64,000 nucleotides of DNA from contig MSGY01000015.1 in assembly GCA_001940895.1 (NCBI GenBank), forward strand, positions 85,332 to 149,331. Direction: 5' to 3'. The notes under the pieces are model-generated. The model saw only the letters and a list, made by a program, of their open reading frames with translations. It was not told where the DNA came from and did no database searches. Below are positions 1 to 64,000 of this stretch, piece after piece. Numbering within the stretch: the stretch's first letter is position 1; each line of letters begins with the position of its first letter. Position numbers and translations under genes: made by a program. Source of the stretch: Christensenellaceae bacterium Phil10. Its GTDB lineage: Bacteria > Bacillota > Clostridia > Christensenellales > CAG-917.

Positions 1-1
1 C

Positions 2-577
2 CAGACGTTGTTTTATCAGGTGCTTACGATTTCGGTTGCGAATACCGTCGAATATAACGAATACACAACGGGTCTCAGAGACGAAGGCGTAATATTTGCG
101 TGCCGTCCCTTTACGACCAAACTCGGCAGTGCAATCTGTGTCGGTATTACTTCTGCCACGCTTATGATACTCGGCGTAAACAACGTAACGAAAAAGATTG
201 CCGAACAGGAAAACCTCATGAATATGGGTATAACCGCAAGCGAGGAAATCAAACTTGCGAAAATCAACGAAATAATAGCGGGCGTAAGTCCGAGCGTTCC
301 GCAATGGCTTATCGTTGCGATGACGGTGCTTCCGCAGCTGATACTTGCGGTAAGCTTTATCGTTTATTTTAAGAAATACAACATCAGCGAGGAGCGTTAC
401 GACGAAATCTGCGCCGAAATAGCAAAGCGTAAACTTGCGGCGGAAGTCGTGGAAGAAAGTCTTACGGACGGTTCCGCGGACGTTGCGGAGCTCAACGCCG
501 ACGTTTCTTCCTCAGACGCGGTAACGCTTGCGGACGAGTTGGAAAAAGAAGTTGCTTCCGACGAGGGAAAGGCCTGA
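2..577 (+). CDS. GPH/MFS-type glycoside:cation symporter, C-terminal fragment (5' end outside window)
   Basis: The frame is open to the window edge. The sequence is TM-rich, and 'NTVEYNEYTTGLRDEGVIFACRPFTTKLGSA' resembles the MelB/GusB family. It ends in an acidic tail. Confidence 0.55.
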   Translation, partial: QTLFYQVLTISVANTVEYNEYTTGLRDEGVIFACRPFTTKLGSAICVGITSATLMILGVNNVTKKIAEQENLMNMGITASEEIKLAKINEIIAGVSPSVPQWLIVAMTVLPQLILAVSFIVYFKKYNISEERYDEICAEIAKRKLAAEVVEESLTDGSADVAELNADVSSSDAVTLADELEKEVASDEGKA

Positions 578-600
578 AACGGCCGTACAAACGTATAAAT

Positions 601-1032
601 ATGATTATCGCGGTTATTCTGGGAAACAGAATGAATAACGACGGCACGTTGTCCGACCTTGCAAAAAAAAGACTGGACCTTGCCGAAAAGTTATATAAAG
701 AAATCTCGCTCGATAGAATAATTCTTTCGGGCGGGCTTGCAAATCCGAAAGCGGGTATTGCCGAGGCGAAAGCGATGTACGAGGAACTTATGAGACGCGG
801 AAATATCCCCGCGGAGTCGATAATCCTCGAAGACAAGTCGCTTACGACGGGGGAAAACGCGAAGTTTTCCGTGCCGATTGCGTTGAAATTCTCCCCGGAA
901 AAAATTATTGTATCCACAACGAGGGAGCACGCAAAACGTCCGTACCTCAATCCTCTCAGGCTTTTCAGGAGAGAAGTGAAGAGAAACGGTTCGGGCGTAC
1001 CCGTAGAAATTTATACTAACGGAAAGGAATAA
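601..1032 (+). CDS. YdcF/DUF218 (SanA/ElyC-like) family protein
   Basis: 143 aa. 'IIAVILGNRMNNDG...RIILSGGLANP...AEAKAMYEELMRRGNIPAESIILEDKSLTTGENAKF' fits the DUF218 core pattern. Confidence 0.6.
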   Translation: MIIAVILGNRMNNDGTLSDLAKKRLDLAEKLYKEISLDRIILSGGLANPKAGIAEAKAMYEELMRRGNIPAESIILEDKSLTTGENAKFSVPIALKFSPEKIIVSTTREHAKRPYLNPLRLFRREVKRNGSGVPVEIYTNGKE

Positions 1033-1067
1033 TATTTTATCGTCTGAAGGACGAAGGAGTTTTATAT

Positions 1068-2477
1068 ATGGCGGATTCTAGATGCGACGTCCTCATTATC
1101 GGAGCGGGGCCGTCGGGTATTTTCACGGCTCTCGAACTTATCAGAGAGAACAGCAACAAGACGATAACCATCGTCGAGCAGGGCAAAAACATCGACAGAC
1201 GTTCGTGTCCCAAAAACAAAACGGGAAAATGCGTCAACTGTAAACCTTATTGCAATATCACGACGGGTTTTTCGGGCGCGGGCGCGTTTTCCGACGGTAA
1301 ACTTTCGTTGTCGCCCGAGGTCGGCGGCGATTTGCCCGAACTTATCGGTTACGATAAAGTACAGGAACTTATCGATTACACCGACGGAATATATCTCGAT
1401 TTCGGCGCGGATAAAAAAATCGAGGGAGCGGACAGCGAAGACGAAAAAGTCAAGGAAATTCGTCGTCGCGCCATTTCCGCGGGATTGAAACTCGTGGACT
1501 GCCCCATTCGCCACCTCGGCACCGAAAAAGCGCACGAGGTATATTCGCGCATCGAAAAATACCTTTCGGATAACGGCGTGAATCTTCTGTTCGATACGTC
1601 TGCGGGCGACCTTATTATCGAAGACGGCGTTTGCCGCGGCGCGAATTTCATAAACAACAAAACCGGGGAAGAGTTTGTCATAACGGCCGAAAAGACCGTT
1701 GTGGCGGTCGGACGCGTCGGCGCGGACTGGCTGGACGATTTGTGCAGAAGATACGGCATTAAAAGAAGAGCGGGCGTCGTCGATATAGGCGTCAGGGTCG
1801 AGTGCCGAAACGAGGTTATGGAGGAAGTCAACGACGTTTTGTACGAAAGCAAACTCATCGGTTACGTTCCCCCTTATAACGACAAAGTGCGCACGTTCTG
1901 TCAGAATCCCGGCGGATTTGTGGCGCAGGAAAATTACGAGGGCGGCCTCGCGGTTGTAAACGGACACAGTTTCAAGGATAAGAAATCCAAAAACACCAAC
2001 GTCGCGATTTTATCGTCGCACCATTTCCGCGTACCTTTCGACAGGCCCATCGAGTATGCGAGAAAGGTCGGCGAACTGACGAATATGTTGGGCAACGGGC
2101 AGATTCTCGTTCAGCGTTTCGGCGACATTCTGGAGGGAAAACGCACCTGGGAAAAAGAACTGATGCGCAGTAACGTCCGTCCCACCCTTCCCGACGCGGT
2201 TGCCGGCGATATCACGGCCGGAATGCCTTACAGACCCATGTCGAACATCATAGGATTTATCAAAGCCGTCGACAAAGTCGTTCCGGGTTTTGCGGGAAAG
2301 GAAACGCTTTTATACAGCCCCGAAATAAAGTTTTACAGCAACAAGGTGGAAATCGACGAGAATTTCCAAACGAGCGTGAAGAATCTTTATACCCTCGGCG
2401 ACGGCTCGGGCTGGACGAGAGGTCTTATGCAGGCGTCGCTTATGGGCGTGCTTACGGCAAGAAATATGTTCAGATAA
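1068..2477 (+). CDS. FAD-dependent oxidoreductase (COG2509-like uncharacterised FAD-dependent dehydrogenase)
   Basis: 469 aa. It has the dinucleotide-binding motif 'DVLIIGAGPSGIFTALEL', the Cys cluster 'CPKNKTGKCVNCKPYC' and the C-terminal 'LYTLGDGSGWTRGLMQA'. An RBS 'aaggag' lies upstream. Confidence 0.7.
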   Translation: MADSRCDVLIIGAGPSGIFTALELIRENSNKTITIVEQGKNIDRRSCPKNKTGKCVNCKPYCNITTGFSGAGAFSDGKLSLSPEVGGDLPELIGYDKVQELIDYTDGIYLDFGADKKIEGADSEDEKVKEIRRRAISAGLKLVDCPIRHLGTEKAHEVYSRIEKYLSDNGVNLLFDTSAGDLIIEDGVCRGANFINNKTGEEFVITAEKTVVAVGRVGADWLDDLCRRYGIKRRAGVVDIGVRVECRNEVMEEVNDVLYESKLIGYVPPYNDKVRTFCQNPGGFVAQENYEGGLAVVNGHSFKDKKSKNTNVAILSSHHFRVPFDRPIEYARKVGELTNMLGNGQILVQRFGDILEGKRTWEKELMRSNVRPTLPDAVAGDITAGMPYRPMSNIIGFIKAVDKVVPGFAGKETLLYSPEIKFYSNKVEIDENFQTSVKNLYTLGDGSGWTRGLMQASLMGVLTARNMFR

Positions 2478-2497
2478 ACCACTTTTGATACAATTAA

Positions 2498-2527
2498 AAC
2501 GCGCCCCGTAAGGGACGCGTTATTTTT
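2498..2527. terminator. Bidirectional rho-independent terminator between convergent genes
   Basis: Hairpin aacgcgcccc-gtaa-gggacgcgtt with one mismatch, flanked by an A-run upstream and 'atttttat' downstream. Confidence 0.7.
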
Positions 2528-2534
2528 ATGTCCG

Positions 2535-3035
2535 TTAAAATTTTTCGGGAGACGAATTCTTATAAGTGCAAAACGTCAATTCGTATCCGCCGTCGCATAC
2601 GACGTCGCTTTCGTCAATTAGATTCCAGTTGTCAAGCGTGTCGAGATTTTCGAAAAATACCTGAGCCTGTCCGTCTGCGCGTACTTTCGTAATATAAGCG
2701 GTATCGCAATAGGGCAGCATGGTTTTGTAAAACATGGCGCCGCCGATAATAAACACGTCGTCCGTGTCGAAGCGCGACAGCGTTTCAAAAAGTTCCTTAA
2801 GACTTTTTACCACTATGCAGTCGTCGCGCGTATCGCCGTCCGGCCACAAAACGACGTTCGTGCGGTTTTTAAGAGGTTTTCCGCCGGGGAAACTTTTTAA
2901 AGTATTGCTTCCCATAACAACGATTTTCCCCGTCGTTTTTTCTCTGAAATAGCGCATGTCTTCGGGCAGATGAAAAAGCAGGTCGTTGTTTTTTCCTATT
3001 CCCCATTTCTCGTCTACGGCAACTATCGTCTTCAT
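2535..3035 (-). CDS. folA: Dihydrofolate reductase
   Basis: 166 aa. 'IVAVDEKWGIGKNNDLLFHLPEDMRYFREKTTGKIVVMGSNTLKS' is a classic DHFR N-terminus. Its start shares one nucleotide with the thyA stop (TGATG). Confidence 0.9.
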   Translation of the reverse strand: MKTIVAVDEKWGIGKNNDLLFHLPEDMRYFREKTTGKIVVMGSNTLKSFPGGKPLKNRTNVVLWPDGDTRDDCIVVKSLKELFETLSRFDTDDVFIIGGAMFYKTMLPYCDTAYITKVRADGQAQVFFENLDTLDNWNLIDESDVVCDGGYELTFCTYKNSSPEKF

Positions 3036-3865
3036 CAGATTGCCACCTCGATTTTTTTGTCAAGATTATTGTATTGATAGTTTTCCAGTTCGAAATCGTC
3101 AACCGTGAAATCGTAAAAGTTCTTAATATCGGGGTTTATCTTGAATTTCGGTGCGTCAAACTGCGGATTTTGTATTATTTCCTTAACGATTGGAACGTGT
3201 CGGTCATAAATGTGAGCGTCTGCTATGACGTGTACGAGCTCGCCTGCGCGAAGTCCCGATACCTGCGCGAACATATGCAATAAAACCGCATATTGCACCA
3301 CGTTCCAGTTGTTTGCCGTAAGAGTGTCCTGACTGCGCTGATTGAGAATCCCGTTCAGCGTATCGCCCGATACGTTGAATGTCATACTGTATGCGCAAGG
3401 GTACAGATTCATTTCGTGCAAATCGTCGAAATTATATATGTTGGTTAAAATTCTGCGGCTTTGCGGATTGTGTTTCAGGTCGTACAACACGCGGTCGACC
3501 TGATCGAATTCGCCTTCTTTATAAACCGATTTTTTGGCAAGCTGATAGCCGTATGCTTTTCCGATGCTTCCGTTCTCGTCCGCCCAGCTGTCCCATATTC
3601 TGCTTTTCAGGTCGCGGACGTTATTGGACTTTTTCTGCCATATCCAGAGAATCTCGTCGATTGCCGATTTGAAATACGTCTTCCGCAACGTGAGAATGGG
3701 AAATTCTTTTTGCAGGTCGTAACGGTTGACGATGCAGAATTTTTTTACGGTATGCGCGGGCGTACCGTCGGCCCAGTGGGGGCGCACTTCTTTATCGGTG
3801 TCCCACACGCCGTTTGTCAGAATATCGTTTACGTTTTCAATAAAAACCTTATCGGCATAACTCAT
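3035..3865 (-). CDS. thyA: Thymidylate synthase (ThyA type)
   Basis: 276 aa. Motifs 'FPILTLRKTYFKSAIDEILWIW', 'LYPCAYSMTF' (catalytic Cys context) and 'NQRSQDTL'. It is translationally coupled to folA. Confidence 0.9.
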   Translation of the reverse strand: MSYADKVFIENVNDILTNGVWDTDKEVRPHWADGTPAHTVKKFCIVNRYDLQKEFPILTLRKTYFKSAIDEILWIWQKKSNNVRDLKSRIWDSWADENGSIGKAYGYQLAKKSVYKEGEFDQVDRVLYDLKHNPQSRRILTNIYNFDDLHEMNLYPCAYSMTFNVSGDTLNGILNQRSQDTLTANNWNVVQYAVLLHMFAQVSGLRAGELVHVIADAHIYDRHVPIVKEIIQNPQFDAPKFKINPDIKNFYDFTVDDFELENYQYNNLDKKIEVAI

Positions 3866-3978
3866 ATAAGCACCTCGTCGTTTGTATGATTATAGCATAA
3901 GGATTTTTTAAAATCAACGAGAACATCCTTTAAAATTCAACCGTTTTACACATATTTTCGAAATATTCGATTATTCGT

Positions 3979-4008
3979 TTGACATGGCTTTTATTTACTT
4001 GTTATGAT
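3979..4008 (+). promoter_or_regulatory. SigmaA-type promoter for the 4038 gene
   Basis: -35 TTGACA (3979-3984), an 18-nt spacer, and an extended -10 TGtTATGAT (4000-4008). Confidence 0.55.
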
Positions 4009-4037
4009 ATTTTTATTAGGTGACACAAGGAGAAATT

Positions 4038-4751
4038 ATGAAAAAACTTTCTGCAAGAGACAGGAAACTTTGTTTCGGCATCGGCGTTTCGTGCCTGATA
4101 ATGGTATTCGGTATACTTTTTCTCGTAAACGCTATGGGTGTCGCTTCGTTTTATCCGCATTATGCGGCAATCGTAAATCCGCTTGCAAAATATCTTGTGG
4201 TAATCGCAACTATGGCGACGGGAATTATGTTATTCTCTAACGTAGCGCTCCGTTTCGAGGACGATAAACTGAGAAAAAGACTTACGATATTTATTACCGC
4301 TTTTGCATTTATTCTTACAATCCCGCTTACTTACGTTCTGATTGCCATGCTTCCTTTCCATGCAAAGTATAATATGGCGGACGTCGAGGCGGCAATCGAA
4401 AGCGCGCGCCTTGCGCATCCCGAATATACTACCGCGCAGGTCAACGAGGCCGCGGGCAAAGCGCTCGGGCTTTCGGGTTTCGGCAATATCATGGGCGTAC
4501 ATACCATCTACGAAGGCTTCGAAATGTGGTTTAAAGACGGTGCGTTCATCTGGGTGGTGTTCGTATTTATGGCGATTCTCGGCGTCGTATTTCTGGTGGA
4601 ACCGCTTGCCGCCGGCATCTGCGTCGTTAAAGGGAAAATACTTTTACTCTTTACGAAAGACGAAAACGGCAAATTCAGAATTTTCAGAGTCGCCGAGTTG
4701 CCCGTACTGAAAAAACGCCGCGAAAACGAGCTTTACGAACGTGCGGCATAA
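4038..4751 (+). CDS. Polytopic membrane protein, unknown function
   Basis: I chose ATG 4038, preceded by 'aaggag', over the GTG at 4020 in the ORF track. It has several hydrophobic helices and a basic C-terminus. I recognise no family motif. Confidence 0.55.
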   Translation: MKKLSARDRKLCFGIGVSCLIMVFGILFLVNAMGVASFYPHYAAIVNPLAKYLVVIATMATGIMLFSNVALRFEDDKLRKRLTIFITAFAFILTIPLTYVLIAMLPFHAKYNMADVEAAIESARLAHPEYTTAQVNEAAGKALGLSGFGNIMGVHTIYEGFEMWFKDGAFIWVVFVFMAILGVVFLVEPLAAGICVVKGKILLLFTKDENGKFRIFRVAELPVLKKRRENELYERAA

Positions 4752-4770
4752 GTAATTTTTTAATATTTCC

Positions 4771-4799
4771 GACGCCCCTCGGGGGCGTCTTTTTTTTTG
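4771..4799 (+). terminator. Rho-independent terminator
   Basis: gacgcccc-tcg-ggggcgtc hairpin followed by T9. Confidence 0.85.
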
Positions 4800-5210
4800 T
4801 TTTTTTCACCTTTTTTTTCAAGTTTAATTAGTATGAAGTGAAGGGGGCTGCGACGCGTCGCAGACACTGTCCGGGCGGGCGTTGACGTGCCTGTTCGGGC
4901 GCGCTTTTCGAAAAGGCTTGCCGCAATAAATAAAGTATCGGATTTGTAAGATAATAATCAGGTAATAAAAAATGGAAAGCATTGTCTATTTTGGCAAAAA
5001 ATGGATTTAATAAATCAAAATACAACGGTTAAGTATCGTTTCGGGCAGATATTTAAATCCGTATTTTTGCTTTACGACATTACGGACAAGTGCGGGCGAT
5101 ACGCGGACAAGTCGCAACGAGAGATTAAGACGGGTTTAATGCATTGTGCGAATAGTGTCGAACAATGTCGAAATATTAATAATATTTACAAAACCTTTAC
5201 ACGGGTTTAA

Positions 5211-5240
5211 TTGTCTTCGCGTATGGCGAAAGGATATAAT
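5211..5240 (+). promoter_or_regulatory. Candidate promoter of the glutamate-fermentation operon
   Basis: -35 TTGTCT (5211-5216), an 18-nt spacer, -10 TATAAT (5235-5240). The -35 overlaps the second copy of an 11-nt direct repeat. Confidence 0.35.
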
Positions 5241-5330
5241 CAAAATAGATAAATGCGCAAAGCGATTGCGCTAAAAGAAAAACGCGGAAAACCCCGCCAG
5301 CGTATGCAAAGGAGATTGTAGCAAAAGATT

Positions 5331-5735
5331 ATGAAAACAATTGTAATTGGTGTAATCGGCGCTGATGTTCACGCCGTAGGCAACAAAATTATCGATTACG
5401 TTTTGAAAAGCCACGGTTATAACGTTGTTAACATCGGCGTTTTGTCATCACAGGAAGACTTTATCAACGCGGCTATCGAGACAAACGCCGATATGATACT
5501 CGTTTCCTCGTTATACGGTCAGGGAGAGATTGACTGCCGCGGTATGCGTGAAAAATGTATCGAAGCGGGTATCGGCGATATTCCTCTTCTCGTAGGCGGA
5601 AACATTGTAGTAGGCAAACAGAATTTCGACGAAGTACGCGAGCGTTTCTACAAGATGGGATTCAACAAGGTATACGCGCCCGGCACGCCTATCGAAGCAA
5701 CGCTTCCCGACATTAAGGAGATATTGGGAGAATAA
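5331..5735 (+). CDS. glmS: Glutamate mutase (methylaspartate mutase) small subunit S, B12-binding
   Basis: 134 aa. It carries the DxHxxG cobalamin motif '[11 protein letters not shown]', and its size matches MutS/GlmS. Confidence 0.9.
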
Positions 5736-5739
5736 CACT

Positions 5740-7209
5740 ATGAGTCGCTATCTAATGATTGATTTCGGTTCCACTTTCACAAAGCTTACCGCTGTGGATA
5801 CCGAGAAGGAAGATATCATAGCAACAGCAAGCCATTTTACCACGGTTGACACCGATATCAACATCGGTTACGAAAACGCGCTGAAAGACCTGTATGCAAA
5901 GATTGGCGGCGAAATCGAATTCGATAAAAAAATTGCATGTTCCTCCGCAGCCGGGGGATTGAAGATGTGCGCGATAGGTCTTGTGGACGAAATGACGTTG
6001 CAGGCCGCAAAGATGGTTTGTCTCAGCGCGGGGGCGAAAGTCGAGCTGTCTTTTTCACATCACCTTACCAACAAAAATATCGAAGAAATCATCAGAAAGA
6101 AAATCGATATCATAATTCTCACGGGAGGCACCGACGGCGGTAATACCGAATGCGTGCTTTTCAATCAGAGAAAACTTGCCGAAAGCGGCATAAAAATCCC
6201 CATTATTTATGCGGGCGACAAAGACTGTCAGGACGAAATCATCGCGATACGCGACGAGTACGGTATGAACGAATATATCTGCGATAACGTAATGCCTCGT
6301 CTCAACGCGCTCAATCTTACCAGCTCGCAGGAAAAAATAAGGGAAGTGTTCCTTAAAAACATCATCGAGGCAAAGGGCATCAAAAAAATCGAGAAAGAAA
6401 TCGATAAAGTAATGTTGCCCACTCCCGAATCGGTATTGAGAGCCGCAGACCTTCTTTCGGAGGGTTATATGCACGAGAGAGGACTCGGCGAAATCGTACT
6501 TGTCGATATCGGCGGAGCCACAACGGATATGTATTCGATGTGTTCGGCCTCGGCAAAGCGAAGCGACGTAATCATTAAGGGACTTGAGGAACCTTATGCC
6601 AAACGTACGGTCGAGGGCGACCTCGGAATGCGGTATTCGGCGCTCGGCGTTCTCGAATCGCTTACCGAAGAGGAAATCAAAATGATAAATCTCGACGAAG
6701 GCGTCGACCTTAAAAAGGAACTCGAATACCGTCACGAGCACGTCGATACCATCCCGAATAACGAGCACGAAGTTCTTATCGACAGAATAATGGGCCGTAT
6801 CTGCGTGGATAAAGCGATGAGCCGCCACGTCGGAAAAATGCAGGAACTCTATACTCCCATGGGAATGGTGTACAACCAGTACGGCAAGGATCTGAGTCAG
6901 GTTCGTTACGTAATCGGTACGGGCGGCGTTCTCGTCAAAAACGAGAATCCTTACGAGATTCTGAAAGCGGCGAAATATACGCCAAGAAAACCTATGGAGC
7001 TGCGCCCCGTCAATCCGCAGTTTATGCTGGACGCCGATTATATTCTCGCGGCAATGGGATTGCTCAGTGAATACGATCCGCTGCTCGCACTCAAAATAAT
7101 GAAGAAACACATCAAACCCATCGACGTTCCCTCCGAGAAGGAACAGGTTAAAAGGGAAACGAAATTCGTTCCGATAACCGACGACCGTTGCGGATGCGGA
7201 GCGAGATAA
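5740..7209 (+). CDS. glmL: Glutamate mutase accessory/reactivating protein GlmL (MutL)
   Basis: 489 aa. It has an ASKHA-like N-terminus 'LMIDFGSTFTKLTAVD' and a second phosphate motif 'VLVDIGGATTDMY'. It sits between the S and E subunits, as in clostridial glm operons. Confidence 0.85.
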   Translation: MSRYLMIDFGSTFTKLTAVDTEKEDIIATASHFTTVDTDINIGYENALKDLYAKIGGEIEFDKKIACSSAAGGLKMCAIGLVDEMTLQAAKMVCLSAGAKVELSFSHHLTNKNIEEIIRKKIDIIILTGGTDGGNTECVLFNQRKLAESGIKIPIIYAGDKDCQDEIIAIRDEYGMNEYICDNVMPRLNALNLTSSQEKIREVFLKNIIEAKGIKKIEKEIDKVMLPTPESVLRAADLLSEGYMHERGLGEIVLVDIGGATTDMYSMCSASAKRSDVIIKGLEEPYAKRTVEGDLGMRYSALGVLESLTEEEIKMINLDEGVDLKKELEYRHEHVDTIPNNEHEVLIDRIMGRICVDKAMSRHVGKMQELYTPMGMVYNQYGKDLSQVRYVIGTGGVLVKNENPYEILKAAKYTPRKPMELRPVNPQFMLDADYILAAMGLLSEYDPLLALKIMKKHIKPIDVPSEKEQVKRETKFVPITDDRCGCGAR

Positions 7210-7265
7210 CAAAAAACTAAAAAACAAAGATTTTAATAAATCGATAAAAGTAAAGGTATAAGAAA

Positions 7266-8729
7266 ATGATCAGAAACAAGAAGTTAACAGAAGAAGAATT
7301 TCTCGCCGAGCGCAAAGAAGTGCTTGCAAGCTGGAAAACGGGCAACGACCCTCAGCTGAATTTCGACGAGGCAATCAAGTATCTGCAATCCGTCCCCCCC
7401 GAGAAGAACTTTGCCGTTAAACTTGCAAAGGCGAAAGAGGAAGGATCCCGTACGTTGGTGCAACCGCGCGCGGGCGTTCCCGTAATCGAAAAGCACATCG
7501 AGCTTTTGCAATATCTCGAAAAAAGCGGCGCGGATTTCCTTCCTTCCACAATCGACAGCTATACCCGTCAGAATCGTTATAACGAAGCCGAAGAAGGAAT
7601 TAAGGAAAGCGAAAAAGCCGGAAGGGCTTTGCTTAACGGATTCCCCGCCGTCAACCACGGCGTAACGGGATGTAAAAAAATTCTCGAGTCCGTCAACGTA
7701 CCTCTTCAGGCCCGTCACGGAACGCCCGATTCGAGACTTCTTGCCGAGGTCGTCGCCGCGGCAGGTTGGACCTCTAACGAAGGCGGCGGAATTTCCTATA
7801 ATATTCCTTACGCAAAAAGCGTTTCCGTCGAAGATTCTCTCAAATACTGGCAGTATTGCGACAGACTGGTAGGTTACTATGAAGAACACGGCATTCATAT
7901 CAACCGCGAACCCTTCGGACCTCTTACCGGCACGCTCGTACCTCCTTCCATTTCCAACACGGTAGGCATTATCGAGGCGTTGCTCGCTGCCGAACAGGGT
8001 GTTAAAAACATTACCGTCGGTTACGGCATGGGCGGAAATATCGTTCAGGACGTCGCGGCAGTGCGCTCTTTACAGAAACAGACCGACGCATATCTCAAAA
8101 AATTCGGATATAACGACGTTACGGTTACCACTGTATTCCATCAGTGGATGGGCGGTTTCCCTCAGGACGAAGCGGAAGCGCTCGGACTTATTGCAATGAG
8201 TTCCACGTTCGCGGCATTGTCGGGTGCGACGAAGATGATAACCAAAACTCCTCACGAGTCCGTCGGCGTACCTACGAAAGAGGCAAACGGCATCGGTATC
8301 AAAGCTTCGAAAATCGTCGTCAAACTGCTTGCCGAACAGAAGTTCCCCGATTGCGAAGCCCTTCGTAACGAAATGGCTCAGATTGAAAAAGAAGTCGACT
8401 GTCTGATGGAAGCGACTCTCAATCTCGGCGACGGTGACCTTGCGGTGGGTACGGTAAAAGCCTTCGAACAGGGAATTATCGATATTCCTTTCGCGCCTTC
8501 GAAATTCAACGCGGGTCTTATTCTCCCCGCGCGTGACAACGACGGTTGCATCCGTATCCTCGAATTCGGTCATCTCGGATTCTCGGACGAAATCAAAGCC
8601 TTCCACAAGAAAAAAATCGAGGAGCGCGCCGCGGCGGAAAACCGCGAGGTTTCGTTCCAACTTACAATCGACGACATTTACGCCGTCAGCACGGGACATA
8701 TCGTAGGACGTCCCTCTTATAAAGACTGA
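7266..8729 (+). CDS. glmE: Glutamate mutase large subunit E
   Basis: 487 aa. '[21 protein letters not shown]...[12 protein letters not shown]' is typical of methylaspartate mutase E chains. Confidence 0.9.
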
Positions 8730-8759
8730 TAATATTACACTAACGAGGTAATTTTAATT

Positions 8760-10019
8760 ATGAAAATTGTTGACGTTATTTTAACAAAATCGTACACCGG
8801 TTTCTATTTCGACGACCAGAGAGCAATCAAAGCGGGCGCCGGACACGATGGTTTCATGTATGTGGGTAAACCCATTACCGAAGGCTTTACGAGCATTCGT
8901 CAGGCCGGTGAAGCCATTTCCATTCAACTTGTTCTCGAGGACGGCACTATAGGCTACGGCGATTGTGCGGCGGTTCAGTATTCCGGCGCGGGCGGACGCG
9001 ACCCATTGTTCCTCGCAAGCGATTTTATTCCTTTCATAGAGAAAAATCTCGTGCCGCAACTCATCGGCGAAGACGTAAGCAAATTCCGTCCTCTTGCCGA
9101 GAAATACGACAGAATGCTTATTGACGGAAAGAGAATGCACACCGCTATCCGTTACGGTATAACCCAGGCTTTGCTCAATGCGACCGCTAACAGCAGACGT
9201 ATCACTATGGCGGAAGTTATCCGCGACGAATACGACGTCGAAAAAAGCGAATACAAGCCCGTACCCGTTTTCGCACAGTCGGGCGACGACAGATACGACA
9301 ACGCCGATAAGATGATTATGAAAGAAGCGGACGTTCTTCCTCACGCGCTTATCAATCACGTGGGAACGAAACTGGGCGAACACGGCGAAATTCTTATCAA
9401 ATACATTGCCTGGCTCAGAGACCGTATTCTCAAATATCGCGTAAACAAAGATTACGACCCCATTTTCCACATCGACGTTTACGGCACTATCGGCCTTGCT
9501 TTCAACTATGACGTAGATAAGATGTTCGAATACCTGCTCGAATGCGAAAAGACCGCGGCTCCTTTCAGAATCCGCATCGAAGGTCCTATCGACACGGGCG
9601 ACAGAGAGGGCACGATGAACTATGAGAAAATCCTTACCGAAAAACTCGATAAAGCAGGTTCCAAACTGCAAATCGTAGCGGACGAATGGTGCAATACTCT
9701 CGAGGACATCAAATATTTTGCCGATAATCACGCAGGACACGTTCTTCAGATTAAAACGCCCGACCTCGGCGGCGTAAACAACGTTGCGGAAGCAATTCTT
9801 TACTGCAACGAAAAGGGCGTCGGCAGTTACTGCGGAGGCACATGCAACGAAACAAATATTTCGGCGCAGACAACCACAAATATCGCTATCGCTTGCCGCG
9901 CGTTGCAATGCCTTGCAAAACCCGGCATGGGCGTCGACGAAGGTTTTATGATCGTCAAAAACGAGATGAACCGCGTCATAGCCGCCGCGAACAAGAGATA
10001 CTTCGCGGCCAACAAATAA
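8760..10019 (+). CDS. mal: 3-methylaspartate ammonia-lyase
   Basis: 419 aa. The N-terminus 'MKIVDVILTKSYTGFYFDDQRAIKAGAGHDGF' and the enolase-superfamily C-terminus 'LQIKTPDLGGVNN' match methylaspartase. Confidence 0.9.
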   Translation: MKIVDVILTKSYTGFYFDDQRAIKAGAGHDGFMYVGKPITEGFTSIRQAGEAISIQLVLEDGTIGYGDCAAVQYSGAGGRDPLFLASDFIPFIEKNLVPQLIGEDVSKFRPLAEKYDRMLIDGKRMHTAIRYGITQALLNATANSRRITMAEVIRDEYDVEKSEYKPVPVFAQSGDDRYDNADKMIMKEADVLPHALINHVGTKLGEHGEILIKYIAWLRDRILKYRVNKDYDPIFHIDVYGTIGLAFNYDVDKMFEYLLECEKTAAPFRIRIEGPIDTGDREGTMNYEKILTEKLDKAGSKLQIVADEWCNTLEDIKYFADNHAGHVLQIKTPDLGGVNNVAEAILYCNEKGVGSYCGGTCNETNISAQTTTNIAIACRALQCLAKPGMGVDEGFMIVKNEMNRVIAAANKRYFAANK

Positions 10020-10041
10020 TTTTTAAAAAGCAGGTTACCAG

Positions 10042-10293
10042 ATGAAAAGAGGGATAGCCGGCTCGATGGAATCCAACGACGCTTTAATTACGGTTAAGGA
10101 GAGCGACAAACTCTCCGTAACCGTAAAAAGCATCGTTTACGATTTCTTTCACGAGCAGATTGAAAAAGTAATATACGATACGCTTGCGGAAAGGGGTATC
10201 GGCAACGTCGAGGTTATTTGCGAAGATAAAGGCGCACTCGATTATACGATTAAGGCACGTCTTCTGACGGCCCTTGACAGAATGGAAGGTTAA
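10042..10293 (+). CDS. citD: Citrate-lyase-type acyl carrier subunit (gamma); probably citramalate lyase ACP
   Basis: 83 aa. 'AGSMESNDALITV' matches the prosthetic-group serine context of CitD. Confidence 0.8.
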   Translation: MKRGIAGSMESNDALITVKESDKLSVTVKSIVYDFFHEQIEKVIYDTLAERGIGNVEVICEDKGALDYTIKARLLTALDRMEG

Positions 10294-10294
10294 A

Positions 10295-11170
10295 ATGAGA
10301 AGAAGTTTGCTGTTTATGCCCGGAAACAACCCGGCAATGCTGCAAAACTCCGACGTATTCGATTGCGACGCGGTCATTTACGACCTCGAGGACGCAGTCA
10401 GCGTGACGGAAAAAGACGCGGCCAGAACACTTGTGGCACAATTTCTTTCCGCTATGAAAAAACAGCCGCCGATGGAAATCGTCGTGCGGATAAACGGGCT
10501 GGATACCGAGTATTGGGAAAAGGACCTCGAAGCGGTGGTATCCGACAAAATCGATTCGATAATGTTGCCCAAAGCCCAGGTACGTTATCTTAAACAACTC
10601 GACGAAGCGCTGTCCGAAATCGAAAGGAAGAAGGGAATGAAAAAACACGTTGCCGTACTTCCCATTATCGAACTTGCAGCGTCGGTTATGGAAATTGACG
10701 ATATAGTCAAAGCGCCTCGCGTAAACGGCGTTTTACTGGGTGCCGAAGACCTTTCGAGCGACCTCGAAGTCGCGAGAACCAAAAAAGGAAACGAAATTCT
10801 GTATCCGCGAATGAAACTGGCATATGCCTGCGCGGCGTACAAAATCGACTCCATAGACACGCCTTTTACCGACACGAACGATAACGAAGGCCTTGCGGAT
10901 GACTGTGCGTTTGCGGCTAATCTCGGATTTACGTCGAAAGCGGCCATACACCCCAATCAGGTGCCCGTTATCAACAGCGTATTCGTGCCTACGGCAAAGA
11001 ATATCGAGTGGGCGCTCAGAGTGGAAGAGGCAACGCGCATTAACGCCGAAAAAGGTCTGGGCGTGTTCAGCCTTGACGGCAAGATGGTCGATAAGCCCGT
11101 TATGGAACGCGCGCGCAAAATACTTGTAAAAGCGCGTAAATATAATCTTATTCAGGAGGATAAGCAATGA
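10295..11170 (+). CDS. citE: Citrate-lyase-type beta subunit (citryl/citramalyl-CoA lyase)
   Basis: I chose ATG 10295, after 'ggaagg', over the TTG at 10274. 'RRSLLFMPGNNPAML...AVIYDLEDAV' is the HpcH/CitE signature. Confidence 0.85.
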   Translation: MRRSLLFMPGNNPAMLQNSDVFDCDAVIYDLEDAVSVTEKDAARTLVAQFLSAMKKQPPMEIVVRINGLDTEYWEKDLEAVVSDKIDSIMLPKAQVRYLKQLDEALSEIERKKGMKKHVAVLPIIELAASVMEIDDIVKAPRVNGVLLGAEDLSSDLEVARTKKGNEILYPRMKLAYACAAYKIDSIDTPFTDTNDNEGLADDCAFAANLGFTSKAAIHPNQVPVINSVFVPTAKNIEWALRVEEATRINAEKGLGVFSLDGKMVDKPVMERARKILVKARKYNLIQEDKQ

Positions 11171-12675
11171 AAAACGCACTTAATCGTTACGTTCCGGAAG
11201 GTTATGTGCCGTTTGAGTCAGCATCTGCCTATAAGAATAAGGAACGCAAATTGATTGCTCCGAAGAAAACTTCCGAAGGATACGAAACTCTCGGAAGTAT
11301 CTCCGATATGTTTGATAGATTGCAGATAAAGGACGGAATGACGTTATCTTTCCATCATCATCTGCGCAACGGCGATTTCGTTCTGAATATGGTCTGCGAG
11401 GAAATAAAACGTCGCGGACTTAAGAATATGAAACTCGCTCCGAGTTCGGTATTTCCCGGAAACGCAATTCTTGCCGAACTCATCGAAAACGAAAACGTAA
11501 CCAAACTCTATACCGATTACGTGAACGGCCCGGTAGCCGACGCTATATGCGCGGGTAAACTTAAAGAATTGTGCGAAATGCACACTCACGGCGGCAGACC
11601 CATGGCAATCGAATCGGGAGCTTTGCATATCGACGTGGCCGTTCTCGGCGTACCCGCCGTCGATAAAAAGGGCAACGGCAGCGGCTTTTCGGGACAAAGC
11701 GCGTGCGGAAGTCTCGGATATGCTGTAAGCGACCTGACGTATGCCGATAAAGTAGTGTTCGTAACCGACAATATCGTGGACAGAATAGACAATCCGCAAC
11801 TTGACGGAAAATACGTCGACTACGTTCTGAAAGTGCCCGCAATAGGCGACCCTTCGGGAATCGTGTCGGGCACGACCAAAATCACGAAAGACCCTGTGGG
11901 CCTCAAAATAGCAAGAAACGCCGCTCAGCTCCTTGACGAAATCGGCTTGATTAAGGACGGAATGTCGATGCAGACGGGCGCCGGCGGCACGAGTCTTGCC
12001 GTTGCGTATTACGTAAGAAACCGTATGCTCGAAAAGGGCGTTAAAGGAAGTTTTGCTTCGGGAGGAATAACGGGATACTTTACCGATATGCTCGAAGAAG
12101 GCCTGCTTGACGAATTGTACGACGTTCAGTGCTTCGACCTTAAAGCGGTGCAATCCATCGGCAGAAACGCTGCCCATCACGCTATGAGCGGTTCGAAATA
12201 CGCAAATCCTTTCGACGATAACGTCGTCGACAAACTGGACTTCGTAATACTCGGCGCGACGGAAATCGACCTCGATTTCAACGTGAACGTTACAACCGAT
12301 TCCCACGGAAAGATTATGGGCGGTTCGGGCGGACACAGCGATACGGCGCACGGCGCGAAGGTTACCGTCATTACGACAAACCTCGTAAAATCCCGTATGC
12401 CGATAATAAAAGAGCACGTTACCACGGTGACGACTCCCGGCGAAGACGTCGACGTCCTCGTAACCGAAAGAGGAATCGCGATAAATCCCCGCCGCACGGA
12501 TTTGCTCGAAAAACTCAGAAACAGCCGTCTGCCCATATGCACGATTGAAGAATTGCTCGAAACGGCATACGGAATTACCGGGCGTCCCGAAAAACCCGCC
12601 GTTACAGACGTACCCGTCGGCGTTGTGGTTTACAGAGACGGCACCGTTATAGACACGATTTACAAAACGAAATAA
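11167..12675 (+). CDS. citF: Citrate-lyase-type alpha subunit (acyl-ACP:substrate CoA-transferase)
   Basis: 502 aa. ATGA overlap with citE. 'LSFHHHLRNGD' and 'MQTGAGGTSLAVA' are CitF-like. Confidence 0.85.
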   Translation: MKNALNRYVPEGYVPFESASAYKNKERKLIAPKKTSEGYETLGSISDMFDRLQIKDGMTLSFHHHLRNGDFVLNMVCEEIKRRGLKNMKLAPSSVFPGNAILAELIENENVTKLYTDYVNGPVADAICAGKLKELCEMHTHGGRPMAIESGALHIDVAVLGVPAVDKKGNGSGFSGQSACGSLGYAVSDLTYADKVVFVTDNIVDRIDNPQLDGKYVDYVLKVPAIGDPSGIVSGTTKITKDPVGLKIARNAAQLLDEIGLIKDGMSMQTGAGGTSLAVAYYVRNRMLEKGVKGSFASGGITGYFTDMLEEGLLDELYDVQCFDLKAVQSIGRNAAHHAMSGSKYANPFDDNVVDKLDFVILGATEIDLDFNVNVTTDSHGKIMGGSGGHSDTAHGAKVTVITTNLVKSRMPIIKEHVTTVTTPGEDVDVLVTERGIAINPRRTDLLEKLRNSRLPICTIEELLETAYGITGRPEKPAVTDVPVGVVVYRDGTVIDTIYKTK

Positions 12676-12689
12676 ACCGGAGGTATTAA

Positions 12690-13697
12690 GTGGTTATCAA
12701 AGACGCCGTTCTTGAATCGGAAAAAACAAGAATAAAGGAATTTCTTGCGTCGGCCGGTCTCGAATACGAACAGAATATCGACAGAACCATTTATATCGAG
12801 GACGAAGGCGATATCGTCGGCACGGCTTCGACGGCAGGATATATCATAAAATGCGTTGCCGTGCTGCCCGATTACCGCGGAGAAAACCTTGCGGGAATGC
12901 TCGTCGGGGAAATTCTGAAACGTCTAAACGACGACGGAATTTATTATTATCAGGTATTCACGAAACCCGAATACCGCGCGGTTTTTCAGAGTTTCGGTTT
13001 TACGGAAATACTCGATACCGACAAAGTATCCGTACTCGAGGGCGGCGACGGCAATATAAACGCTTCTCTCGACAAGATAAAAAAACAGGTTTATTTCAAT
13101 CTCGGGATAAATCTCGAAAATACGGGCGCAGACATTGCGTGCATAGTGCTTAACGGAGACCCGTTTACCGAAGGTCATCTGAGACTTGCGGAATACGCAT
13201 TGAACAAACACAGGTATCTTATCGTGTTCGTGCTTGAAGAAGAAGGGTCCTATTTCAGTTTCAAGGAAAGATACGCGCTCGTATATCTGACGCTCAAACC
13301 TTACGAGAACGTTCTGGTTCTGCCGTCGACGAAATATATCGTGTCCCGCGCGACTTTCCCGGGATATTTCCTGAAGTCCGTCGACGAAACCACCGAGCAG
13401 TACGCCGAATACGACGCTACCGTATTCAAAAAATACTTTATGCCCAACCTCAGCATAAAGAAAAGATACGTCGGAAGCGAAACTTCCGATTATATGAAGA
13501 TTTACAACGAAAAGCTTAAAGACGTCCTCGGCGACAAAGTCGAAGAAGTCGAACGTTTTACCGAAAAAGGTAACGTAATATCCGCTAAAACGGTAAGAGA
13601 ATTGATTAAAGAGGGCAACGTGGACGCCGCAGCGGAATATATACCCGAATCTACGAGACAACTGTTCCGCGCCCTCGTGGAAACGCATCATGAGTAA
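12690..13697 (+). CDS. citC: [Citrate-lyase-type] ACP acetate ligase
   Basis: GTG start after 'ggagg'. It has an N-terminal GNAT-like part and the nucleotidyltransferase motif 'NGDPFTEGH'. Confidence 0.85.
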   Translation: MVIKDAVLESEKTRIKEFLASAGLEYEQNIDRTIYIEDEGDIVGTASTAGYIIKCVAVLPDYRGENLAGMLVGEILKRLNDDGIYYYQVFTKPEYRAVFQSFGFTEILDTDKVSVLEGGDGNINASLDKIKKQVYFNLGINLENTGADIACIVLNGDPFTEGHLRLAEYALNKHRYLIVFVLEEEGSYFSFKERYALVYLTLKPYENVLVLPSTKYIVSRATFPGYFLKSVDETTEQYAEYDATVFKKYFMPNLSIKKRYVGSETSDYMKIYNEKLKDVLGDKVEEVERFTEKGNVISAKTVRELIKEGNVDAAAEYIPESTRQLFRALVETHHE

Positions 13698-14943
13698 CGC
13701 GGGAGAAATTCTTGCGGCACGCGAAAGACGCCGCAATATAGTAACCGGAATATCTATGAAAGACGGCGCAGTTACCGTCCGGGCGAATATTCCGGGGCCC
13801 GATAAGGGAATAGCCGAAAGCTATCTTATCGTAAGACATTTCGCGTCGATAATGGCAGACATTATAGCGGCAAAACCCGTTTTGCTTGACGGCGCGGACG
13901 GTCCCGCGGTGATATTCGACAGCGAACCCGAAGGCATTAAACGTATTGCGGTTGAACTTGAAGAAAAACACGAAATCGGCAGATTCGTCGATATTGACGT
14001 TTTCGGAAAGAATTGCGACAAAAGCGTATCGAGAGGATATATGCGCAAGTGTTATATCTGCGGACAGCCCGCATTCGTATGCAGTCGCAACAAGACGCAT
14101 CCGACGGAACGGTTACTTACCGTACTGAGAAGTTACACCCGCTCGTACTTCTCGAAAAAAGTCGCTCAATGCGTCAAAGAAGGTCTGATGGACGAACTGA
14201 ACCTCGAAAACAAATTCGGTTTGGTAACCCCTACGTCGCGCGGCTCGCACAAAGACCTCAATTACGACGTGATGCAATACGCTCAAAGCGCGATTATACC
14301 TTATCTTACCGAGATGTTCTTTATAGGTCTGGACGCAAACGAGCCCGGACAGATAATGGAAAGGATACGGAAAAAAGGAATAAGCGCCGAAAAAGCGATG
14401 TATGCCGCTACGAACGGAGCGAACGCCTATAAAGGTTTTATATTCGTCGGAGGCGTTCTGCTTTCTGCGGCGGGATATACGCTCGGAAGGGCGTCGGGAA
14501 ACGTGTTTGCAAACGTTGAAAAAATATGCGCCGATATTTTGGGAGATTTCGAAAAATATCCCGATTCTTTCGGAGCGCAGGCATATAAGACGATGGGAGT
14601 TACCGGCGTACGAGGCCACGCGATAGCGGGATTCCCCGTCGTCGAGAAGGCTATGAAAATGATTGAAGACGACGAGTCGTCTAAAAACCTTCTCAAAACG
14701 CTGGCATACGTGGTCGGAGAAATCGACGATACCGTTCTTCTTAAAAGAAGCGGAGACGTCGAAACGTACCGTCGTTATAAGGAATTGATATCCACGGTAA
14801 GCACCGACGACGACAAGGCCGTGTCCGCGCTTACGGACGACTGCGTGGCCCACAACATAAGTATAGGAGGAAGCGCAGACGTGCTTGCCGCCGCAATAAT
14901 GATGAAAAAGTTATCGAAATTGTTTTATTGCGATTTCAGTTAA
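13690..14943 (+). CDS. citXG: Fused CitX/CitG (holo-ACP synthase + triphosphoribosyl-dephospho-CoA synthase)
   Basis: 417 aa with an 8-nt overlap with citC. The N-terminal ~170 aa are CitX-like. The C-terminal part, with 'TPTSRGSHKDLNYDVM' and 'TNGANAYKGFIFVGG', is CitG-like. Confidence 0.8.
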   Translation: MSNAGEILAARERRRNIVTGISMKDGAVTVRANIPGPDKGIAESYLIVRHFASIMADIIAAKPVLLDGADGPAVIFDSEPEGIKRIAVELEEKHEIGRFVDIDVFGKNCDKSVSRGYMRKCYICGQPAFVCSRNKTHPTERLLTVLRSYTRSYFSKKVAQCVKEGLMDELNLENKFGLVTPTSRGSHKDLNYDVMQYAQSAIIPYLTEMFFIGLDANEPGQIMERIRKKGISAEKAMYAATNGANAYKGFIFVGGVLLSAAGYTLGRASGNVFANVEKICADILGDFEKYPDSFGAQAYKTMGVTGVRGHAIAGFPVVEKAMKMIEDDESSKNLLKTLAYVVGEIDDTVLLKRSGDVETYRRYKELISTVSTDDDKAVSALTDDCVAHNISIGGSADVLAAAIMMKKLSKLFYCDFS

Positions 14944-14973
14944 CGATAAAAATCTGTAAAGGAGAGAAGATTT

Positions 14974-16953
14974 ATGAAAAACAGAAAAAAACTGCTTGCA
15001 GTATCGGTATTGCTTGTTTTCGTTTTCACGATGATTTTTGCGGTTGCCTGCAAAAAGGTCGATGACGGCAAAAACAACGGCAACGTCGCCGACAGATACG
15101 ACGACGAAAGCGTGTATACCGATCTGAGCGTCCGCGAATCGACGGGTACTCACGGCGCGGTAGCTTCCGCTAACGCATACGCAAGTAAAGCGGGTTACGA
15201 CATTCTCAAAGCGGGCGGAAACGCCTTCGACGCGGCCGTTGCCGTGGCTTTCGCAATCGGCGTAACCGAGCCTTATGCGTCGGGTATCGGCGGAGGTGGC
15301 GTTATGACCGCTTACGACGCGAAGACCCAACAGTATCATTATTATAATTTCCGCGAATTCCTCTCTGCGGCAAGCACTCTCGAAGCTTTCCAGAAAGCAG
15401 GCCTTTCTTCCATTCCCACCACCGGTATTTATTCGGTCGGCGTTCCTACTGAAGTTGCGGGTCTGTGCGCGATAGTCGAAGATTTCGGAACGAAAACGCT
15501 TGCCGAAGTAATAGCTCCCGCTATCAAACTCGCTGCCGAAGGATTTACCATCAAGGAAGGTCTTGCAAACGAAATTTCCAACGGTTACGACAACTTCCAG
15601 ATGTACGGAAGCGACGAGGCTTTCAATATTTACTCGGATGAGGACGGAATCGAGGCTCTGAAAACCGGCGACACTCTGATTCAGTCAAACTATGCCGAAG
15701 TTCTTAAATCCATTGCCGAGAACGGCGCGGCCGGTTTCTACACCGGATGGGTTGCTGACGCTATCGTTGCCGCTTCCGACGCAAATAACGGTTTTATCAC
15801 GCACGACGACCTTATTTACGCAATGAACAACTATCCCAAGAAGGAACAGCCCCTGCACACCAACGTGTTCGGTTATGACATTTACACTTCCAATACTCCT
15901 TCTTCGGGCGGCGTAATACTTATCGAGGCGCTTAACGCAATCGAATATTACTGCAGGAAAAACAACACGACATTGCAACAAATCGGCTACAACAGCGCCG
16001 AATATCTGCACGTTATCAACACCGCGATGCAGCTCGGTTTTGCCGACAAACGCAAATACGTCGCCGACAACGACGTAAGCCCTGTTACCGGCACGCAATT
16101 CGTTAACGTACCTCTCGAAGGTCTTGCAAGCAAAGAATACGCACAACAGCGTTGGGACGCAATTTATAAAGAAAACGACGTGTTTATCGCAACCAGCGGT
16201 TACGACTGGGGCGGAGCTTCCCGCAGCGATAACTACAGCGGCCGTTACGCCGACGACCTGAGCCCGTTCACGTTCCAGACCACGGGCGGCGCTACTTCCG
16301 CCGAAGCGGTGGACGTAGACGACAGCGGCACGACTTCCTTCTCCGTTGCGGACAGCGAAGGCAACATCGTAAGTTTCACTCAGACACTCAATCACTTCTG
16401 GGGTTCCTACATTATGCCCGAGAACTGCGGCTTTATGCTTAACGACCAGTGCACGAGCTTTACCATCAAGACGCCCGCACAGAGCGTTCACTACGTTGCT
16501 CCTTACAAACAGCCCGTATCGCACATTATGCCTACCATTATTCTTAAAGACGGCAAACCTTTCGCAACTCTCGGCTCGCCGGGCAGTATGAGAATTCCCG
16601 CGGCGGTTCTTCAGGTTGCTCTCAATATGATGGAATTCGGTATGGATATTCAGTCGGCAATCAATGCGGACAGAACTTACAACTATGCGGTATCGACGGC
16701 CGACAGCAACTCGATGTCGGGCGGAGCCACTTATCTCACGCATAAACTGATGTATCTCGAAACGTCGCAACTCGACGCCGCCACCGTCGATGCGTTGAAG
16801 GCAAAGAATTACTATATCGTCGAATACAAAAAGACGAATCTGTATTTCGGCGGCGTACAGGGCATTAAGTTCAATTACGACAACAACGGTAATTTCACAA
16901 GCATAACCGGCGGTGCCGACCCGCGCCGTGACGGTAAAGCGCTGGCTTACTAA
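14974..16953 (+). CDS. ggt: Gamma-glutamyltransferase family lipoprotein
   Basis: 659 aa. Signal peptide plus lipobox 'IFAVAC'. Motifs 'THGAVASANAYASKAGYDILKAGGNAFDAAVA', 'ASGIGGGG' and the nucleophile context 'DSGTTSFSVADSEGNIVSFTQTLN'. It starts 30 nt after citXG with RBS 'aaaggagag'. Confidence 0.85.
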   Translation: MKNRKKLLAVSVLLVFVFTMIFAVACKKVDDGKNNGNVADRYDDESVYTDLSVRESTGTHGAVASANAYASKAGYDILKAGGNAFDAAVAVAFAIGVTEPYASGIGGGGVMTAYDAKTQQYHYYNFREFLSAASTLEAFQKAGLSSIPTTGIYSVGVPTEVAGLCAIVEDFGTKTLAEVIAPAIKLAAEGFTIKEGLANEISNGYDNFQMYGSDEAFNIYSDEDGIEALKTGDTLIQSNYAEVLKSIAENGAAGFYTGWVADAIVAASDANNGFITHDDLIYAMNNYPKKEQPLHTNVFGYDIYTSNTPSSGGVILIEALNAIEYYCRKNNTTLQQIGYNSAEYLHVINTAMQLGFADKRKYVADNDVSPVTGTQFVNVPLEGLASKEYAQQRWDAIYKENDVFIATSGYDWGGASRSDNYSGRYADDLSPFTFQTTGGATSAEAVDVDDSGTTSFSVADSEGNIVSFTQTLNHFWGSYIMPENCGFMLNDQCTSFTIKTPAQSVHYVAPYKQPVSHIMPTIILKDGKPFATLGSPGSMRIPAAVLQVALNMMEFGMDIQSAINADRTYNYAVSTADSNSMSGGATYLTHKLMYLETSQLDAATVDALKAKNYYIVEYKKTNLYFGGVQGIKFNYDNNGNFTSITGGADPRRDGKALAY

Positions 16954-17231
16954 AATAACCCTATCGGTTATCACTATTGATTTACACGGCGGTCGGAGCG
17001 CCTTTCTGGGCGCTCCGGCGAAAGCCGTTAAACGAATACACGAAATCGCCTCGAGGCGACGTAGAAACCGAAAACCGAAAATAATTTTGTTACACATATA
17101 TCCGTTTCGTGCGTTCTGCGGCTTGTCGCAAACGGACAGCCGTGCATACGGACGGGCGAACGGGAAAGACAAACGCCGTCCGGCGATAAATCGCCCGACC
17201 GGCATAACGATCAGTTACTCAGGAGGAACAG

Positions 17232-18971
17232 ATGTTTTTACAGATTGAACTTTTATACTTTGTACTGATGATAGCGACGTTCATAGCGTTGGTTCTCGCG
17301 GCCAAAATGCCGTCGGGACTCAGCCTTATGATTTCCGCAATCGTCGGTGCTGTATTCTCCGCGATAATATCCAAGACTCCCTTCGAACTCAGATACTTTG
17401 TCGAAGGCGCTTTCGGATATTTCGATACGATTCTGGTTATTACGGCGGCCATGATATTTATGGGGGCCATGCAGGCGAGCGGCGCGCTTGAATACATAAG
17501 CGCATTGCTCGTAAGGACGTTCAGACGCGTACCGGCATTGTTGCTTATATCTTTTATGATAATAATAATGTTCCCCGCTATGGTTACCGGCTCTTCGCTG
17601 GCCTCCGCCATTTCCGCGGGTGCCCTCGTCGCGCCGATAATGATTAAGTGGGGCATCCCCAAATCCAAGACAGGCGCAATCGTAGCGCTCGGTTCCGTAC
17701 TCGGAATGGTGGCGCCTCCCGTCAACGTACCCGCAATGGTTATCTGTGACGTCGTTGATATTCCATATACGGGATTTACTCTCCCGCTTCTGTTGCTTGC
17801 ATTCCCGCTTGCGATCGTAGGAGTTCTTCTTATAGGAAGAAAATACGTCAAACCCTTATCGAAAGAAGAGGTCGATTGCGTTGTCGATACGTCCGTTCTC
17901 AAAGAACTCAACTGGACGGTCTGCATTCCCGTAATCGTGCTTATCGCTTTGATTATCTGCGAGATTATATGGCCGAAAATTTTCGGAAGTCTCGCGATGC
18001 CCGCTATGTTCCTTATCGCAACTATAATCAGTTTCTTCGTCGGAAGAAAACTTCCGTTCTGGGTAAGCCCCAAAAAGCGTAAAGCAAAAGCCGAAGAAGA
18101 GGGGATTACCGTCGATGAATACAAAGAAAGAATCGATAAGAACGAAAAACCCGACAGCGTCGTCGGAGTGTTCAGCCAGGGCGTACACAAATCGTTTTCG
18201 GCAATGGGACTTCTGATGGGCGTAGGCATGTTTATGGAAGTAATCGCATCAAACGGCGTGCGCGGATTCTTCGTTATCAACGCCATAAGCCTTCCCAACG
18301 CATGGAAATACGTCGGAATGGCGCTGACTCTGCCCATATTCGGCGGTGTATCGGCATTCGGCTCCGCGTCCATTCTCGGCGGTCCGTTCGTAATGGCTCT
18401 TAACGGAATTGCGGACAATATTATCGTTACGGCAGGTCTGTCGTTGCTTGCCGCCGTCGGCGAATTTTTGCCGCCTACGGCAATGTCCGCCTCGTTCGCG
18501 GCAAATATCGTCGGCGAAAAGAAATGGAGTAAAATTACCAAAGCCGCTTTACCCGCTCTTCTCGTAATGTACGTTTACGGCATAATTTTCGTGCTCGCTT
18601 TCGGAAAGGCGGTGCAGATGAAATCGATGGGCGCGAATACCACGCTTTATCTGTTCCTCATTATGATTGCGATAGCAATTCTGTTTGCGGTAATATGGGA
18701 AGTTCTCGTTCGTAAGGTGCGTTTCTTCAGCAAATGCGCATATCAGGTAGGCACCGAAAGCACGCCTTTCGGAGTCGAAGGCGAAAACGCCGCATCGGAA
18801 AACGTAGAGGAAGCGGTTGAACGGATAGCCGACGAAAGTCCTCTTGCGGTAACCGACGAAAAAACGGACGAAAACGCCGATACCCCCGCTCCTGCCGTGA
18901 GCGAAGAAGAGGTAAGCCCCGACGACGAGGGCGCAGACAATAACGATAATACCGATAAGGAGGATAAATAA
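17232..18971 (+). CDS. DctM-like (TRAP large-subunit type) permease with an inserted charged loop and acidic C-terminal tail; no DctQ/DctP partner nearby
   Basis: 579 aa, polytopic. The segment 'FGYFDTILVITAAMIFMGAMQASGALEYISALLV...MVTGSSLASAISAGALVAPIMIKWG...GSVLGMVAPPVNVPAMV' follows the DctM pattern (G..dsf.ll.IpfFilaG..m..sG...rl...SGS..A...A.G....P.M...G...PPS.p). RBS 'aggagg'. Confidence 0.6.
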   Translation: MFLQIELLYFVLMIATFIALVLAAKMPSGLSLMISAIVGAVFSAIISKTPFELRYFVEGAFGYFDTILVITAAMIFMGAMQASGALEYISALLVRTFRRVPALLLISFMIIIMFPAMVTGSSLASAISAGALVAPIMIKWGIPKSKTGAIVALGSVLGMVAPPVNVPAMVICDVVDIPYTGFTLPLLLLAFPLAIVGVLLIGRKYVKPLSKEEVDCVVDTSVLKELNWTVCIPVIVLIALIICEIIWPKIFGSLAMPAMFLIATIISFFVGRKLPFWVSPKKRKAKAEEEGITVDEYKERIDKNEKPDSVVGVFSQGVHKSFSAMGLLMGVGMFMEVIASNGVRGFFVINAISLPNAWKYVGMALTLPIFGGVSAFGSASILGGPFVMALNGIADNIIVTAGLSLLAAVGEFLPPTAMSASFAANIVGEKKWSKITKAALPALLVMYVYGIIFVLAFGKAVQMKSMGANTTLYLFLIMIAIAILFAVIWEVLVRKVRFFSKCAYQVGTESTPFGVEGENAASENVEEAVERIADESPLAVTDEKTDENADTPAPAVSEEEVSPDDEGADNNDNTDKEDK

Positions 18972-19136
18972 ATGCAAGTTTATTACACAATATTGCAGGT
19001 AGTATATATTGCCTTTGCCGTGGTTATAGCCGCGCTTATCGGTTGGAACGTATTCAAGTCCAAAAAAATTACGGATAAAGTAATCGGCGCAATCGCTCTG
19101 ATAATGTTTATCCTTCGCATTCTGTTGATTAAGTAG
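18972..19136 (+). CDS. 54-aa two-helix membrane miniprotein (absent from the supplied ORF track)
   Basis: ATG directly abuts the permease stop codon. It translates to MQVYYTILQVVYIAFAVVIAALIGWNVFKSKKITDKVIGAIALIMFILRILLIK, which is two hydrophobic helices joined by a basic loop. Confidence 0.45.
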   Translation: MQVYYTILQVVYIAFAVVIAALIGWNVFKSKKITDKVIGAIALIMFILRILLIK

Positions 19137-19152
19137 AGGGGAGGCGGAGTAT

Positions 19153-20709
19153 ATGAAAAAAATACGCGAAAAGAAAGTACGTGAAAAGAAAGTGCGCGAA
19201 AAGAAAGAACGCGTGAAAAAAATCAACTTGCCCAAACTCGATCTGAATAACAAACGCAACAACATAATCGTAACGAGCGTTATAGGCGTGCTTGCGCTGG
19301 TCGTAACCATCGTAACGGGCGTACAGTTTACGAAATTCCGCAATTTCAACGCAGAGTTTTACACCGGAAACGTAGACGAGATTCAGTCTTACAGCAAGTA
19401 TTCGAAATATCTTGCCGGCACTTCGGGCGACGCTCCCATCTATATCCTTTACGGCGATAACAACACAGTGGCGGTAGTAAGAGCTTCCGACGCCGACAAA
19501 TACGATACCATCGATAAAGTGCTCGAAGCCGACGCACGCGTCGTCAAAGGCGGCGTCGTAAATATCGACAAAGAAGAACTCGATATTTCCGCAATCGCGA
19601 AAGCCGACGCCGCAACCGCGATAGACGAGGTTAAAAACGGAACTTCGGATATCGCCATAGTAACATACGCCGACTACAGGGCGGTAAGAGATACCTATAC
19701 CGACCTTACCGTTGCGAAGGCCGAAATCGAAGCGGTGCCGAGCATACTCGTTATGGGAGGAACCCACCCCAACGAACCCTCCGGACAACTTGCCGCGACG
19801 ATGTTCCTCGAAAACGCAAAAGTCAAACGCGGCGTTCTGTACGTAGTTAACGAAGTGAATCGCAGCGCGTATACCCATTCGCAACCGCAGGAAGCGACGT
19901 CCTGGTATTACGAGCTTCAGACTGCGAGCGGTCAGACCCGTACGTTCAAATACGGCTCCCGCGCGACGAATACGGTTGACCAGTGGCCTACGCCCGACGT
20001 CTACACTCATTCTTCGGGACAACAGCTGTCGTCAAGCGAGGTACGCAATATCAACCGTTCGTATCCCGGCGACGAGAAGGGCACTTACACCGAAAAACTG
20101 TCCTACGCCATAACCCAACTCGTTTTGCAAAACGATATTACCATGGTCGTCGACTTGCACGAGGCGTCGCCCGAGTACATCACCATTAACGCAATCGTTG
20201 CGCACGACGACGCACTCGAACTTGCATCGGACGCAAAAATGTGGACGCTTGACGACGTAATGAATATCGGCGTTGAAGTTTCTCCCGCAACGTTGCACGG
20301 ACTTACTCACCGCGACCTCGGAGACTACACCTATGCGTACGTATTTCTTGCCGAAACGTCAAATGCGTCGCAGGGAAAACTTCGCGGAAAATTCTCGCCC
20401 GACCTTATCACTTATAAGGAAAAGGATAAATTCTACGAATATGCAAAAGAATACGACGAGAAACACGGCACTAAACTTCTGTACGCTCCCGCCGCCGATA
20501 TCGACGAAAGGGTGGCAAGACACACTTTTACCGTCTCGGCGCTGATTAAATCATTTAACGATATGGGTTGCGTATCCCGTACGGTAAACGTAGGAAAGAT
20601 AGGCGAGCGCGAAGGAAGATATCTCGGGAAACTCGAAATCGAAATGGTTCCCGGATACGAAGACATAATGGATAACGGGGTCGGCTATTATCTGCACGAT
20701 CTTGATTAA
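19153..20709 (+). CDS. Membrane-anchored M14-like / AstE-AspA-type zinc hydrolase
   Basis: 518 aa. A basic N-terminal tail, one TM helix ('IIVTSVIGVLALVVTIVTGV'), then 'LVMGGTHPNEPSG' (HxxE), 'RNINRSYPG', 'VVDLHEASPE' and 'LAETSN'. RBS 'ggggagg'. Confidence 0.65.
   Translation: MKKIREKKVREKKVREKKERVKKINLPKLDLNNKRNNIIVTSVIGVLALVVTIVTGVQFTKFRNFNAEFYTGNVDEIQSYSKYSKYLAGTSGDAPIYILYGDNNTVAVVRASDADKYDTIDKVLEADARVVKGGVVNIDKEELDISAIAKADAATAIDEVKNGTSDIAIVTYADYRAVRDTYTDLTVAKAEIEAVPSILVMGGTHPNEPSGQLAATMFLENAKVKRGVLYVVNEVNRSAYTHSQPQEATSWYYELQTASGQTRTFKYGSRATNTVDQWPTPDVYTHSSGQQLSSSEVRNINRSYPGDEKGTYTEKLSYAITQLVLQNDITMVVDLHEASPEYITINAIVAHDDALELASDAKMWTLDDVMNIGVEVSPATLHGLTHRDLGDYTYAYVFLAETSNASQGKLRGKFSPDLITYKEKDKFYEYAKEYDEKHGTKLLYAPAADIDERVARHTFTVSALIKSFNDMGCVSRTVNVGKIGEREGRYLGKLEIEMVPGYEDIMDNGVGYYLHDLD
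19165..19209 (+). repeat. Three tandem 15-bp repeats encoding (REKKV)x3
   Basis: cgcgaaaagaaagta / cgtgaaaagaaagtg / cgcgaaaagaaagaa, in frame at the 5' end of the 19153 gene. Confidence 0.85.
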
Positions 20710-20738
20710 TAAAAGTAAATAAAAAAATGGAGGTATTT

Positions 20739-21386
20739 ATGAAAAAAGTAATTACTATCATCGTTTCCGTATTGATGATTATGACGCTTGCCGTTTCTTT
20801 TGCAGCATGCAACAAAGACACCGGCAACGGCGGCAATAACGGCGGAAACACGGACGTAACGCCCAGTGCTCTCGACAAAACCGTCAGCGAAGCCGAACTT
20901 CAGAACATCGTAGGCGACGGCAAACTTTACGCAACGACCATCGGTCAGGCAGACCTTGCCGTTGTCAACAACCTTATCGTAAAAGCGGGCGTTGCCGCGG
21001 CAGATTACACCAGCAACAATATGCTTACCGCAGACCAGGTTGAAGACGGCTCCACGGTATTTATCGTAGTCGGCGCTTCGGGCAAAGGTCTCGGCGGAGC
21101 AGGAACGGACGCTGCGGCCGAACTCGTAAGAGCTAACGCCTTCCAGGCGAAAGCCGACAAAATCAACATCGTTTGCGTACACGTAGGCGGCTCCAACCGT
21201 CGCGGCGATACCAGCGACCCCACAATCAGAGTTATCGCAGGTTGCTCCAAAGTTATACTCGTAGTTGAAGAAGGTAACAGCGACGATCTCTTCACCGGCA
21301 TCGCAAACGACAACAGCATTCCTCTTTACGAGTACAGCAAATCGGCAAAGATGCTTGATTCCTTTAAATATTTGCTTGGCAAATAA
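20739..21386 (+). CDS. Lipoprotein of unknown family (paralogue of 27499..28170)
   Basis: I chose ATG 20739, after 'ggagg', over 20727. Lipobox 'SFAAC'. Conserved blocks 'KLYATTIGQ', 'VFIVVGASGKG' and 'VHVGGSNRRGDTSD'. Confidence 0.7.
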   Translation: MKKVITIIVSVLMIMTLAVSFAACNKDTGNGGNNGGNTDVTPSALDKTVSEAELQNIVGDGKLYATTIGQADLAVVNNLIVKAGVAAADYTSNNMLTADQVEDGSTVFIVVGASGKGLGGAGTDAAAELVRANAFQAKADKINIVCVHVGGSNRRGDTSDPTIRVIAGCSKVILVVEEGNSDDLFTGIANDNSIPLYEYSKSAKMLDSFKYLLGK

Positions 21387-21396
21387 CAGGTAACTT

Positions 21397-22296
21397 ATGA
21401 AGAAAAAATCGACTTATCTTTTAATAATAAGTTTGGTTTTTATCATCGGATTGACGTCGGTTCTGACGGCGTGCGGGGCGAACGGTGGGAATGACGCCGA
21501 CGCTTCGAAGCCGTCAAATCCGACAGGCGACGATAATCGGGAACCGTTAACGGTAGAGCATATCACGACGAAGATGCTTGCCGGCACGCGCGACGAAACC
21601 GAAGTGCACCGCTTCGTGACTAACAGAGAAGGACCCAGAATCGTAATAGTAGGCGGTACTCACGGCGACGAGAAAGCGGGTTGGAGCGCGGCGTTGAAAC
21701 TTGTGAAAATTCTCGATTCCGAAGAGAAGAGGCGAGACGATATGTGCGGCGAAATTCTGATAATTCCGCAGGTCAATATCAACGCCGACAAAGCGGGAAA
21801 AAGATATTTGTCAACCGTCGACGGAGTCGCCTATTCCGACTTTAACCGTTCTTTCCCCAACGGACGCGAAAGCGGTGCGGCCGCCGCGACAATCAAAATT
21901 TCGGACGCCGTGATAGAAATTATCGAAACGTTCGAACCCGATTACGTGGTAGACCTGCACGAATCCCGCAAGAGCTGGGAAGACGGATATCTCGGAAACA
22001 GCGTAATCTCCGATAACGAACCTTTCTTCATTGAAGATATGCTGATAAATTACAATGATAACTACATTGAAGAAGGCGAACCGGATTTTATCAATCAACC
22101 CGCCGTGAAAAACGGAAGCTTCAGCAAGTATTTTTCGGCGAGATATCCCGATAAAGTAGTGTTTACTATCGAGACGAACAGAGAATACGCGGGAGGGACG
22201 GACACTATCGCCCTCAGCGTACGAGTAAGGCAACAGCTGAATATTCTCAATTCCATGTTCGATTTCGCGTGGCATCCGGAAAGAATCGAAGCATAA
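21397..22296 (+). CDS. Lipoprotein M14-like / AstE-AspA-type zinc hydrolase
   Basis: 299 aa. Lipobox 'LTAC'. Motifs 'IVGGTHGDEKAG' (HxxE), 'SDFNRSFPNG', 'VVDLHESR' and 'FTIETN'. Confidence 0.7.
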   Translation: MKKKSTYLLIISLVFIIGLTSVLTACGANGGNDADASKPSNPTGDDNREPLTVEHITTKMLAGTRDETEVHRFVTNREGPRIVIVGGTHGDEKAGWSAALKLVKILDSEEKRRDDMCGEILIIPQVNINADKAGKRYLSTVDGVAYSDFNRSFPNGRESGAAAATIKISDAVIEIIETFEPDYVVDLHESRKSWEDGYLGNSVISDNEPFFIEDMLINYNDNYIEEGEPDFINQPAVKNGSFSKYFSARYPDKVVFTIETNREYAGGTDTIALSVRVRQQLNILNSMFDFAWHPERIEA

Positions 22297-22302
22297 AACA
22301 CT

Positions 22303-22344
22303 CCCGCAATCATTTTACGGTTGCGGGGCGTTTTGCTGTTTCCG
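22303..22344 (+). terminator. Possible weak terminator
   Basis: cccgcaa ... ttgcggg 7-bp stem with an 11-nt loop, followed by 'gcgttttgctgttt'. Confidence 0.35.
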
Positions 22345-22417
22345 GATTTGAAAATCAAAAAGCAAATGTTTCACTCGCAAAACGATTGAAATAAAATAAA
22401 TTATAGGAGGAACGTTT

Positions 22418-25189
22418 ATGAAGAAGAAAGTCTTATTATGTCTTGTCGTCATATTGGTACTTTCGTTTTCTCTTTCGTTGTTCGCAGCCTGCAAAAAGGA
22501 TGAGAATCCTTCTGGCAACGACAACGGGGGAACCACCGCTCCGTCCATTGCCGAAATATTATCCGACGGTAAAACCGATACGGAATATACCGTTGAGGGC
22601 GTAGTATTCGGCAAGAAAAACGACGGATTTCTTATTTCCGACGGGGAGAACGCCATCTTTATCGAAAGCAACGAAAACGTTGCCGCAGGCGATAAAGTCA
22701 GCGTAAAAGGCACGCTTAAACTCAACACCGAGAAAGCGCCCGTCCTCGGAAACGCACAAGTAACGGTCAGCGCAAACGGCCAGACCGTTGTATCACCCGT
22801 TAAAGGATTACTCACCGACGTAACGAAACTTGCGGCAACCCGCAAAAATTTCTATAAATACGTCGAAGCCACCGGTTTCGTAAGATTTAACGCCGAAACG
22901 AGCGTATATACTCTTGAATCGGGCAGCAGCAGAGTAATTATCGACACCAACGGCAGAGATGCCGATTTCGAAGAATTCGTTGACAAAAAAGTTACGTTGT
23001 CTTTCGTCAACACCGGTTTCACCACGTCCTGGAAGGTATTGTATCTCGGCGACGTTCAGAAATTCGAAGTAAATCTTGCCGAAGTTAAAGACGCTATTTT
23101 CGAAAGCGTCGGAAAACAACTTCCCGAAGAGGTTTACGTAGGAATCGAACTTCCCGTCAACTATGCGGACGAACCCGACGTAACCTTTACCTGGAGCGTA
23201 GTAACGGCTGACGCACCCATCACCATTGTCGACAACGAAGCAAACGTTTCCGAAGTTTCGGAAGACACGACCGTTACCATCAAACTTACGCTTACCGCTC
23301 CCGAATCGCAGACTGCCGAAAAGACCTTCGAGGTTTTGGTCAAGAAAGCTACTAACGTTGCCATTGCCGACATCGCGGCATACGAAGGCACCGACGTCAT
23401 CGTATTTTCGGGCACCGTTTATGCAAAAGGATACAGCCAGACCAAAGACAGAACGGCTCTTATGGTCAGCGACGGAGCAAATCACTACACCGCAGTCGAT
23501 ATTGCCAAAACCGATTTCTTCAAATACACCGTAGGCGATAAAGTTAAAGTTGCGGGCACCAAAGCGGTTGTCGTTGACGTCAACACCGTATCGGCTGACA
23601 GCATTATCGTAACCGAAGCCGCTCCCGAAGATTTCACAATCGACTTCGAATCTCTCGATTATACCGAACTCAGAACCGACGACGCTACCACTTATACGGG
23701 TCTCGTCGACAACTATCTTGCAAACACCAACAAACTTTACAAGATAACCGCTCCCTTTATGGTATCCAGCGGTAATACGTCTTCCAACTTCATCCGTTTC
23801 GGTCATGACGTGAATGCCGGTAACGGTTATGAGTATAAGGTTGGCGAAGAAACGAAAAAACGTTATTTCGTGTTCTCGCGCAATACCATGGACGACACCG
23901 TATCCTGGCTGCAGAGCGAACTTGACGTTCCCAACCTTGCGGACAAAGCGGTAAAATACGAAGCTTATACCTTCTATGCGTTTGCGATGTTCTCGAGCGC
24001 CGAAACCTGGCAGTTCGTACTTCCCGGCGAATTCGCGGTTGCCACCGACAACGCCTTCCTTGCCAATAAGGAATTGACTAACAAGATGGACGCATACGAT
24101 ATCGTCGTAGCAAAAGAAGCGGGCAGCATCGATTTACCCAAGACTCTTAAATACGGCGGAGAAGTAACTTGGACGCAGGATAAGGACGTATTCGACCTCG
24201 ATACGGGCGCATTTACCGCCGTAACGGCAAACACTGCGGTTACGCTTACCGCAACTTATACGGTAAAAGGCGCAACCGAGCCCACTATCAAGACTTTCCT
24301 TGTTACTCTGCTTCCTGACGAACCCAAGTCTGTTACCGTTTCCGAGGCTCTTGCAGATACTTCGGGCGGTTATTTGTATGTAGAAGGCGTTGTCGTCGGA
24401 CTTATTCCCTCTCATACGGGCAGCGGTAGTTCGCTGGGCGTTTACGTTTCGGACGGCAACAAAGTCGCTCCCGTTGAATTTGGCGGAGAACTTGCAATTA
24501 ACGGTAAATACTCAGCTGTAATCGGTGAAACTGAAGTAAAAGTCGGAACCGGCATCAAATTCTCAAAAATCAAAGTTAACGATAAAAAACTCGTTGCAAG
24601 CGACAAGACGACGTGCACTATCACCGGCAACGTAGACGTATCCGGCAACTGGTTGCACCCCGCCGAAGATTCTGTTACGACGATTAACAACGCAACCGAG
24701 ATGGCGGAATACGTCGGCAAATTTAATGATTTCGGGACCAGCAGTCAAAGAGACTATTCTATCGTGAAAGTCGTGGCAACCGAAGAGAATCCCATTTATA
24801 TCGGGGCAAGAAACGCCTACTTTATGATGTTTTCTTATCTCAGCGCCGATACGCTTACCAGTACCAGCAACGATGCGTTTGCATATATTGCGGGTGATAA
24901 TTCCACAAAATCGTGGATAGGTTCTCATACGGGAGCCGCACGTTATACTATCGGCGAACAATGGTTGCTTGACAATACGCCTTATACAGCGTTAAACGGT
25001 GACGATTATAGCGGGAACTGGAAATATGAAGCGCTTAAAGACGCAGCAAACGGAGCAAGCACTTATAAATTCACAGGTTCGTTCTATATGATTTTCGAGT
25101 ATATGGGCTCCGCAAAATATCCGTATGTTTACTGCGGAATTCTCGGCGCGTCCTTCAATCTCACGAGAGTAGTTGAAGAAGCAGCATAA
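22418..25189 (+). CDS. 923-aa surface lipoprotein with repeated OB-fold-like and Ig-like modules
   Basis: Lipobox 'LFAAC', RBS 'aggagg'. Four modules follow the pattern V.G.V....g..l.D....i.........GdkV.V.G (for example 'YTVEGVVFGKKNDGFLISDGENAIFIESNENVAAGDKVSVKGTL'). Two beta-rich segments resemble bacterial Ig-like domains. Confidence 0.7.
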   Translation: MKKKVLLCLVVILVLSFSLSLFAACKKDENPSGNDNGGTTAPSIAEILSDGKTDTEYTVEGVVFGKKNDGFLISDGENAIFIESNENVAAGDKVSVKGTLKLNTEKAPVLGNAQVTVSANGQTVVSPVKGLLTDVTKLAATRKNFYKYVEATGFVRFNAETSVYTLESGSSRVIIDTNGRDADFEEFVDKKVTLSFVNTGFTTSWKVLYLGDVQKFEVNLAEVKDAIFESVGKQLPEEVYVGIELPVNYADEPDVTFTWSVVTADAPITIVDNEANVSEVSEDTTVTIKLTLTAPESQTAEKTFEVLVKKATNVAIADIAAYEGTDVIVFSGTVYAKGYSQTKDRTALMVSDGANHYTAVDIAKTDFFKYTVGDKVKVAGTKAVVVDVNTVSADSIIVTEAAPEDFTIDFESLDYTELRTDDATTYTGLVDNYLANTNKLYKITAPFMVSSGNTSSNFIRFGHDVNAGNGYEYKVGEETKKRYFVFSRNTMDDTVSWLQSELDVPNLADKAVKYEAYTFYAFAMFSSAETWQFVLPGEFAVATDNAFLANKELTNKMDAYDIVVAKEAGSIDLPKTLKYGGEVTWTQDKDVFDLDTGAFTAVTANTAVTLTATYTVKGATEPTIKTFLVTLLPDEPKSVTVSEALADTSGGYLYVEGVVVGLIPSHTGSGSSLGVYVSDGNKVAPVEFGGELAINGKYSAVIGETEVKVGTGIKFSKIKVNDKKLVASDKTTCTITGNVDVSGNWLHPAEDSVTTINNATEMAEYVGKFNDFGTSSQRDYSIVKVVATEENPIYIGARNAYFMMFSYLSADTLTSTSNDAFAYIAGDNSTKSWIGSHTGAARYTIGEQWLLDNTPYTALNGDDYSGNWKYEALKDAANGASTYKFTGSFYMIFEYMGSAKYPYVYCGILGASFNLTRVVEEAA

Positions 25190-25276
25190 TCATTCAGAAA
25201 AACCGACTTTATCAGGCGGTTAAATCGTTCGCAATTGCGGGGCCGATTCGTCGGCTCCGCATAATTGCGAAATATA

Positions 25277-25305
25277 TTGCAAAAAACAGAACGACTTATT
25301 ATAAT
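25277..25305 (+). promoter_or_regulatory. SigmaA-type promoter of the murI-to-pduO operon
   Basis: -35 TTGCAA (25277-25282), a 17-nt spacer, -10 TATAAT (25300-25305). Confidence 0.6.
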
Positions 25306-25323
25306 TAGAGGAAGAAAACATAT

Positions 25324-26118
25324 ATGCAAATTGAAAATTCGCAACCCATAGGAGTTTTCGATTCGGGAATAGGCGGACTTACCGTTCTCGAACAGTTGAT
25401 TAAAATATTTCCGCACGAAAATTTTTATTACGTGGCCGACCAGGGATATTGTCCTTACGGGCCGAGACCTGCCGAATACGTATGCGAAAGAGTGGAAAAA
25501 ATAACCCGTCATATGGTTAACGAGGGTGTAAAGGCGATAGTAATTGCCTGCAATACGGCGTCTTTGCGCATTGCGAGCGCCCGCGCCGTTACCGACATAC
25601 CCGTTGTCAGCGTAATTCCCCCGACGTGTATGAGGGCGGTTGAAACCACGAAAAACAAAAAAGTCGCAGTCCTTGCGACGCAGGCGACGATAAACAGCGG
25701 CACTTATCAGAACATGCTTAAGGAAAACGGAGTAACCCCCGTACCCCTTGCATGCGGAGAATTCGTCGATTTTCTGGAAAACGACGACCTTGACAATCCT
25801 TACGCCTATAAACTCGTGGCGGACAAACTCGCCTCGATAAAAGATGAAGGCTTTGACACCCTGATACACGCCTGTACTCATTTCAGCCTGCTCGAACCGC
25901 AGATGAGGGCCGTCCTCGGCGATATAAATTACGTCAATTGCGGTACGCCTACCGGAGAATACCTGAAAAAGTATTTCGACGAAAATAATATGGCAACAAA
26001 CGCAACCGATAAAGGTCGCGTAAGAATATTCACGACGGGAGAGGTTGACGGCGCTCTTCGTACGATGCGTTGGTTCAAAGCCGAACACGACCCCGTCGCC
26101 CACGTCGACATTAAATAA
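25324..26118 (+). CDS. murI: Glutamate racemase
   Basis: 264 aa. 'IGVFDSGIGGLTVL', with 'IVIACNTAS' and 'IHACTHFSLL' as the two catalytic Cys contexts. Confidence 0.9.
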   Translation: MQIENSQPIGVFDSGIGGLTVLEQLIKIFPHENFYYVADQGYCPYGPRPAEYVCERVEKITRHMVNEGVKAIVIACNTASLRIASARAVTDIPVVSVIPPTCMRAVETTKNKKVAVLATQATINSGTYQNMLKENGVTPVPLACGEFVDFLENDDLDNPYAYKLVADKLASIKDEGFDTLIHACTHFSLLEPQMRAVLGDINYVNCGTPTGEYLKKYFDENNMATNATDKGRVRIFTTGEVDGALRTMRWFKAEHDPVAHVDIK

Positions 26119-26133
26119 TCAACAGGAGATATT

Positions 26134-26973
26134 ATGCGTACAATCAATTTAAGCGACGTTACGTCAAAAGTAAAAGAGATGTTCATCGACGCTTGCGAGA
26201 ATATTCCGCAAAACGTCCTTGAAACCATAGAAAACGCCTGTAAAGCCGAGGAATCGCCTCTCGGCAAAGACGTACTCGGCAAAATCGTAGAAAACGACTT
26301 GCTTGCAAGAAAGGAACATCTGCCCATATGTCAGGATACCGGAATTGCCGTGGTTATGCTTACGATAGGCTCGGAAGTTACTTTCAAAGGCGACATTTAC
26401 GAGGCTGTGAACGAAGGAGTCCGTCAGGCTTATACCGAAGGATATCTTCGCAAATCGGTTGTCCGTCATCCCCTCGACAGGGTGAACACGCGCGACAATA
26501 CGCCCGCTATCGTTCACGTTAAGCTTACCGAAGGCGACGTTTTCAGAATCGACGTCGCGCCGAAAGGCGGCGGAAGCGAAAATATGAGCGCTATCAGAAT
26601 GCTCGTCCCCGCAGACGGGGAAGCCGGCATTAAAAAATTCATTCTCGATACCGTGCTTCACGCAAGCGGCAAACCCTGCCCGCCGATAATCCTCGGCATA
26701 GGCATCGGAGGCAACTTCGAAAAATCCGCTATGATGGCGAAAGAAGCGCTGTTCCGCGAAATAGACGACGAGTCGCCCGACCCAATTGCAAGACGCCTTG
26801 AAAAGGAAATCAGGGAAGAAGTCAACAAACTCGGCGTAGGTCCTATGGGCTTCGGCGGTACCGAAACCTGCCTTGCCGTAAAAGTTAACGTGGCCCCTTG
26901 CCATATCGCAAGCCTTCCCGTGGCCGTAAACATTCAATGCCACGCCGCAAGACACAAGTCCTGCAATCTTTAA
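26134..26973 (+). CDS. Fe-S hydro-lyase, tartrate/fumarate family, alpha subunit (class I fumarase type; candidate mesaconase)
   Basis: 279 aa. 'LPICQDTGIAVV', 'APKGGGSENMS' and 'PPIILGIGIGG' are typical of FumA/TtdA N-terminal-domain proteins. Confidence 0.85.
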   Translation: MRTINLSDVTSKVKEMFIDACENIPQNVLETIENACKAEESPLGKDVLGKIVENDLLARKEHLPICQDTGIAVVMLTIGSEVTFKGDIYEAVNEGVRQAYTEGYLRKSVVRHPLDRVNTRDNTPAIVHVKLTEGDVFRIDVAPKGGGSENMSAIRMLVPADGEAGIKKFILDTVLHASGKPCPPIILGIGIGGNFEKSAMMAKEALFREIDDESPDPIARRLEKEIREEVNKLGVGPMGFGGTETCLAVKVNVAPCHIASLPVAVNIQCHAARHKSCNL

Positions 26974-26984
26974 GAGGTGATAAT

Positions 26985-36069: not shown

Positions 36070-37045
36070 TTTCGGCTCGTCTTATATAACCGTGTACAAA
36101 CGCGGCGAAGGAATCGTTTTGAAAGAAGCGTCCGTCGTCGTCATAAATTCGCACAAGAAAAAACGCGAGGTAGTGGAAGCGGGCAACGCCGCAAAAAACT
36201 ATATCCGCGCCGCAATGGGCAACGCGCGCGAAGTTTACCCGATACGCGAAGGCGTCGTGGTAAGCGTTGAGGACGCGTCGTTGATGATGAGCGAGTTCAT
36301 AAAACGTCTTCTCCCGGATAAACTGTTCAGACCGCAGATACGGGCGGTCGTAATGATATCCTCGGGTCTCACTCTCGTCGAGCGCAGGGACGTCGAAACC
36401 GTTATGCTTAACGCAGGCGTCAAGGATATTGTTCTCGTCGAGTCTCCGCTTGCTCTTCTGGCGTATACGAACAGCGTAGGCGGACTTTTCCTCGATATCG
36501 GAGGAGGAACTGCCGAGGTTGCAAGCGTCACTCAGAACGGAATTTCGAGCGCTTGCAGCGTAAATATCGGCGGCGCGATGCTCAATTCCAAAATAGTCGA
36601 TTACTTCGTGGAAAATTACGGCCTTAAGATAGGCGACTACACTGCCGAGAAACTCAAAATTGACGTCGGAAGCCTTTACGACAACGATTTGTCCGCAACG
36701 GAAATAAGCGGCAGAGACGTGCTTGACGGGACTCCCCGCAGTATGGAGGCTTCCGCAAAGGACGTACGCCGCGCAATATCAAAATCCGTCGACGCGATAG
36801 TTGAGGTTGTGGAAAACGTACTTAATATGACGCCCCCCGAGCTTGCCGGCGAAATAGGCAAAAAGGGCATATTTATATCGGGCGGCACGTCAGAACTCCC
36901 GGGACTTATCGATTATCTCGGCGTAAGGCTGTGCCTTCCCGTAACGCAACTAAAAGATTATGACAACGCCGTTACGCTGGGAGGAGGGGTGCTTCTTGAA
37001 GACGGTAAAATGCTGAATACTCTTCTCAATATGAAAATCGACTGA
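36044..37045 (+). CDS. mreB: MreB/Mbl-type actin-like protein
   Basis: 333 aa. 'LAVDFGSSYITVY', 'PIREGVV', 'LDIGGGTAEVA' and 'GIFISGGTSELPGL'. RBS 'aaggag'. Confidence 0.8.
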   Translation: MALMELAVDFGSSYITVYKRGEGIVLKEASVVVINSHKKKREVVEAGNAAKNYIRAAMGNAREVYPIREGVVVSVEDASLMMSEFIKRLLPDKLFRPQIRAVVMISSGLTLVERRDVETVMLNAGVKDIVLVESPLALLAYTNSVGGLFLDIGGGTAEVASVTQNGISSACSVNIGGAMLNSKIVDYFVENYGLKIGDYTAEKLKIDVGSLYDNDLSATEISGRDVLDGTPRSMEASAKDVRRAISKSVDAIVEVVENVLNMTPPELAGEIGKKGIFISGGTSELPGLIDYLGVRLCLPVTQLKDYDNAVTLGGGVLLEDGKMLNTLLNMKID

Positions 37046-37073
37046 ACGATAATAATACTGTCAAAACGGTATT

Positions 37074-37102
37074 CCGCCTGCGTAAGCGGGCGGTTTTGTT
37101 TT
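37074..37102 (+). terminator. Rho-independent terminator after mreB
   Basis: ccgcctgc-gtaa-gcgggcgg (one G-U pair) followed by 'ttttgtttt'. Confidence 0.8.
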
Positions 37103-37232
37103 ATAATTTATAATTGTCATTTTGACAGCAGTGATATATTATATGACATAATTCGACAAACAAACAGTTTTCGCGAACATAAATTCCTTTTTTCAACGCA
37201 CAATCGGGTTTATTCTTAAAATCGGAGGAAAT

Positions 37233-38015
37233 ATGGGAAGAAAAATCGTAATTACATCGGGAAAGGGCGGCGTCGGAAAAACCACGCTGACCGCGAGTCT
37301 CGGGATTGCTCTTGCCGAAGCGGGCAAAAAAACGGTGTTGATTGACGCGGATATCGGTCTTAACAATCTTGACGTCGTATTGTCTATCGAAAACAAAGTC
37401 GTGTATGATATTCTGGACGTTATTTCGGGCAAATGCCGTCTGAAACAGGCGTTGATACAGGACGTTGACAACCCTTCTTTATACGTGTTGCCATCCGCAA
37501 AACTTTCGGACAGTCCTTTACTGAACGCGGCGAGTTTCAGAAACGTTGCCGACGCGCTGGCTTTGAATTTCGATTTCGTGATAATCGATTGCCCCGCGGG
37601 TATCGACAACGGATTTCATCGCGCGGTTTCCGCCGCCGACGAGGCAATAGTCGTTACTACGCCGCATATTTCCGCGGTAAGAGACGCCGATAAGGTATTG
37701 TCTCTTCTTTCGGGCTACAATCTTATGAGCGTCGGTATAGTCGTTAACAGAGTGCGGGGCGACATGGTGTCGAGAGGCGAAATGATGAGTGCCGGCGACA
37801 TAGTGCGCGCGGTAAGATGCGAACCCGTAGGCGTCGTTCCCGAGGACGATTACATCACGGTATATTCTTCCGCGGGCAGAGTACCGTTCGACACGGTTTC
37901 GGGAAGGGCGTTCAAAATTCTTGCCTCGAACGTAATAAACGGCACGAGGAATATTTTCGACTGTTCGGCGCGGCCGAGATTGTCGGCAAAAATAAGGAGG
38001 TTTCTCGGGGTATGA
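37233..38015 (+). CDS. minD: Septum site-determining ATPase MinD
   Basis: 260 aa. Deviant Walker A 'SGKGGVGKTT' and 'LIDADIGLNNLDVV'. Confidence 0.9.
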   Translation: MGRKIVITSGKGGVGKTTLTASLGIALAEAGKKTVLIDADIGLNNLDVVLSIENKVVYDILDVISGKCRLKQALIQDVDNPSLYVLPSAKLSDSPLLNAASFRNVADALALNFDFVIIDCPAGIDNGFHRAVSAADEAIVVTTPHISAVRDADKVLSLLSGYNLMSVGIVVNRVRGDMVSRGEMMSAGDIVRAVRCEPVGVVPEDDYITVYSSAGRVPFDTVSGRAFKILASNVINGTRNIFDCSARPRLSAKIRRFLGV

Positions 38016-38254
38016 AAAAAACCGCAAAAATTGCAGCCGAAAGACTGAAAAACGTGATACTTGCCGATAAGGTCGCTCACCCCGAAAGGCTGAACGATTT
38101 GTTGAAAAGCGATATAACGAGTCTTCTCGAAGAATACTTCGAGTTGTATCCGCAAAGCGTAAAAGTGCGGCTTCAACCGAGCGAATACGGTCTTGACATA
38201 CTTATCGACGCAACCGCGGTAAGAGTTAAGGATTTCGGTAATTTCGGCGAATAA
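38012..38254 (+). CDS. minE: Cell division topological specificity factor MinE
   Basis: ATG 38012 forms an ATGA overlap with minD. 'KKTAKIAAERLKNVILADK' resembles the MinE N-terminus. The ORF-track start at 37817 lies inside minD. Confidence 0.75.
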   Translation: MKKTAKIAAERLKNVILADKVAHPERLNDLLKSDITSLLEEYFELYPQSVKVRLQPSEYGLDILIDATAVRVKDFGNFGE

Positions 38255-39068
38255 CTTCGCCGATTTTTTCGTTCAGAGCGAAGGAATTGATATAGTTCTT
38301 CATTTCTTCTTCGTCAAGACGTGCGATTACTTCTCCGTAATCGTCAACAATTTTAAAATAACAGCGGCAATCGGGTTTTATGAGCAGTAAAATGCGTTTT
38401 AAAACGGCTTTATCGCTGATATATATCGTTTTTTCCACAACTCCGTTATCGTAATTTTTTACGAGAGGCGAAGTGTTTGCAAAATAATGAAAATCGTTGC
38501 TTTCGTTATCGGTAACGTTGGCGGTAATAAGGAAAACCGCCATAACGGGAAGGGTAAAATTAGGCGACGTTTTCATCGATACGACGTAGGCTACCGCAAG
38601 CGCAATGCCCGCTACCACGCCCAGCGCGCGAAGAGCTTTTTGCACTTTGGGTCTGTAACCGGTAAGGGCGGATACAATCCTTGCGCCGTCCAGAGGACAT
38701 ACGGGAATAAGATTGAACAGTCCGATACCGAGGTTAGCATAGGCAAAATCTTTCGTATACGAAAAACTTTCGGGTATTATCCACCAGAAAGAAATCGTAA
38801 CGAGAGAAAAAACGAGGTTTGCGAGCGGACCCGCCAGCGCGATTATTACGTTGGAGGTTTTGTCGAGTATTTTTTCGTTGTAAATAACCGCGCCGTACGG
38901 CAACCAAAGCACGTCGCCCGCTCCGTAACCCCTGCCGCTTGCGGCGAGTTTATGGCAATATTCGTGCAACGTTACCGCTATTACGGAACAGAAAAACGCG
39001 ACGAATCCGAACTTCCATACCAGAAGAACGGCAATCGGAATCGCCAGCGGGTGTATTTTTAATTTCAC
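38226..39068 (-). CDS. M50 site-2 protease (SpoIVFB-like)
   Basis: 280 aa. HExxH in 'VTLHEYCHKLAA', second metal/substrate motif 'NLIPVCPLDG', and a CBS-like C-terminal part. Confidence 0.75.
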   Translation of the reverse strand: MKLKIHPLAIPIAVLLVWKFGFVAFFCSVIAVTLHEYCHKLAASGRGYGAGDVLWLPYGAVIYNEKILDKTSNVIIALAGPLANLVFSLVTISFWWIIPESFSYTKDFAYANLGIGLFNLIPVCPLDGARIVSALTGYRPKVQKALRALGVVAGIALAVAYVVSMKTSPNFTLPVMAVFLITANVTDNESNDFHYFANTSPLVKNYDNGVVEKTIYISDKAVLKRILLLIKPDCRCYFKIVDDYGEVIARLDEEEMKNYINSFALNEKIGEVIRRNYRNP

Positions 39069-39075
39069 GCCTTTA

Positions 39076-39324
39076 TCAGGTTAATATTGACGTAATGGCC
39101 GATAAACTTGCGTATTTTGCAATTTGCGCTATAAGAAAGCCCAAAGAAACAGCGGTCAGAACCATAACGGGAATAATAAGCAGGTCGGCGGCTTTGTCGC
39201 GGCGAAATAGTGAAGCGAGTTTGTTTTTTAAGCCTCTCGCGCTTCTTCTCGGACTGACGTCATAGGACACGTAATCGTTATTGATTATCTGGTTTTCGAT
39301 GTTTTCCATATCTTCGTATTTCAT
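39076..39324 (-). CDS. Small single-pass membrane protein upstream of the M50 protease
   Basis: 82 aa. It lies 7 nt upstream of the protease gene and has one TM helix, 'LLIIPVMVLTAVSLGFLIAQI'. No family recognised. Confidence 0.45.
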   Translation of the reverse strand: MKYEDMENIENQIINNDYVSYDVSPRRSARGLKNKLASLFRRDKAADLLIIPVMVLTAVSLGFLIAQIAKYASLSAITSILT

Positions 39325-39386
39325 AATTCACCTCACAAAAATATACTGCGCGTACTCGCGGGATATGTATAAAAGTTTATATTTGA

Positions 39387-39415
39387 TTGACTTTTTGCTT
39401 TTTGTAAATTAGAAT
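39387..39415 (+). promoter_or_regulatory. Candidate promoter for the radical SAM gene
   Basis: -35 TTGACT (39387-39392), a 17-nt spacer, -10 TAGAAT (39410-39415). Confidence 0.4.
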
Positions 39416-39450
39416 TCTTTAAGTATAATACGCGATATGCGCGAGGATTT

Positions 39451-41232
39451 ATGAAAAATTACGAAAAAGAACTTTTGCCGTTACTTGGCGAGGTAGAGAA
39501 ACCCGCAAGATATACGGGAGGCGAATTCAACACGCCGGATATGAATAAACCCGACGCATTCAATTTCTGCATCTGTTTTCCCGACGTGTACGAGATAGGA
39601 ATGAGCAATCTCGGCATATCCATACTGTATCAGATTTTAAACTCGATGCCGGATATGGTTTGCGAGAGATGTTTCGCGCCCTGGACGGATATGGAAAGAA
39701 AACTGCGCGAAAACAATCTGCCTCTTTTCAGCGTCGAGCGCAAGATTGCGCTTAAGGATTTCGACGCGGTCGGTTTTTCGGTGCAATACGAAATGCTGTA
39801 CAGCAATATTCTCTATATGCTTGACCTTGCGAAAATTCCGTTTTACGCAAAAGACCGCGGCGAGGAATACCCGATACTTATAGCGGGCGGGCCGTGCACC
39901 GTAAATCCCGAGCCGTTCAAAAAGTTTTTCGATATCGTCGAAGTAGGAGAAGGCGAGTATATGCTGCCCGAACTTCTCGAAGAAATAAAACGAGGAAAGG
40001 AACGCGGGCTTTCGAAAACGGAAATTCTCGAAAACTGCAAAAAGATTGAAGGAATATACGTGCCTTCTTTGCACGTTAAGGGCGAAAAAGTCAAAAAAGC
40101 AATGGTCAGGGATTTCGAAAACGCGCCCGACGCAACGCGTCCTCTCGTGCCTAATATCGAAATAGTACACGACCGCGCCTGTCTCGAACTTTATCTCGGA
40201 TGCGGCAGCGGTTGCAGATTCTGTCAGGCCGGCTTTTATAACAGGGGCATACGCGAAAGAAGCGTCTCCAAACTTCTGAAAACGGCAACCGAAACTATTG
40301 AAAACACGGGATTCGACGAGATGTCTCTTTCCAGTCTTTCCACGGGCGATTATTCGCATATAAAGGAACTTGTGGAAAAGCTTAAAATCGTTGCCGACGA
40401 AAAACGCATAAAACTATCGCTGCCGTCGTTGAGGTTGTCGAGTTTCGACGGCGCACTTGCGATGAACAGCAGAAAAAGCAGTCTTACGTTCGCGCCCGAG
40501 GCAGGCAGCGAGAGACTTCGCGACGTTATAAACAAAAACGTTACCGAAGAAGAAATCCTGTCTGCACTGAAAGAGGCGTTCGCGGACGGTTATACTTCGG
40601 TAAAGCTCTACTTTATGCTCGGTCTGCCCACCGAAACCGACGACGATATCAGGGGTATAGGCGTTCTCGCTGAAAAAATACGCCGTACGTATTTCGAGAT
40701 TGCTCACAATAAAAAGCTGAACGTGTCGGTCAGTTGCAGCGTTTTTATCCCGAAACCCGTCACTCCTTTCCAGTGGTGCGCTCAGATAAGCATGGAAGAA
40801 ATGGAAAGAAAACAGCAATTGCTCAGGGATACTTTCAAGGGTATGAAAGGCGTGTCTCTCAGCTGGCACGACGCCACCACCTCTGCCGTCGAAGGTATCT
40901 TTGCAAGAGGTGACGAAAGACTTAACGAAGTCATTGAAGAGGCTTACCTGTCGGGTGCAAAATTCGACGGGTGGAGCGAGTGTTTCAATTTCGACGTCTG
41001 GATTAACGCCCTGAAGAAGAAAGGATATACAATCGGGGACTTCAATAAGGAATTTAAAGAAAACGACGAATTGCCGTGGGACGTCATAGACCCGTGCGTG
41101 GATAAAAGTTATCTCTGGCGCGAGCACGAAAAGGGAATGCGCGCCGAAAGAACGAGAAATTGCAGGGAAGGATGCAATCTCTGCGGAATTCAGAAAACGA
41201 CGAAATGTACGATTTGCGGAGGCAGGAAATGA
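39451..41232 (+). CDS. Radical SAM protein with N-terminal B12-binding-like domain (TIGR03960-like, function unknown)
   Basis: 593 aa. A Cys cluster 'GCGSGCRFCQAG' (CxxxCxxC is expected; here it reads C-GSG-C-RF-C) and a C-terminal Cys-rich tail 'CREGCNLCGIQKTTKCTICG'. Confidence 0.75.
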   Translation: MKNYEKELLPLLGEVEKPARYTGGEFNTPDMNKPDAFNFCICFPDVYEIGMSNLGISILYQILNSMPDMVCERCFAPWTDMERKLRENNLPLFSVERKIALKDFDAVGFSVQYEMLYSNILYMLDLAKIPFYAKDRGEEYPILIAGGPCTVNPEPFKKFFDIVEVGEGEYMLPELLEEIKRGKERGLSKTEILENCKKIEGIYVPSLHVKGEKVKKAMVRDFENAPDATRPLVPNIEIVHDRACLELYLGCGSGCRFCQAGFYNRGIRERSVSKLLKTATETIENTGFDEMSLSSLSTGDYSHIKELVEKLKIVADEKRIKLSLPSLRLSSFDGALAMNSRKSSLTFAPEAGSERLRDVINKNVTEEEILSALKEAFADGYTSVKLYFMLGLPTETDDDIRGIGVLAEKIRRTYFEIAHNKKLNVSVSCSVFIPKPVTPFQWCAQISMEEMERKQQLLRDTFKGMKGVSLSWHDATTSAVEGIFARGDERLNEVIEEAYLSGAKFDGWSECFNFDVWINALKKKGYTIGDFNKEFKENDELPWDVIDPCVDKSYLWREHEKGMRAERTRNCREGCNLCGIQKTTKCTICGGRK

Positions 41233-41888
41233 TTACTTTGAAATACGAAAAAAAATATCCTTTCGTTTACGTATCGCATATCGACGTTTTGCGCGGAATG
41301 GTGAGAATTATCCGCCGTACGGGATTCATACCCGAGTTTTCGAAAGGTTTTAATCCCCATATGCTTCTATTTTTTTCGCCTCCGCTTGCAGTGGGCGTTG
41401 CGAGCGAGTGCGAATACGTAACCGCCGATATATCGGGAGTGGACGAAAAGGAGTTTCTCGAAGCTTTCAATAAATCCTGTCCGGCCGGAGTCAGGGCTAC
41501 CGCCTCTTACGTTACCGAAAAGAACCCGAATCTTGCGGGAAATATCGCGGCGTCGGATTATCTTTTCCCCGTAAAAGACCCCGCCCGCACGGCCGAAATC
41601 GTGAGTTTTTTTGAAAAGTGCGACAAATATACGATAGAATTCACACAGAAAAAAGAGATTGTCGAGAAGGAAGTCAGAGGACAGATTAAGGCGGTAAAAC
41701 CCGTTAACGGCGGCATTACGTTCACTCTTGCCACCGGCAACGACAACCTGCGGGCAGACAGACTGCTTGCGGGACTTAAAAAGGATTTCGGAATTGAAAC
41801 GGAAACCACGGATATATTAAAAATCGCGCAGTACGTTGCCGAGGGCGGCGGATATACGAACGCGGACGAATATCTGAAACGAGGATAA
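41229..41888 (+). CDS. DUF2344 (TIGR03936-like) protein, usual partner of the preceding radical SAM protein
   Basis: ATG 41229 forms an ATGA overlap. 'YVSHIDVLRGMVRIIRRTGFIPEFSKGFNPHMLLFFSPPLAVGVAS' matches. Confidence 0.7.
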   Translation: MITLKYEKKYPFVYVSHIDVLRGMVRIIRRTGFIPEFSKGFNPHMLLFFSPPLAVGVASECEYVTADISGVDEKEFLEAFNKSCPAGVRATASYVTEKNPNLAGNIAASDYLFPVKDPARTAEIVSFFEKCDKYTIEFTQKKEIVEKEVRGQIKAVKPVNGGITFTLATGNDNLRADRLLAGLKKDFGIETETTDILKIAQYVAEGGGYTNADEYLKRG

Positions 41889-41889
41889 A

Positions 41890-43386
41890 ATGAAAAAACT
41901 GTTTATAGATTACCATCCCAAGCGCGTCTGCGTTGCGATGACCGAAAACAACGAACTTAAAGAGTATTACGCCGAGAAAGCGTCGCGACCAAAAATAGTA
42001 GGAAACATTTACAAGGGCAGGGTCGTAAACACCTTGCAGGGAATGAAGGCCGCCTTCGTAAATATCGGTCTTGAAAAAAACGCCTTCCTGTATGCAGGCG
42101 AAACGCTTGTGGATAAGAATTCGCTTGGAGAAGGCGCTCTGAAAATGCCGCAGAAACTGAACGTTTCGCCGGGCGACTGTATCATGTGCCAGGTCGTAAA
42201 GGACTATTTCGGAACAAAAGGGGTAAGAATTTCGCAGAACATCTCACTTCCCGGAAGACTGCTCGTAATAATGCCGCAGACCGATTACGTCGGTATTTCG
42301 CACAAGATATCCGACGAGAAAAGAAAGGAAGAACTTCTTAATCTCGTGAGAGAGAACTGTCCCGAAGGCGTCGGATTTATCGTTCGTACCGCCGCTCAGA
42401 ACGCCGCGAACGAAGATATCATTAAGGAGATGGGAAAACTCGTTTCCAAATGGAAGAATATCCTCGAAAGTTTTAAGTCCGCGCGGGACGGAGACGTGGT
42501 TTACGAGGAAGGCGACCTCATTTTCAGGACGATAAGGGATATCCTGGACGCCGACATCGAAAAAATCGTCGTCAACAGTCCGTTTATCGCGAGAGACCTT
42601 AAAGAAAAATTTACGGAGATATACGGCGACCGCGAGGTTGTGGAGTTATATAAGGGAACGGAAAGTCTTTTTACCTATTACAATCTGCAATCGCAGATTT
42701 CCAAACTCGTAAAAAGAAAAGTAACTTTAAAAAACGGCGCGTATATCGTCATAGACAAAACGGAGGCGCTGACGGTAATCGACGTGAATACGGGTAAGTA
42801 CGTCGGCGAGAACGACCTCGAAAAAACTTTTCTGAACACTAACTATCTTGCGGCCGAAGAAATCGCAAAACAACTCAGACTGAGAAATATAGGCGGTATC
42901 ATTGTCGTCGATTTTATCGATATGGAACTTGCCGAAAGCCGCAAAAAACTGCTCGCCGCGTTCGAAAAAGAACTGAAAAAGGACAGAGTCCGTACGAGTA
43001 AACCCGTAATGACCACCTTAGGGCTTGTCGAACTTACAAGGAAAAAAACGAGAAGCAGCATCTACGACCTGCTTCTCGAAGAATGTCCGTACTGTCAGGG
43101 TGACGGATATGTTTTTTCGGAAGAATACGTAATAATGCGTATCCGCGAAGCGGTTATGAATCTCATAAGCGACGAAGACCCTATGTCTGTCATTGTGACG
43201 GTCAACCCCGACGTTTTCAACAAACTGTTTACTTTAAGATATCTGGAACGCGAGTGTCTTACTATATGGAAAGGCAAACGAATCTACATTATTCCCGACC
43301 CGCTGACTCACCGCGAGAAATTTTCCGTTACGACGTCGAACGAGAAAGTGCTGACGCTCCCCGAAAACGCGAAACTGCTGTACTGA
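41890..43386 (+). CDS. rng: Ribonuclease G/E family endoribonuclease
   Basis: 498 aa. S1 domain 'GNIYKGRVVNTLQGMKAAFVNIG' and catalytic core 'LTVIDVNTGKYVG' with 'GGIIVVDFIDM'. Confidence 0.85.
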   Translation: MKKLFIDYHPKRVCVAMTENNELKEYYAEKASRPKIVGNIYKGRVVNTLQGMKAAFVNIGLEKNAFLYAGETLVDKNSLGEGALKMPQKLNVSPGDCIMCQVVKDYFGTKGVRISQNISLPGRLLVIMPQTDYVGISHKISDEKRKEELLNLVRENCPEGVGFIVRTAAQNAANEDIIKEMGKLVSKWKNILESFKSARDGDVVYEEGDLIFRTIRDILDADIEKIVVNSPFIARDLKEKFTEIYGDREVVELYKGTESLFTYYNLQSQISKLVKRKVTLKNGAYIVIDKTEALTVIDVNTGKYVGENDLEKTFLNTNYLAAEEIAKQLRLRNIGGIIVVDFIDMELAESRKKLLAAFEKELKKDRVRTSKPVMTTLGLVELTRKKTRSSIYDLLLEECPYCQGDGYVFSEEYVIMRIREAVMNLISDEDPMSVIVTVNPDVFNKLFTLRYLERECLTIWKGKRIYIIPDPLTHREKFSVTTSNEKVLTLPENAKLLY

Positions 43387-43448
43387 CGTTCGATGCGCAC
43401 GGGCGCACCTTCTATATCGGAATATATATAAATATATTGAAAAATCGG

Positions 43449-43477
43449 TTGACACGACCGGTTTTTTTTGTTATATT
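43449..43477 (+). promoter_or_regulatory. Consensus sigmaA promoter of rplU-prp-rpmA
   Basis: -35 TTGACA (43449-43454), a 17-nt spacer, -10 TATATT (43472-43477). Confidence 0.6.
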
Positions 43478-43555
43478 ACAAAACGTGCCGCATAGAAAGG
43501 GTTATAAGAGCGTTAGCCACCCCGATAGCGAGACTGGAGAGAGGAGGTAATTTGA
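43478..43555 (+). promoter_or_regulatory. 5' leader of rplU, possibly an L21-leader-type autoregulatory RNA
   Basis: A roughly 75-nt untranslated leader lies between the promoter and RBS 'gaggagg'. Firmicutes rplU operons are known to carry a ribosomal-protein leader. I could not confirm the structure by eye. Confidence 0.3.
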
Positions 43556-43861
43556 ATGTACGCAATCATCGCAACCGGCGGAAAACAGTTCAAAGTCGAA
43601 AAGGACCAGATTATCAAAGTCGAAAAACTTGCCCTTAACAAAGGCGACAAGGTTTCTTTGGACGTAGTTATGCTTTCGGACGAGGGAAAGGTGCTTGTCG
43701 GCGAAGACGTCAAAAAGGCGAAAGTCGAGGCAGAAGTATTGTACAGCGACAAATTCGATAAAATTATCGTTTACAAATACAAAGCCAAGAAAAACGAACG
43801 CAAACGTCAAGGTCATCGTCAGCCCTACACCGCGCTCAAAATTTTGTCCATCAAAAAGTAA
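43556..43861 (+). CDS. rplU: 50S ribosomal protein L21
   Basis: 101 aa, starting 'MYAIIATGGKQFKVEKDQIIKVEKL'. Confidence 0.95.
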   Translation: MYAIIATGGKQFKVEKDQIIKVEKLALNKGDKVSLDVVMLSDEGKVLVGEDVKKAKVEAEVLYSDKFDKIIVYKYKAKKNERKRQGHRQPYTALKILSIKK

Positions 43862-44187
43862 TGACAAAGGTCGGAATCTTTAAAAAAGACGGCAGCATCG
43901 TATGCGTCGAGTGCACGGGGCACACCGGATACGGCGTTGAAGGCGAGGATATCGTTTGCAGCGCGTTATCGTCCATAGTGCAGACTGCGGCTCTCGGACT
44001 GATGCAGGTGGCGGGTATTGACCTCGATTACGAAACCCGTGAAGAGGACGGGTATCTTAAAATGACGCTTCCCGAGCTTTCAAAGGAACGTCGCCACGAC
44101 GCCGATATGATTCTGAACACAATGTTTCTGGGAATTTTCGATTTACACGAAGGTTTCTCGGATTTTATCGAATTGGAGGTAAAGTAA
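43861..44187 (+). CDS. prp: Ribosomal-processing cysteine protease Prp
   Basis: 108 aa. '[28 protein letters not shown]' provides the His/Cys dyad context. It lies between rplU and rpmA. Confidence 0.85.
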
Positions 44188-44188
44188 T

Positions 44189-44467
44189 ATGTTTATTAAT
44201 ATACAATTATTTGCTCATAAAAAAGGAACCGGCAGTTCGCACAACGGTCGCGACAGCGCCTCGAAACGCCTCGGGCCAAAACGCTCCGACGGACAGTTCG
44301 TGCTTGCGGGCAACATCCTTATGCGTCAGCGCGGTACTAAAATTCATCCCGGTACGAACGTAGGCATCGGCAGCGACGATACGCTTTACGCATTGAAGGA
44401 CGGCATCGTTCGTTTTGAAAGAAAGGGCAAAAACGATAAACAGATTTCGGTTTACGAAGCCGAATAA
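44189..44467 (+). CDS. rpmA: 50S ribosomal protein L27 with N-terminal propeptide
   Basis: 92 aa. '[23 protein letters not shown]': the 8-9 residue extension before 'AHKKG' is the Prp substrate type. Confidence 0.95.
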
Positions 44468-44482
44468 TAACAAAAAGAAACG

Positions 44483-44506
44483 CCCCGACGAAAGTCGGGG
44501 TTTTTT
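44483..44506 (+). terminator. Rho-independent terminator
   Basis: ccccgac-gaaa-gtcgggg followed by T6. Confidence 0.85.
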
Positions 44507-44543
44507 ATTGCCCGGATTGACGAAAAGGCGCTGAAAAGATTGC

Positions 44544-44571
44544 TTGACAAATGCGAAACGACGGATATATT
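44544..44571 (+). promoter_or_regulatory. Candidate promoter abutting the ogg start codon
   Basis: -35 TTGACA (44544-44549), a 16-nt spacer, -10 TATATT (44566-44571). ATG follows at 44580. Confidence 0.4.
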
Positions 44572-44579
44572 ATAATCCT

Positions 44580-45407
44580 ATGGATTATATTGTCGAAAAA
44601 GGTAAGATAACCGTTATAAATCCCGAGGATTTCGATATAAGAAAAACTCTCGAATGCGGACAGGTTTTCAGATACGAAAAAACGGGCGACGCGTATGAAA
44701 TCATAGCGCAGAATCAGCGCGCGGTGCTTCAAAAACGCGAAAATAACGTCGAAATTGAGTGTACGGACGAAAATTTTTTCGTAAAATACTTTGATTTGTG
44801 CAAAAACTATGATATAATTAGATTAAAATTAAGCGATAAAGGCCTTTTTCGTGCGGTTATCGATTACGGACAGGGTATCAGGATTCTGAAACAGGACCCA
44901 TTTGAAACCCTTATAAGCTTCATAATCTCGGCAAACAATCATATTCCGCGCATAAAATCCATTATCGGAAGATTGTCCCGTTCTCTCGGCGAGGATATGG
45001 GCGGCTATCGCGCCTTCCCTTCGCCCGAAGCGCTTGCGTCGCAAAGCGAGGAGTTTTATTTCAAAGCAGGTCTCGGATACCGCGCGCCTTACGTTCTCGA
45101 AACGGCAAAGGCCGTCGTTAACGGATTTGACCTTAACGCCGTACGCGATATGCCGACGCCGGAGGCGCGGAAAGCGTTGACTTCTTTAAAAGGGGTAGGA
45201 CCGAAAGTTGCCGATTGCATACTTTTGTTCGGCTACGGAAGGAACGACGTTTTTCCGGTGGATACCTGGATAAAAAAGGTTTACAATTCCTATTACGGAC
45301 ACGAGGACAACCCGCTGAAAATCAGAAAGGCTCTGACGGACAGATTCGGAGATTTGTCGGGTTACGCACAGCAATACTTGTTCTTCTATAAAAGAGAACT
45401 TGATTGA
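44580..45407 (+). CDS. ogg: 8-oxoguanine DNA glycosylase/AP lyase (Ogg, HhH-GPD family)
   Basis: I chose ATG 44580 because the TTG at 44544 is itself a -35 box. 'TLECGQVFRYEK' and the HhH-GPD motif 'LKGVGPKVADCILLFGYGRNDVFPVDTWIKK' match. Confidence 0.75.
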   Translation: MDYIVEKGKITVINPEDFDIRKTLECGQVFRYEKTGDAYEIIAQNQRAVLQKRENNVEIECTDENFFVKYFDLCKNYDIIRLKLSDKGLFRAVIDYGQGIRILKQDPFETLISFIISANNHIPRIKSIIGRLSRSLGEDMGGYRAFPSPEALASQSEEFYFKAGLGYRAPYVLETAKAVVNGFDLNAVRDMPTPEARKALTSLKGVGPKVADCILLFGYGRNDVFPVDTWIKKVYNSYYGHEDNPLKIRKALTDRFGDLSGYAQQYLFFYKRELD

Positions 45408-45440
45408 TATAATATATCGTTAATAAATGGAGGGTTATTT

Positions 45441-46028
45441 ATGAATTCCAAAAAAATCGTTGTTTTAGCCGATATCGAAAGCGTGCGCGTACCTTTCACG
45501 TCCTTCGAAAAAGCGCTTAAAGAAGTTTCCAAATACGGCGAAGTCGCCGGTTGCAAATTCTACGGTTACAGTGCAAAACGTACCAAAGACTACGCCGAGT
45601 TTATTGCCGACAACAATTACGACGCATTGTCCTCGCTTGCAGGAAAAAGAAAGGGCAAACTCGACCTTCGTCAGGTTATCGACGCAACCCGTCTTGCCGA
45701 AAACCGCAAAATCGACGGTATCTTCCTTATGTACGGTAAAGGAAACATCAAGCCTTTAATCAGCTATCTTCGCAATCTCGGCATAGAGGTTTTCGCCGGC
45801 GTTATCGAGCCCGACGACAACAGCGCTAAGTGCAATCAGACCATCATTCTCGAAGAAGGTCTTCTTTATACCCAGATTTCGCACGCCGCACCCAAGAAAG
45901 CGGCTCCCGCTCCTCGTCCCGCGGCCGCACCCGCACCCGCGGCGCGTCCCGTTCAGGCAGCCAAACCCGCGGCAAGCAACGACGACGACGATATTATCGC
46001 CAAACTCGCCGCTCTTCTCGGCGACTGA
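45441..46028 (+). CDS. NYN/LabA-like domain protein with Pro/Ala-rich C-terminal tail
   Basis: 195 aa. 'KIVVLADIESV...DLRQVIDATRLAENRKIDGIFLMYGKGN' is NYN-like. The tail reads 'PKKAAPAPRPAAAPAPAARPVQAAKPAA'. Confidence 0.55.
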   Translation: MNSKKIVVLADIESVRVPFTSFEKALKEVSKYGEVAGCKFYGYSAKRTKDYAEFIADNNYDALSSLAGKRKGKLDLRQVIDATRLAENRKIDGIFLMYGKGNIKPLISYLRNLGIEVFAGVIEPDDNSAKCNQTIILEEGLLYTQISHAAPKKAAPAPRPAAAPAPAARPVQAAKPAASNDDDDIIAKLAALLGD

Positions 46029-46145
46029 TAAAGCCGCTTAACGGAGAATTGTTCAAAAGACGATTTTCCGCACCGGATTAAATTTTTAAGTCCGCCGACA
46101 GTTTTGTCGGCGGATTGCACAATAATAAGACAACAGAGGTAAAAA

Positions 46146-46349
46146 ATGGCAAAAATTACTATTTCGGAGGAATCGTGCAAGGGTTGCGGATTATGCGTCC
46201 TTGCCTGTCCCAGAAAAATTCTTGCTATATCCGAACACAGCAACAGGAAAGGTTATTATTACGTCGAAGTTACCGACAAGGAAAAATGCGTCGGTTGCGC
46301 CGCGTGCGCGATAACCTGTCCCGACGTAGTCATAGAGGTGGAAAGATGA
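46146..46349 (+). CDS. 2x[4Fe-4S] ferredoxin-type delta subunit of a 2-oxoacid:ferredoxin oxidoreductase
   Basis: 67 aa with two CxxCxxCxxxCP motifs, 'CKGCGLCVLACP' and 'CVGCAACAITCP'. Confidence 0.8.
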   Translation: MAKITISEESCKGCGLCVLACPRKILAISEHSNRKGYYYVEVTDKEKCVGCAACAITCPDVVIEVER

Positions 46350-47413
46350 GCGAGAAAAAACTTATGAAAGGCAACGAAGCCATCGCGGAGGCCGCAATCC
46401 GCGGAGGGTGCAGATTCTTTGCCGGCTATCCCATAACACCGCAAAACGAAATTCCAGAATATATGAGCTGGAGACTTTTTGAAGTCGGAGGACAATTCGT
46501 GCAGTCCGAAAGCGAAGTCGCGGCAATAAATATGGTTTACGGCGCGGCGGGCGCCGGCGCAAGGGCTATGACGAGTTCGTCAAGTCCCGGCATATCGCTG
46601 AAACAGGAAGGAATTTCCTATATTGCGGGCGCCGAACTTCCGTGCGTAATCATCAATATGGTGCGAGGCGGCCCCGGTCTCGGCGGAATTCAGCCTGCGC
46701 AAAGCGACTATTTCCAGGCGACGAAGGGCGGCGGACACGGCGATTATCATATGCTCGTTTACGGCCCGTCGAGCGTGCAGGAATGTGTGGATATCCTGTA
46801 CAACGCATTCGATAAAGCCGACGAATACCGCATACCCGTTATGATACTCGGCGACGGAATGCTCGGACAGATTATGGAGGCGGTAACGCTTCCCGAAATG
46901 AAGGACGTCTCGAAACTTCCCGAAAAAAAATGGGCGGCTACGGGAAAAAATACGGGCGAAAACCGTCGTATTATCAACAGTCTGTACATAGAGCCCGACG
47001 AACTCGAAAGTCTTAACCGCAAACTTTTCGACAGATACGCGCTTATCGCGGAAAGGGAAACGAAATACGAGGAATACCTTTGCGACGACGCCGAAATCGT
47101 GCTTACCGCTTACGGAACGGTTGCGAGAATTGCAAAATCCGCCGTAAACATTCTTCGCGAGAACGGAATAAAAGCGGGTCTTTTAAGGCCGATAACTCTT
47201 TATCCATTCCCGTCGAAAGCTTTTCTGGAAGTCGCAAACCGTCCCTCCGTCAGGAGATTCGTCTGTTCCGAACTTTCGATGGGACAAATGATCGAAGACG
47301 TGAAACTTGCCGTCGAGGGTAAAAAACCCGTCGATTTTTACGGCAGGACGGGCGGCAACGTTATGACTCCCGAAGATATCGTGGAATTTGTCAGAACGGA
47401 GGTGCTTAAATAA
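46346..47413 (+). CDS. korA: 2-oxoacid (2-oxoglutarate-type):ferredoxin oxidoreductase alpha subunit
   Basis: ATG 46346 forms an ATGA overlap with the ferredoxin gene. 'LMKGNEAIAEAAIRGGCRFFAGYPITPQNEI' matches. The ORF-track start at 46115 overlaps the ferredoxin gene. Confidence 0.8.
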   Translation: MSEKKLMKGNEAIAEAAIRGGCRFFAGYPITPQNEIPEYMSWRLFEVGGQFVQSESEVAAINMVYGAAGAGARAMTSSSSPGISLKQEGISYIAGAELPCVIINMVRGGPGLGGIQPAQSDYFQATKGGGHGDYHMLVYGPSSVQECVDILYNAFDKADEYRIPVMILGDGMLGQIMEAVTLPEMKDVSKLPEKKWAATGKNTGENRRIINSLYIEPDELESLNRKLFDRYALIAERETKYEEYLCDDAEIVLTAYGTVARIAKSAVNILRENGIKAGLLRPITLYPFPSKAFLEVANRPSVRRFVCSELSMGQMIEDVKLAVEGKKPVDFYGRTGGNVMTPEDIVEFVRTEVLK

Positions 47414-48147
47414 TGGCCAAAGTATTTGAAAAAACAAAAATGCTCACCGACGCGCCTTTCCACTATTGCCCGGGCTGTACCCACGGCATAGCGCACAGGC
47501 TTGTTGCGGAAGTACTTGAAGAAATCGGCGCCGAGGGTCATTGCATAGGAATCGCCTCGGTAGGATGCAGCGTGTTTGCATACAATTATTTCAATTGCGA
47601 TATGTTGCAGGCGTCGCACGGTCGCGCTCCCGCGGTCGCAACCGGCGCTAAACGCGCAGACCCGAGCAATATCGTATTTGCATATCAGGGCGACGGCGAC
47701 CTTGCAAGTATAGGTATGGCGGAAATCGTTCACGCGGCGACGCGCGGCGAAAAAATAACGGTAATATTTATCAATAACGCCATTTACGGAATGACGGGCG
47801 GACAGATGGCCCCCACAACTCTCGAAGGACAAAAAGCAACAACCTGCATTTACGGCAGAAATCCCGAAATTAACGGCAATCCCGTAAAAATGTGCGAGCT
47901 TCTGGCAACGCTTACCGGACCGTCGTTCATAGCGCGAGAAAGTCTTGCCGACGTAAAATATATCGTCGCGGCAAAAAAAGCAATCAAAAAGGCTTTCGAA
48001 CATCAGATGAAAGGCGACGGCTTTACTATGGTGGAACTGTTGTCGAGTTGTCCCACAAACTGGCATATGACGCCCGAACAGGCGTTGGAATACGTCCGCG
48101 GAGATATGGAAAAACTCTATCCCCTCGGCGTTTTCAAGGAGGTGTGA
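47413..48147 (+). CDS. korB: 2-oxoacid:ferredoxin oxidoreductase beta subunit (TPP-binding)
   Basis: 244 aa. 'HYCPGCTHG' and the TPP motif 'YQGDGDLASIGMAE...NNAIYGMTGGQ'. Confidence 0.85.
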   Translation: MAKVFEKTKMLTDAPFHYCPGCTHGIAHRLVAEVLEEIGAEGHCIGIASVGCSVFAYNYFNCDMLQASHGRAPAVATGAKRADPSNIVFAYQGDGDLASIGMAEIVHAATRGEKITVIFINNAIYGMTGGQMAPTTLEGQKATTCIYGRNPEINGNPVKMCELLATLTGPSFIARESLADVKYIVAAKKAIKKAFEHQMKGDGFTMVELLSSCPTNWHMTPEQALEYVRGDMEKLYPLGVFKEV

Positions 48148-48149
48148 TT

Positions 48150-48674
48150 ATGGAAAAAATCGTAATTGCGGGTTTTGGAGGACAGGGCGTTCTGTCTCTC
48201 GGACAGTTCATCGCATACGCCGCGTTATACGAAGATAAAGCGGTCACCTGGTTGCCTTCCTACGGCCCCGAAATGCGCGGCGGAACGGCAAACTGCAGCG
48301 TTGTCGTCGACGACGAAGAAGTAGCGTCCCCGATAATCGCGGTGCCCGATACTCTTATCGCAATGAACACCCCAAGCCTTCTGAAATTCGAGGACAAAGT
48401 TAAAAGTGGCGGACTCATAATCGTCAACAGCAGTCTCGTGGACGAAAAGGTCAAACGAACCGACGTTACCGCAATCTACGTTCCCGCAAACGAACTCGCG
48501 CACGAAGCGGGCAACGTCAGAACGGCTAATATCGTCGTACTGGGTGCGTATATGAAATACAGCAAACTTTTCCCGAGGGAGGTTATGCTTAATACAATCG
48601 AGAAGGTTTTTCACGCAAAACCCAAGGTCATTCCCGCAAACCAGAAAGCCTTCGACATCGGTTACAATCTTTAA
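48150..48674 (+). CDS. korC: 2-oxoacid:ferredoxin oxidoreductase gamma subunit
   Basis: ATG 48150 after 'aaggagg'. 'IVIAGFGGQGVLSLGQFIAYAA...SYGPEMRGGTANCSVVV' matches. Confidence 0.85.
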   Translation: MEKIVIAGFGGQGVLSLGQFIAYAALYEDKAVTWLPSYGPEMRGGTANCSVVVDDEEVASPIIAVPDTLIAMNTPSLLKFEDKVKSGGLIIVNSSLVDEKVKRTDVTAIYVPANELAHEAGNVRTANIVVLGAYMKYSKLFPREVMLNTIEKVFHAKPKVIPANQKAFDIGYNL

Positions 48675-48681
48675 AAAATAT

Positions 48682-48708
48682 GCCCGGATATATCCGGGCT
48701 TTTATTTT
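48682..48708 (+). terminator. Rho-independent terminator
   Basis: gcccgga-tata-tccgggc followed by 'ttttatttt'. Confidence 0.85.
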
Positions 48709-48768
48709 ACAGATTTAAGTTTTACCTGCATAAACGATAGTTTAATCACATAATAATGAGGATAAAAT

Positions 48769-49602
48769 ATGAAAAAAAGAGAAAAACGCATTGATTATCC
48801 CGTGAAAACTATTGCCGAAAATACATATATGATAAGCGATTTCGGCATTGCGAACTGCTATTTGCTCGTCGGAGACGAAAAGGCTCTTTTAATTGACTGC
48901 GGAGTGGGAATAGGAGATATTGCGGGCGTTGTAAAAAGAATCACGGATAAGCCCGTTATCGTTGCGGGGACCCACGGCCACGTCGACCATATAGGCGGCG
49001 CCGCGGCTTTTTCCGAAATTTATCTGCACCCTCTCGACTGTGGAAAACATTATAGTTTCAATACGAATTTTTTCGTAAGACTGTGCCTGCTTGCGGGAAG
49101 TCGGGGAGTCGTCGACAAAAGCATAAAAACGCGCGACCTTATAAAATTCAAAACCAAACCCGAAATTATCGAAATGGAAAACGGACGCGTTTTCGACCTC
49201 GGAGGAAGGAGAGTGGAGGTTATTCATTCCACTGGACATACGAAGGGCAGCGTTCTGTTTAAGGACGAAAAAACCAAAATCCTTTTCGTAGGGGACAATA
49301 TGTGTCCTTCCCCGTGGCTTTTTCTTGTGAACGCGGATTACGTCGACGAATGGCTGAAAAGCGCAAAAGAAATATATGCGCTGACCGAGGAGTACGAACC
49401 GTGGTGGAGTCACGAAGGGGGATTGCTTTCCCGAAAACTCATATCCGACGTTATACGCATAGGAGAGGAAGTAGTAAACGTAAAATTCAAACGGAATATT
49501 CCCTTGCCGTTTATTAAGTTTTATCCTAAAAACGACAGAGTCAACGGCAGTATAGTATTCAGAGTAGCGCACGTGCACAACAAAAGAAATCGTAAATCAT
49601 AA
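48769..49602 (+). CDS. MBL-fold metallo-hydrolase
   Basis: 277 aa. 'LLIDCGVG' and 'VAGTHGHVDHIGGAAAF' (HxHxDH). Confidence 0.75.
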   Translation: MKKREKRIDYPVKTIAENTYMISDFGIANCYLLVGDEKALLIDCGVGIGDIAGVVKRITDKPVIVAGTHGHVDHIGGAAAFSEIYLHPLDCGKHYSFNTNFFVRLCLLAGSRGVVDKSIKTRDLIKFKTKPEIIEMENGRVFDLGGRRVEVIHSTGHTKGSVLFKDEKTKILFVGDNMCPSPWLFLVNADYVDEWLKSAKEIYALTEEYEPWWSHEGGLLSRKLISDVIRIGEEVVNVKFKRNIPLPFIKFYPKNDRVNGSIVFRVAHVHNKRNRKS

Positions 49603-49673
49603 ATGTAAATATTATTGTGTTTTAATAACATTTATGTTAAAATAGAATTCAGAACGGAAATTAAGGAGGTAAT

Positions 49674-50246
49674 ATGTCGACAGATTTAATATTGAATTCG
49701 ACGATTGCGGCGTCTTTCGGACAGGAAATCGTTTATTTGTTTCAGGAAATGGACGTTGCGTCGGCAATTTGTTTCGGCATCGGGCTTATCTTGCTTATAA
49801 TCGAAATATTTACGCCGGGATTTGGTCTTTTCGGCATAGCGGGCGTAATAATGTCGATAATAGGTATCGTATTGCGCGCGACCGCCGGCGGCAGAGGTAA
49901 TCCCGTTTTTCAGGTTCTGTTGCTGTTACTGTTGTTGATAATTATCTGCGTTCTGGCGTTTATAATTATGGCGGTTTCGTCTAAAAAAGGGTTTTTGTCG
50001 AAAACGCCTTTCATCATGAAAGAAAGCGCGGTCTCGAAAGGAATTGCCGAAGGGACTGCCGATTATACGTCGCTCGTAGGGAAACAGGGCAGGACGCTTT
50101 GCGCCCTTCGTCCGTCGGGTATTGCGGAAATCGACGGAGTAAGATACGACGTCATTGCCGAAGGCGAATTTGTGGACGCTGACGAAACGGTCAGCGTATT
50201 ACGCGTCGAAGGCGTCCGCATCGTTGTTGTGAAATCTAAATTGTAA
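49674..50246 (+). CDS. nfeD: NfeD-family membrane protein
   Basis: 190 aa. It has TM helices and a C-terminal OB-type segment 'GKQGRTLCALRPSGIAEIDGVRYDVIAEGEFVDADETVSVLRVEG'. It lies upstream of floA. Confidence 0.75.
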   Translation: MSTDLILNSTIAASFGQEIVYLFQEMDVASAICFGIGLILLIIEIFTPGFGLFGIAGVIMSIIGIVLRATAGGRGNPVFQVLLLLLLLIIICVLAFIIMAVSSKKGFLSKTPFIMKESAVSKGIAEGTADYTSLVGKQGRTLCALRPSGIAEIDGVRYDVIAEGEFVDADETVSVLRVEGVRIVVVKSKL

Positions 50247-50264
50247 TATATTACGGAGGTAGTT

Positions 50265-51269
50265 ATGTTAATCGGTGCATTGGCTTTGTCGAGCAGCATT
50301 ACGTCGCTTATCGTCGTACTTGCCGTCGTCGTAGTTTTACTTGCAATCTTTTTCATGCTGGTGCCTGTAGGCACATGGTTCCGCGCTTTGGTATCGGGAG
50401 CAAGGATTTCTATGGGGCGTCTCATTGGTATGAGACTTCGCCGCATAAATTACCGTATGATAGTCGAGGCCTATATCAACGCAACCAAAGCGGGTCTCGA
50501 TATCGATATCGTAGAACTTGAAACACACTGTATGGCAGGCGGCGACGTGCTTAAGGTCGTAAACGCTCTTATTTCGGCACACAGCGCGAATATCGAATTG
50601 TCGCTTCGCACGGCGAAAGCCATCGACCTTGCCGGCCGAGACGTGCTCAATGCCGTTAAGGTAAGCGTCAATCCCAAAGTCATCGAAACTCCCGCAATCG
50701 CGGCTATCGCTAAAAACGGTATCGAATTGCGCGTAAAAGCAAGAGTTACAGTCCGCGCCAACATCGCAAGGCTTGTCGGCGGCGCCGGTGAAGAAACAAT
50801 TATTGCCCGTGTAGGCGAAGGTATCGTTACCACGATAGGCAGTTCCAACTCGCACGAGGACGTTCTCGAAAATCCTGACAGAATCAGTAAAACCGTTTTG
50901 CAGAAAGGCCTTGACGCAGGTACGGCGTTCGAAATTCTGTCAATCGATATCGCCGATATCGACGTGGGCCGTAACGTAGGCGCTCAGCTTCAGATGGACC
51001 AGGCCGAAGCGGATAAACGCATCGCGCAGGCAAAGGCAGAGGAACGCCGCGCAATGGCCGTAGCGCAGGAGCAGGAGATGAAAGCCCGTACGCAGGAAAT
51101 GCGCGCCGAAGTCGTAAAAGCCGAAGCGCAGGTTCCCGAAGCGATGGCGGAAGCTTTCAAAAACGGTCGTCTCGGCGTTATGGACTACTACAATATGCAA
51201 AACGTTATTGCCGACACATCTATGCGTAATGCAATAAGCGGCAAAAAACCCGAGGACGTCAATAAATAA
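50265..51269 (+). CDS. floA: Flotillin-like protein FloA (UPF0365/YqfA)
   Basis: 334 aa. '[29 protein letters not shown]' followed by an SPFH-like region. Confidence 0.85.
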
Positions 51270-51853
51270 TGTTTAATTCCATAAGCGATATTTTTTCGGT
51301 ATCCTTTTCGGTTTTATACTATATTGTCATAGCTGTAATAATCATAGGCAGTATAGTGACAGGGATTAAATTTTTTAAAAAAGCTAATTCCAAAACCGAA
51401 GAATCAGATTCCGGGAAAAATAACAATTCATCTTCGTCAACGGCGGAATCCGAACACGATAAGATTATCGGGGAACGTCTCGAACGTCAGAAACAGTCGG
51501 GCGGAAAGAAGGCTGCGAAAAAGTATCACGACAAACTTAACCGAAACGTTAATTACGTCGACGATACGAGTAACGCTACGTACAAATCGTCATCCGACGA
51601 CGACGCGCACAAGCATCCTTCCGCCGCGCCTTCACCCGGCACGAGAATCAGGGTAGAAAAACGGCCTGCGCCGACGGGTAGCATCGGCTACGTAGGAGAC
51701 GAGGGCTGCGGCGAACACGATAACCTGCGATACGTGCTGGAAGAGGTCGACACGCGTGACAAAGACGCCGATAAGGAAATTGCCGAATTGCAGAAAATTG
51801 TGGTTTGGAGCGAACTCATCGGAAAACCCAAATCCGAACGCAACGGCAGATAA
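51269..51853 (+). CDS. Membrane-anchored low-complexity protein, third gene of the nfeD-floA operon
   Basis: 194 aa. Its start shares one nucleotide with the floA stop. N-terminal TM helix, then a Ser/Lys/Asp-rich region. Confidence 0.5.
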   Translation: MFNSISDIFSVSFSVLYYIVIAVIIIGSIVTGIKFFKKANSKTEESDSGKNNNSSSSTAESEHDKIIGERLERQKQSGGKKAAKKYHDKLNRNVNYVDDTSNATYKSSSDDDAHKHPSAAPSPGTRIRVEKRPAPTGSIGYVGDEGCGEHDNLRYVLEEVDTRDKDADKEIAELQKIVVWSELIGKPKSERNGR

Positions 51854-51861
51854 AAACAATG

Positions 51862-51888
51862 AAGACGGCAACGGACAGTTGCCGTCTT
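51862..51888 (+). terminator. Hairpin terminator candidate (weak U-tract)
   Basis: aagacggcaac-ggaca-gttgccgtctt, an 11-bp stem followed by 'aataatt'. Confidence 0.45.
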
Positions 51889-51903
51889 AATAATTAAGGA
51901 ATT

Positions 51904-54279
51904 ATGACGAAAGTAAGATTGAACGACAGACTTATTGCGGTAACGAAACCGCTTGCGCCCGAAAAGAGTATAGTCAAGGGCCGCGATTTCAGAATCACGG
52001 TTCTTACCGACAGACTTTTCAGAATAGAAAAATCACGCGACGGACGCTTTATCGATTGCGCTACGCAGACCGTGTGGTTCAGAAACCTCGAAACGCCGCC
52101 GTATAAAGCGGAGAATACGGAGGGAACGGTAAAAATTTCCACTGCTGCCGTTACGCTCGTTTACGACAAACAATCTGGGAAATCAAAAGTGATTTTCAAA
52201 GACGGACGAACGGTTAAATGCAATAATTCGCAAAATCTGAAAGGTACGCAGAGGACGCTGGACGGTAATTTCGGCATATACAGATTTCAGAACGGAATTA
52301 TGAGCAGGTCGGGCGTTGCGGTAATGCGCGACGACGGGCTTTTACTTAACGAAGACGGAGAAATCGTACCGAAGAACGCGGACGTTTCGGACGAATACGT
52401 TTTTGCTTACGGAAACGATTTCAGAGGCGCGCTGAAAGACTTTTACAGAATAACGGGAGGAGTGCCTCTCGTGCCGAGATTCGCGCTTGGAAACTGGTGG
52501 AGCAGATACCGCGCGTACACGCAGGACGAATACGTCGCGCTGATGCAGAAGTTTATCGACAAAGATATTCCGATAACGGTGGCGACCGTCGATATGGACT
52601 GGCACTGGGTGAATATCAACGAAAGATTCGGCACCGACTATAAAGGCAGGAGGTTTCAGAGCCCCGGCTGGACGGGATACAGCTGGAATACCGATTTGTT
52701 TCCCGACCATAAGGCTTTTCTGAAATGGCTTAACGAGAGGGGATTTAAAGTTACTCTCAATCTGCATCCCGCCGACGGCATTAGACATTTCGAGGATATG
52801 TACGAGCAGACCGCAAAAGCGGTCGGTATCGACCCCGACAGCAAAACCGACGTGCCTTTCGACGTTACCGACAACCGTTTTCTCAACGGTTATTTCGATA
52901 CCGTCCATCATCCTTACGAGGACGAGGGCGTGGAATTCTGGTGGATTGACTGGCAGCAGGGCACTCGCAGCAAAATGGAAGGTCTCGACCCGTTGTGGGC
53001 GCTCAATCACTATTTTACTCTCGATAACGCAAGAAAACACCGTCCGTTGATACTGTCGCGATATGCGGGCGCAGGCAGTCACAGATATCCTCTGGGCTTT
53101 TCGGGCGACACGTTTATGAGATGGTCGTCTTTGAGAAGACAACCGTATTTCACCAACAATGCCGCCAATATAGGATATACGTGGTGGAGTCACGATATAG
53201 GAGGGCATATGCTGGGCGTACGCGACGACGAGTTGTATCTCAGATGGGTGCAGTACGGCGTGTTCAGCCCGATAAACAGGCTGCACAGCAGCAACAGCGA
53301 CCTTATGGGAAAGGAGCCCTGGGCATATCGCGCCGACGTATGCCATTTTGCGGAGGAAGCGTTGCGTTTCAGACATAAACTCGTGCCGTATCTTTATACG
53401 ATGAATTATAAAACCTGTTCGGAAGGCCGCGCGCTGTGCGAACCGATGTATTACGCCTATCCCTGCGACGAGGACGCCTATAAATTCGGAAATCAATATA
53501 TGTTCGGCACCGAACTTATGGTTTGTCCCGTTGTGAAAAAGATGAACAAAAGGACGGGCACGGCAAGCGTAAAGGCGTGGATACCGCACGGAAGATGGAC
53601 GGATATATTCACGGGGCAGGTGTATAACGGCGGACGGGTATTAAAACTTTTCAGAGGCGAGCCGTCTATTCCCGTGCTTGCAAAAGAGGGCGCGATTATT
53701 CCTTTGTCGGGTGACGCGGGCAACAGCGTGAAAAATCCCGAAAATCTCGAGTTTCTGATATACAGAGGAAATAACTCTTTCGAACTTTACGAGGACGACG
53801 GCGAAAATCAGAATTCCGATATCTCATTTGTAAAAACGAAATTCGAAGTTTCCGAAAAAGAGGGCGAGACGATAACTTTTAACGTCGGAGGCGCGCAGGG
53901 CGATTTGTCGCTTGTTCCGGAAAACCGCAATTACAGTTTATCGTTTGCCGATATTACAAGCGCAGACGTAACGGTTTTCGTCGGAGACGAAAAGATAAAA
54001 GAGGAAAAATATTCTACCCAACCGATAGTCGTTCTGAAAAATATAAAATGCACCGATAAAGTGCGGGTAGTGCTTAAAAATTATACCATCCGCACCAACG
54101 TACCGGGAAACGAAGCGATTTCGGGAGTGTTGTCGAGGTTAAAGGGAAGTAACGTCGTAAAGGGATTCTTATATGCGAGCGTTATGAAAAAAGTAAAAAA
54201 CCGCGATTATAAAACGGCGGTAAAACGCAGTATTCTGCCCGAAAGAATAAAAGAAGAAATATACGAAAATATGAATTGA
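51904..54279 (+). CDS. Glycoside hydrolase family 31 (alpha-xylosidase/alpha-glucosidase type)
   Basis: 791 aa. 'GNWWSRYRAYTQDE', 'VDMDWHW', 'FWWIDWQQG' and 'YPLGFSGDT...WSHDIGGH'. Confidence 0.8.
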   Translation: MTKVRLNDRLIAVTKPLAPEKSIVKGRDFRITVLTDRLFRIEKSRDGRFIDCATQTVWFRNLETPPYKAENTEGTVKISTAAVTLVYDKQSGKSKVIFKDGRTVKCNNSQNLKGTQRTLDGNFGIYRFQNGIMSRSGVAVMRDDGLLLNEDGEIVPKNADVSDEYVFAYGNDFRGALKDFYRITGGVPLVPRFALGNWWSRYRAYTQDEYVALMQKFIDKDIPITVATVDMDWHWVNINERFGTDYKGRRFQSPGWTGYSWNTDLFPDHKAFLKWLNERGFKVTLNLHPADGIRHFEDMYEQTAKAVGIDPDSKTDVPFDVTDNRFLNGYFDTVHHPYEDEGVEFWWIDWQQGTRSKMEGLDPLWALNHYFTLDNARKHRPLILSRYAGAGSHRYPLGFSGDTFMRWSSLRRQPYFTNNAANIGYTWWSHDIGGHMLGVRDDELYLRWVQYGVFSPINRLHSSNSDLMGKEPWAYRADVCHFAEEALRFRHKLVPYLYTMNYKTCSEGRALCEPMYYAYPCDEDAYKFGNQYMFGTELMVCPVVKKMNKRTGTASVKAWIPHGRWTDIFTGQVYNGGRVLKLFRGEPSIPVLAKEGAIIPLSGDAGNSVKNPENLEFLIYRGNNSFELYEDDGENQNSDISFVKTKFEVSEKEGETITFNVGGAQGDLSLVPENRNYSLSFADITSADVTVFVGDEKIKEEKYSTQPIVVLKNIKCTDKVRVVLKNYTIRTNVPGNEAISGVLSRLKGSNVVKGFLYASVMKKVKNRDYKTAVKRSILPERIKEEIYENMN

Positions 54280-54293
54280 GGTGGGGGTAAATT

Positions 54294-54977
54294 ATGGCAG
54301 TGATTTACGTTCTTACCGCATTGACCGCCGTTTTAAGCGTGGTTATCGTTGCGCTTGAAAACCGCGGAGTGCTGGCAGTTAAATACGTGCTTAAAGCCAC
54401 GGCAAGTCTCTGTTTTACGATGATTGCCGTACTTGCAATTCTGAAAAGCGGATTCGATAAATGGAAAATGCTGGTGCTTTCGGCGCTGATATTCGGAATG
54501 CTCGGCGATATTTTTCTGTCGAGCGAAAACGTTGTCGACGACCCGAAGAAGCTGCCCGTTCTTAACGTTGCGGGCGGAGCGTTTTTTGCCGTCGGACACG
54601 TCGTGTACGTCATATGGCTTCTGCGCTTTGCGGGAGGTTTCAATCCGTATACGCTGTTCGCCCTTTTCGGGGTGCCCGTCGTTTTCCTGGCGCTTTGCCT
54701 GTTAAAAATAATGAAACCCGGAAAGCTGCTTTTGCCCGTAATCGCTTATTCCGCCTTTCTGGGGCTTATGCTGACGGCTTCGGTAAACGCCTACGTTTAT
54801 CTCGCGCCGTTGCGCTTAGCGCCGCTGATACTTGCGGGAGGTATTCTTTTTACCCTGTCGGACGGAGTGCTGGCTTATTATAATTTTGGTCATAAGGAAC
54901 AGAAGAGAATTAAATACGTTTACATGACGGCATACTACGCCGCGCAATTACTGTTTGCATACACGTTACTTTTTTAG
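54294..54977 (+). CDS. YhhN-family (lysoplasmalogenase-like) membrane protein
   Basis: 227 aa with about 8 TM helices. 'FGMLGDIFL' and 'FFAVGHVVY' match. Confidence 0.6.
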   Translation: MAVIYVLTALTAVLSVVIVALENRGVLAVKYVLKATASLCFTMIAVLAILKSGFDKWKMLVLSALIFGMLGDIFLSSENVVDDPKKLPVLNVAGGAFFAVGHVVYVIWLLRFAGGFNPYTLFALFGVPVVFLALCLLKIMKPGKLLLPVIAYSAFLGLMLTASVNAYVYLAPLRLAPLILAGGILFTLSDGVLAYYNFGHKEQKRIKYVYMTAYYAAQLLFAYTLLF

Positions 54978-54989
54978 GAGGGAACACCG

Positions 54990-56150
54990 ATGTACGATTT
55001 CGATAAAATAACGGACAGGAAAAACACAAACAGCTGGAAATACGATTTTTACGACGAATACGGAAAGACGCCTGATACGCTTTCGATGTGGATTGCCGAT
55101 ATGGATTTTCCCACCGTACCCGAGGTTTTAAAGAAGCTCGAGGACGTGGCGAAGTTCGGAATATTCGGGTATTCCCGACCGAGGGAGGGCTATTTCGAAG
55201 CCGTAAAAAACTGGTTTGAAAAACGTTTCGGCGCGCATATCGAAAACGAATGGATTGTCTTTACTCCCGGCGTGGTATTCGCGCTGAATATGGCTGTAAA
55301 GACCTTTACGGAAGAGGGAGACGGCGTGCTTGTTATGCGCCCCGTTTACTATCCTTTTTTAAACGCGATAAACAATAACGGCAGAAAACTCGTAAACTGC
55401 CCGCTGGTTTATTCGGACGGAAAATACTCGATTGACTTTGAAAACCTCGAAAAAACGATTGCCGAAAACAACGTTAAACTTATGTTATTCTGCAATCCTC
55501 ACAACCCCGTGGGACGGGTATGGACGAGGGCGGAACTCGAGGAAACGGCGGGTATTGCAAGACGACACGGAGTTTTCGTGTGTGCAGACGAGATTCACTG
55601 CGACTTTACTTATAATAACAACGTTCATACGTCTTTTTTGAACGTAGACAGGGAAAACGCGATGGTATGTACCGCGCCCAGCAAAACTTTTAATCTTGCG
55701 GGATTGCAGACTTCGAATATAATAATTGCGGACGAGGAAAAACGCGGGAAATTCCGCGCCGCGGTAAACTCGACGGGATACGAATATCCGAATATTTTCG
55801 GCATAACCGCGTGTGAGACCGCTTACCGCTGCGGCGAAAAATGGCTGGACGAGTTGCTGAGTTACGTTTACGGCAATTACGAATATATGGTCGATTTCTG
55901 CAGGAAAAACATGCCGGAGGCGAGAATTTCCGATTTACAGGGCACGTACCTCCCCTGGTTCGATATGAACGCATACGGACTTTCTCACGAAGAACTTATG
56001 AAAAGAGTCGAAAACGACGCAAGAATATGGCTGGACGAAGGCACGCTGTTCGGACCAGAAGGAAGGGGTTTTATTCGCTTCAATATTGCTTGCCCGCGTT
56101 CGGTTGTAGAGGAAGCGATGGACAGGCTGAAAGCCGCTATGGAGAAATAA
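54990..56150 (+). CDS. patB: MalY/PatB-type PLP-dependent C-S lyase (cystathionine beta-lyase family)
   Basis: 386 aa. 'FDKITDRKNTNSWKYD', 'MWIADMDFPT' and 'SKTFNLAGL' (PLP lysine). Confidence 0.8.
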   Translation: MYDFDKITDRKNTNSWKYDFYDEYGKTPDTLSMWIADMDFPTVPEVLKKLEDVAKFGIFGYSRPREGYFEAVKNWFEKRFGAHIENEWIVFTPGVVFALNMAVKTFTEEGDGVLVMRPVYYPFLNAINNNGRKLVNCPLVYSDGKYSIDFENLEKTIAENNVKLMLFCNPHNPVGRVWTRAELEETAGIARRHGVFVCADEIHCDFTYNNNVHTSFLNVDRENAMVCTAPSKTFNLAGLQTSNIIIADEEKRGKFRAAVNSTGYEYPNIFGITACETAYRCGEKWLDELLSYVYGNYEYMVDFCRKNMPEARISDLQGTYLPWFDMNAYGLSHEELMKRVENDARIWLDEGTLFGPEGRGFIRFNIACPRSVVEEAMDRLKAAMEK

Positions 56151-56156
56151 AGAGAA

Positions 56157-57926
56157 ATGAGACGAAACGGAAACGATACTGCTTTGAATAATGAAAAAAT
56201 GCCGAAAGGTATGCTTAAACGACTTATTCCGTTCTATAAACCCTATAAAAAGTTATTTTGTCTGGATTTACTTGCCGCATTCGTGATGTCGGTTGCGGGA
56301 ATTGTTTTTCCCGTTCTCGTGCGCTATCTGCTGTACGATATTCTGGGCGCGGAATTCATGTGGGCAAGTCTTTTCGAAATGGCGGGACTGATGATAGGCG
56401 TGAAAATAATCGAGGTGGGGTGCAGATATTATATGACCACCGTCGGCCATCTTATGGGCGCTAAAATCGAAAAGGATATAAGAATGAGCCTTTTCGAAAA
56501 ATATATGCGTCTTCCAACGAGTTTTTACGACGACAATAAGGTGGGCGAACTGATGAGTCGCAGCACGACCGACCTTTTCGACATCACGGAGTTTTCACAT
56601 CATTGCCCCGAAGAGCTGTTTATAGTAGTTGTAAAATTTACGGGTATATTCGCCTATCTTATGACAATAAACGTCAAACTGACTTTAATAGTTTTTGCGA
56701 CTATTCCCGTATTCGTTACCGTTACTTACTTTTACAATAACAGGCTTAACAGAATATTCCGCGAGAACCGCAGAAAAATCGCCGAAATCAACAGTCATCT
56801 CGAAGATACTCTGTCGGGTATCCGCGTGGTCAAATCCTTTGCCACCGAAAACATCGAAGAAAAACGGTTTGACAAAGACAACGACGATTTCGTAAAGATA
56901 AAGAAAAAAAGTTATCTTAATATGGGCGGTTTCTTTTCGTCGGTTACGCTGTTTTCGAGCATTGTCTATATTCTTACGGCGGTTGCCGGCGCGGCCTTTA
57001 TCAAAAAAGGTTATATCACTACGCCCGACCTTATTGCGTATCTTCTGTTCGTGAATACTTTGCTAAACACCATCGACGTGCTGGTACAGCTTACCGAACA
57101 GTTTCAGCAGGGCGTTGCCGGATTTTCGAGATACTGCGCGATTATGGATACTCCCGAGACCGTCACGGACAAGCCGGACGCTTCCGATATCGATAATTTC
57201 GACGGCCGTATCGAATTCAGCGACGTAACTTTTGCATATAACGACGGCACCGAGGTTTTGCACAACCTCAACGTCGTAGTGGAAAAAGGCGAAAACGTGG
57301 CTATCGTCGGGCCGTCGGGCGGAGGAAAAACGACGATGGTAAGCCTTATTCCGAGGTTTTACGAACCGCAGGCGGGCAAAGTGCTTATCGACGGGAAGGA
57401 CGTACGCGACGTAACGCTGAAATCGCTTCGGCGTTGCGTAGGTATCGTTCAGCAGGACGTATATCTTTTTAACGGTACCGTGGCGGAAAACATCGCTTAC
57501 GGCAATCCCGAAGCGTCGCGGGAAGAAATTATCGCCGCGGCAAAGGCGGCGGGCGCCGACGAATTCGTCGGCAAAATGCCAAACGGATACGATACGGTCG
57601 TCGGAGAACGCGGCGTAAAACTTTCGGGCGGGCAGAAACAGCGGATAAGCATCGCAAGACTCTTCCTGAAAAATCCGCCGATACTTATTCTCGACGAAGC
57701 AACGAGCGCTCTCGACAACGAATCGGAACGCGCCGTGCAGGAATCGCTTGACAGACTGGCCGAAGGCCGAACCACCCTTACGATAGCGCACAGACTTACT
57801 ACCGTAAGAAACGCAAAAAGAATTCTCGTTCTGACGGAGGACGGTATCGCAGAGGACGGAAGCCATAACGAACTGATTAAAAAGGGCGGTATATACGCAA
57901 AACTGTATAAAACTTACGAAAATTAA
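56157..57926 (+). CDS. ABC exporter, fused permease/ATPase (MsbA/MdlB type)
   Basis: 589 aa. Walker A 'GPSGGGKTT', signature 'LSGGQKQRISIAR', Walker B 'ILILDEATSALD'. An alternative start is ATG 56199. Confidence 0.85.
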   Translation: MRRNGNDTALNNEKMPKGMLKRLIPFYKPYKKLFCLDLLAAFVMSVAGIVFPVLVRYLLYDILGAEFMWASLFEMAGLMIGVKIIEVGCRYYMTTVGHLMGAKIEKDIRMSLFEKYMRLPTSFYDDNKVGELMSRSTTDLFDITEFSHHCPEELFIVVVKFTGIFAYLMTINVKLTLIVFATIPVFVTVTYFYNNRLNRIFRENRRKIAEINSHLEDTLSGIRVVKSFATENIEEKRFDKDNDDFVKIKKKSYLNMGGFFSSVTLFSSIVYILTAVAGAAFIKKGYITTPDLIAYLLFVNTLLNTIDVLVQLTEQFQQGVAGFSRYCAIMDTPETVTDKPDASDIDNFDGRIEFSDVTFAYNDGTEVLHNLNVVVEKGENVAIVGPSGGGKTTMVSLIPRFYEPQAGKVLIDGKDVRDVTLKSLRRCVGIVQQDVYLFNGTVAENIAYGNPEASREEIIAAAKAAGADEFVGKMPNGYDTVVGERGVKLSGGQKQRISIARLFLKNPPILILDEATSALDNESERAVQESLDRLAEGRTTLTIAHRLTTVRNAKRILVLTEDGIAEDGSHNELIKKGGIYAKLYKTYEN

Positions 57927-58004
57927 AAATCAGGTAAAATATTGATTGCTTTTTGACCCTCCGCCGTGTATAATTTTAAAATAAAAATTACCGGAGGTAG
58001 TTCT

Positions 58005-59000
58005 ATGATAAACAACAAAGGCTCAGCAATCGAATTGCGTACGACTGAAACGGCAATCAAGCTTATCAAAGACAACTTTGAAAGACTACTTGCCGGCGCT
58101 CTCAATTTACAGCGTGTATCCGCACCGCTTATTGTTACGTCGGACTCGGGTCTGAACGATAATCTCAACGGGGTGGAACGCATAGTATCTTTCGACGTTC
58201 TCAATAACCCCGGAGTCAGGTGCGAAGTCGTTCAATCGCTCGCAAAATGGAAAAGATACGCTTTGAGTTATTACGGTTTCAAAGCAGACGAAGGACTTTA
58301 TACCGATATGAATGCCATACGCTGCGACGATTATATCGATAACCTTCACAGCATTTACGTCGACCAGTGGGACTGGGAGAGAGTTATCTCGAAAGAGGAG
58401 AGAAACGAGGAATTTTTAAAAAGCATCGTGAGAAAAATCGTGGGTGCCGTCGCAGATACGTCAAATATCGTGAATATGAATTTCCCTGCGAACAATATAA
58501 GAATAAACAGGGAAGTGAAGTTTGTAACGACGCAGGAACTCGAGGACGCGTATCCCGACAAAACGCCTAAGGAAAGAGAAAATATAATTACGAAAGAAAA
58601 CGGCACGGTATGCATTATGCAGATAGGCGGGCTGCTTAAAAGCGGCAGGAAACACGACGGGCGCGCACCCGATTACGACGACTGGTCGTTGAACTGCGAC
58701 ATACTTTTCTGGCTTGACAGCATCGATTCGGCAATCGAGATTTCGAGTATGGGAATCCGCGTAACGCCCGAAGTCATGAAAAAACAGCTTGCCGAAACGG
58801 GAGATACGTCAAGGCTTGAACTGCCTTTCCACAAGGCTCTTATGAACGGCGAGCTTCCCCTTACGATAGGCGGCGGCATAGGACAGTCGAGGCTTTGTAT
58901 GCTTCTTCTCGGAAAGAAACATATCGGCGAAGTACAGGCTTCGGTATGGCCTGAACAAATGATAGAAGACTGTGCAAAACAGGGTATTTATCTTCTGTAA
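58005..59000 (+). CDS. asnA: Aspartate--ammonia ligase (asparagine synthetase A)
   Basis: I chose ATG 58005, after 'ggagg', over GTG 57966. 'LQRVSAPLIVTSDSGLNDNLNG', 'IYVDQWDWE' and 'GGGIGQSRLCMLLL' match. Confidence 0.85.
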   Translation: MINNKGSAIELRTTETAIKLIKDNFERLLAGALNLQRVSAPLIVTSDSGLNDNLNGVERIVSFDVLNNPGVRCEVVQSLAKWKRYALSYYGFKADEGLYTDMNAIRCDDYIDNLHSIYVDQWDWERVISKEERNEEFLKSIVRKIVGAVADTSNIVNMNFPANNIRINREVKFVTTQELEDAYPDKTPKERENIITKENGTVCIMQIGGLLKSGRKHDGRAPDYDDWSLNCDILFWLDSIDSAIEISSMGIRVTPEVMKKQLAETGDTSRLELPFHKALMNGELPLTIGGGIGQSRLCMLLLGKKHIGEVQASVWPEQMIEDCAKQGIYLL

Positions 59001-59039
59001 TAAAACGATAAACTTACAATTTTGAAGGACGGTATTATA

Positions 59040-60434
59040 ATGCAAAGAACACAAATCAAAAGTATTTACTCCGCCGCCGGGGATTACGCCGGCAAAGAGA
59101 TAACGCTTGCGGGATGGGCAAGAACGATAAGAGACAGCAAAAATTTCGGTTTTATCGAGCTTAACGACGGAAGTTTTTTCAAAAACTGTCAGGTAGTTTT
59201 CGAGCGCGACAAAATCGACAACTACGACGAGATTGCCAGACAAAACGTAGGTGCGTCGCTGATTGTCGACGGAATTATCGAACTTACTCCCCAGGCGAAA
59301 CAACCTTTTGAAATAAAAGCTACTAAAATCGTCGTGCAAGGTACGTCGACGCCCGACTATCCTTTGCAGAAAAAACGCCACAGTTTCGAGTTTCTCAGGG
59401 AAAAGGCTTATCTCCGTCCCCGCACGAATACGTTTAACGCGGTTTTCCGCATAAGAAGCGAGATAGCTTTTGCCATTCATAAATTTTTTAACGAACAGAA
59501 TTTCGTTTACGTTCACACTCCGCTTATCACCGGCAGCGACTGCGAAGGTGCGGGCGCTATGTTTCAGGTTACCACACTCGACCTCGAAAACGTGCCGAAG
59601 GACGAAAACGGCAAGGTCGATTATTCGGAAGATTTCTTCGGTAAAAAAACGAGCCTTACCGTGTCGGGACAGCTGAACGTCGAAACGTACGCTATGGCTT
59701 ACGGCCGCGTTTATACTTTCGGCCCGACGTTCCGCGCTGAAAAATCAAACACCACCCGTCACGCGGCAGAGTTCTGGATGATTGAGCCCGAAATGGCGTT
59801 CGCCGACCTTGCCGACAATATGGATATGGCGGAGGCAATGGTCAAATATGTCATAAAATACGTTATGAACAGCTGTAAAGAGGAAATCGCGTTTCTGAAT
59901 CAGTTTGTGGATACGGGACTTATAGCGCGTCTTGAAAACGTCGTCAACAGCGAGTTTGAAAGACTTTCTTATACGAAAGCCGTCGAGTTGCTTCTGCCGC
60001 ATAAGGACGAATTCGAATTTCCCGTTTTCTGGGGATGCGACCTTCAATCGGAGCACGAAAGATACCTTACCGAAAAGATTTTCAAAAAACCCGTGTTTCT
60101 TACCGGTTATCCGAAGGAAATCAAGGCGTTTTATATGCGTCTGAACGACGACGGAAAAACCGTTGCGGCAATGGACCTGCTCGTGCCCGGCATAGGCGAA
60201 CTCATCGGAGGCAGTCAGCGCGAGGAACGTCTCGACGTGCTTGAAAAACGAATCGACGAGATGGGACTTAAAGCCGAGGATTATTGGTGGTATACCGATC
60301 TGAGACGTTTCGGAGGAACCGTTCATTCGGGATACGGTCTCGGATTCGAGCGTATGGTAATGTATCTTACGGGTATTTCGAATATCCGCGACGTTATTCC
60401 TTTCCCGAGGACCGTGGGCAACTGTGAGTATTGA
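59040..60434 (+). CDS. asnS: Asparagine--tRNA ligase
   Basis: I chose ATG 59040. OB domain '[25 protein letters not shown]', motif 2 '[24 protein letters not shown]', motif 3 '[12 protein letters not shown]'. Confidence 0.9.
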
Positions 60435-60445
60435 GAGGTTTTTAA

Positions 60446-60628
60446 ATGACCGAAAAAGAAAAGGAAAAACTGCTTGCAAAAATGAAAAACCGCGAATCGG
60501 GCGACGTGTCGCGTTGCGACGACGACCTCGAGCGAAGCGAAAAGTACATGAAGAAAGGGCAGTACGAACGATCCAAATATAAGGAGTTTTACGACGACGT
60601 AAAACTTTCGATAAAAGAGGACTGGTAA
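60446..60628 (+). CDS. 60-aa highly charged hypothetical protein
   Basis: RBS 'gagagg'. It lies 11 nt after asnS and is followed by a terminator. No family recognised. Confidence 0.4.
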   Translation: MTEKEKEKLLAKMKNRESGDVSRCDDDLERSEKYMKKGQYERSKYKEFYDDVKLSIKEDW

Positions 60629-60630
60629 AA

Positions 60631-60658
60631 AAATCCCCCGCCGATAAGCGGGGGATTT
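60631..60658. terminator. Bidirectional terminator hairpin between convergent genes
   Basis: aaatcccccgc-cgataa-gcgggggattt; the A-run and T-run are part of the stem flanks. Confidence 0.7.
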
Positions 60659-60664
60659 AACGTT

Positions 60665-61279
60665 TTATTTCGTTATCAGAGATTTTGCGGCGGCAACTAT
60701 GACGTCTACCGTTGCGTCTGTTCCCAGCGAACTGTCGACCGTAAGGTGATAATTGTTTAAATCGCCCCATTTTTTACCCGTATAGTAATTGTAGTATTTT
60801 TTGCGGGTTTCGTCGGTTTTTTTCACTACTTTTTCGGCCGTTACGGGGTTAAGTCCATAGTTTTTCACTGCGTTTCGAACGCGTGTTTCAAGAGGAGCGT
60901 GTATAAAGACGTTAAGTACGCCCGCATTGTTTCTCAATACGTAATCTGCGGCTCGTCCCACTATGACCGCGCTTTCTTTGTTTGCTACGTTCCGAATCAC
61001 GTTGGATTGCAACAAAAACAATTTGTCATTCATTGTGAGATTGAAATCGGACGACGAAGAAGGGATATAACCCGTAGCCGGCAAGGCGTAAAAGAAACGC
61101 TCGGCCGCTTTTTCGTCAAGGTCCTCGATTACTTTTTCGCTCATATTGCTTTCCTGCGCGCTCAGAGCGATAAGTTCTTTGTCGTAAAACTTAATTCCCA
61201 GTTTATCCGCAACGAGTTTTGCGACGAACCTTCCGCCGCTGCCGTATTCCCGTCCGACGGTTATTACGATTTTCCCCAT
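60665..61279 (-). CDS. Cytidylate-kinase-like family protein (P-loop NTPase)
   Basis: 204 aa. 'IVITVGREYGSGGRFVAKLVADKLGIKFYDKELI' matches. RBS 'aaggagg'. Confidence 0.7.
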   Translation of the reverse strand: MGKIVITVGREYGSGGRFVAKLVADKLGIKFYDKELIALSAQESNMSEKVIEDLDEKAAERFFYALPATGYIPSSSSDFNLTMNDKLFLLQSNVIRNVANKESAVIVGRAADYVLRNNAGVLNVFIHAPLETRVRNAVKNYGLNPVTAEKVVKKTDETRKKYYNYYTGKKWGDLNNYHLTVDSSLGTDATVDVIVAAAKSLITK

Positions 61280-61350
61280 ACTGTTTACCTCCTTGGCTTA
61301 TATTTATATTATACCACGCCCGATATCGCAATTCAATACTTGCGTCGAAA

Positions 61351-61379
61351 TTGACAAAAAACTCACGCGTCTGTATAAT
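61351..61379 (+). promoter_or_regulatory. Consensus sigmaA promoter placed for a leaderless transcript
   Basis: -35 TTGACA (61351-61356), a 17-nt spacer, -10 TATAAT (61374-61379). The ATG lies 7 nt downstream at 61386 with no RBS. Confidence 0.65.
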
Positions 61380-61385
61380 TGAAAT

Positions 61386-62549
61386 ATGAGTATATTCGAC
61401 GGAAAACTCGATTTGTCGGTAACGGTCGCAAGCGGTATCGAGGCGGTAACGAAACGGGAACTTGAAAGTCTCGGATACGAGCCCGGACCCGCAATTTTCG
61501 GAAGAATAGGGTTTAAGGGCGATTTCAGCGACGTTGCGCGCGCTAATATTTTTTTACGCACGGCAAATCACGTATACATAAATCTCTGCGAGTTTCCCGC
61601 CGACACTTTCGACGCTCTTTTCGACGGACTTATCGGTTACCGGTTCGAGGACGTTTTGCCTGAAAACGCAAAATTTACCGTCGACGCCAAAAGCAATAAG
61701 TCGAAACTTTACGCCTTATCCGCCATACAGAAGGTAGGGAAAAAGGCAATAGCCGAAAGACTTATGCGAGCATATAAGACGGGAACTCTTTCGGAAACGG
61801 GGGCGGAATATCATATCGAAATAAACATAGTTAACGACGTTGCGACCGTATGTCTCGATACGTCGGGCGAAGGATTGCACAAAAGAGGATATCGTCCGAT
61901 AATGGGTCTTGCCCCTATGAAGGAGACTCTGGCCGCCGCAATCGTAACGTTGTCCGTATGGAATGCGGAAAGGCCGCTTATCGACTGTTTCTGCGGCAGC
62001 GGAACTATACCCATAGAAGCCGCGTTGATTGCCGCAAACATTGCGCCGGGAGTTAATCGGAACTTTGCGTTCGAACATTTTGAAAACGCACCCACCGTTG
62101 CGGATGAAGTGCGCAAAGAGGCTGTTCAGCGTGAAAATCGAGATGTTAAAGTGCGTATTTCGGGATTTGATATCGACGCCGACAGTATAAAAACGGCAAT
62201 GTGCCACGCCGAAAAAGCCAGCGTTAAGGACCTTATACATTTTCAACGGACAGACATGAGAAATGTTTCGACGAAAAACGAATACGGCGTTCTTATAAGC
62301 AATCTGCCTTTCGGGGAAAGACTGCTTACCGAAAAAGAATTGCAACCCCTTTACCGGGATTTCGGAAAACTTTTTAAAAGCCTTCCGACCTGGAGTTGCT
62401 ATGCTTTTACGAGTTATCCCGATTTCGAAAAGTATTTCGGCAGGCGCGCCGATAAAACACGCAAACTTTACAGCAGTCAGCTCGAATGCGTGCTGTATCA
62501 ATATTTAGGGCCCCGTCCCCCGAAACGCGACGGTAAGGAGAGATTATGA
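61386..62549 (+). CDS. THUMP-domain class I SAM-dependent RNA methyltransferase (RlmL/YpsC-like)
   Basis: 387 aa. SAM motif 'IDCFCGSGTIPIEAAL' and catalytic-type motif 'ISNLPFGERL'. Confidence 0.8.
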   Translation: MSIFDGKLDLSVTVASGIEAVTKRELESLGYEPGPAIFGRIGFKGDFSDVARANIFLRTANHVYINLCEFPADTFDALFDGLIGYRFEDVLPENAKFTVDAKSNKSKLYALSAIQKVGKKAIAERLMRAYKTGTLSETGAEYHIEINIVNDVATVCLDTSGEGLHKRGYRPIMGLAPMKETLAAAIVTLSVWNAERPLIDCFCGSGTIPIEAALIAANIAPGVNRNFAFEHFENAPTVADEVRKEAVQRENRDVKVRISGFDIDADSIKTAMCHAEKASVKDLIHFQRTDMRNVSTKNEYGVLISNLPFGERLLTEKELQPLYRDFGKLFKSLPTWSCYAFTSYPDFEKYFGRRADKTRKLYSSQLECVLYQYLGPRPPKRDGKERL

Positions 62550-64000
62550 AAAGAAACGGAATGTGTCCTGTTTGTTTTATCAAACGCTTTTTTACCATGC
62601 CTTCGAAGGTGAGCGAAGTTTATCCCGAAGGATTATACGATAACGGCGCGGCTATGACGCCTCCGATGGGATGGTCGAGCTGGAATACCTTTAAAAATCG
62701 AATCGACGAAAATCTTATTTACGATACGGCCGTCGCGATGAAAGAAAAGGGTCTTCTCGAGGCAGGCTATCGTTTTGTAAATATCGACGATAACTGGGTC
62801 TGCAATAACAGAGACGAGAACGGACGTATGCAGTCGGACCCTCTGACTTTTCCTCACGGAATTCCCGCGCTTGTCGAAAAAGTCAATGCGCTCGGGATAA
62901 GTCTCGGCATTTACAGCAGCAACGGCACCGCTACCTGCGAGGACCTTACCGCAAGCCTTTATCACGAGCGTCTTGACGCCGAAACGATAGCCGAATGGGG
63001 CGTGGAATATTTCAAATACGACTTTTGCCACAACGAGCCTATGTCGGAATACGCGCCCCTCGTCTATGCCGTAACCGTCAGCGGAAATTGCGAGCCAGCA
63101 ACCTATCAATGCACGGAGGCGGTTCTTTCGGGACTTGCAAGAAGAATGCCCACGAAAAAGACCGAATGCGGCAAATACGTATCGGGTCTTGACAGAAGAG
63201 AAGGCGCAATGACCTTCGAAAACGTCGAGGTAAAGGACGCGGGCGAATACGACCTGACCGTTCATATCGTCAAACACGGCAGATACAAAAAATGTCTTAT
63301 GATAGAAGTAAACGGGAAAGAACGCGTTACCGTTGATTTTCCCGACCAGAAAAAGTACAACGATACGGCAAAATTTTCAGTAAAGGTAAACCTTGAAAAA
63401 GGGAAAAACTCGATAAAACTTTTCAATCCCATAGGAAGTCGCGCGGACAGCGCGATGCTGCAATACCGTCTTATGGGACGGGAACTCAAAAACGCCGCGA
63501 CGAAAGTTTCGGCCGAAACGGGAAAACCTCGCAAAAACATAACTTTCTCAATTTGCGAATGGGGATGGAATCAGCCGTATAAATGGGGACGCCTCACCGG
63601 TAATTTATGGCGCACCACGCCCGATATCCGTCCGTTCTGGCCGTGGATAATGATTATTTATAACCATAACGTAAAACTTTATAAATACGCGGGTCCCGGG
63701 GGATGGAACGACCCCGATATGCTTGAAGTCGGCAACGGAAAATTGACGCGCAATCAGAATCGCTCGCACTTTGCGTTGTGGTGTATGATGTGCGCGCCGC
63801 TTATTCTCGGCAACGACCTGAGAAGCATATCCGACGAGGTCCTGAACATAGTAACCAATAAAAATCTGATTGCCGTAAATCAGGACGCGCTCGGAGTGCA
63901 GGCAAAGCGAATCTCGAAAGGCGACGTCGATACTCTCGTAAAACCTCTGTCCGACGGCAGCGTTGCGGTGTGTTTATTCAATAAGGGAGGAAAGAAAAAA
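62546..64000 (+). CDS. GH27 alpha-galactosidase with an internal CBM-like insertion (3' end outside window; absent from the ORF track)
   Basis: Hand translation of an open frame running to the window edge, after RBS 'aaggag' (ATGA overlap). 'TPPMGWSSWN', 'YRFVNIDDNW', 'YFKYDFC', 'SICEWG', 'LWRTTPDI' and 'GGWNDPDMLEVGN' match. A start at the internal Met 'MPSKV' is also possible. Confidence 0.8.
   Translation, partial: MKRNGMCPVCFIKRFFTMPSKVSEVYPEGLYDNGAAMTPPMGWSSWNTFKNRIDENLIYDTAVAMKEKGLLEAGYRFVNIDDNWVCNNRDENGRMQSDPLTFPHGIPALVEKVNALGISLGIYSSNGTATCEDLTASLYHERLDAETIAEWGVEYFKYDFCHNEPMSEYAPLVYAVTVSGNCEPATYQCTEAVLSGLARRMPTKKTECGKYVSGLDRREGAMTFENVEVKDAGEYDLTVHIVKHGRYKKCLMIEVNGKERVTVDFPDQKKYNDTAKFSVKVNLEKGKNSIKLFNPIGSRADSAMLQYRLMGRELKNAATKVSAETGKPRKNITFSICEWGWNQPYKWGRLTGNLWRTTPDIRPFWPWIMIIYNHNVKLYKYAGPGGWNDPDMLEVGNGKLTRNQNRSHFALWCMMCAPLILGNDLRSISDEVLNIVTNKNLIAVNQDALGVQAKRISKGDVDTLVKPLSDGSVAVCLFNKGGKKK

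Follow-up and report, generated by a model that had tools for sequence, protein, structure and literature searches.

The window, that is, the whole stretch of 64,000 nucleotides analysed here, contains two genes encoding similar lipoproteins: copy A lies among genes for hydrolases and a permease, and copy B stands at the head of the block for poly-gamma-glutamate synthesis (pgs). Are these two proteins indeed related, and what could one family do both in a putative module of uptake and degradation and beside a polymer synthase?

Gene organization of the locus

The region is formed by tightly packed genes on the plus strand:

14974..16953, plus strand: gamma-glutamyltransferase lipoprotein, GGT/CapD family (PF01019 E=1e-120; TIGR00066 above cut-off)
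17232..18971, plus strand: PERM, permease of the ion-transporter superfamily, distantly DctM-like (PF06808 E=2.6e-12, whole model)
18972..19136, plus strand: SMALL, conserved two-helix membrane protein, 54 aa (HMM of the 48-54 aa genes 3' of the permease)
19153..20709, plus strand: ASTL, membrane-anchored AstE/AspA-like (M14-type) zinc hydrolase, 518 aa (weak PF24827 and M99 matches; N-terminal transmembrane anchor)
20739..21386, plus strand: DUF6305 lipoprotein copy A, 215 aa (PF19823 E=1.5e-28, 99.8 bits with a cut-off of 25)
21397..22296, plus strand: AST2, second AstE/AspA-like hydrolase, lipoprotein, 299 aa (PF24827 E=3e-14)
22418..25189, plus strand: BIG, 923-aa lipoprotein with an atrophied Ig domain (weak aBig_2 match)
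25324..26118, plus strand: Asp/Glu racemase-family protein, probable glutamate racemase (PF01177 E=3e-21)
26134..27533, plus strand: class-I fumarase-like alpha and beta subunits, probable mesaconase (PF05681 E=3e-111, PF05683 E=9e-59)
27499..28170, plus strand: DUF6305 lipoprotein copy B, 223 aa, leading the pgs block (PF19823 E=7.3e-23, 81.3 bits)
28163..29275, plus strand: PgsB, ligase subunit of poly-gamma-glutamate synthase (TIGR04012 E=8e-103, above cut-off)
29275..29724, plus strand: PgsC (TIGR04011 E=3e-31, PF14102)
29721..30872, plus strand: TIGR04332 "poly-gamma-glutamate system protein", bitopic (TIGR04332 E=2e-84)
30841..33294, plus strand: response regulator and sensor histidine kinase (ORFs)

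The start codon of copy A is ATG at 20739, with GGAGG 5 nt upstream; the alternative ATG at 20727 falls within this ribosome-binding site. Copy B starts with TTG at 27499, 35 nt inside the preceding fumarase-beta-like gene, and its stop codon TAA (28168-28170) overlaps the ATG of pgsB at 28163, ATGATTAA. Given this overlap and the GGGAGG located 8 nt upstream of pgsB, translational coupling is plausible, in line with the sequence-only reading, which had described copy B as the first, coupled gene of the pgs block. In both proteins the N-terminal hydrophobic signal closes with a lipobox-like cysteine (...SFAAC24 in A, ...AFCAC30 in B), invariant in an alignment of 27 sequences and conserved in at least 90% of 141 sequences. 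Both are thus annotated as putative lipid-anchored proteins, with a phenylalanine at position -3 that is atypical for a lipobox.

The BLASTP alignment of A and B contains 57 identities in 183 positions (31%, E=6e-24). The two are true paralogues, as their similarity is far beyond chance. The sequence-only reading had come to the same relationship by a hand count of about 38 identities in some 120 positions, and the formal alignment, with an E-value that is not insignificant, agrees with it. At E<=0.01, PF19823 is the sole Pfam match of either protein, and the NCBIfam models yield no matches for A or B.

The hydrolases flanking copy A had also been recognized from the sequence as M14-like, and both genes are indeed of the AstE/AspA-like (M14) type. 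The nearest solved relatives of AST2 are the AstE/AspA/DoeB-family structures 2qj8, 3cdx and 6twl. ASTL has the motifs GGTHxNE and DLHEASPEYP (the zinc site), with conservation of 90% or more among 114 orthologues. The permease shows weak similarity to DctM, TRAP_fused, DcuC and NhaC. SMALL is a two-helix hairpin, typically of 48 aa (range 48-54), with a conserved C-terminus ...LRxLLIK; this membrane gene, of 54 aa in the window (18972-19136), had been passed over in the sequence-only reading. The histidine kinase has an extracytoplasmic loop of about 130 aa between two hydrophobic segments.

The order of genes in the window is a rearranged one: GGT, permease, small protein, hydrolase, DUF6305 (copy A), second hydrolase, Ig lipoprotein, racemase. 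It is common to the window and the loci L003 and L085-L087, and homologues of BIG are found in the window-type loci L003, L085, L087, L169 and L170. The upstream part of the window encodes MutL, glutamate mutase E, methylaspartate ammonia-lyase, citrate/citramalate-lyase-like subunits, their ligase and CitXG. Together with the mesaconase-like pair and the racemase, we take these genes to be the methylaspartate route of glutamate fermentation; it is these neighbours that lead us to read the fumarase-like pair as a mesaconase. Hence the module of the window seems to reside inside a glutamate-catabolic (methylaspartate pathway) super-operon, if the enzyme specificities are as their families suggest, and this location suggests glutamate as the imported product. 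In L085 and L086, too, glutamate mutase, methylaspartase, citramalate-lyase-like genes, a racemase and a mesaconase-like pair are arranged around the module.

The DUF6305 family

Copies A and B had been thought to form a family of two. In fact, both belong to Pfam family PF19823 (DUF6305), and a profile search in 1.84 billion representative proteins yielded at least 724 clusters of relatives (at 50% identity) at E<=1e-3, and 203 clusters at E<=1e-30. PF19823 is matched by all 141 aligned relatives. The other part of the claim, that the family has no known function, holds: it is catalogued only as a domain of unknown function. In the literature we found no paper mentioning DUF6305 or TIGR04332, nor one describing the gene cluster. 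DUF6305 itself is thus already catalogued, and what we found undescribed in papers is the surrounding gene module.

A lipobox is present within the first 45 residues in 182 of the 204 collected members, as assessed by a regular expression, and most others have ordinary signal peptides. DUF6305 therefore appears to be an exported protein, usually lipid-anchored. A and B each have the motifs TxxGQ, GxSxKG, ExxR, HxGGxxRRGxxSD and G(N/D)xD; the shared blocks picked out by eye correspond to these family motifs (TxxGQ, GxSxKG, ExxRA, HxGGxxRRGxxSD and GN). Among the 141 sequences, with about 30% identity, K116, E128 and R131 (numbering of copy A) are invariant, and T66, G69, Q70, G112, S114, G117, H148, G150, G151, R154, R155, G156, D160 and D182 are conserved in at least 90%. 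Taken together, these seventeen residues would form a putative pocket, predicted to lie at the C-terminal edge of the parallel beta-sheet.

AlphaFold2 predicts five beta-alpha units for both A (pLDDT 85, and more than 90 within the domain) and B (83), in agreement with the Rossmann/flavodoxin-like alpha/beta fold proposed from the sequence. The conserved motifs come directly after strands 1-4, and the C-terminal strand ends are the usual ligand site in such folds. A conserved lysine, three arginines, and Asp, Glu, Ser, Thr and Gln at the strand ends, by two glycine-rich loops, point to a chemistry suited to binding the carboxylates of amino acids. The domain as a whole is acidic, with a median pI of 4.7 and a net charge of -7, which favours a specific pocket over a coat for a polyanion and weakens the latter idea.

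Comparison with known structures gave little. In Foldseek searches of both models against PDB, and of A against BFVD, nothing had E<1e-3 and TM-scores did not exceed 0.41; the best fold matches, all weak (E of 2e-3 or worse, TM about 0.3-0.4), were cutinase, SGNH esterases and SIS domains. Searching PDB by sequence and by profile yielded only artefacts caused by signal peptides or designed repeats. Recurrent weak Pfam matches among the 141 members were EIIBC-GUT_N, CetZ_C and Peptidase_S66, with 5-7 members each, none of them significant. Glutamate racemase, S66 peptidase, the M14-like hydrolases, GGT and the response regulator were considered as possible kin and rejected, as hhalign aligned only the lipoprotein signal peptides.

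Several members have composite architectures. DUF6305 is naturally fused to an M14-like hydrolase of the 518-aa (ASTL) type in P0105 and to TPR and a TctC solute receptor in P0195; P0102 contains two copies and a dockerin, and P0054, P0058 and P0090 contain Ig-like surface domains. Finally, lipoproteins with three near-identical DUF6305 domains on Ala/Gly/Pro linkers are encoded in four loci.

Conservation of the gene module

Overall, 165 loci were surveyed. Diverse homologues were looked up first, each of them turning out to lie in a neighbourhood of this kind, and two surveys followed. The core survey covered one genome per GTDB species with an alignment of the core subfamily, and the best 78 loci of 377 confirmed hits were retained. 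The divergent survey covered JGI metagenomes with the subfamily having signal peptides, and the best 80 loci of at least 407 hits were retained. Both were seeded from DUF6305 motifs via narrow sub-alignments, and hence each is biased to one subfamily. The HMMs used to label genes were our own, derived from the window and the loci examined first; the flanks were at most 10 kb, so that a locus described below as lacking pgs has none nearby.

A fixed module emerged from this analysis. It consists of GGT, DUF6305, the DctM-like permease, the 48-aa two-helix protein and the membrane-anchored M14/AstE-like hydrolase. Among the best 78 of 377 core hits, the order DUF6305-PERM-SMALL-ASTL is seen in 62 of the 65 loci with enough downstream sequence, the three exceptions being trivial, and GGT is present in 73 of 78. 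In the 36 of these loci with full 10-kb flanks, GGT was found in 35, PgsB and TIGR04332 in 32, and a histidine kinase, accompanied by a response regulator homologue, in 35. In the divergent subfamily (the best 80 of at least 407 hits), permease, ASTL and GGT all occur within 5 kb in 23/23 loci having at least 5 kb on both sides. Of the 171 DUF6305 genes pooled, 132 are directly followed by the permease gene, 12 by that of GGT and two by pgsB, and 79 directly follow GGT; PERM, SMALL and ASTL come in this order in 117 of 121 loci.

The sequence-only reading had tied the lipoproteins to gamma-glutamyl metabolism. The presence of GGT in 35/36 full-flank core loci and 23/23 divergent loci, together with the M14-like hydrolase and the permease, supports this tie, and a broad distribution of the family apart from both pgs and gamma-glutamyl genes was not observed in the surveyed loci.

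In a mirror-tree comparison, the distance matrix of DUF6305 correlates with those of the permease (r=0.90), ASTL (r=0.89) and GGT (r=0.70), the partial correlations being 0.47, 0.41 and 0.09, respectively. These values are consistent with co-inheritance as one unit; they set GGT apart from the rest and do not separate a partnership with the permease from one with the hydrolase.

The carriers in the core survey (best 78 of 377) include many Oscillospiraceae, Lachnospiraceae and Clostridium species, Fusibacter, Tissierellia and Christensenellales, along with a Varibaculum (an actinomycete), a spirochaete and a Fusobacterium. Common gut members of the Oscillospiraceae, Lachnospiraceae and Christensenellales are among the carriers, as is Clostridium symbiosum.

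Relation to poly-gamma-glutamate synthesis

The proposed link of DUF6305 to pgs stands in part. PgsB is situated within 10 kb in 32/36 core loci, but in only five of the 14 long-flank divergent loci. In the divergent set, DUF6305 loci lacking pgs are flanked by unrelated housekeeping genes. Thus PgsB-PgsC-TIGR04332 is a frequent, non-obligate neighbour of the DUF6305 module. The other proposal, of a kinship between DUF6305 and the bitopic TIGR04332 protein, found no support: comparison by hhalign of a 141-sequence DUF6305 profile with a 52-sequence TIGR04332 profile yielded a probability of 0.95% and E=0.058, and it aligned a short different segment, leaving the segments cited for the kinship unaligned. 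PgsA/CapA (PGA_cap) has no Pfam or NCBIfam match to A or B.

Copy B is a lineage-specific paralogue with its own orthologous group. The order characteristic of this type is fumarase-like alpha and beta, DUF6305, pgsB, pgsC, the TIGR04332 protein, response regulator, histidine kinase, and orthologues at 53% and 36% identity keep both this position and the 8-nt overlap with pgsB. This conservation, and the 32/36 core loci with PgsB nearby, would be expected if DUF6305 were a pgs-specific accessory for synthesis or export of the polymer, either replacing PgsA/CapA or related to TIGR04332, which is the strong form of the link originally suggested. However, nine of the 14 long-flank divergent loci and four of the 36 core loci have no pgs within about 10 kb and retain the full set of GGT, permease and hydrolase; pgsB follows so few DUF6305 genes (2/171, as given above), most pgs loci having no adjacent DUF6305; and the profile comparison yields no similarity to TIGR04332. 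We therefore regard this explanation as improbable, and for the family as a whole it is already weak.

Possible function of DUF6305

The reading we favour, giving it roughly an even chance of being correct, is that DUF6305 captures glutamate or gamma-glutamyl ligands without catalysis, as a subunit of a salvage module. We infer the nature of the ligand, the lack of catalytic activity and the transfer to the permease from the position directly before the permease gene, the tandem and fusion architectures, the basic/polar pocket in an acidic domain and the glutamate-centred context. Among these, the tandem and fused domains count for a capture role as being typical of binding modules.

According to this scheme, GGT and the membrane-anchored M14/AstE-like hydrolase or hydrolases would cleave extracellular gamma-glutamyl substrates, that is, own or foreign poly-gamma-glutamate and gamma-glutamyl peptides. 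DUF6305 would bind either glutamate itself, a short gamma-glutamyl fragment or the free end of a chain and, acting like a TRAP solute receptor, would deliver its ligand to the DctM-like permease and the 48-aa protein that accompanies it. In the organism of the window, the imported glutamate might then be racemised and fermented via the methylaspartate pathway encoded around the module. Copy B may be a duplicate recruited to the pgs operon, where the same site would hold or sense the emerging end of the polymer. Our best guess for the common, putative ligand of A and B is glutamate or a gamma-glutamyl chain. Two variants of capture may be distinguished: delivery of a small ligand to the permease is possible but doubtful, and presentation of oligomers or of the polymer to the hydrolases is unlikely. 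At the level of the module, anaerobes probably use it to degrade and import gamma-linked glutamate, often beside the genes of poly-gamma-glutamate synthesis.

Several observations argue against capture. DUF6305 is a single alpha/beta unit of 150 aa rather than a two-lobed receptor fold, and has no match to receptor families of Pfam; the permease is only distantly DctM-like, and most carriers of the ion-transporter superfamily work without a receptor. Uptake of a monomer leaves the place of copy B in a synthase operon unexplained. In L170, an Ig stalk carries DUF6305, the neighbouring GGT and hydrolase are stalked as well, and no permease separates them; this locus and the window-type loci, where DUF6305 is placed between hydrolases, fit a hydrolase partner better than a permease. 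Finally, about 17 nearly invariant polar or glycine positions suit an active site equally well. DUF6305 might accordingly be an extracytoplasmic enzyme for gamma-glutamyl substrates (a hydrolase, transferase or epimerase) working alongside GGT and the M14-like hydrolases, with Ser114, His148, Asp160 or Asp182, or Lys116 as putative catalytic residues. As in the active sites of Rossmann-like enzymes, the C-terminal strand ends hold the three invariant residues and some 14 further conserved ones, and Ser114 is situated at a strand-helix turn of the AlphaFold2 model, with His148 and Asp160 conserved as well; the best fold matches, weak as they are (Foldseek E of 2e-3 or worse), include cutinase, SGNH esterases and SIS domains, and a few members have sub-threshold matches to the N-terminal domain of Peptidase_S66. 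Moreover, in being fused to a hydrolase, a dockerin and Ig stalks, DUF6305 is decorated much like the neighbouring enzymes, and some loci pair DUF6305 with stalked hydrolases, the permease not intervening. On the other hand, no structural match reaches E<1e-3 or a TM-score above 0.41, the probability of the hhalign match to S66 peptidase is 1%, GxSxKG is not the nucleophile elbow GxSxG, and in alpha/beta and SGNH hydrolases the catalytic residues do not come in the order Ser..His..Asp. It would be unusual for a catalytic domain to be repeated three times, nearly unchanged, within one lipoprotein, and the module already has two or three types of hydrolases, with no reaction evidently missing. 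On balance an enzymatic role is the chief alternative to capture, yet somewhat unlikely.

Yet another role, that of a co-sensor reporting a gamma-glutamyl ligand to the histidine kinase, or of a scaffold for the permease and hydrolase that carries no substrate, has a small chance of being right. It would agree with the kinase and response regulator accompanying 35/36 full-flank core loci, with the response regulator gene directly upstream of 17 DUF6305 genes, and with copy B heading an operon that ends with the regulator and a kinase whose extracytoplasmic loop is of about 130 aa. However, the kinase is found in only four of the 14 long-flank divergent loci, none of which lacks the permease, the hydrolase or GGT; the arrangement of the regulators differs by locus type (HK-RR or RR-HK), and the tandem repeats of DUF6305 are left unexplained.

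Comparison with known systems

The closest analogy to capture by DUF6305 is provided by the receptors of TRAP (DctP and TAXI) and TTT (TctC) transporters. Like them, DUF6305 is an exported or lipid-anchored protein whose gene directly precedes those for a DctM-like permease and for a small membrane subunit; carboxylates are the likely substrates, and one member is fused to a TctC domain. Unlike them, it consists of a single flavodoxin/Rossmann-like domain of about 150 aa, as opposed to a two-lobed fold of about 300 aa, and neither DctP (PF03480), TAXI/NMT1-like nor TctC (PF03401) is matched in Pfam or appears among the recurrent weak matches. All TRAP, TAXI, TTT and ABC receptors known to us have the two-lobed fold. 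Further differences from TRAP are the small subunit (48 aa and two helices, versus four helices in DctQ), the remote similarity of the permease to DctM and the constant presence of a membrane-anchored hydrolase in the DUF6305 unit. It is conceivable, though we consider it rather doubtful, that DUF6305, the permease, the 48-aa subunit and the M14-type hydrolase form a hydrolase-coupled, TRAP-like glutamate importer with a new class of single-domain receptor. If so, the range of solute-binding proteins would be wider, and a new type of secondary transporter, widespread in gut and sediment anaerobes, would stand beside DctP-TRAP, TAXI-TRAP and TTT.

Gram-positive importers such as GlnPQ have tandem substrate-binding domains of type-II periplasmic-binding-protein folds fused to ABC transporters. 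The resemblance lies in two or three near-identical binding-type domains, flexible linkers and tethering to the membrane; DUF6305 has another fold, and its partner is a secondary carrier. The three-layer alpha/beta domains of the SIS and SGNH/cutinase types share with DUF6305 the five parallel beta-alpha units and the position of the loops that would contact a ligand, next to the C-terminal strand ends, but the structural matches are poor (see above), and there is neither a profile match nor a common motif. Were DUF6305 an enzyme, it would be a new fold active on gamma-glutamyl substrates. Whether receptor or enzyme, it flags the loci where anaerobes make, degrade and ferment gamma-linked glutamate, and the survey provides a testable role for DUF6305 and a short list of candidate ligands.

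To our knowledge, the biology of poly-gamma-glutamate comes almost entirely from Bacillus. The Bacillus system, PgsBCA(E) with PgdS, GGT and CapD, shares with the loci described here PgsB, PgsC and a polymer-linked enzyme of the GGT family. It differs in that the TIGR04332 protein is present here instead of PgsA/CapA, and M14/AstE-like hydrolases instead of the NlpC/P60 enzyme PgdS; for DUF6305, the permease and the 48-aa protein we know of no counterpart in Bacillus. The conserved gene set indicated here comprises PgsBC with TIGR04332, GGT, M14-like hydrolases, a novel permease with its micro-subunit and DUF6305, and occurs in hundreds of anaerobic species. As for the GGT-family enzymes, GGT acts as an exo-hydrolase freeing glutamate from poly-gamma-glutamate, and CapD anchors the polymer (reviewed in PMC4928254).

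Glutamate-related neighbours of the module

The module (genes for gamma-glutamyltransferase, GGT, a DUF6305 lipoprotein, a DctM-like permease, a small membrane protein and an AstE-like hydrolase) is flanked on both sides by genes for fermenting glutamate via the methylaspartate pathway, located in the window at 5740-14943 (+) and 26134-27533 (+). Such genes are also linked to the module in L085 and L086, two of the other DUF6305-bearing loci compared. The relevant features are:

within 5740-14943, +: MutL, glutamate mutase E, methylaspartate ammonia-lyase, CitE-like and CitF-like lyase subunits, lyase ligase, CitXG
26134-27533, +: class-I fumarase-like pair
29721-30872, +: TIGR04332 protein
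33306-33788, +: 160-aa ORF, 3' of the histidine kinase

The fumarase-like pair is probably mesaconase. The 160-aa ORF matches, in position and length, a gene of the orthologous locus L168, and it is the latter that is annotated as Cob_adeno_trans (PF01923). Glutamate mutase is B12-dependent, and such an identity for the window ORF would fit this dependence.

In all these module-linked pgs loci the place of PgsA/CapA is taken by the TIGR04332 protein. For the window protein, sequence comparison yielded no solved-structure relative, and no Pfam domain scored above the threshold.

Proteins of the module

Two window proteins are extended, and a small gene lies between them:

17232-18971: permease
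18972-19136, +: 54-aa ORF, two-helix membrane hairpin
19153-20709: hydrolase

The 579-aa permease owes its extra length to a long acidic C-terminal tail; elsewhere the permease has about 425 aa. The hydrolase, at 518 aa compared to about 381 aa elsewhere, starts with a Lys/Arg/Glu-rich repeat (KKVREKKVREKKERVKK) followed by the membrane anchor. The hairpin ORF starts directly behind the permease stop codon, and 117 of 121 loci have a conserved hairpin gene of 47-54 aa behind the permease. The hairpin protein hardly varies at its C-terminus, where most loci have IPLxLRxLMIK and the window has ILRILLIK; the window protein has no Pfam or NCBIfam matches.

A further large protein is conserved in loci of the window type:

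22418-25189, +: lipoprotein, atrophied Ig domain (aBig_2)

Its length is 923-1292 aa across the window, L003, L085, L087, L169 and L170. DUF6305 itself is fused to an aBig_2-type Ig domain in two family members, P0054 and P0090. In L170, Listeria-Bacteroides surface repeats are present on both GGT and the hydrolase.

Four loci encode lipoproteins of three near-identical DUF6305 domains with Ala/Gly/Pro-rich linkers, immediately 5' of the permease gene:

L041, 9995-11689
L052, 4230-5996
L057, 5499-7262
L075, 380-2236

Additional DUF6305 genes tend to adjoin additional GGT copies (L036, L005, L052, L091). The gene order in L036 is GGT-DUF6305-GGT-GGT-DUF6305-permease, and in L091 three DUF6305 genes accompany two permease cassettes.
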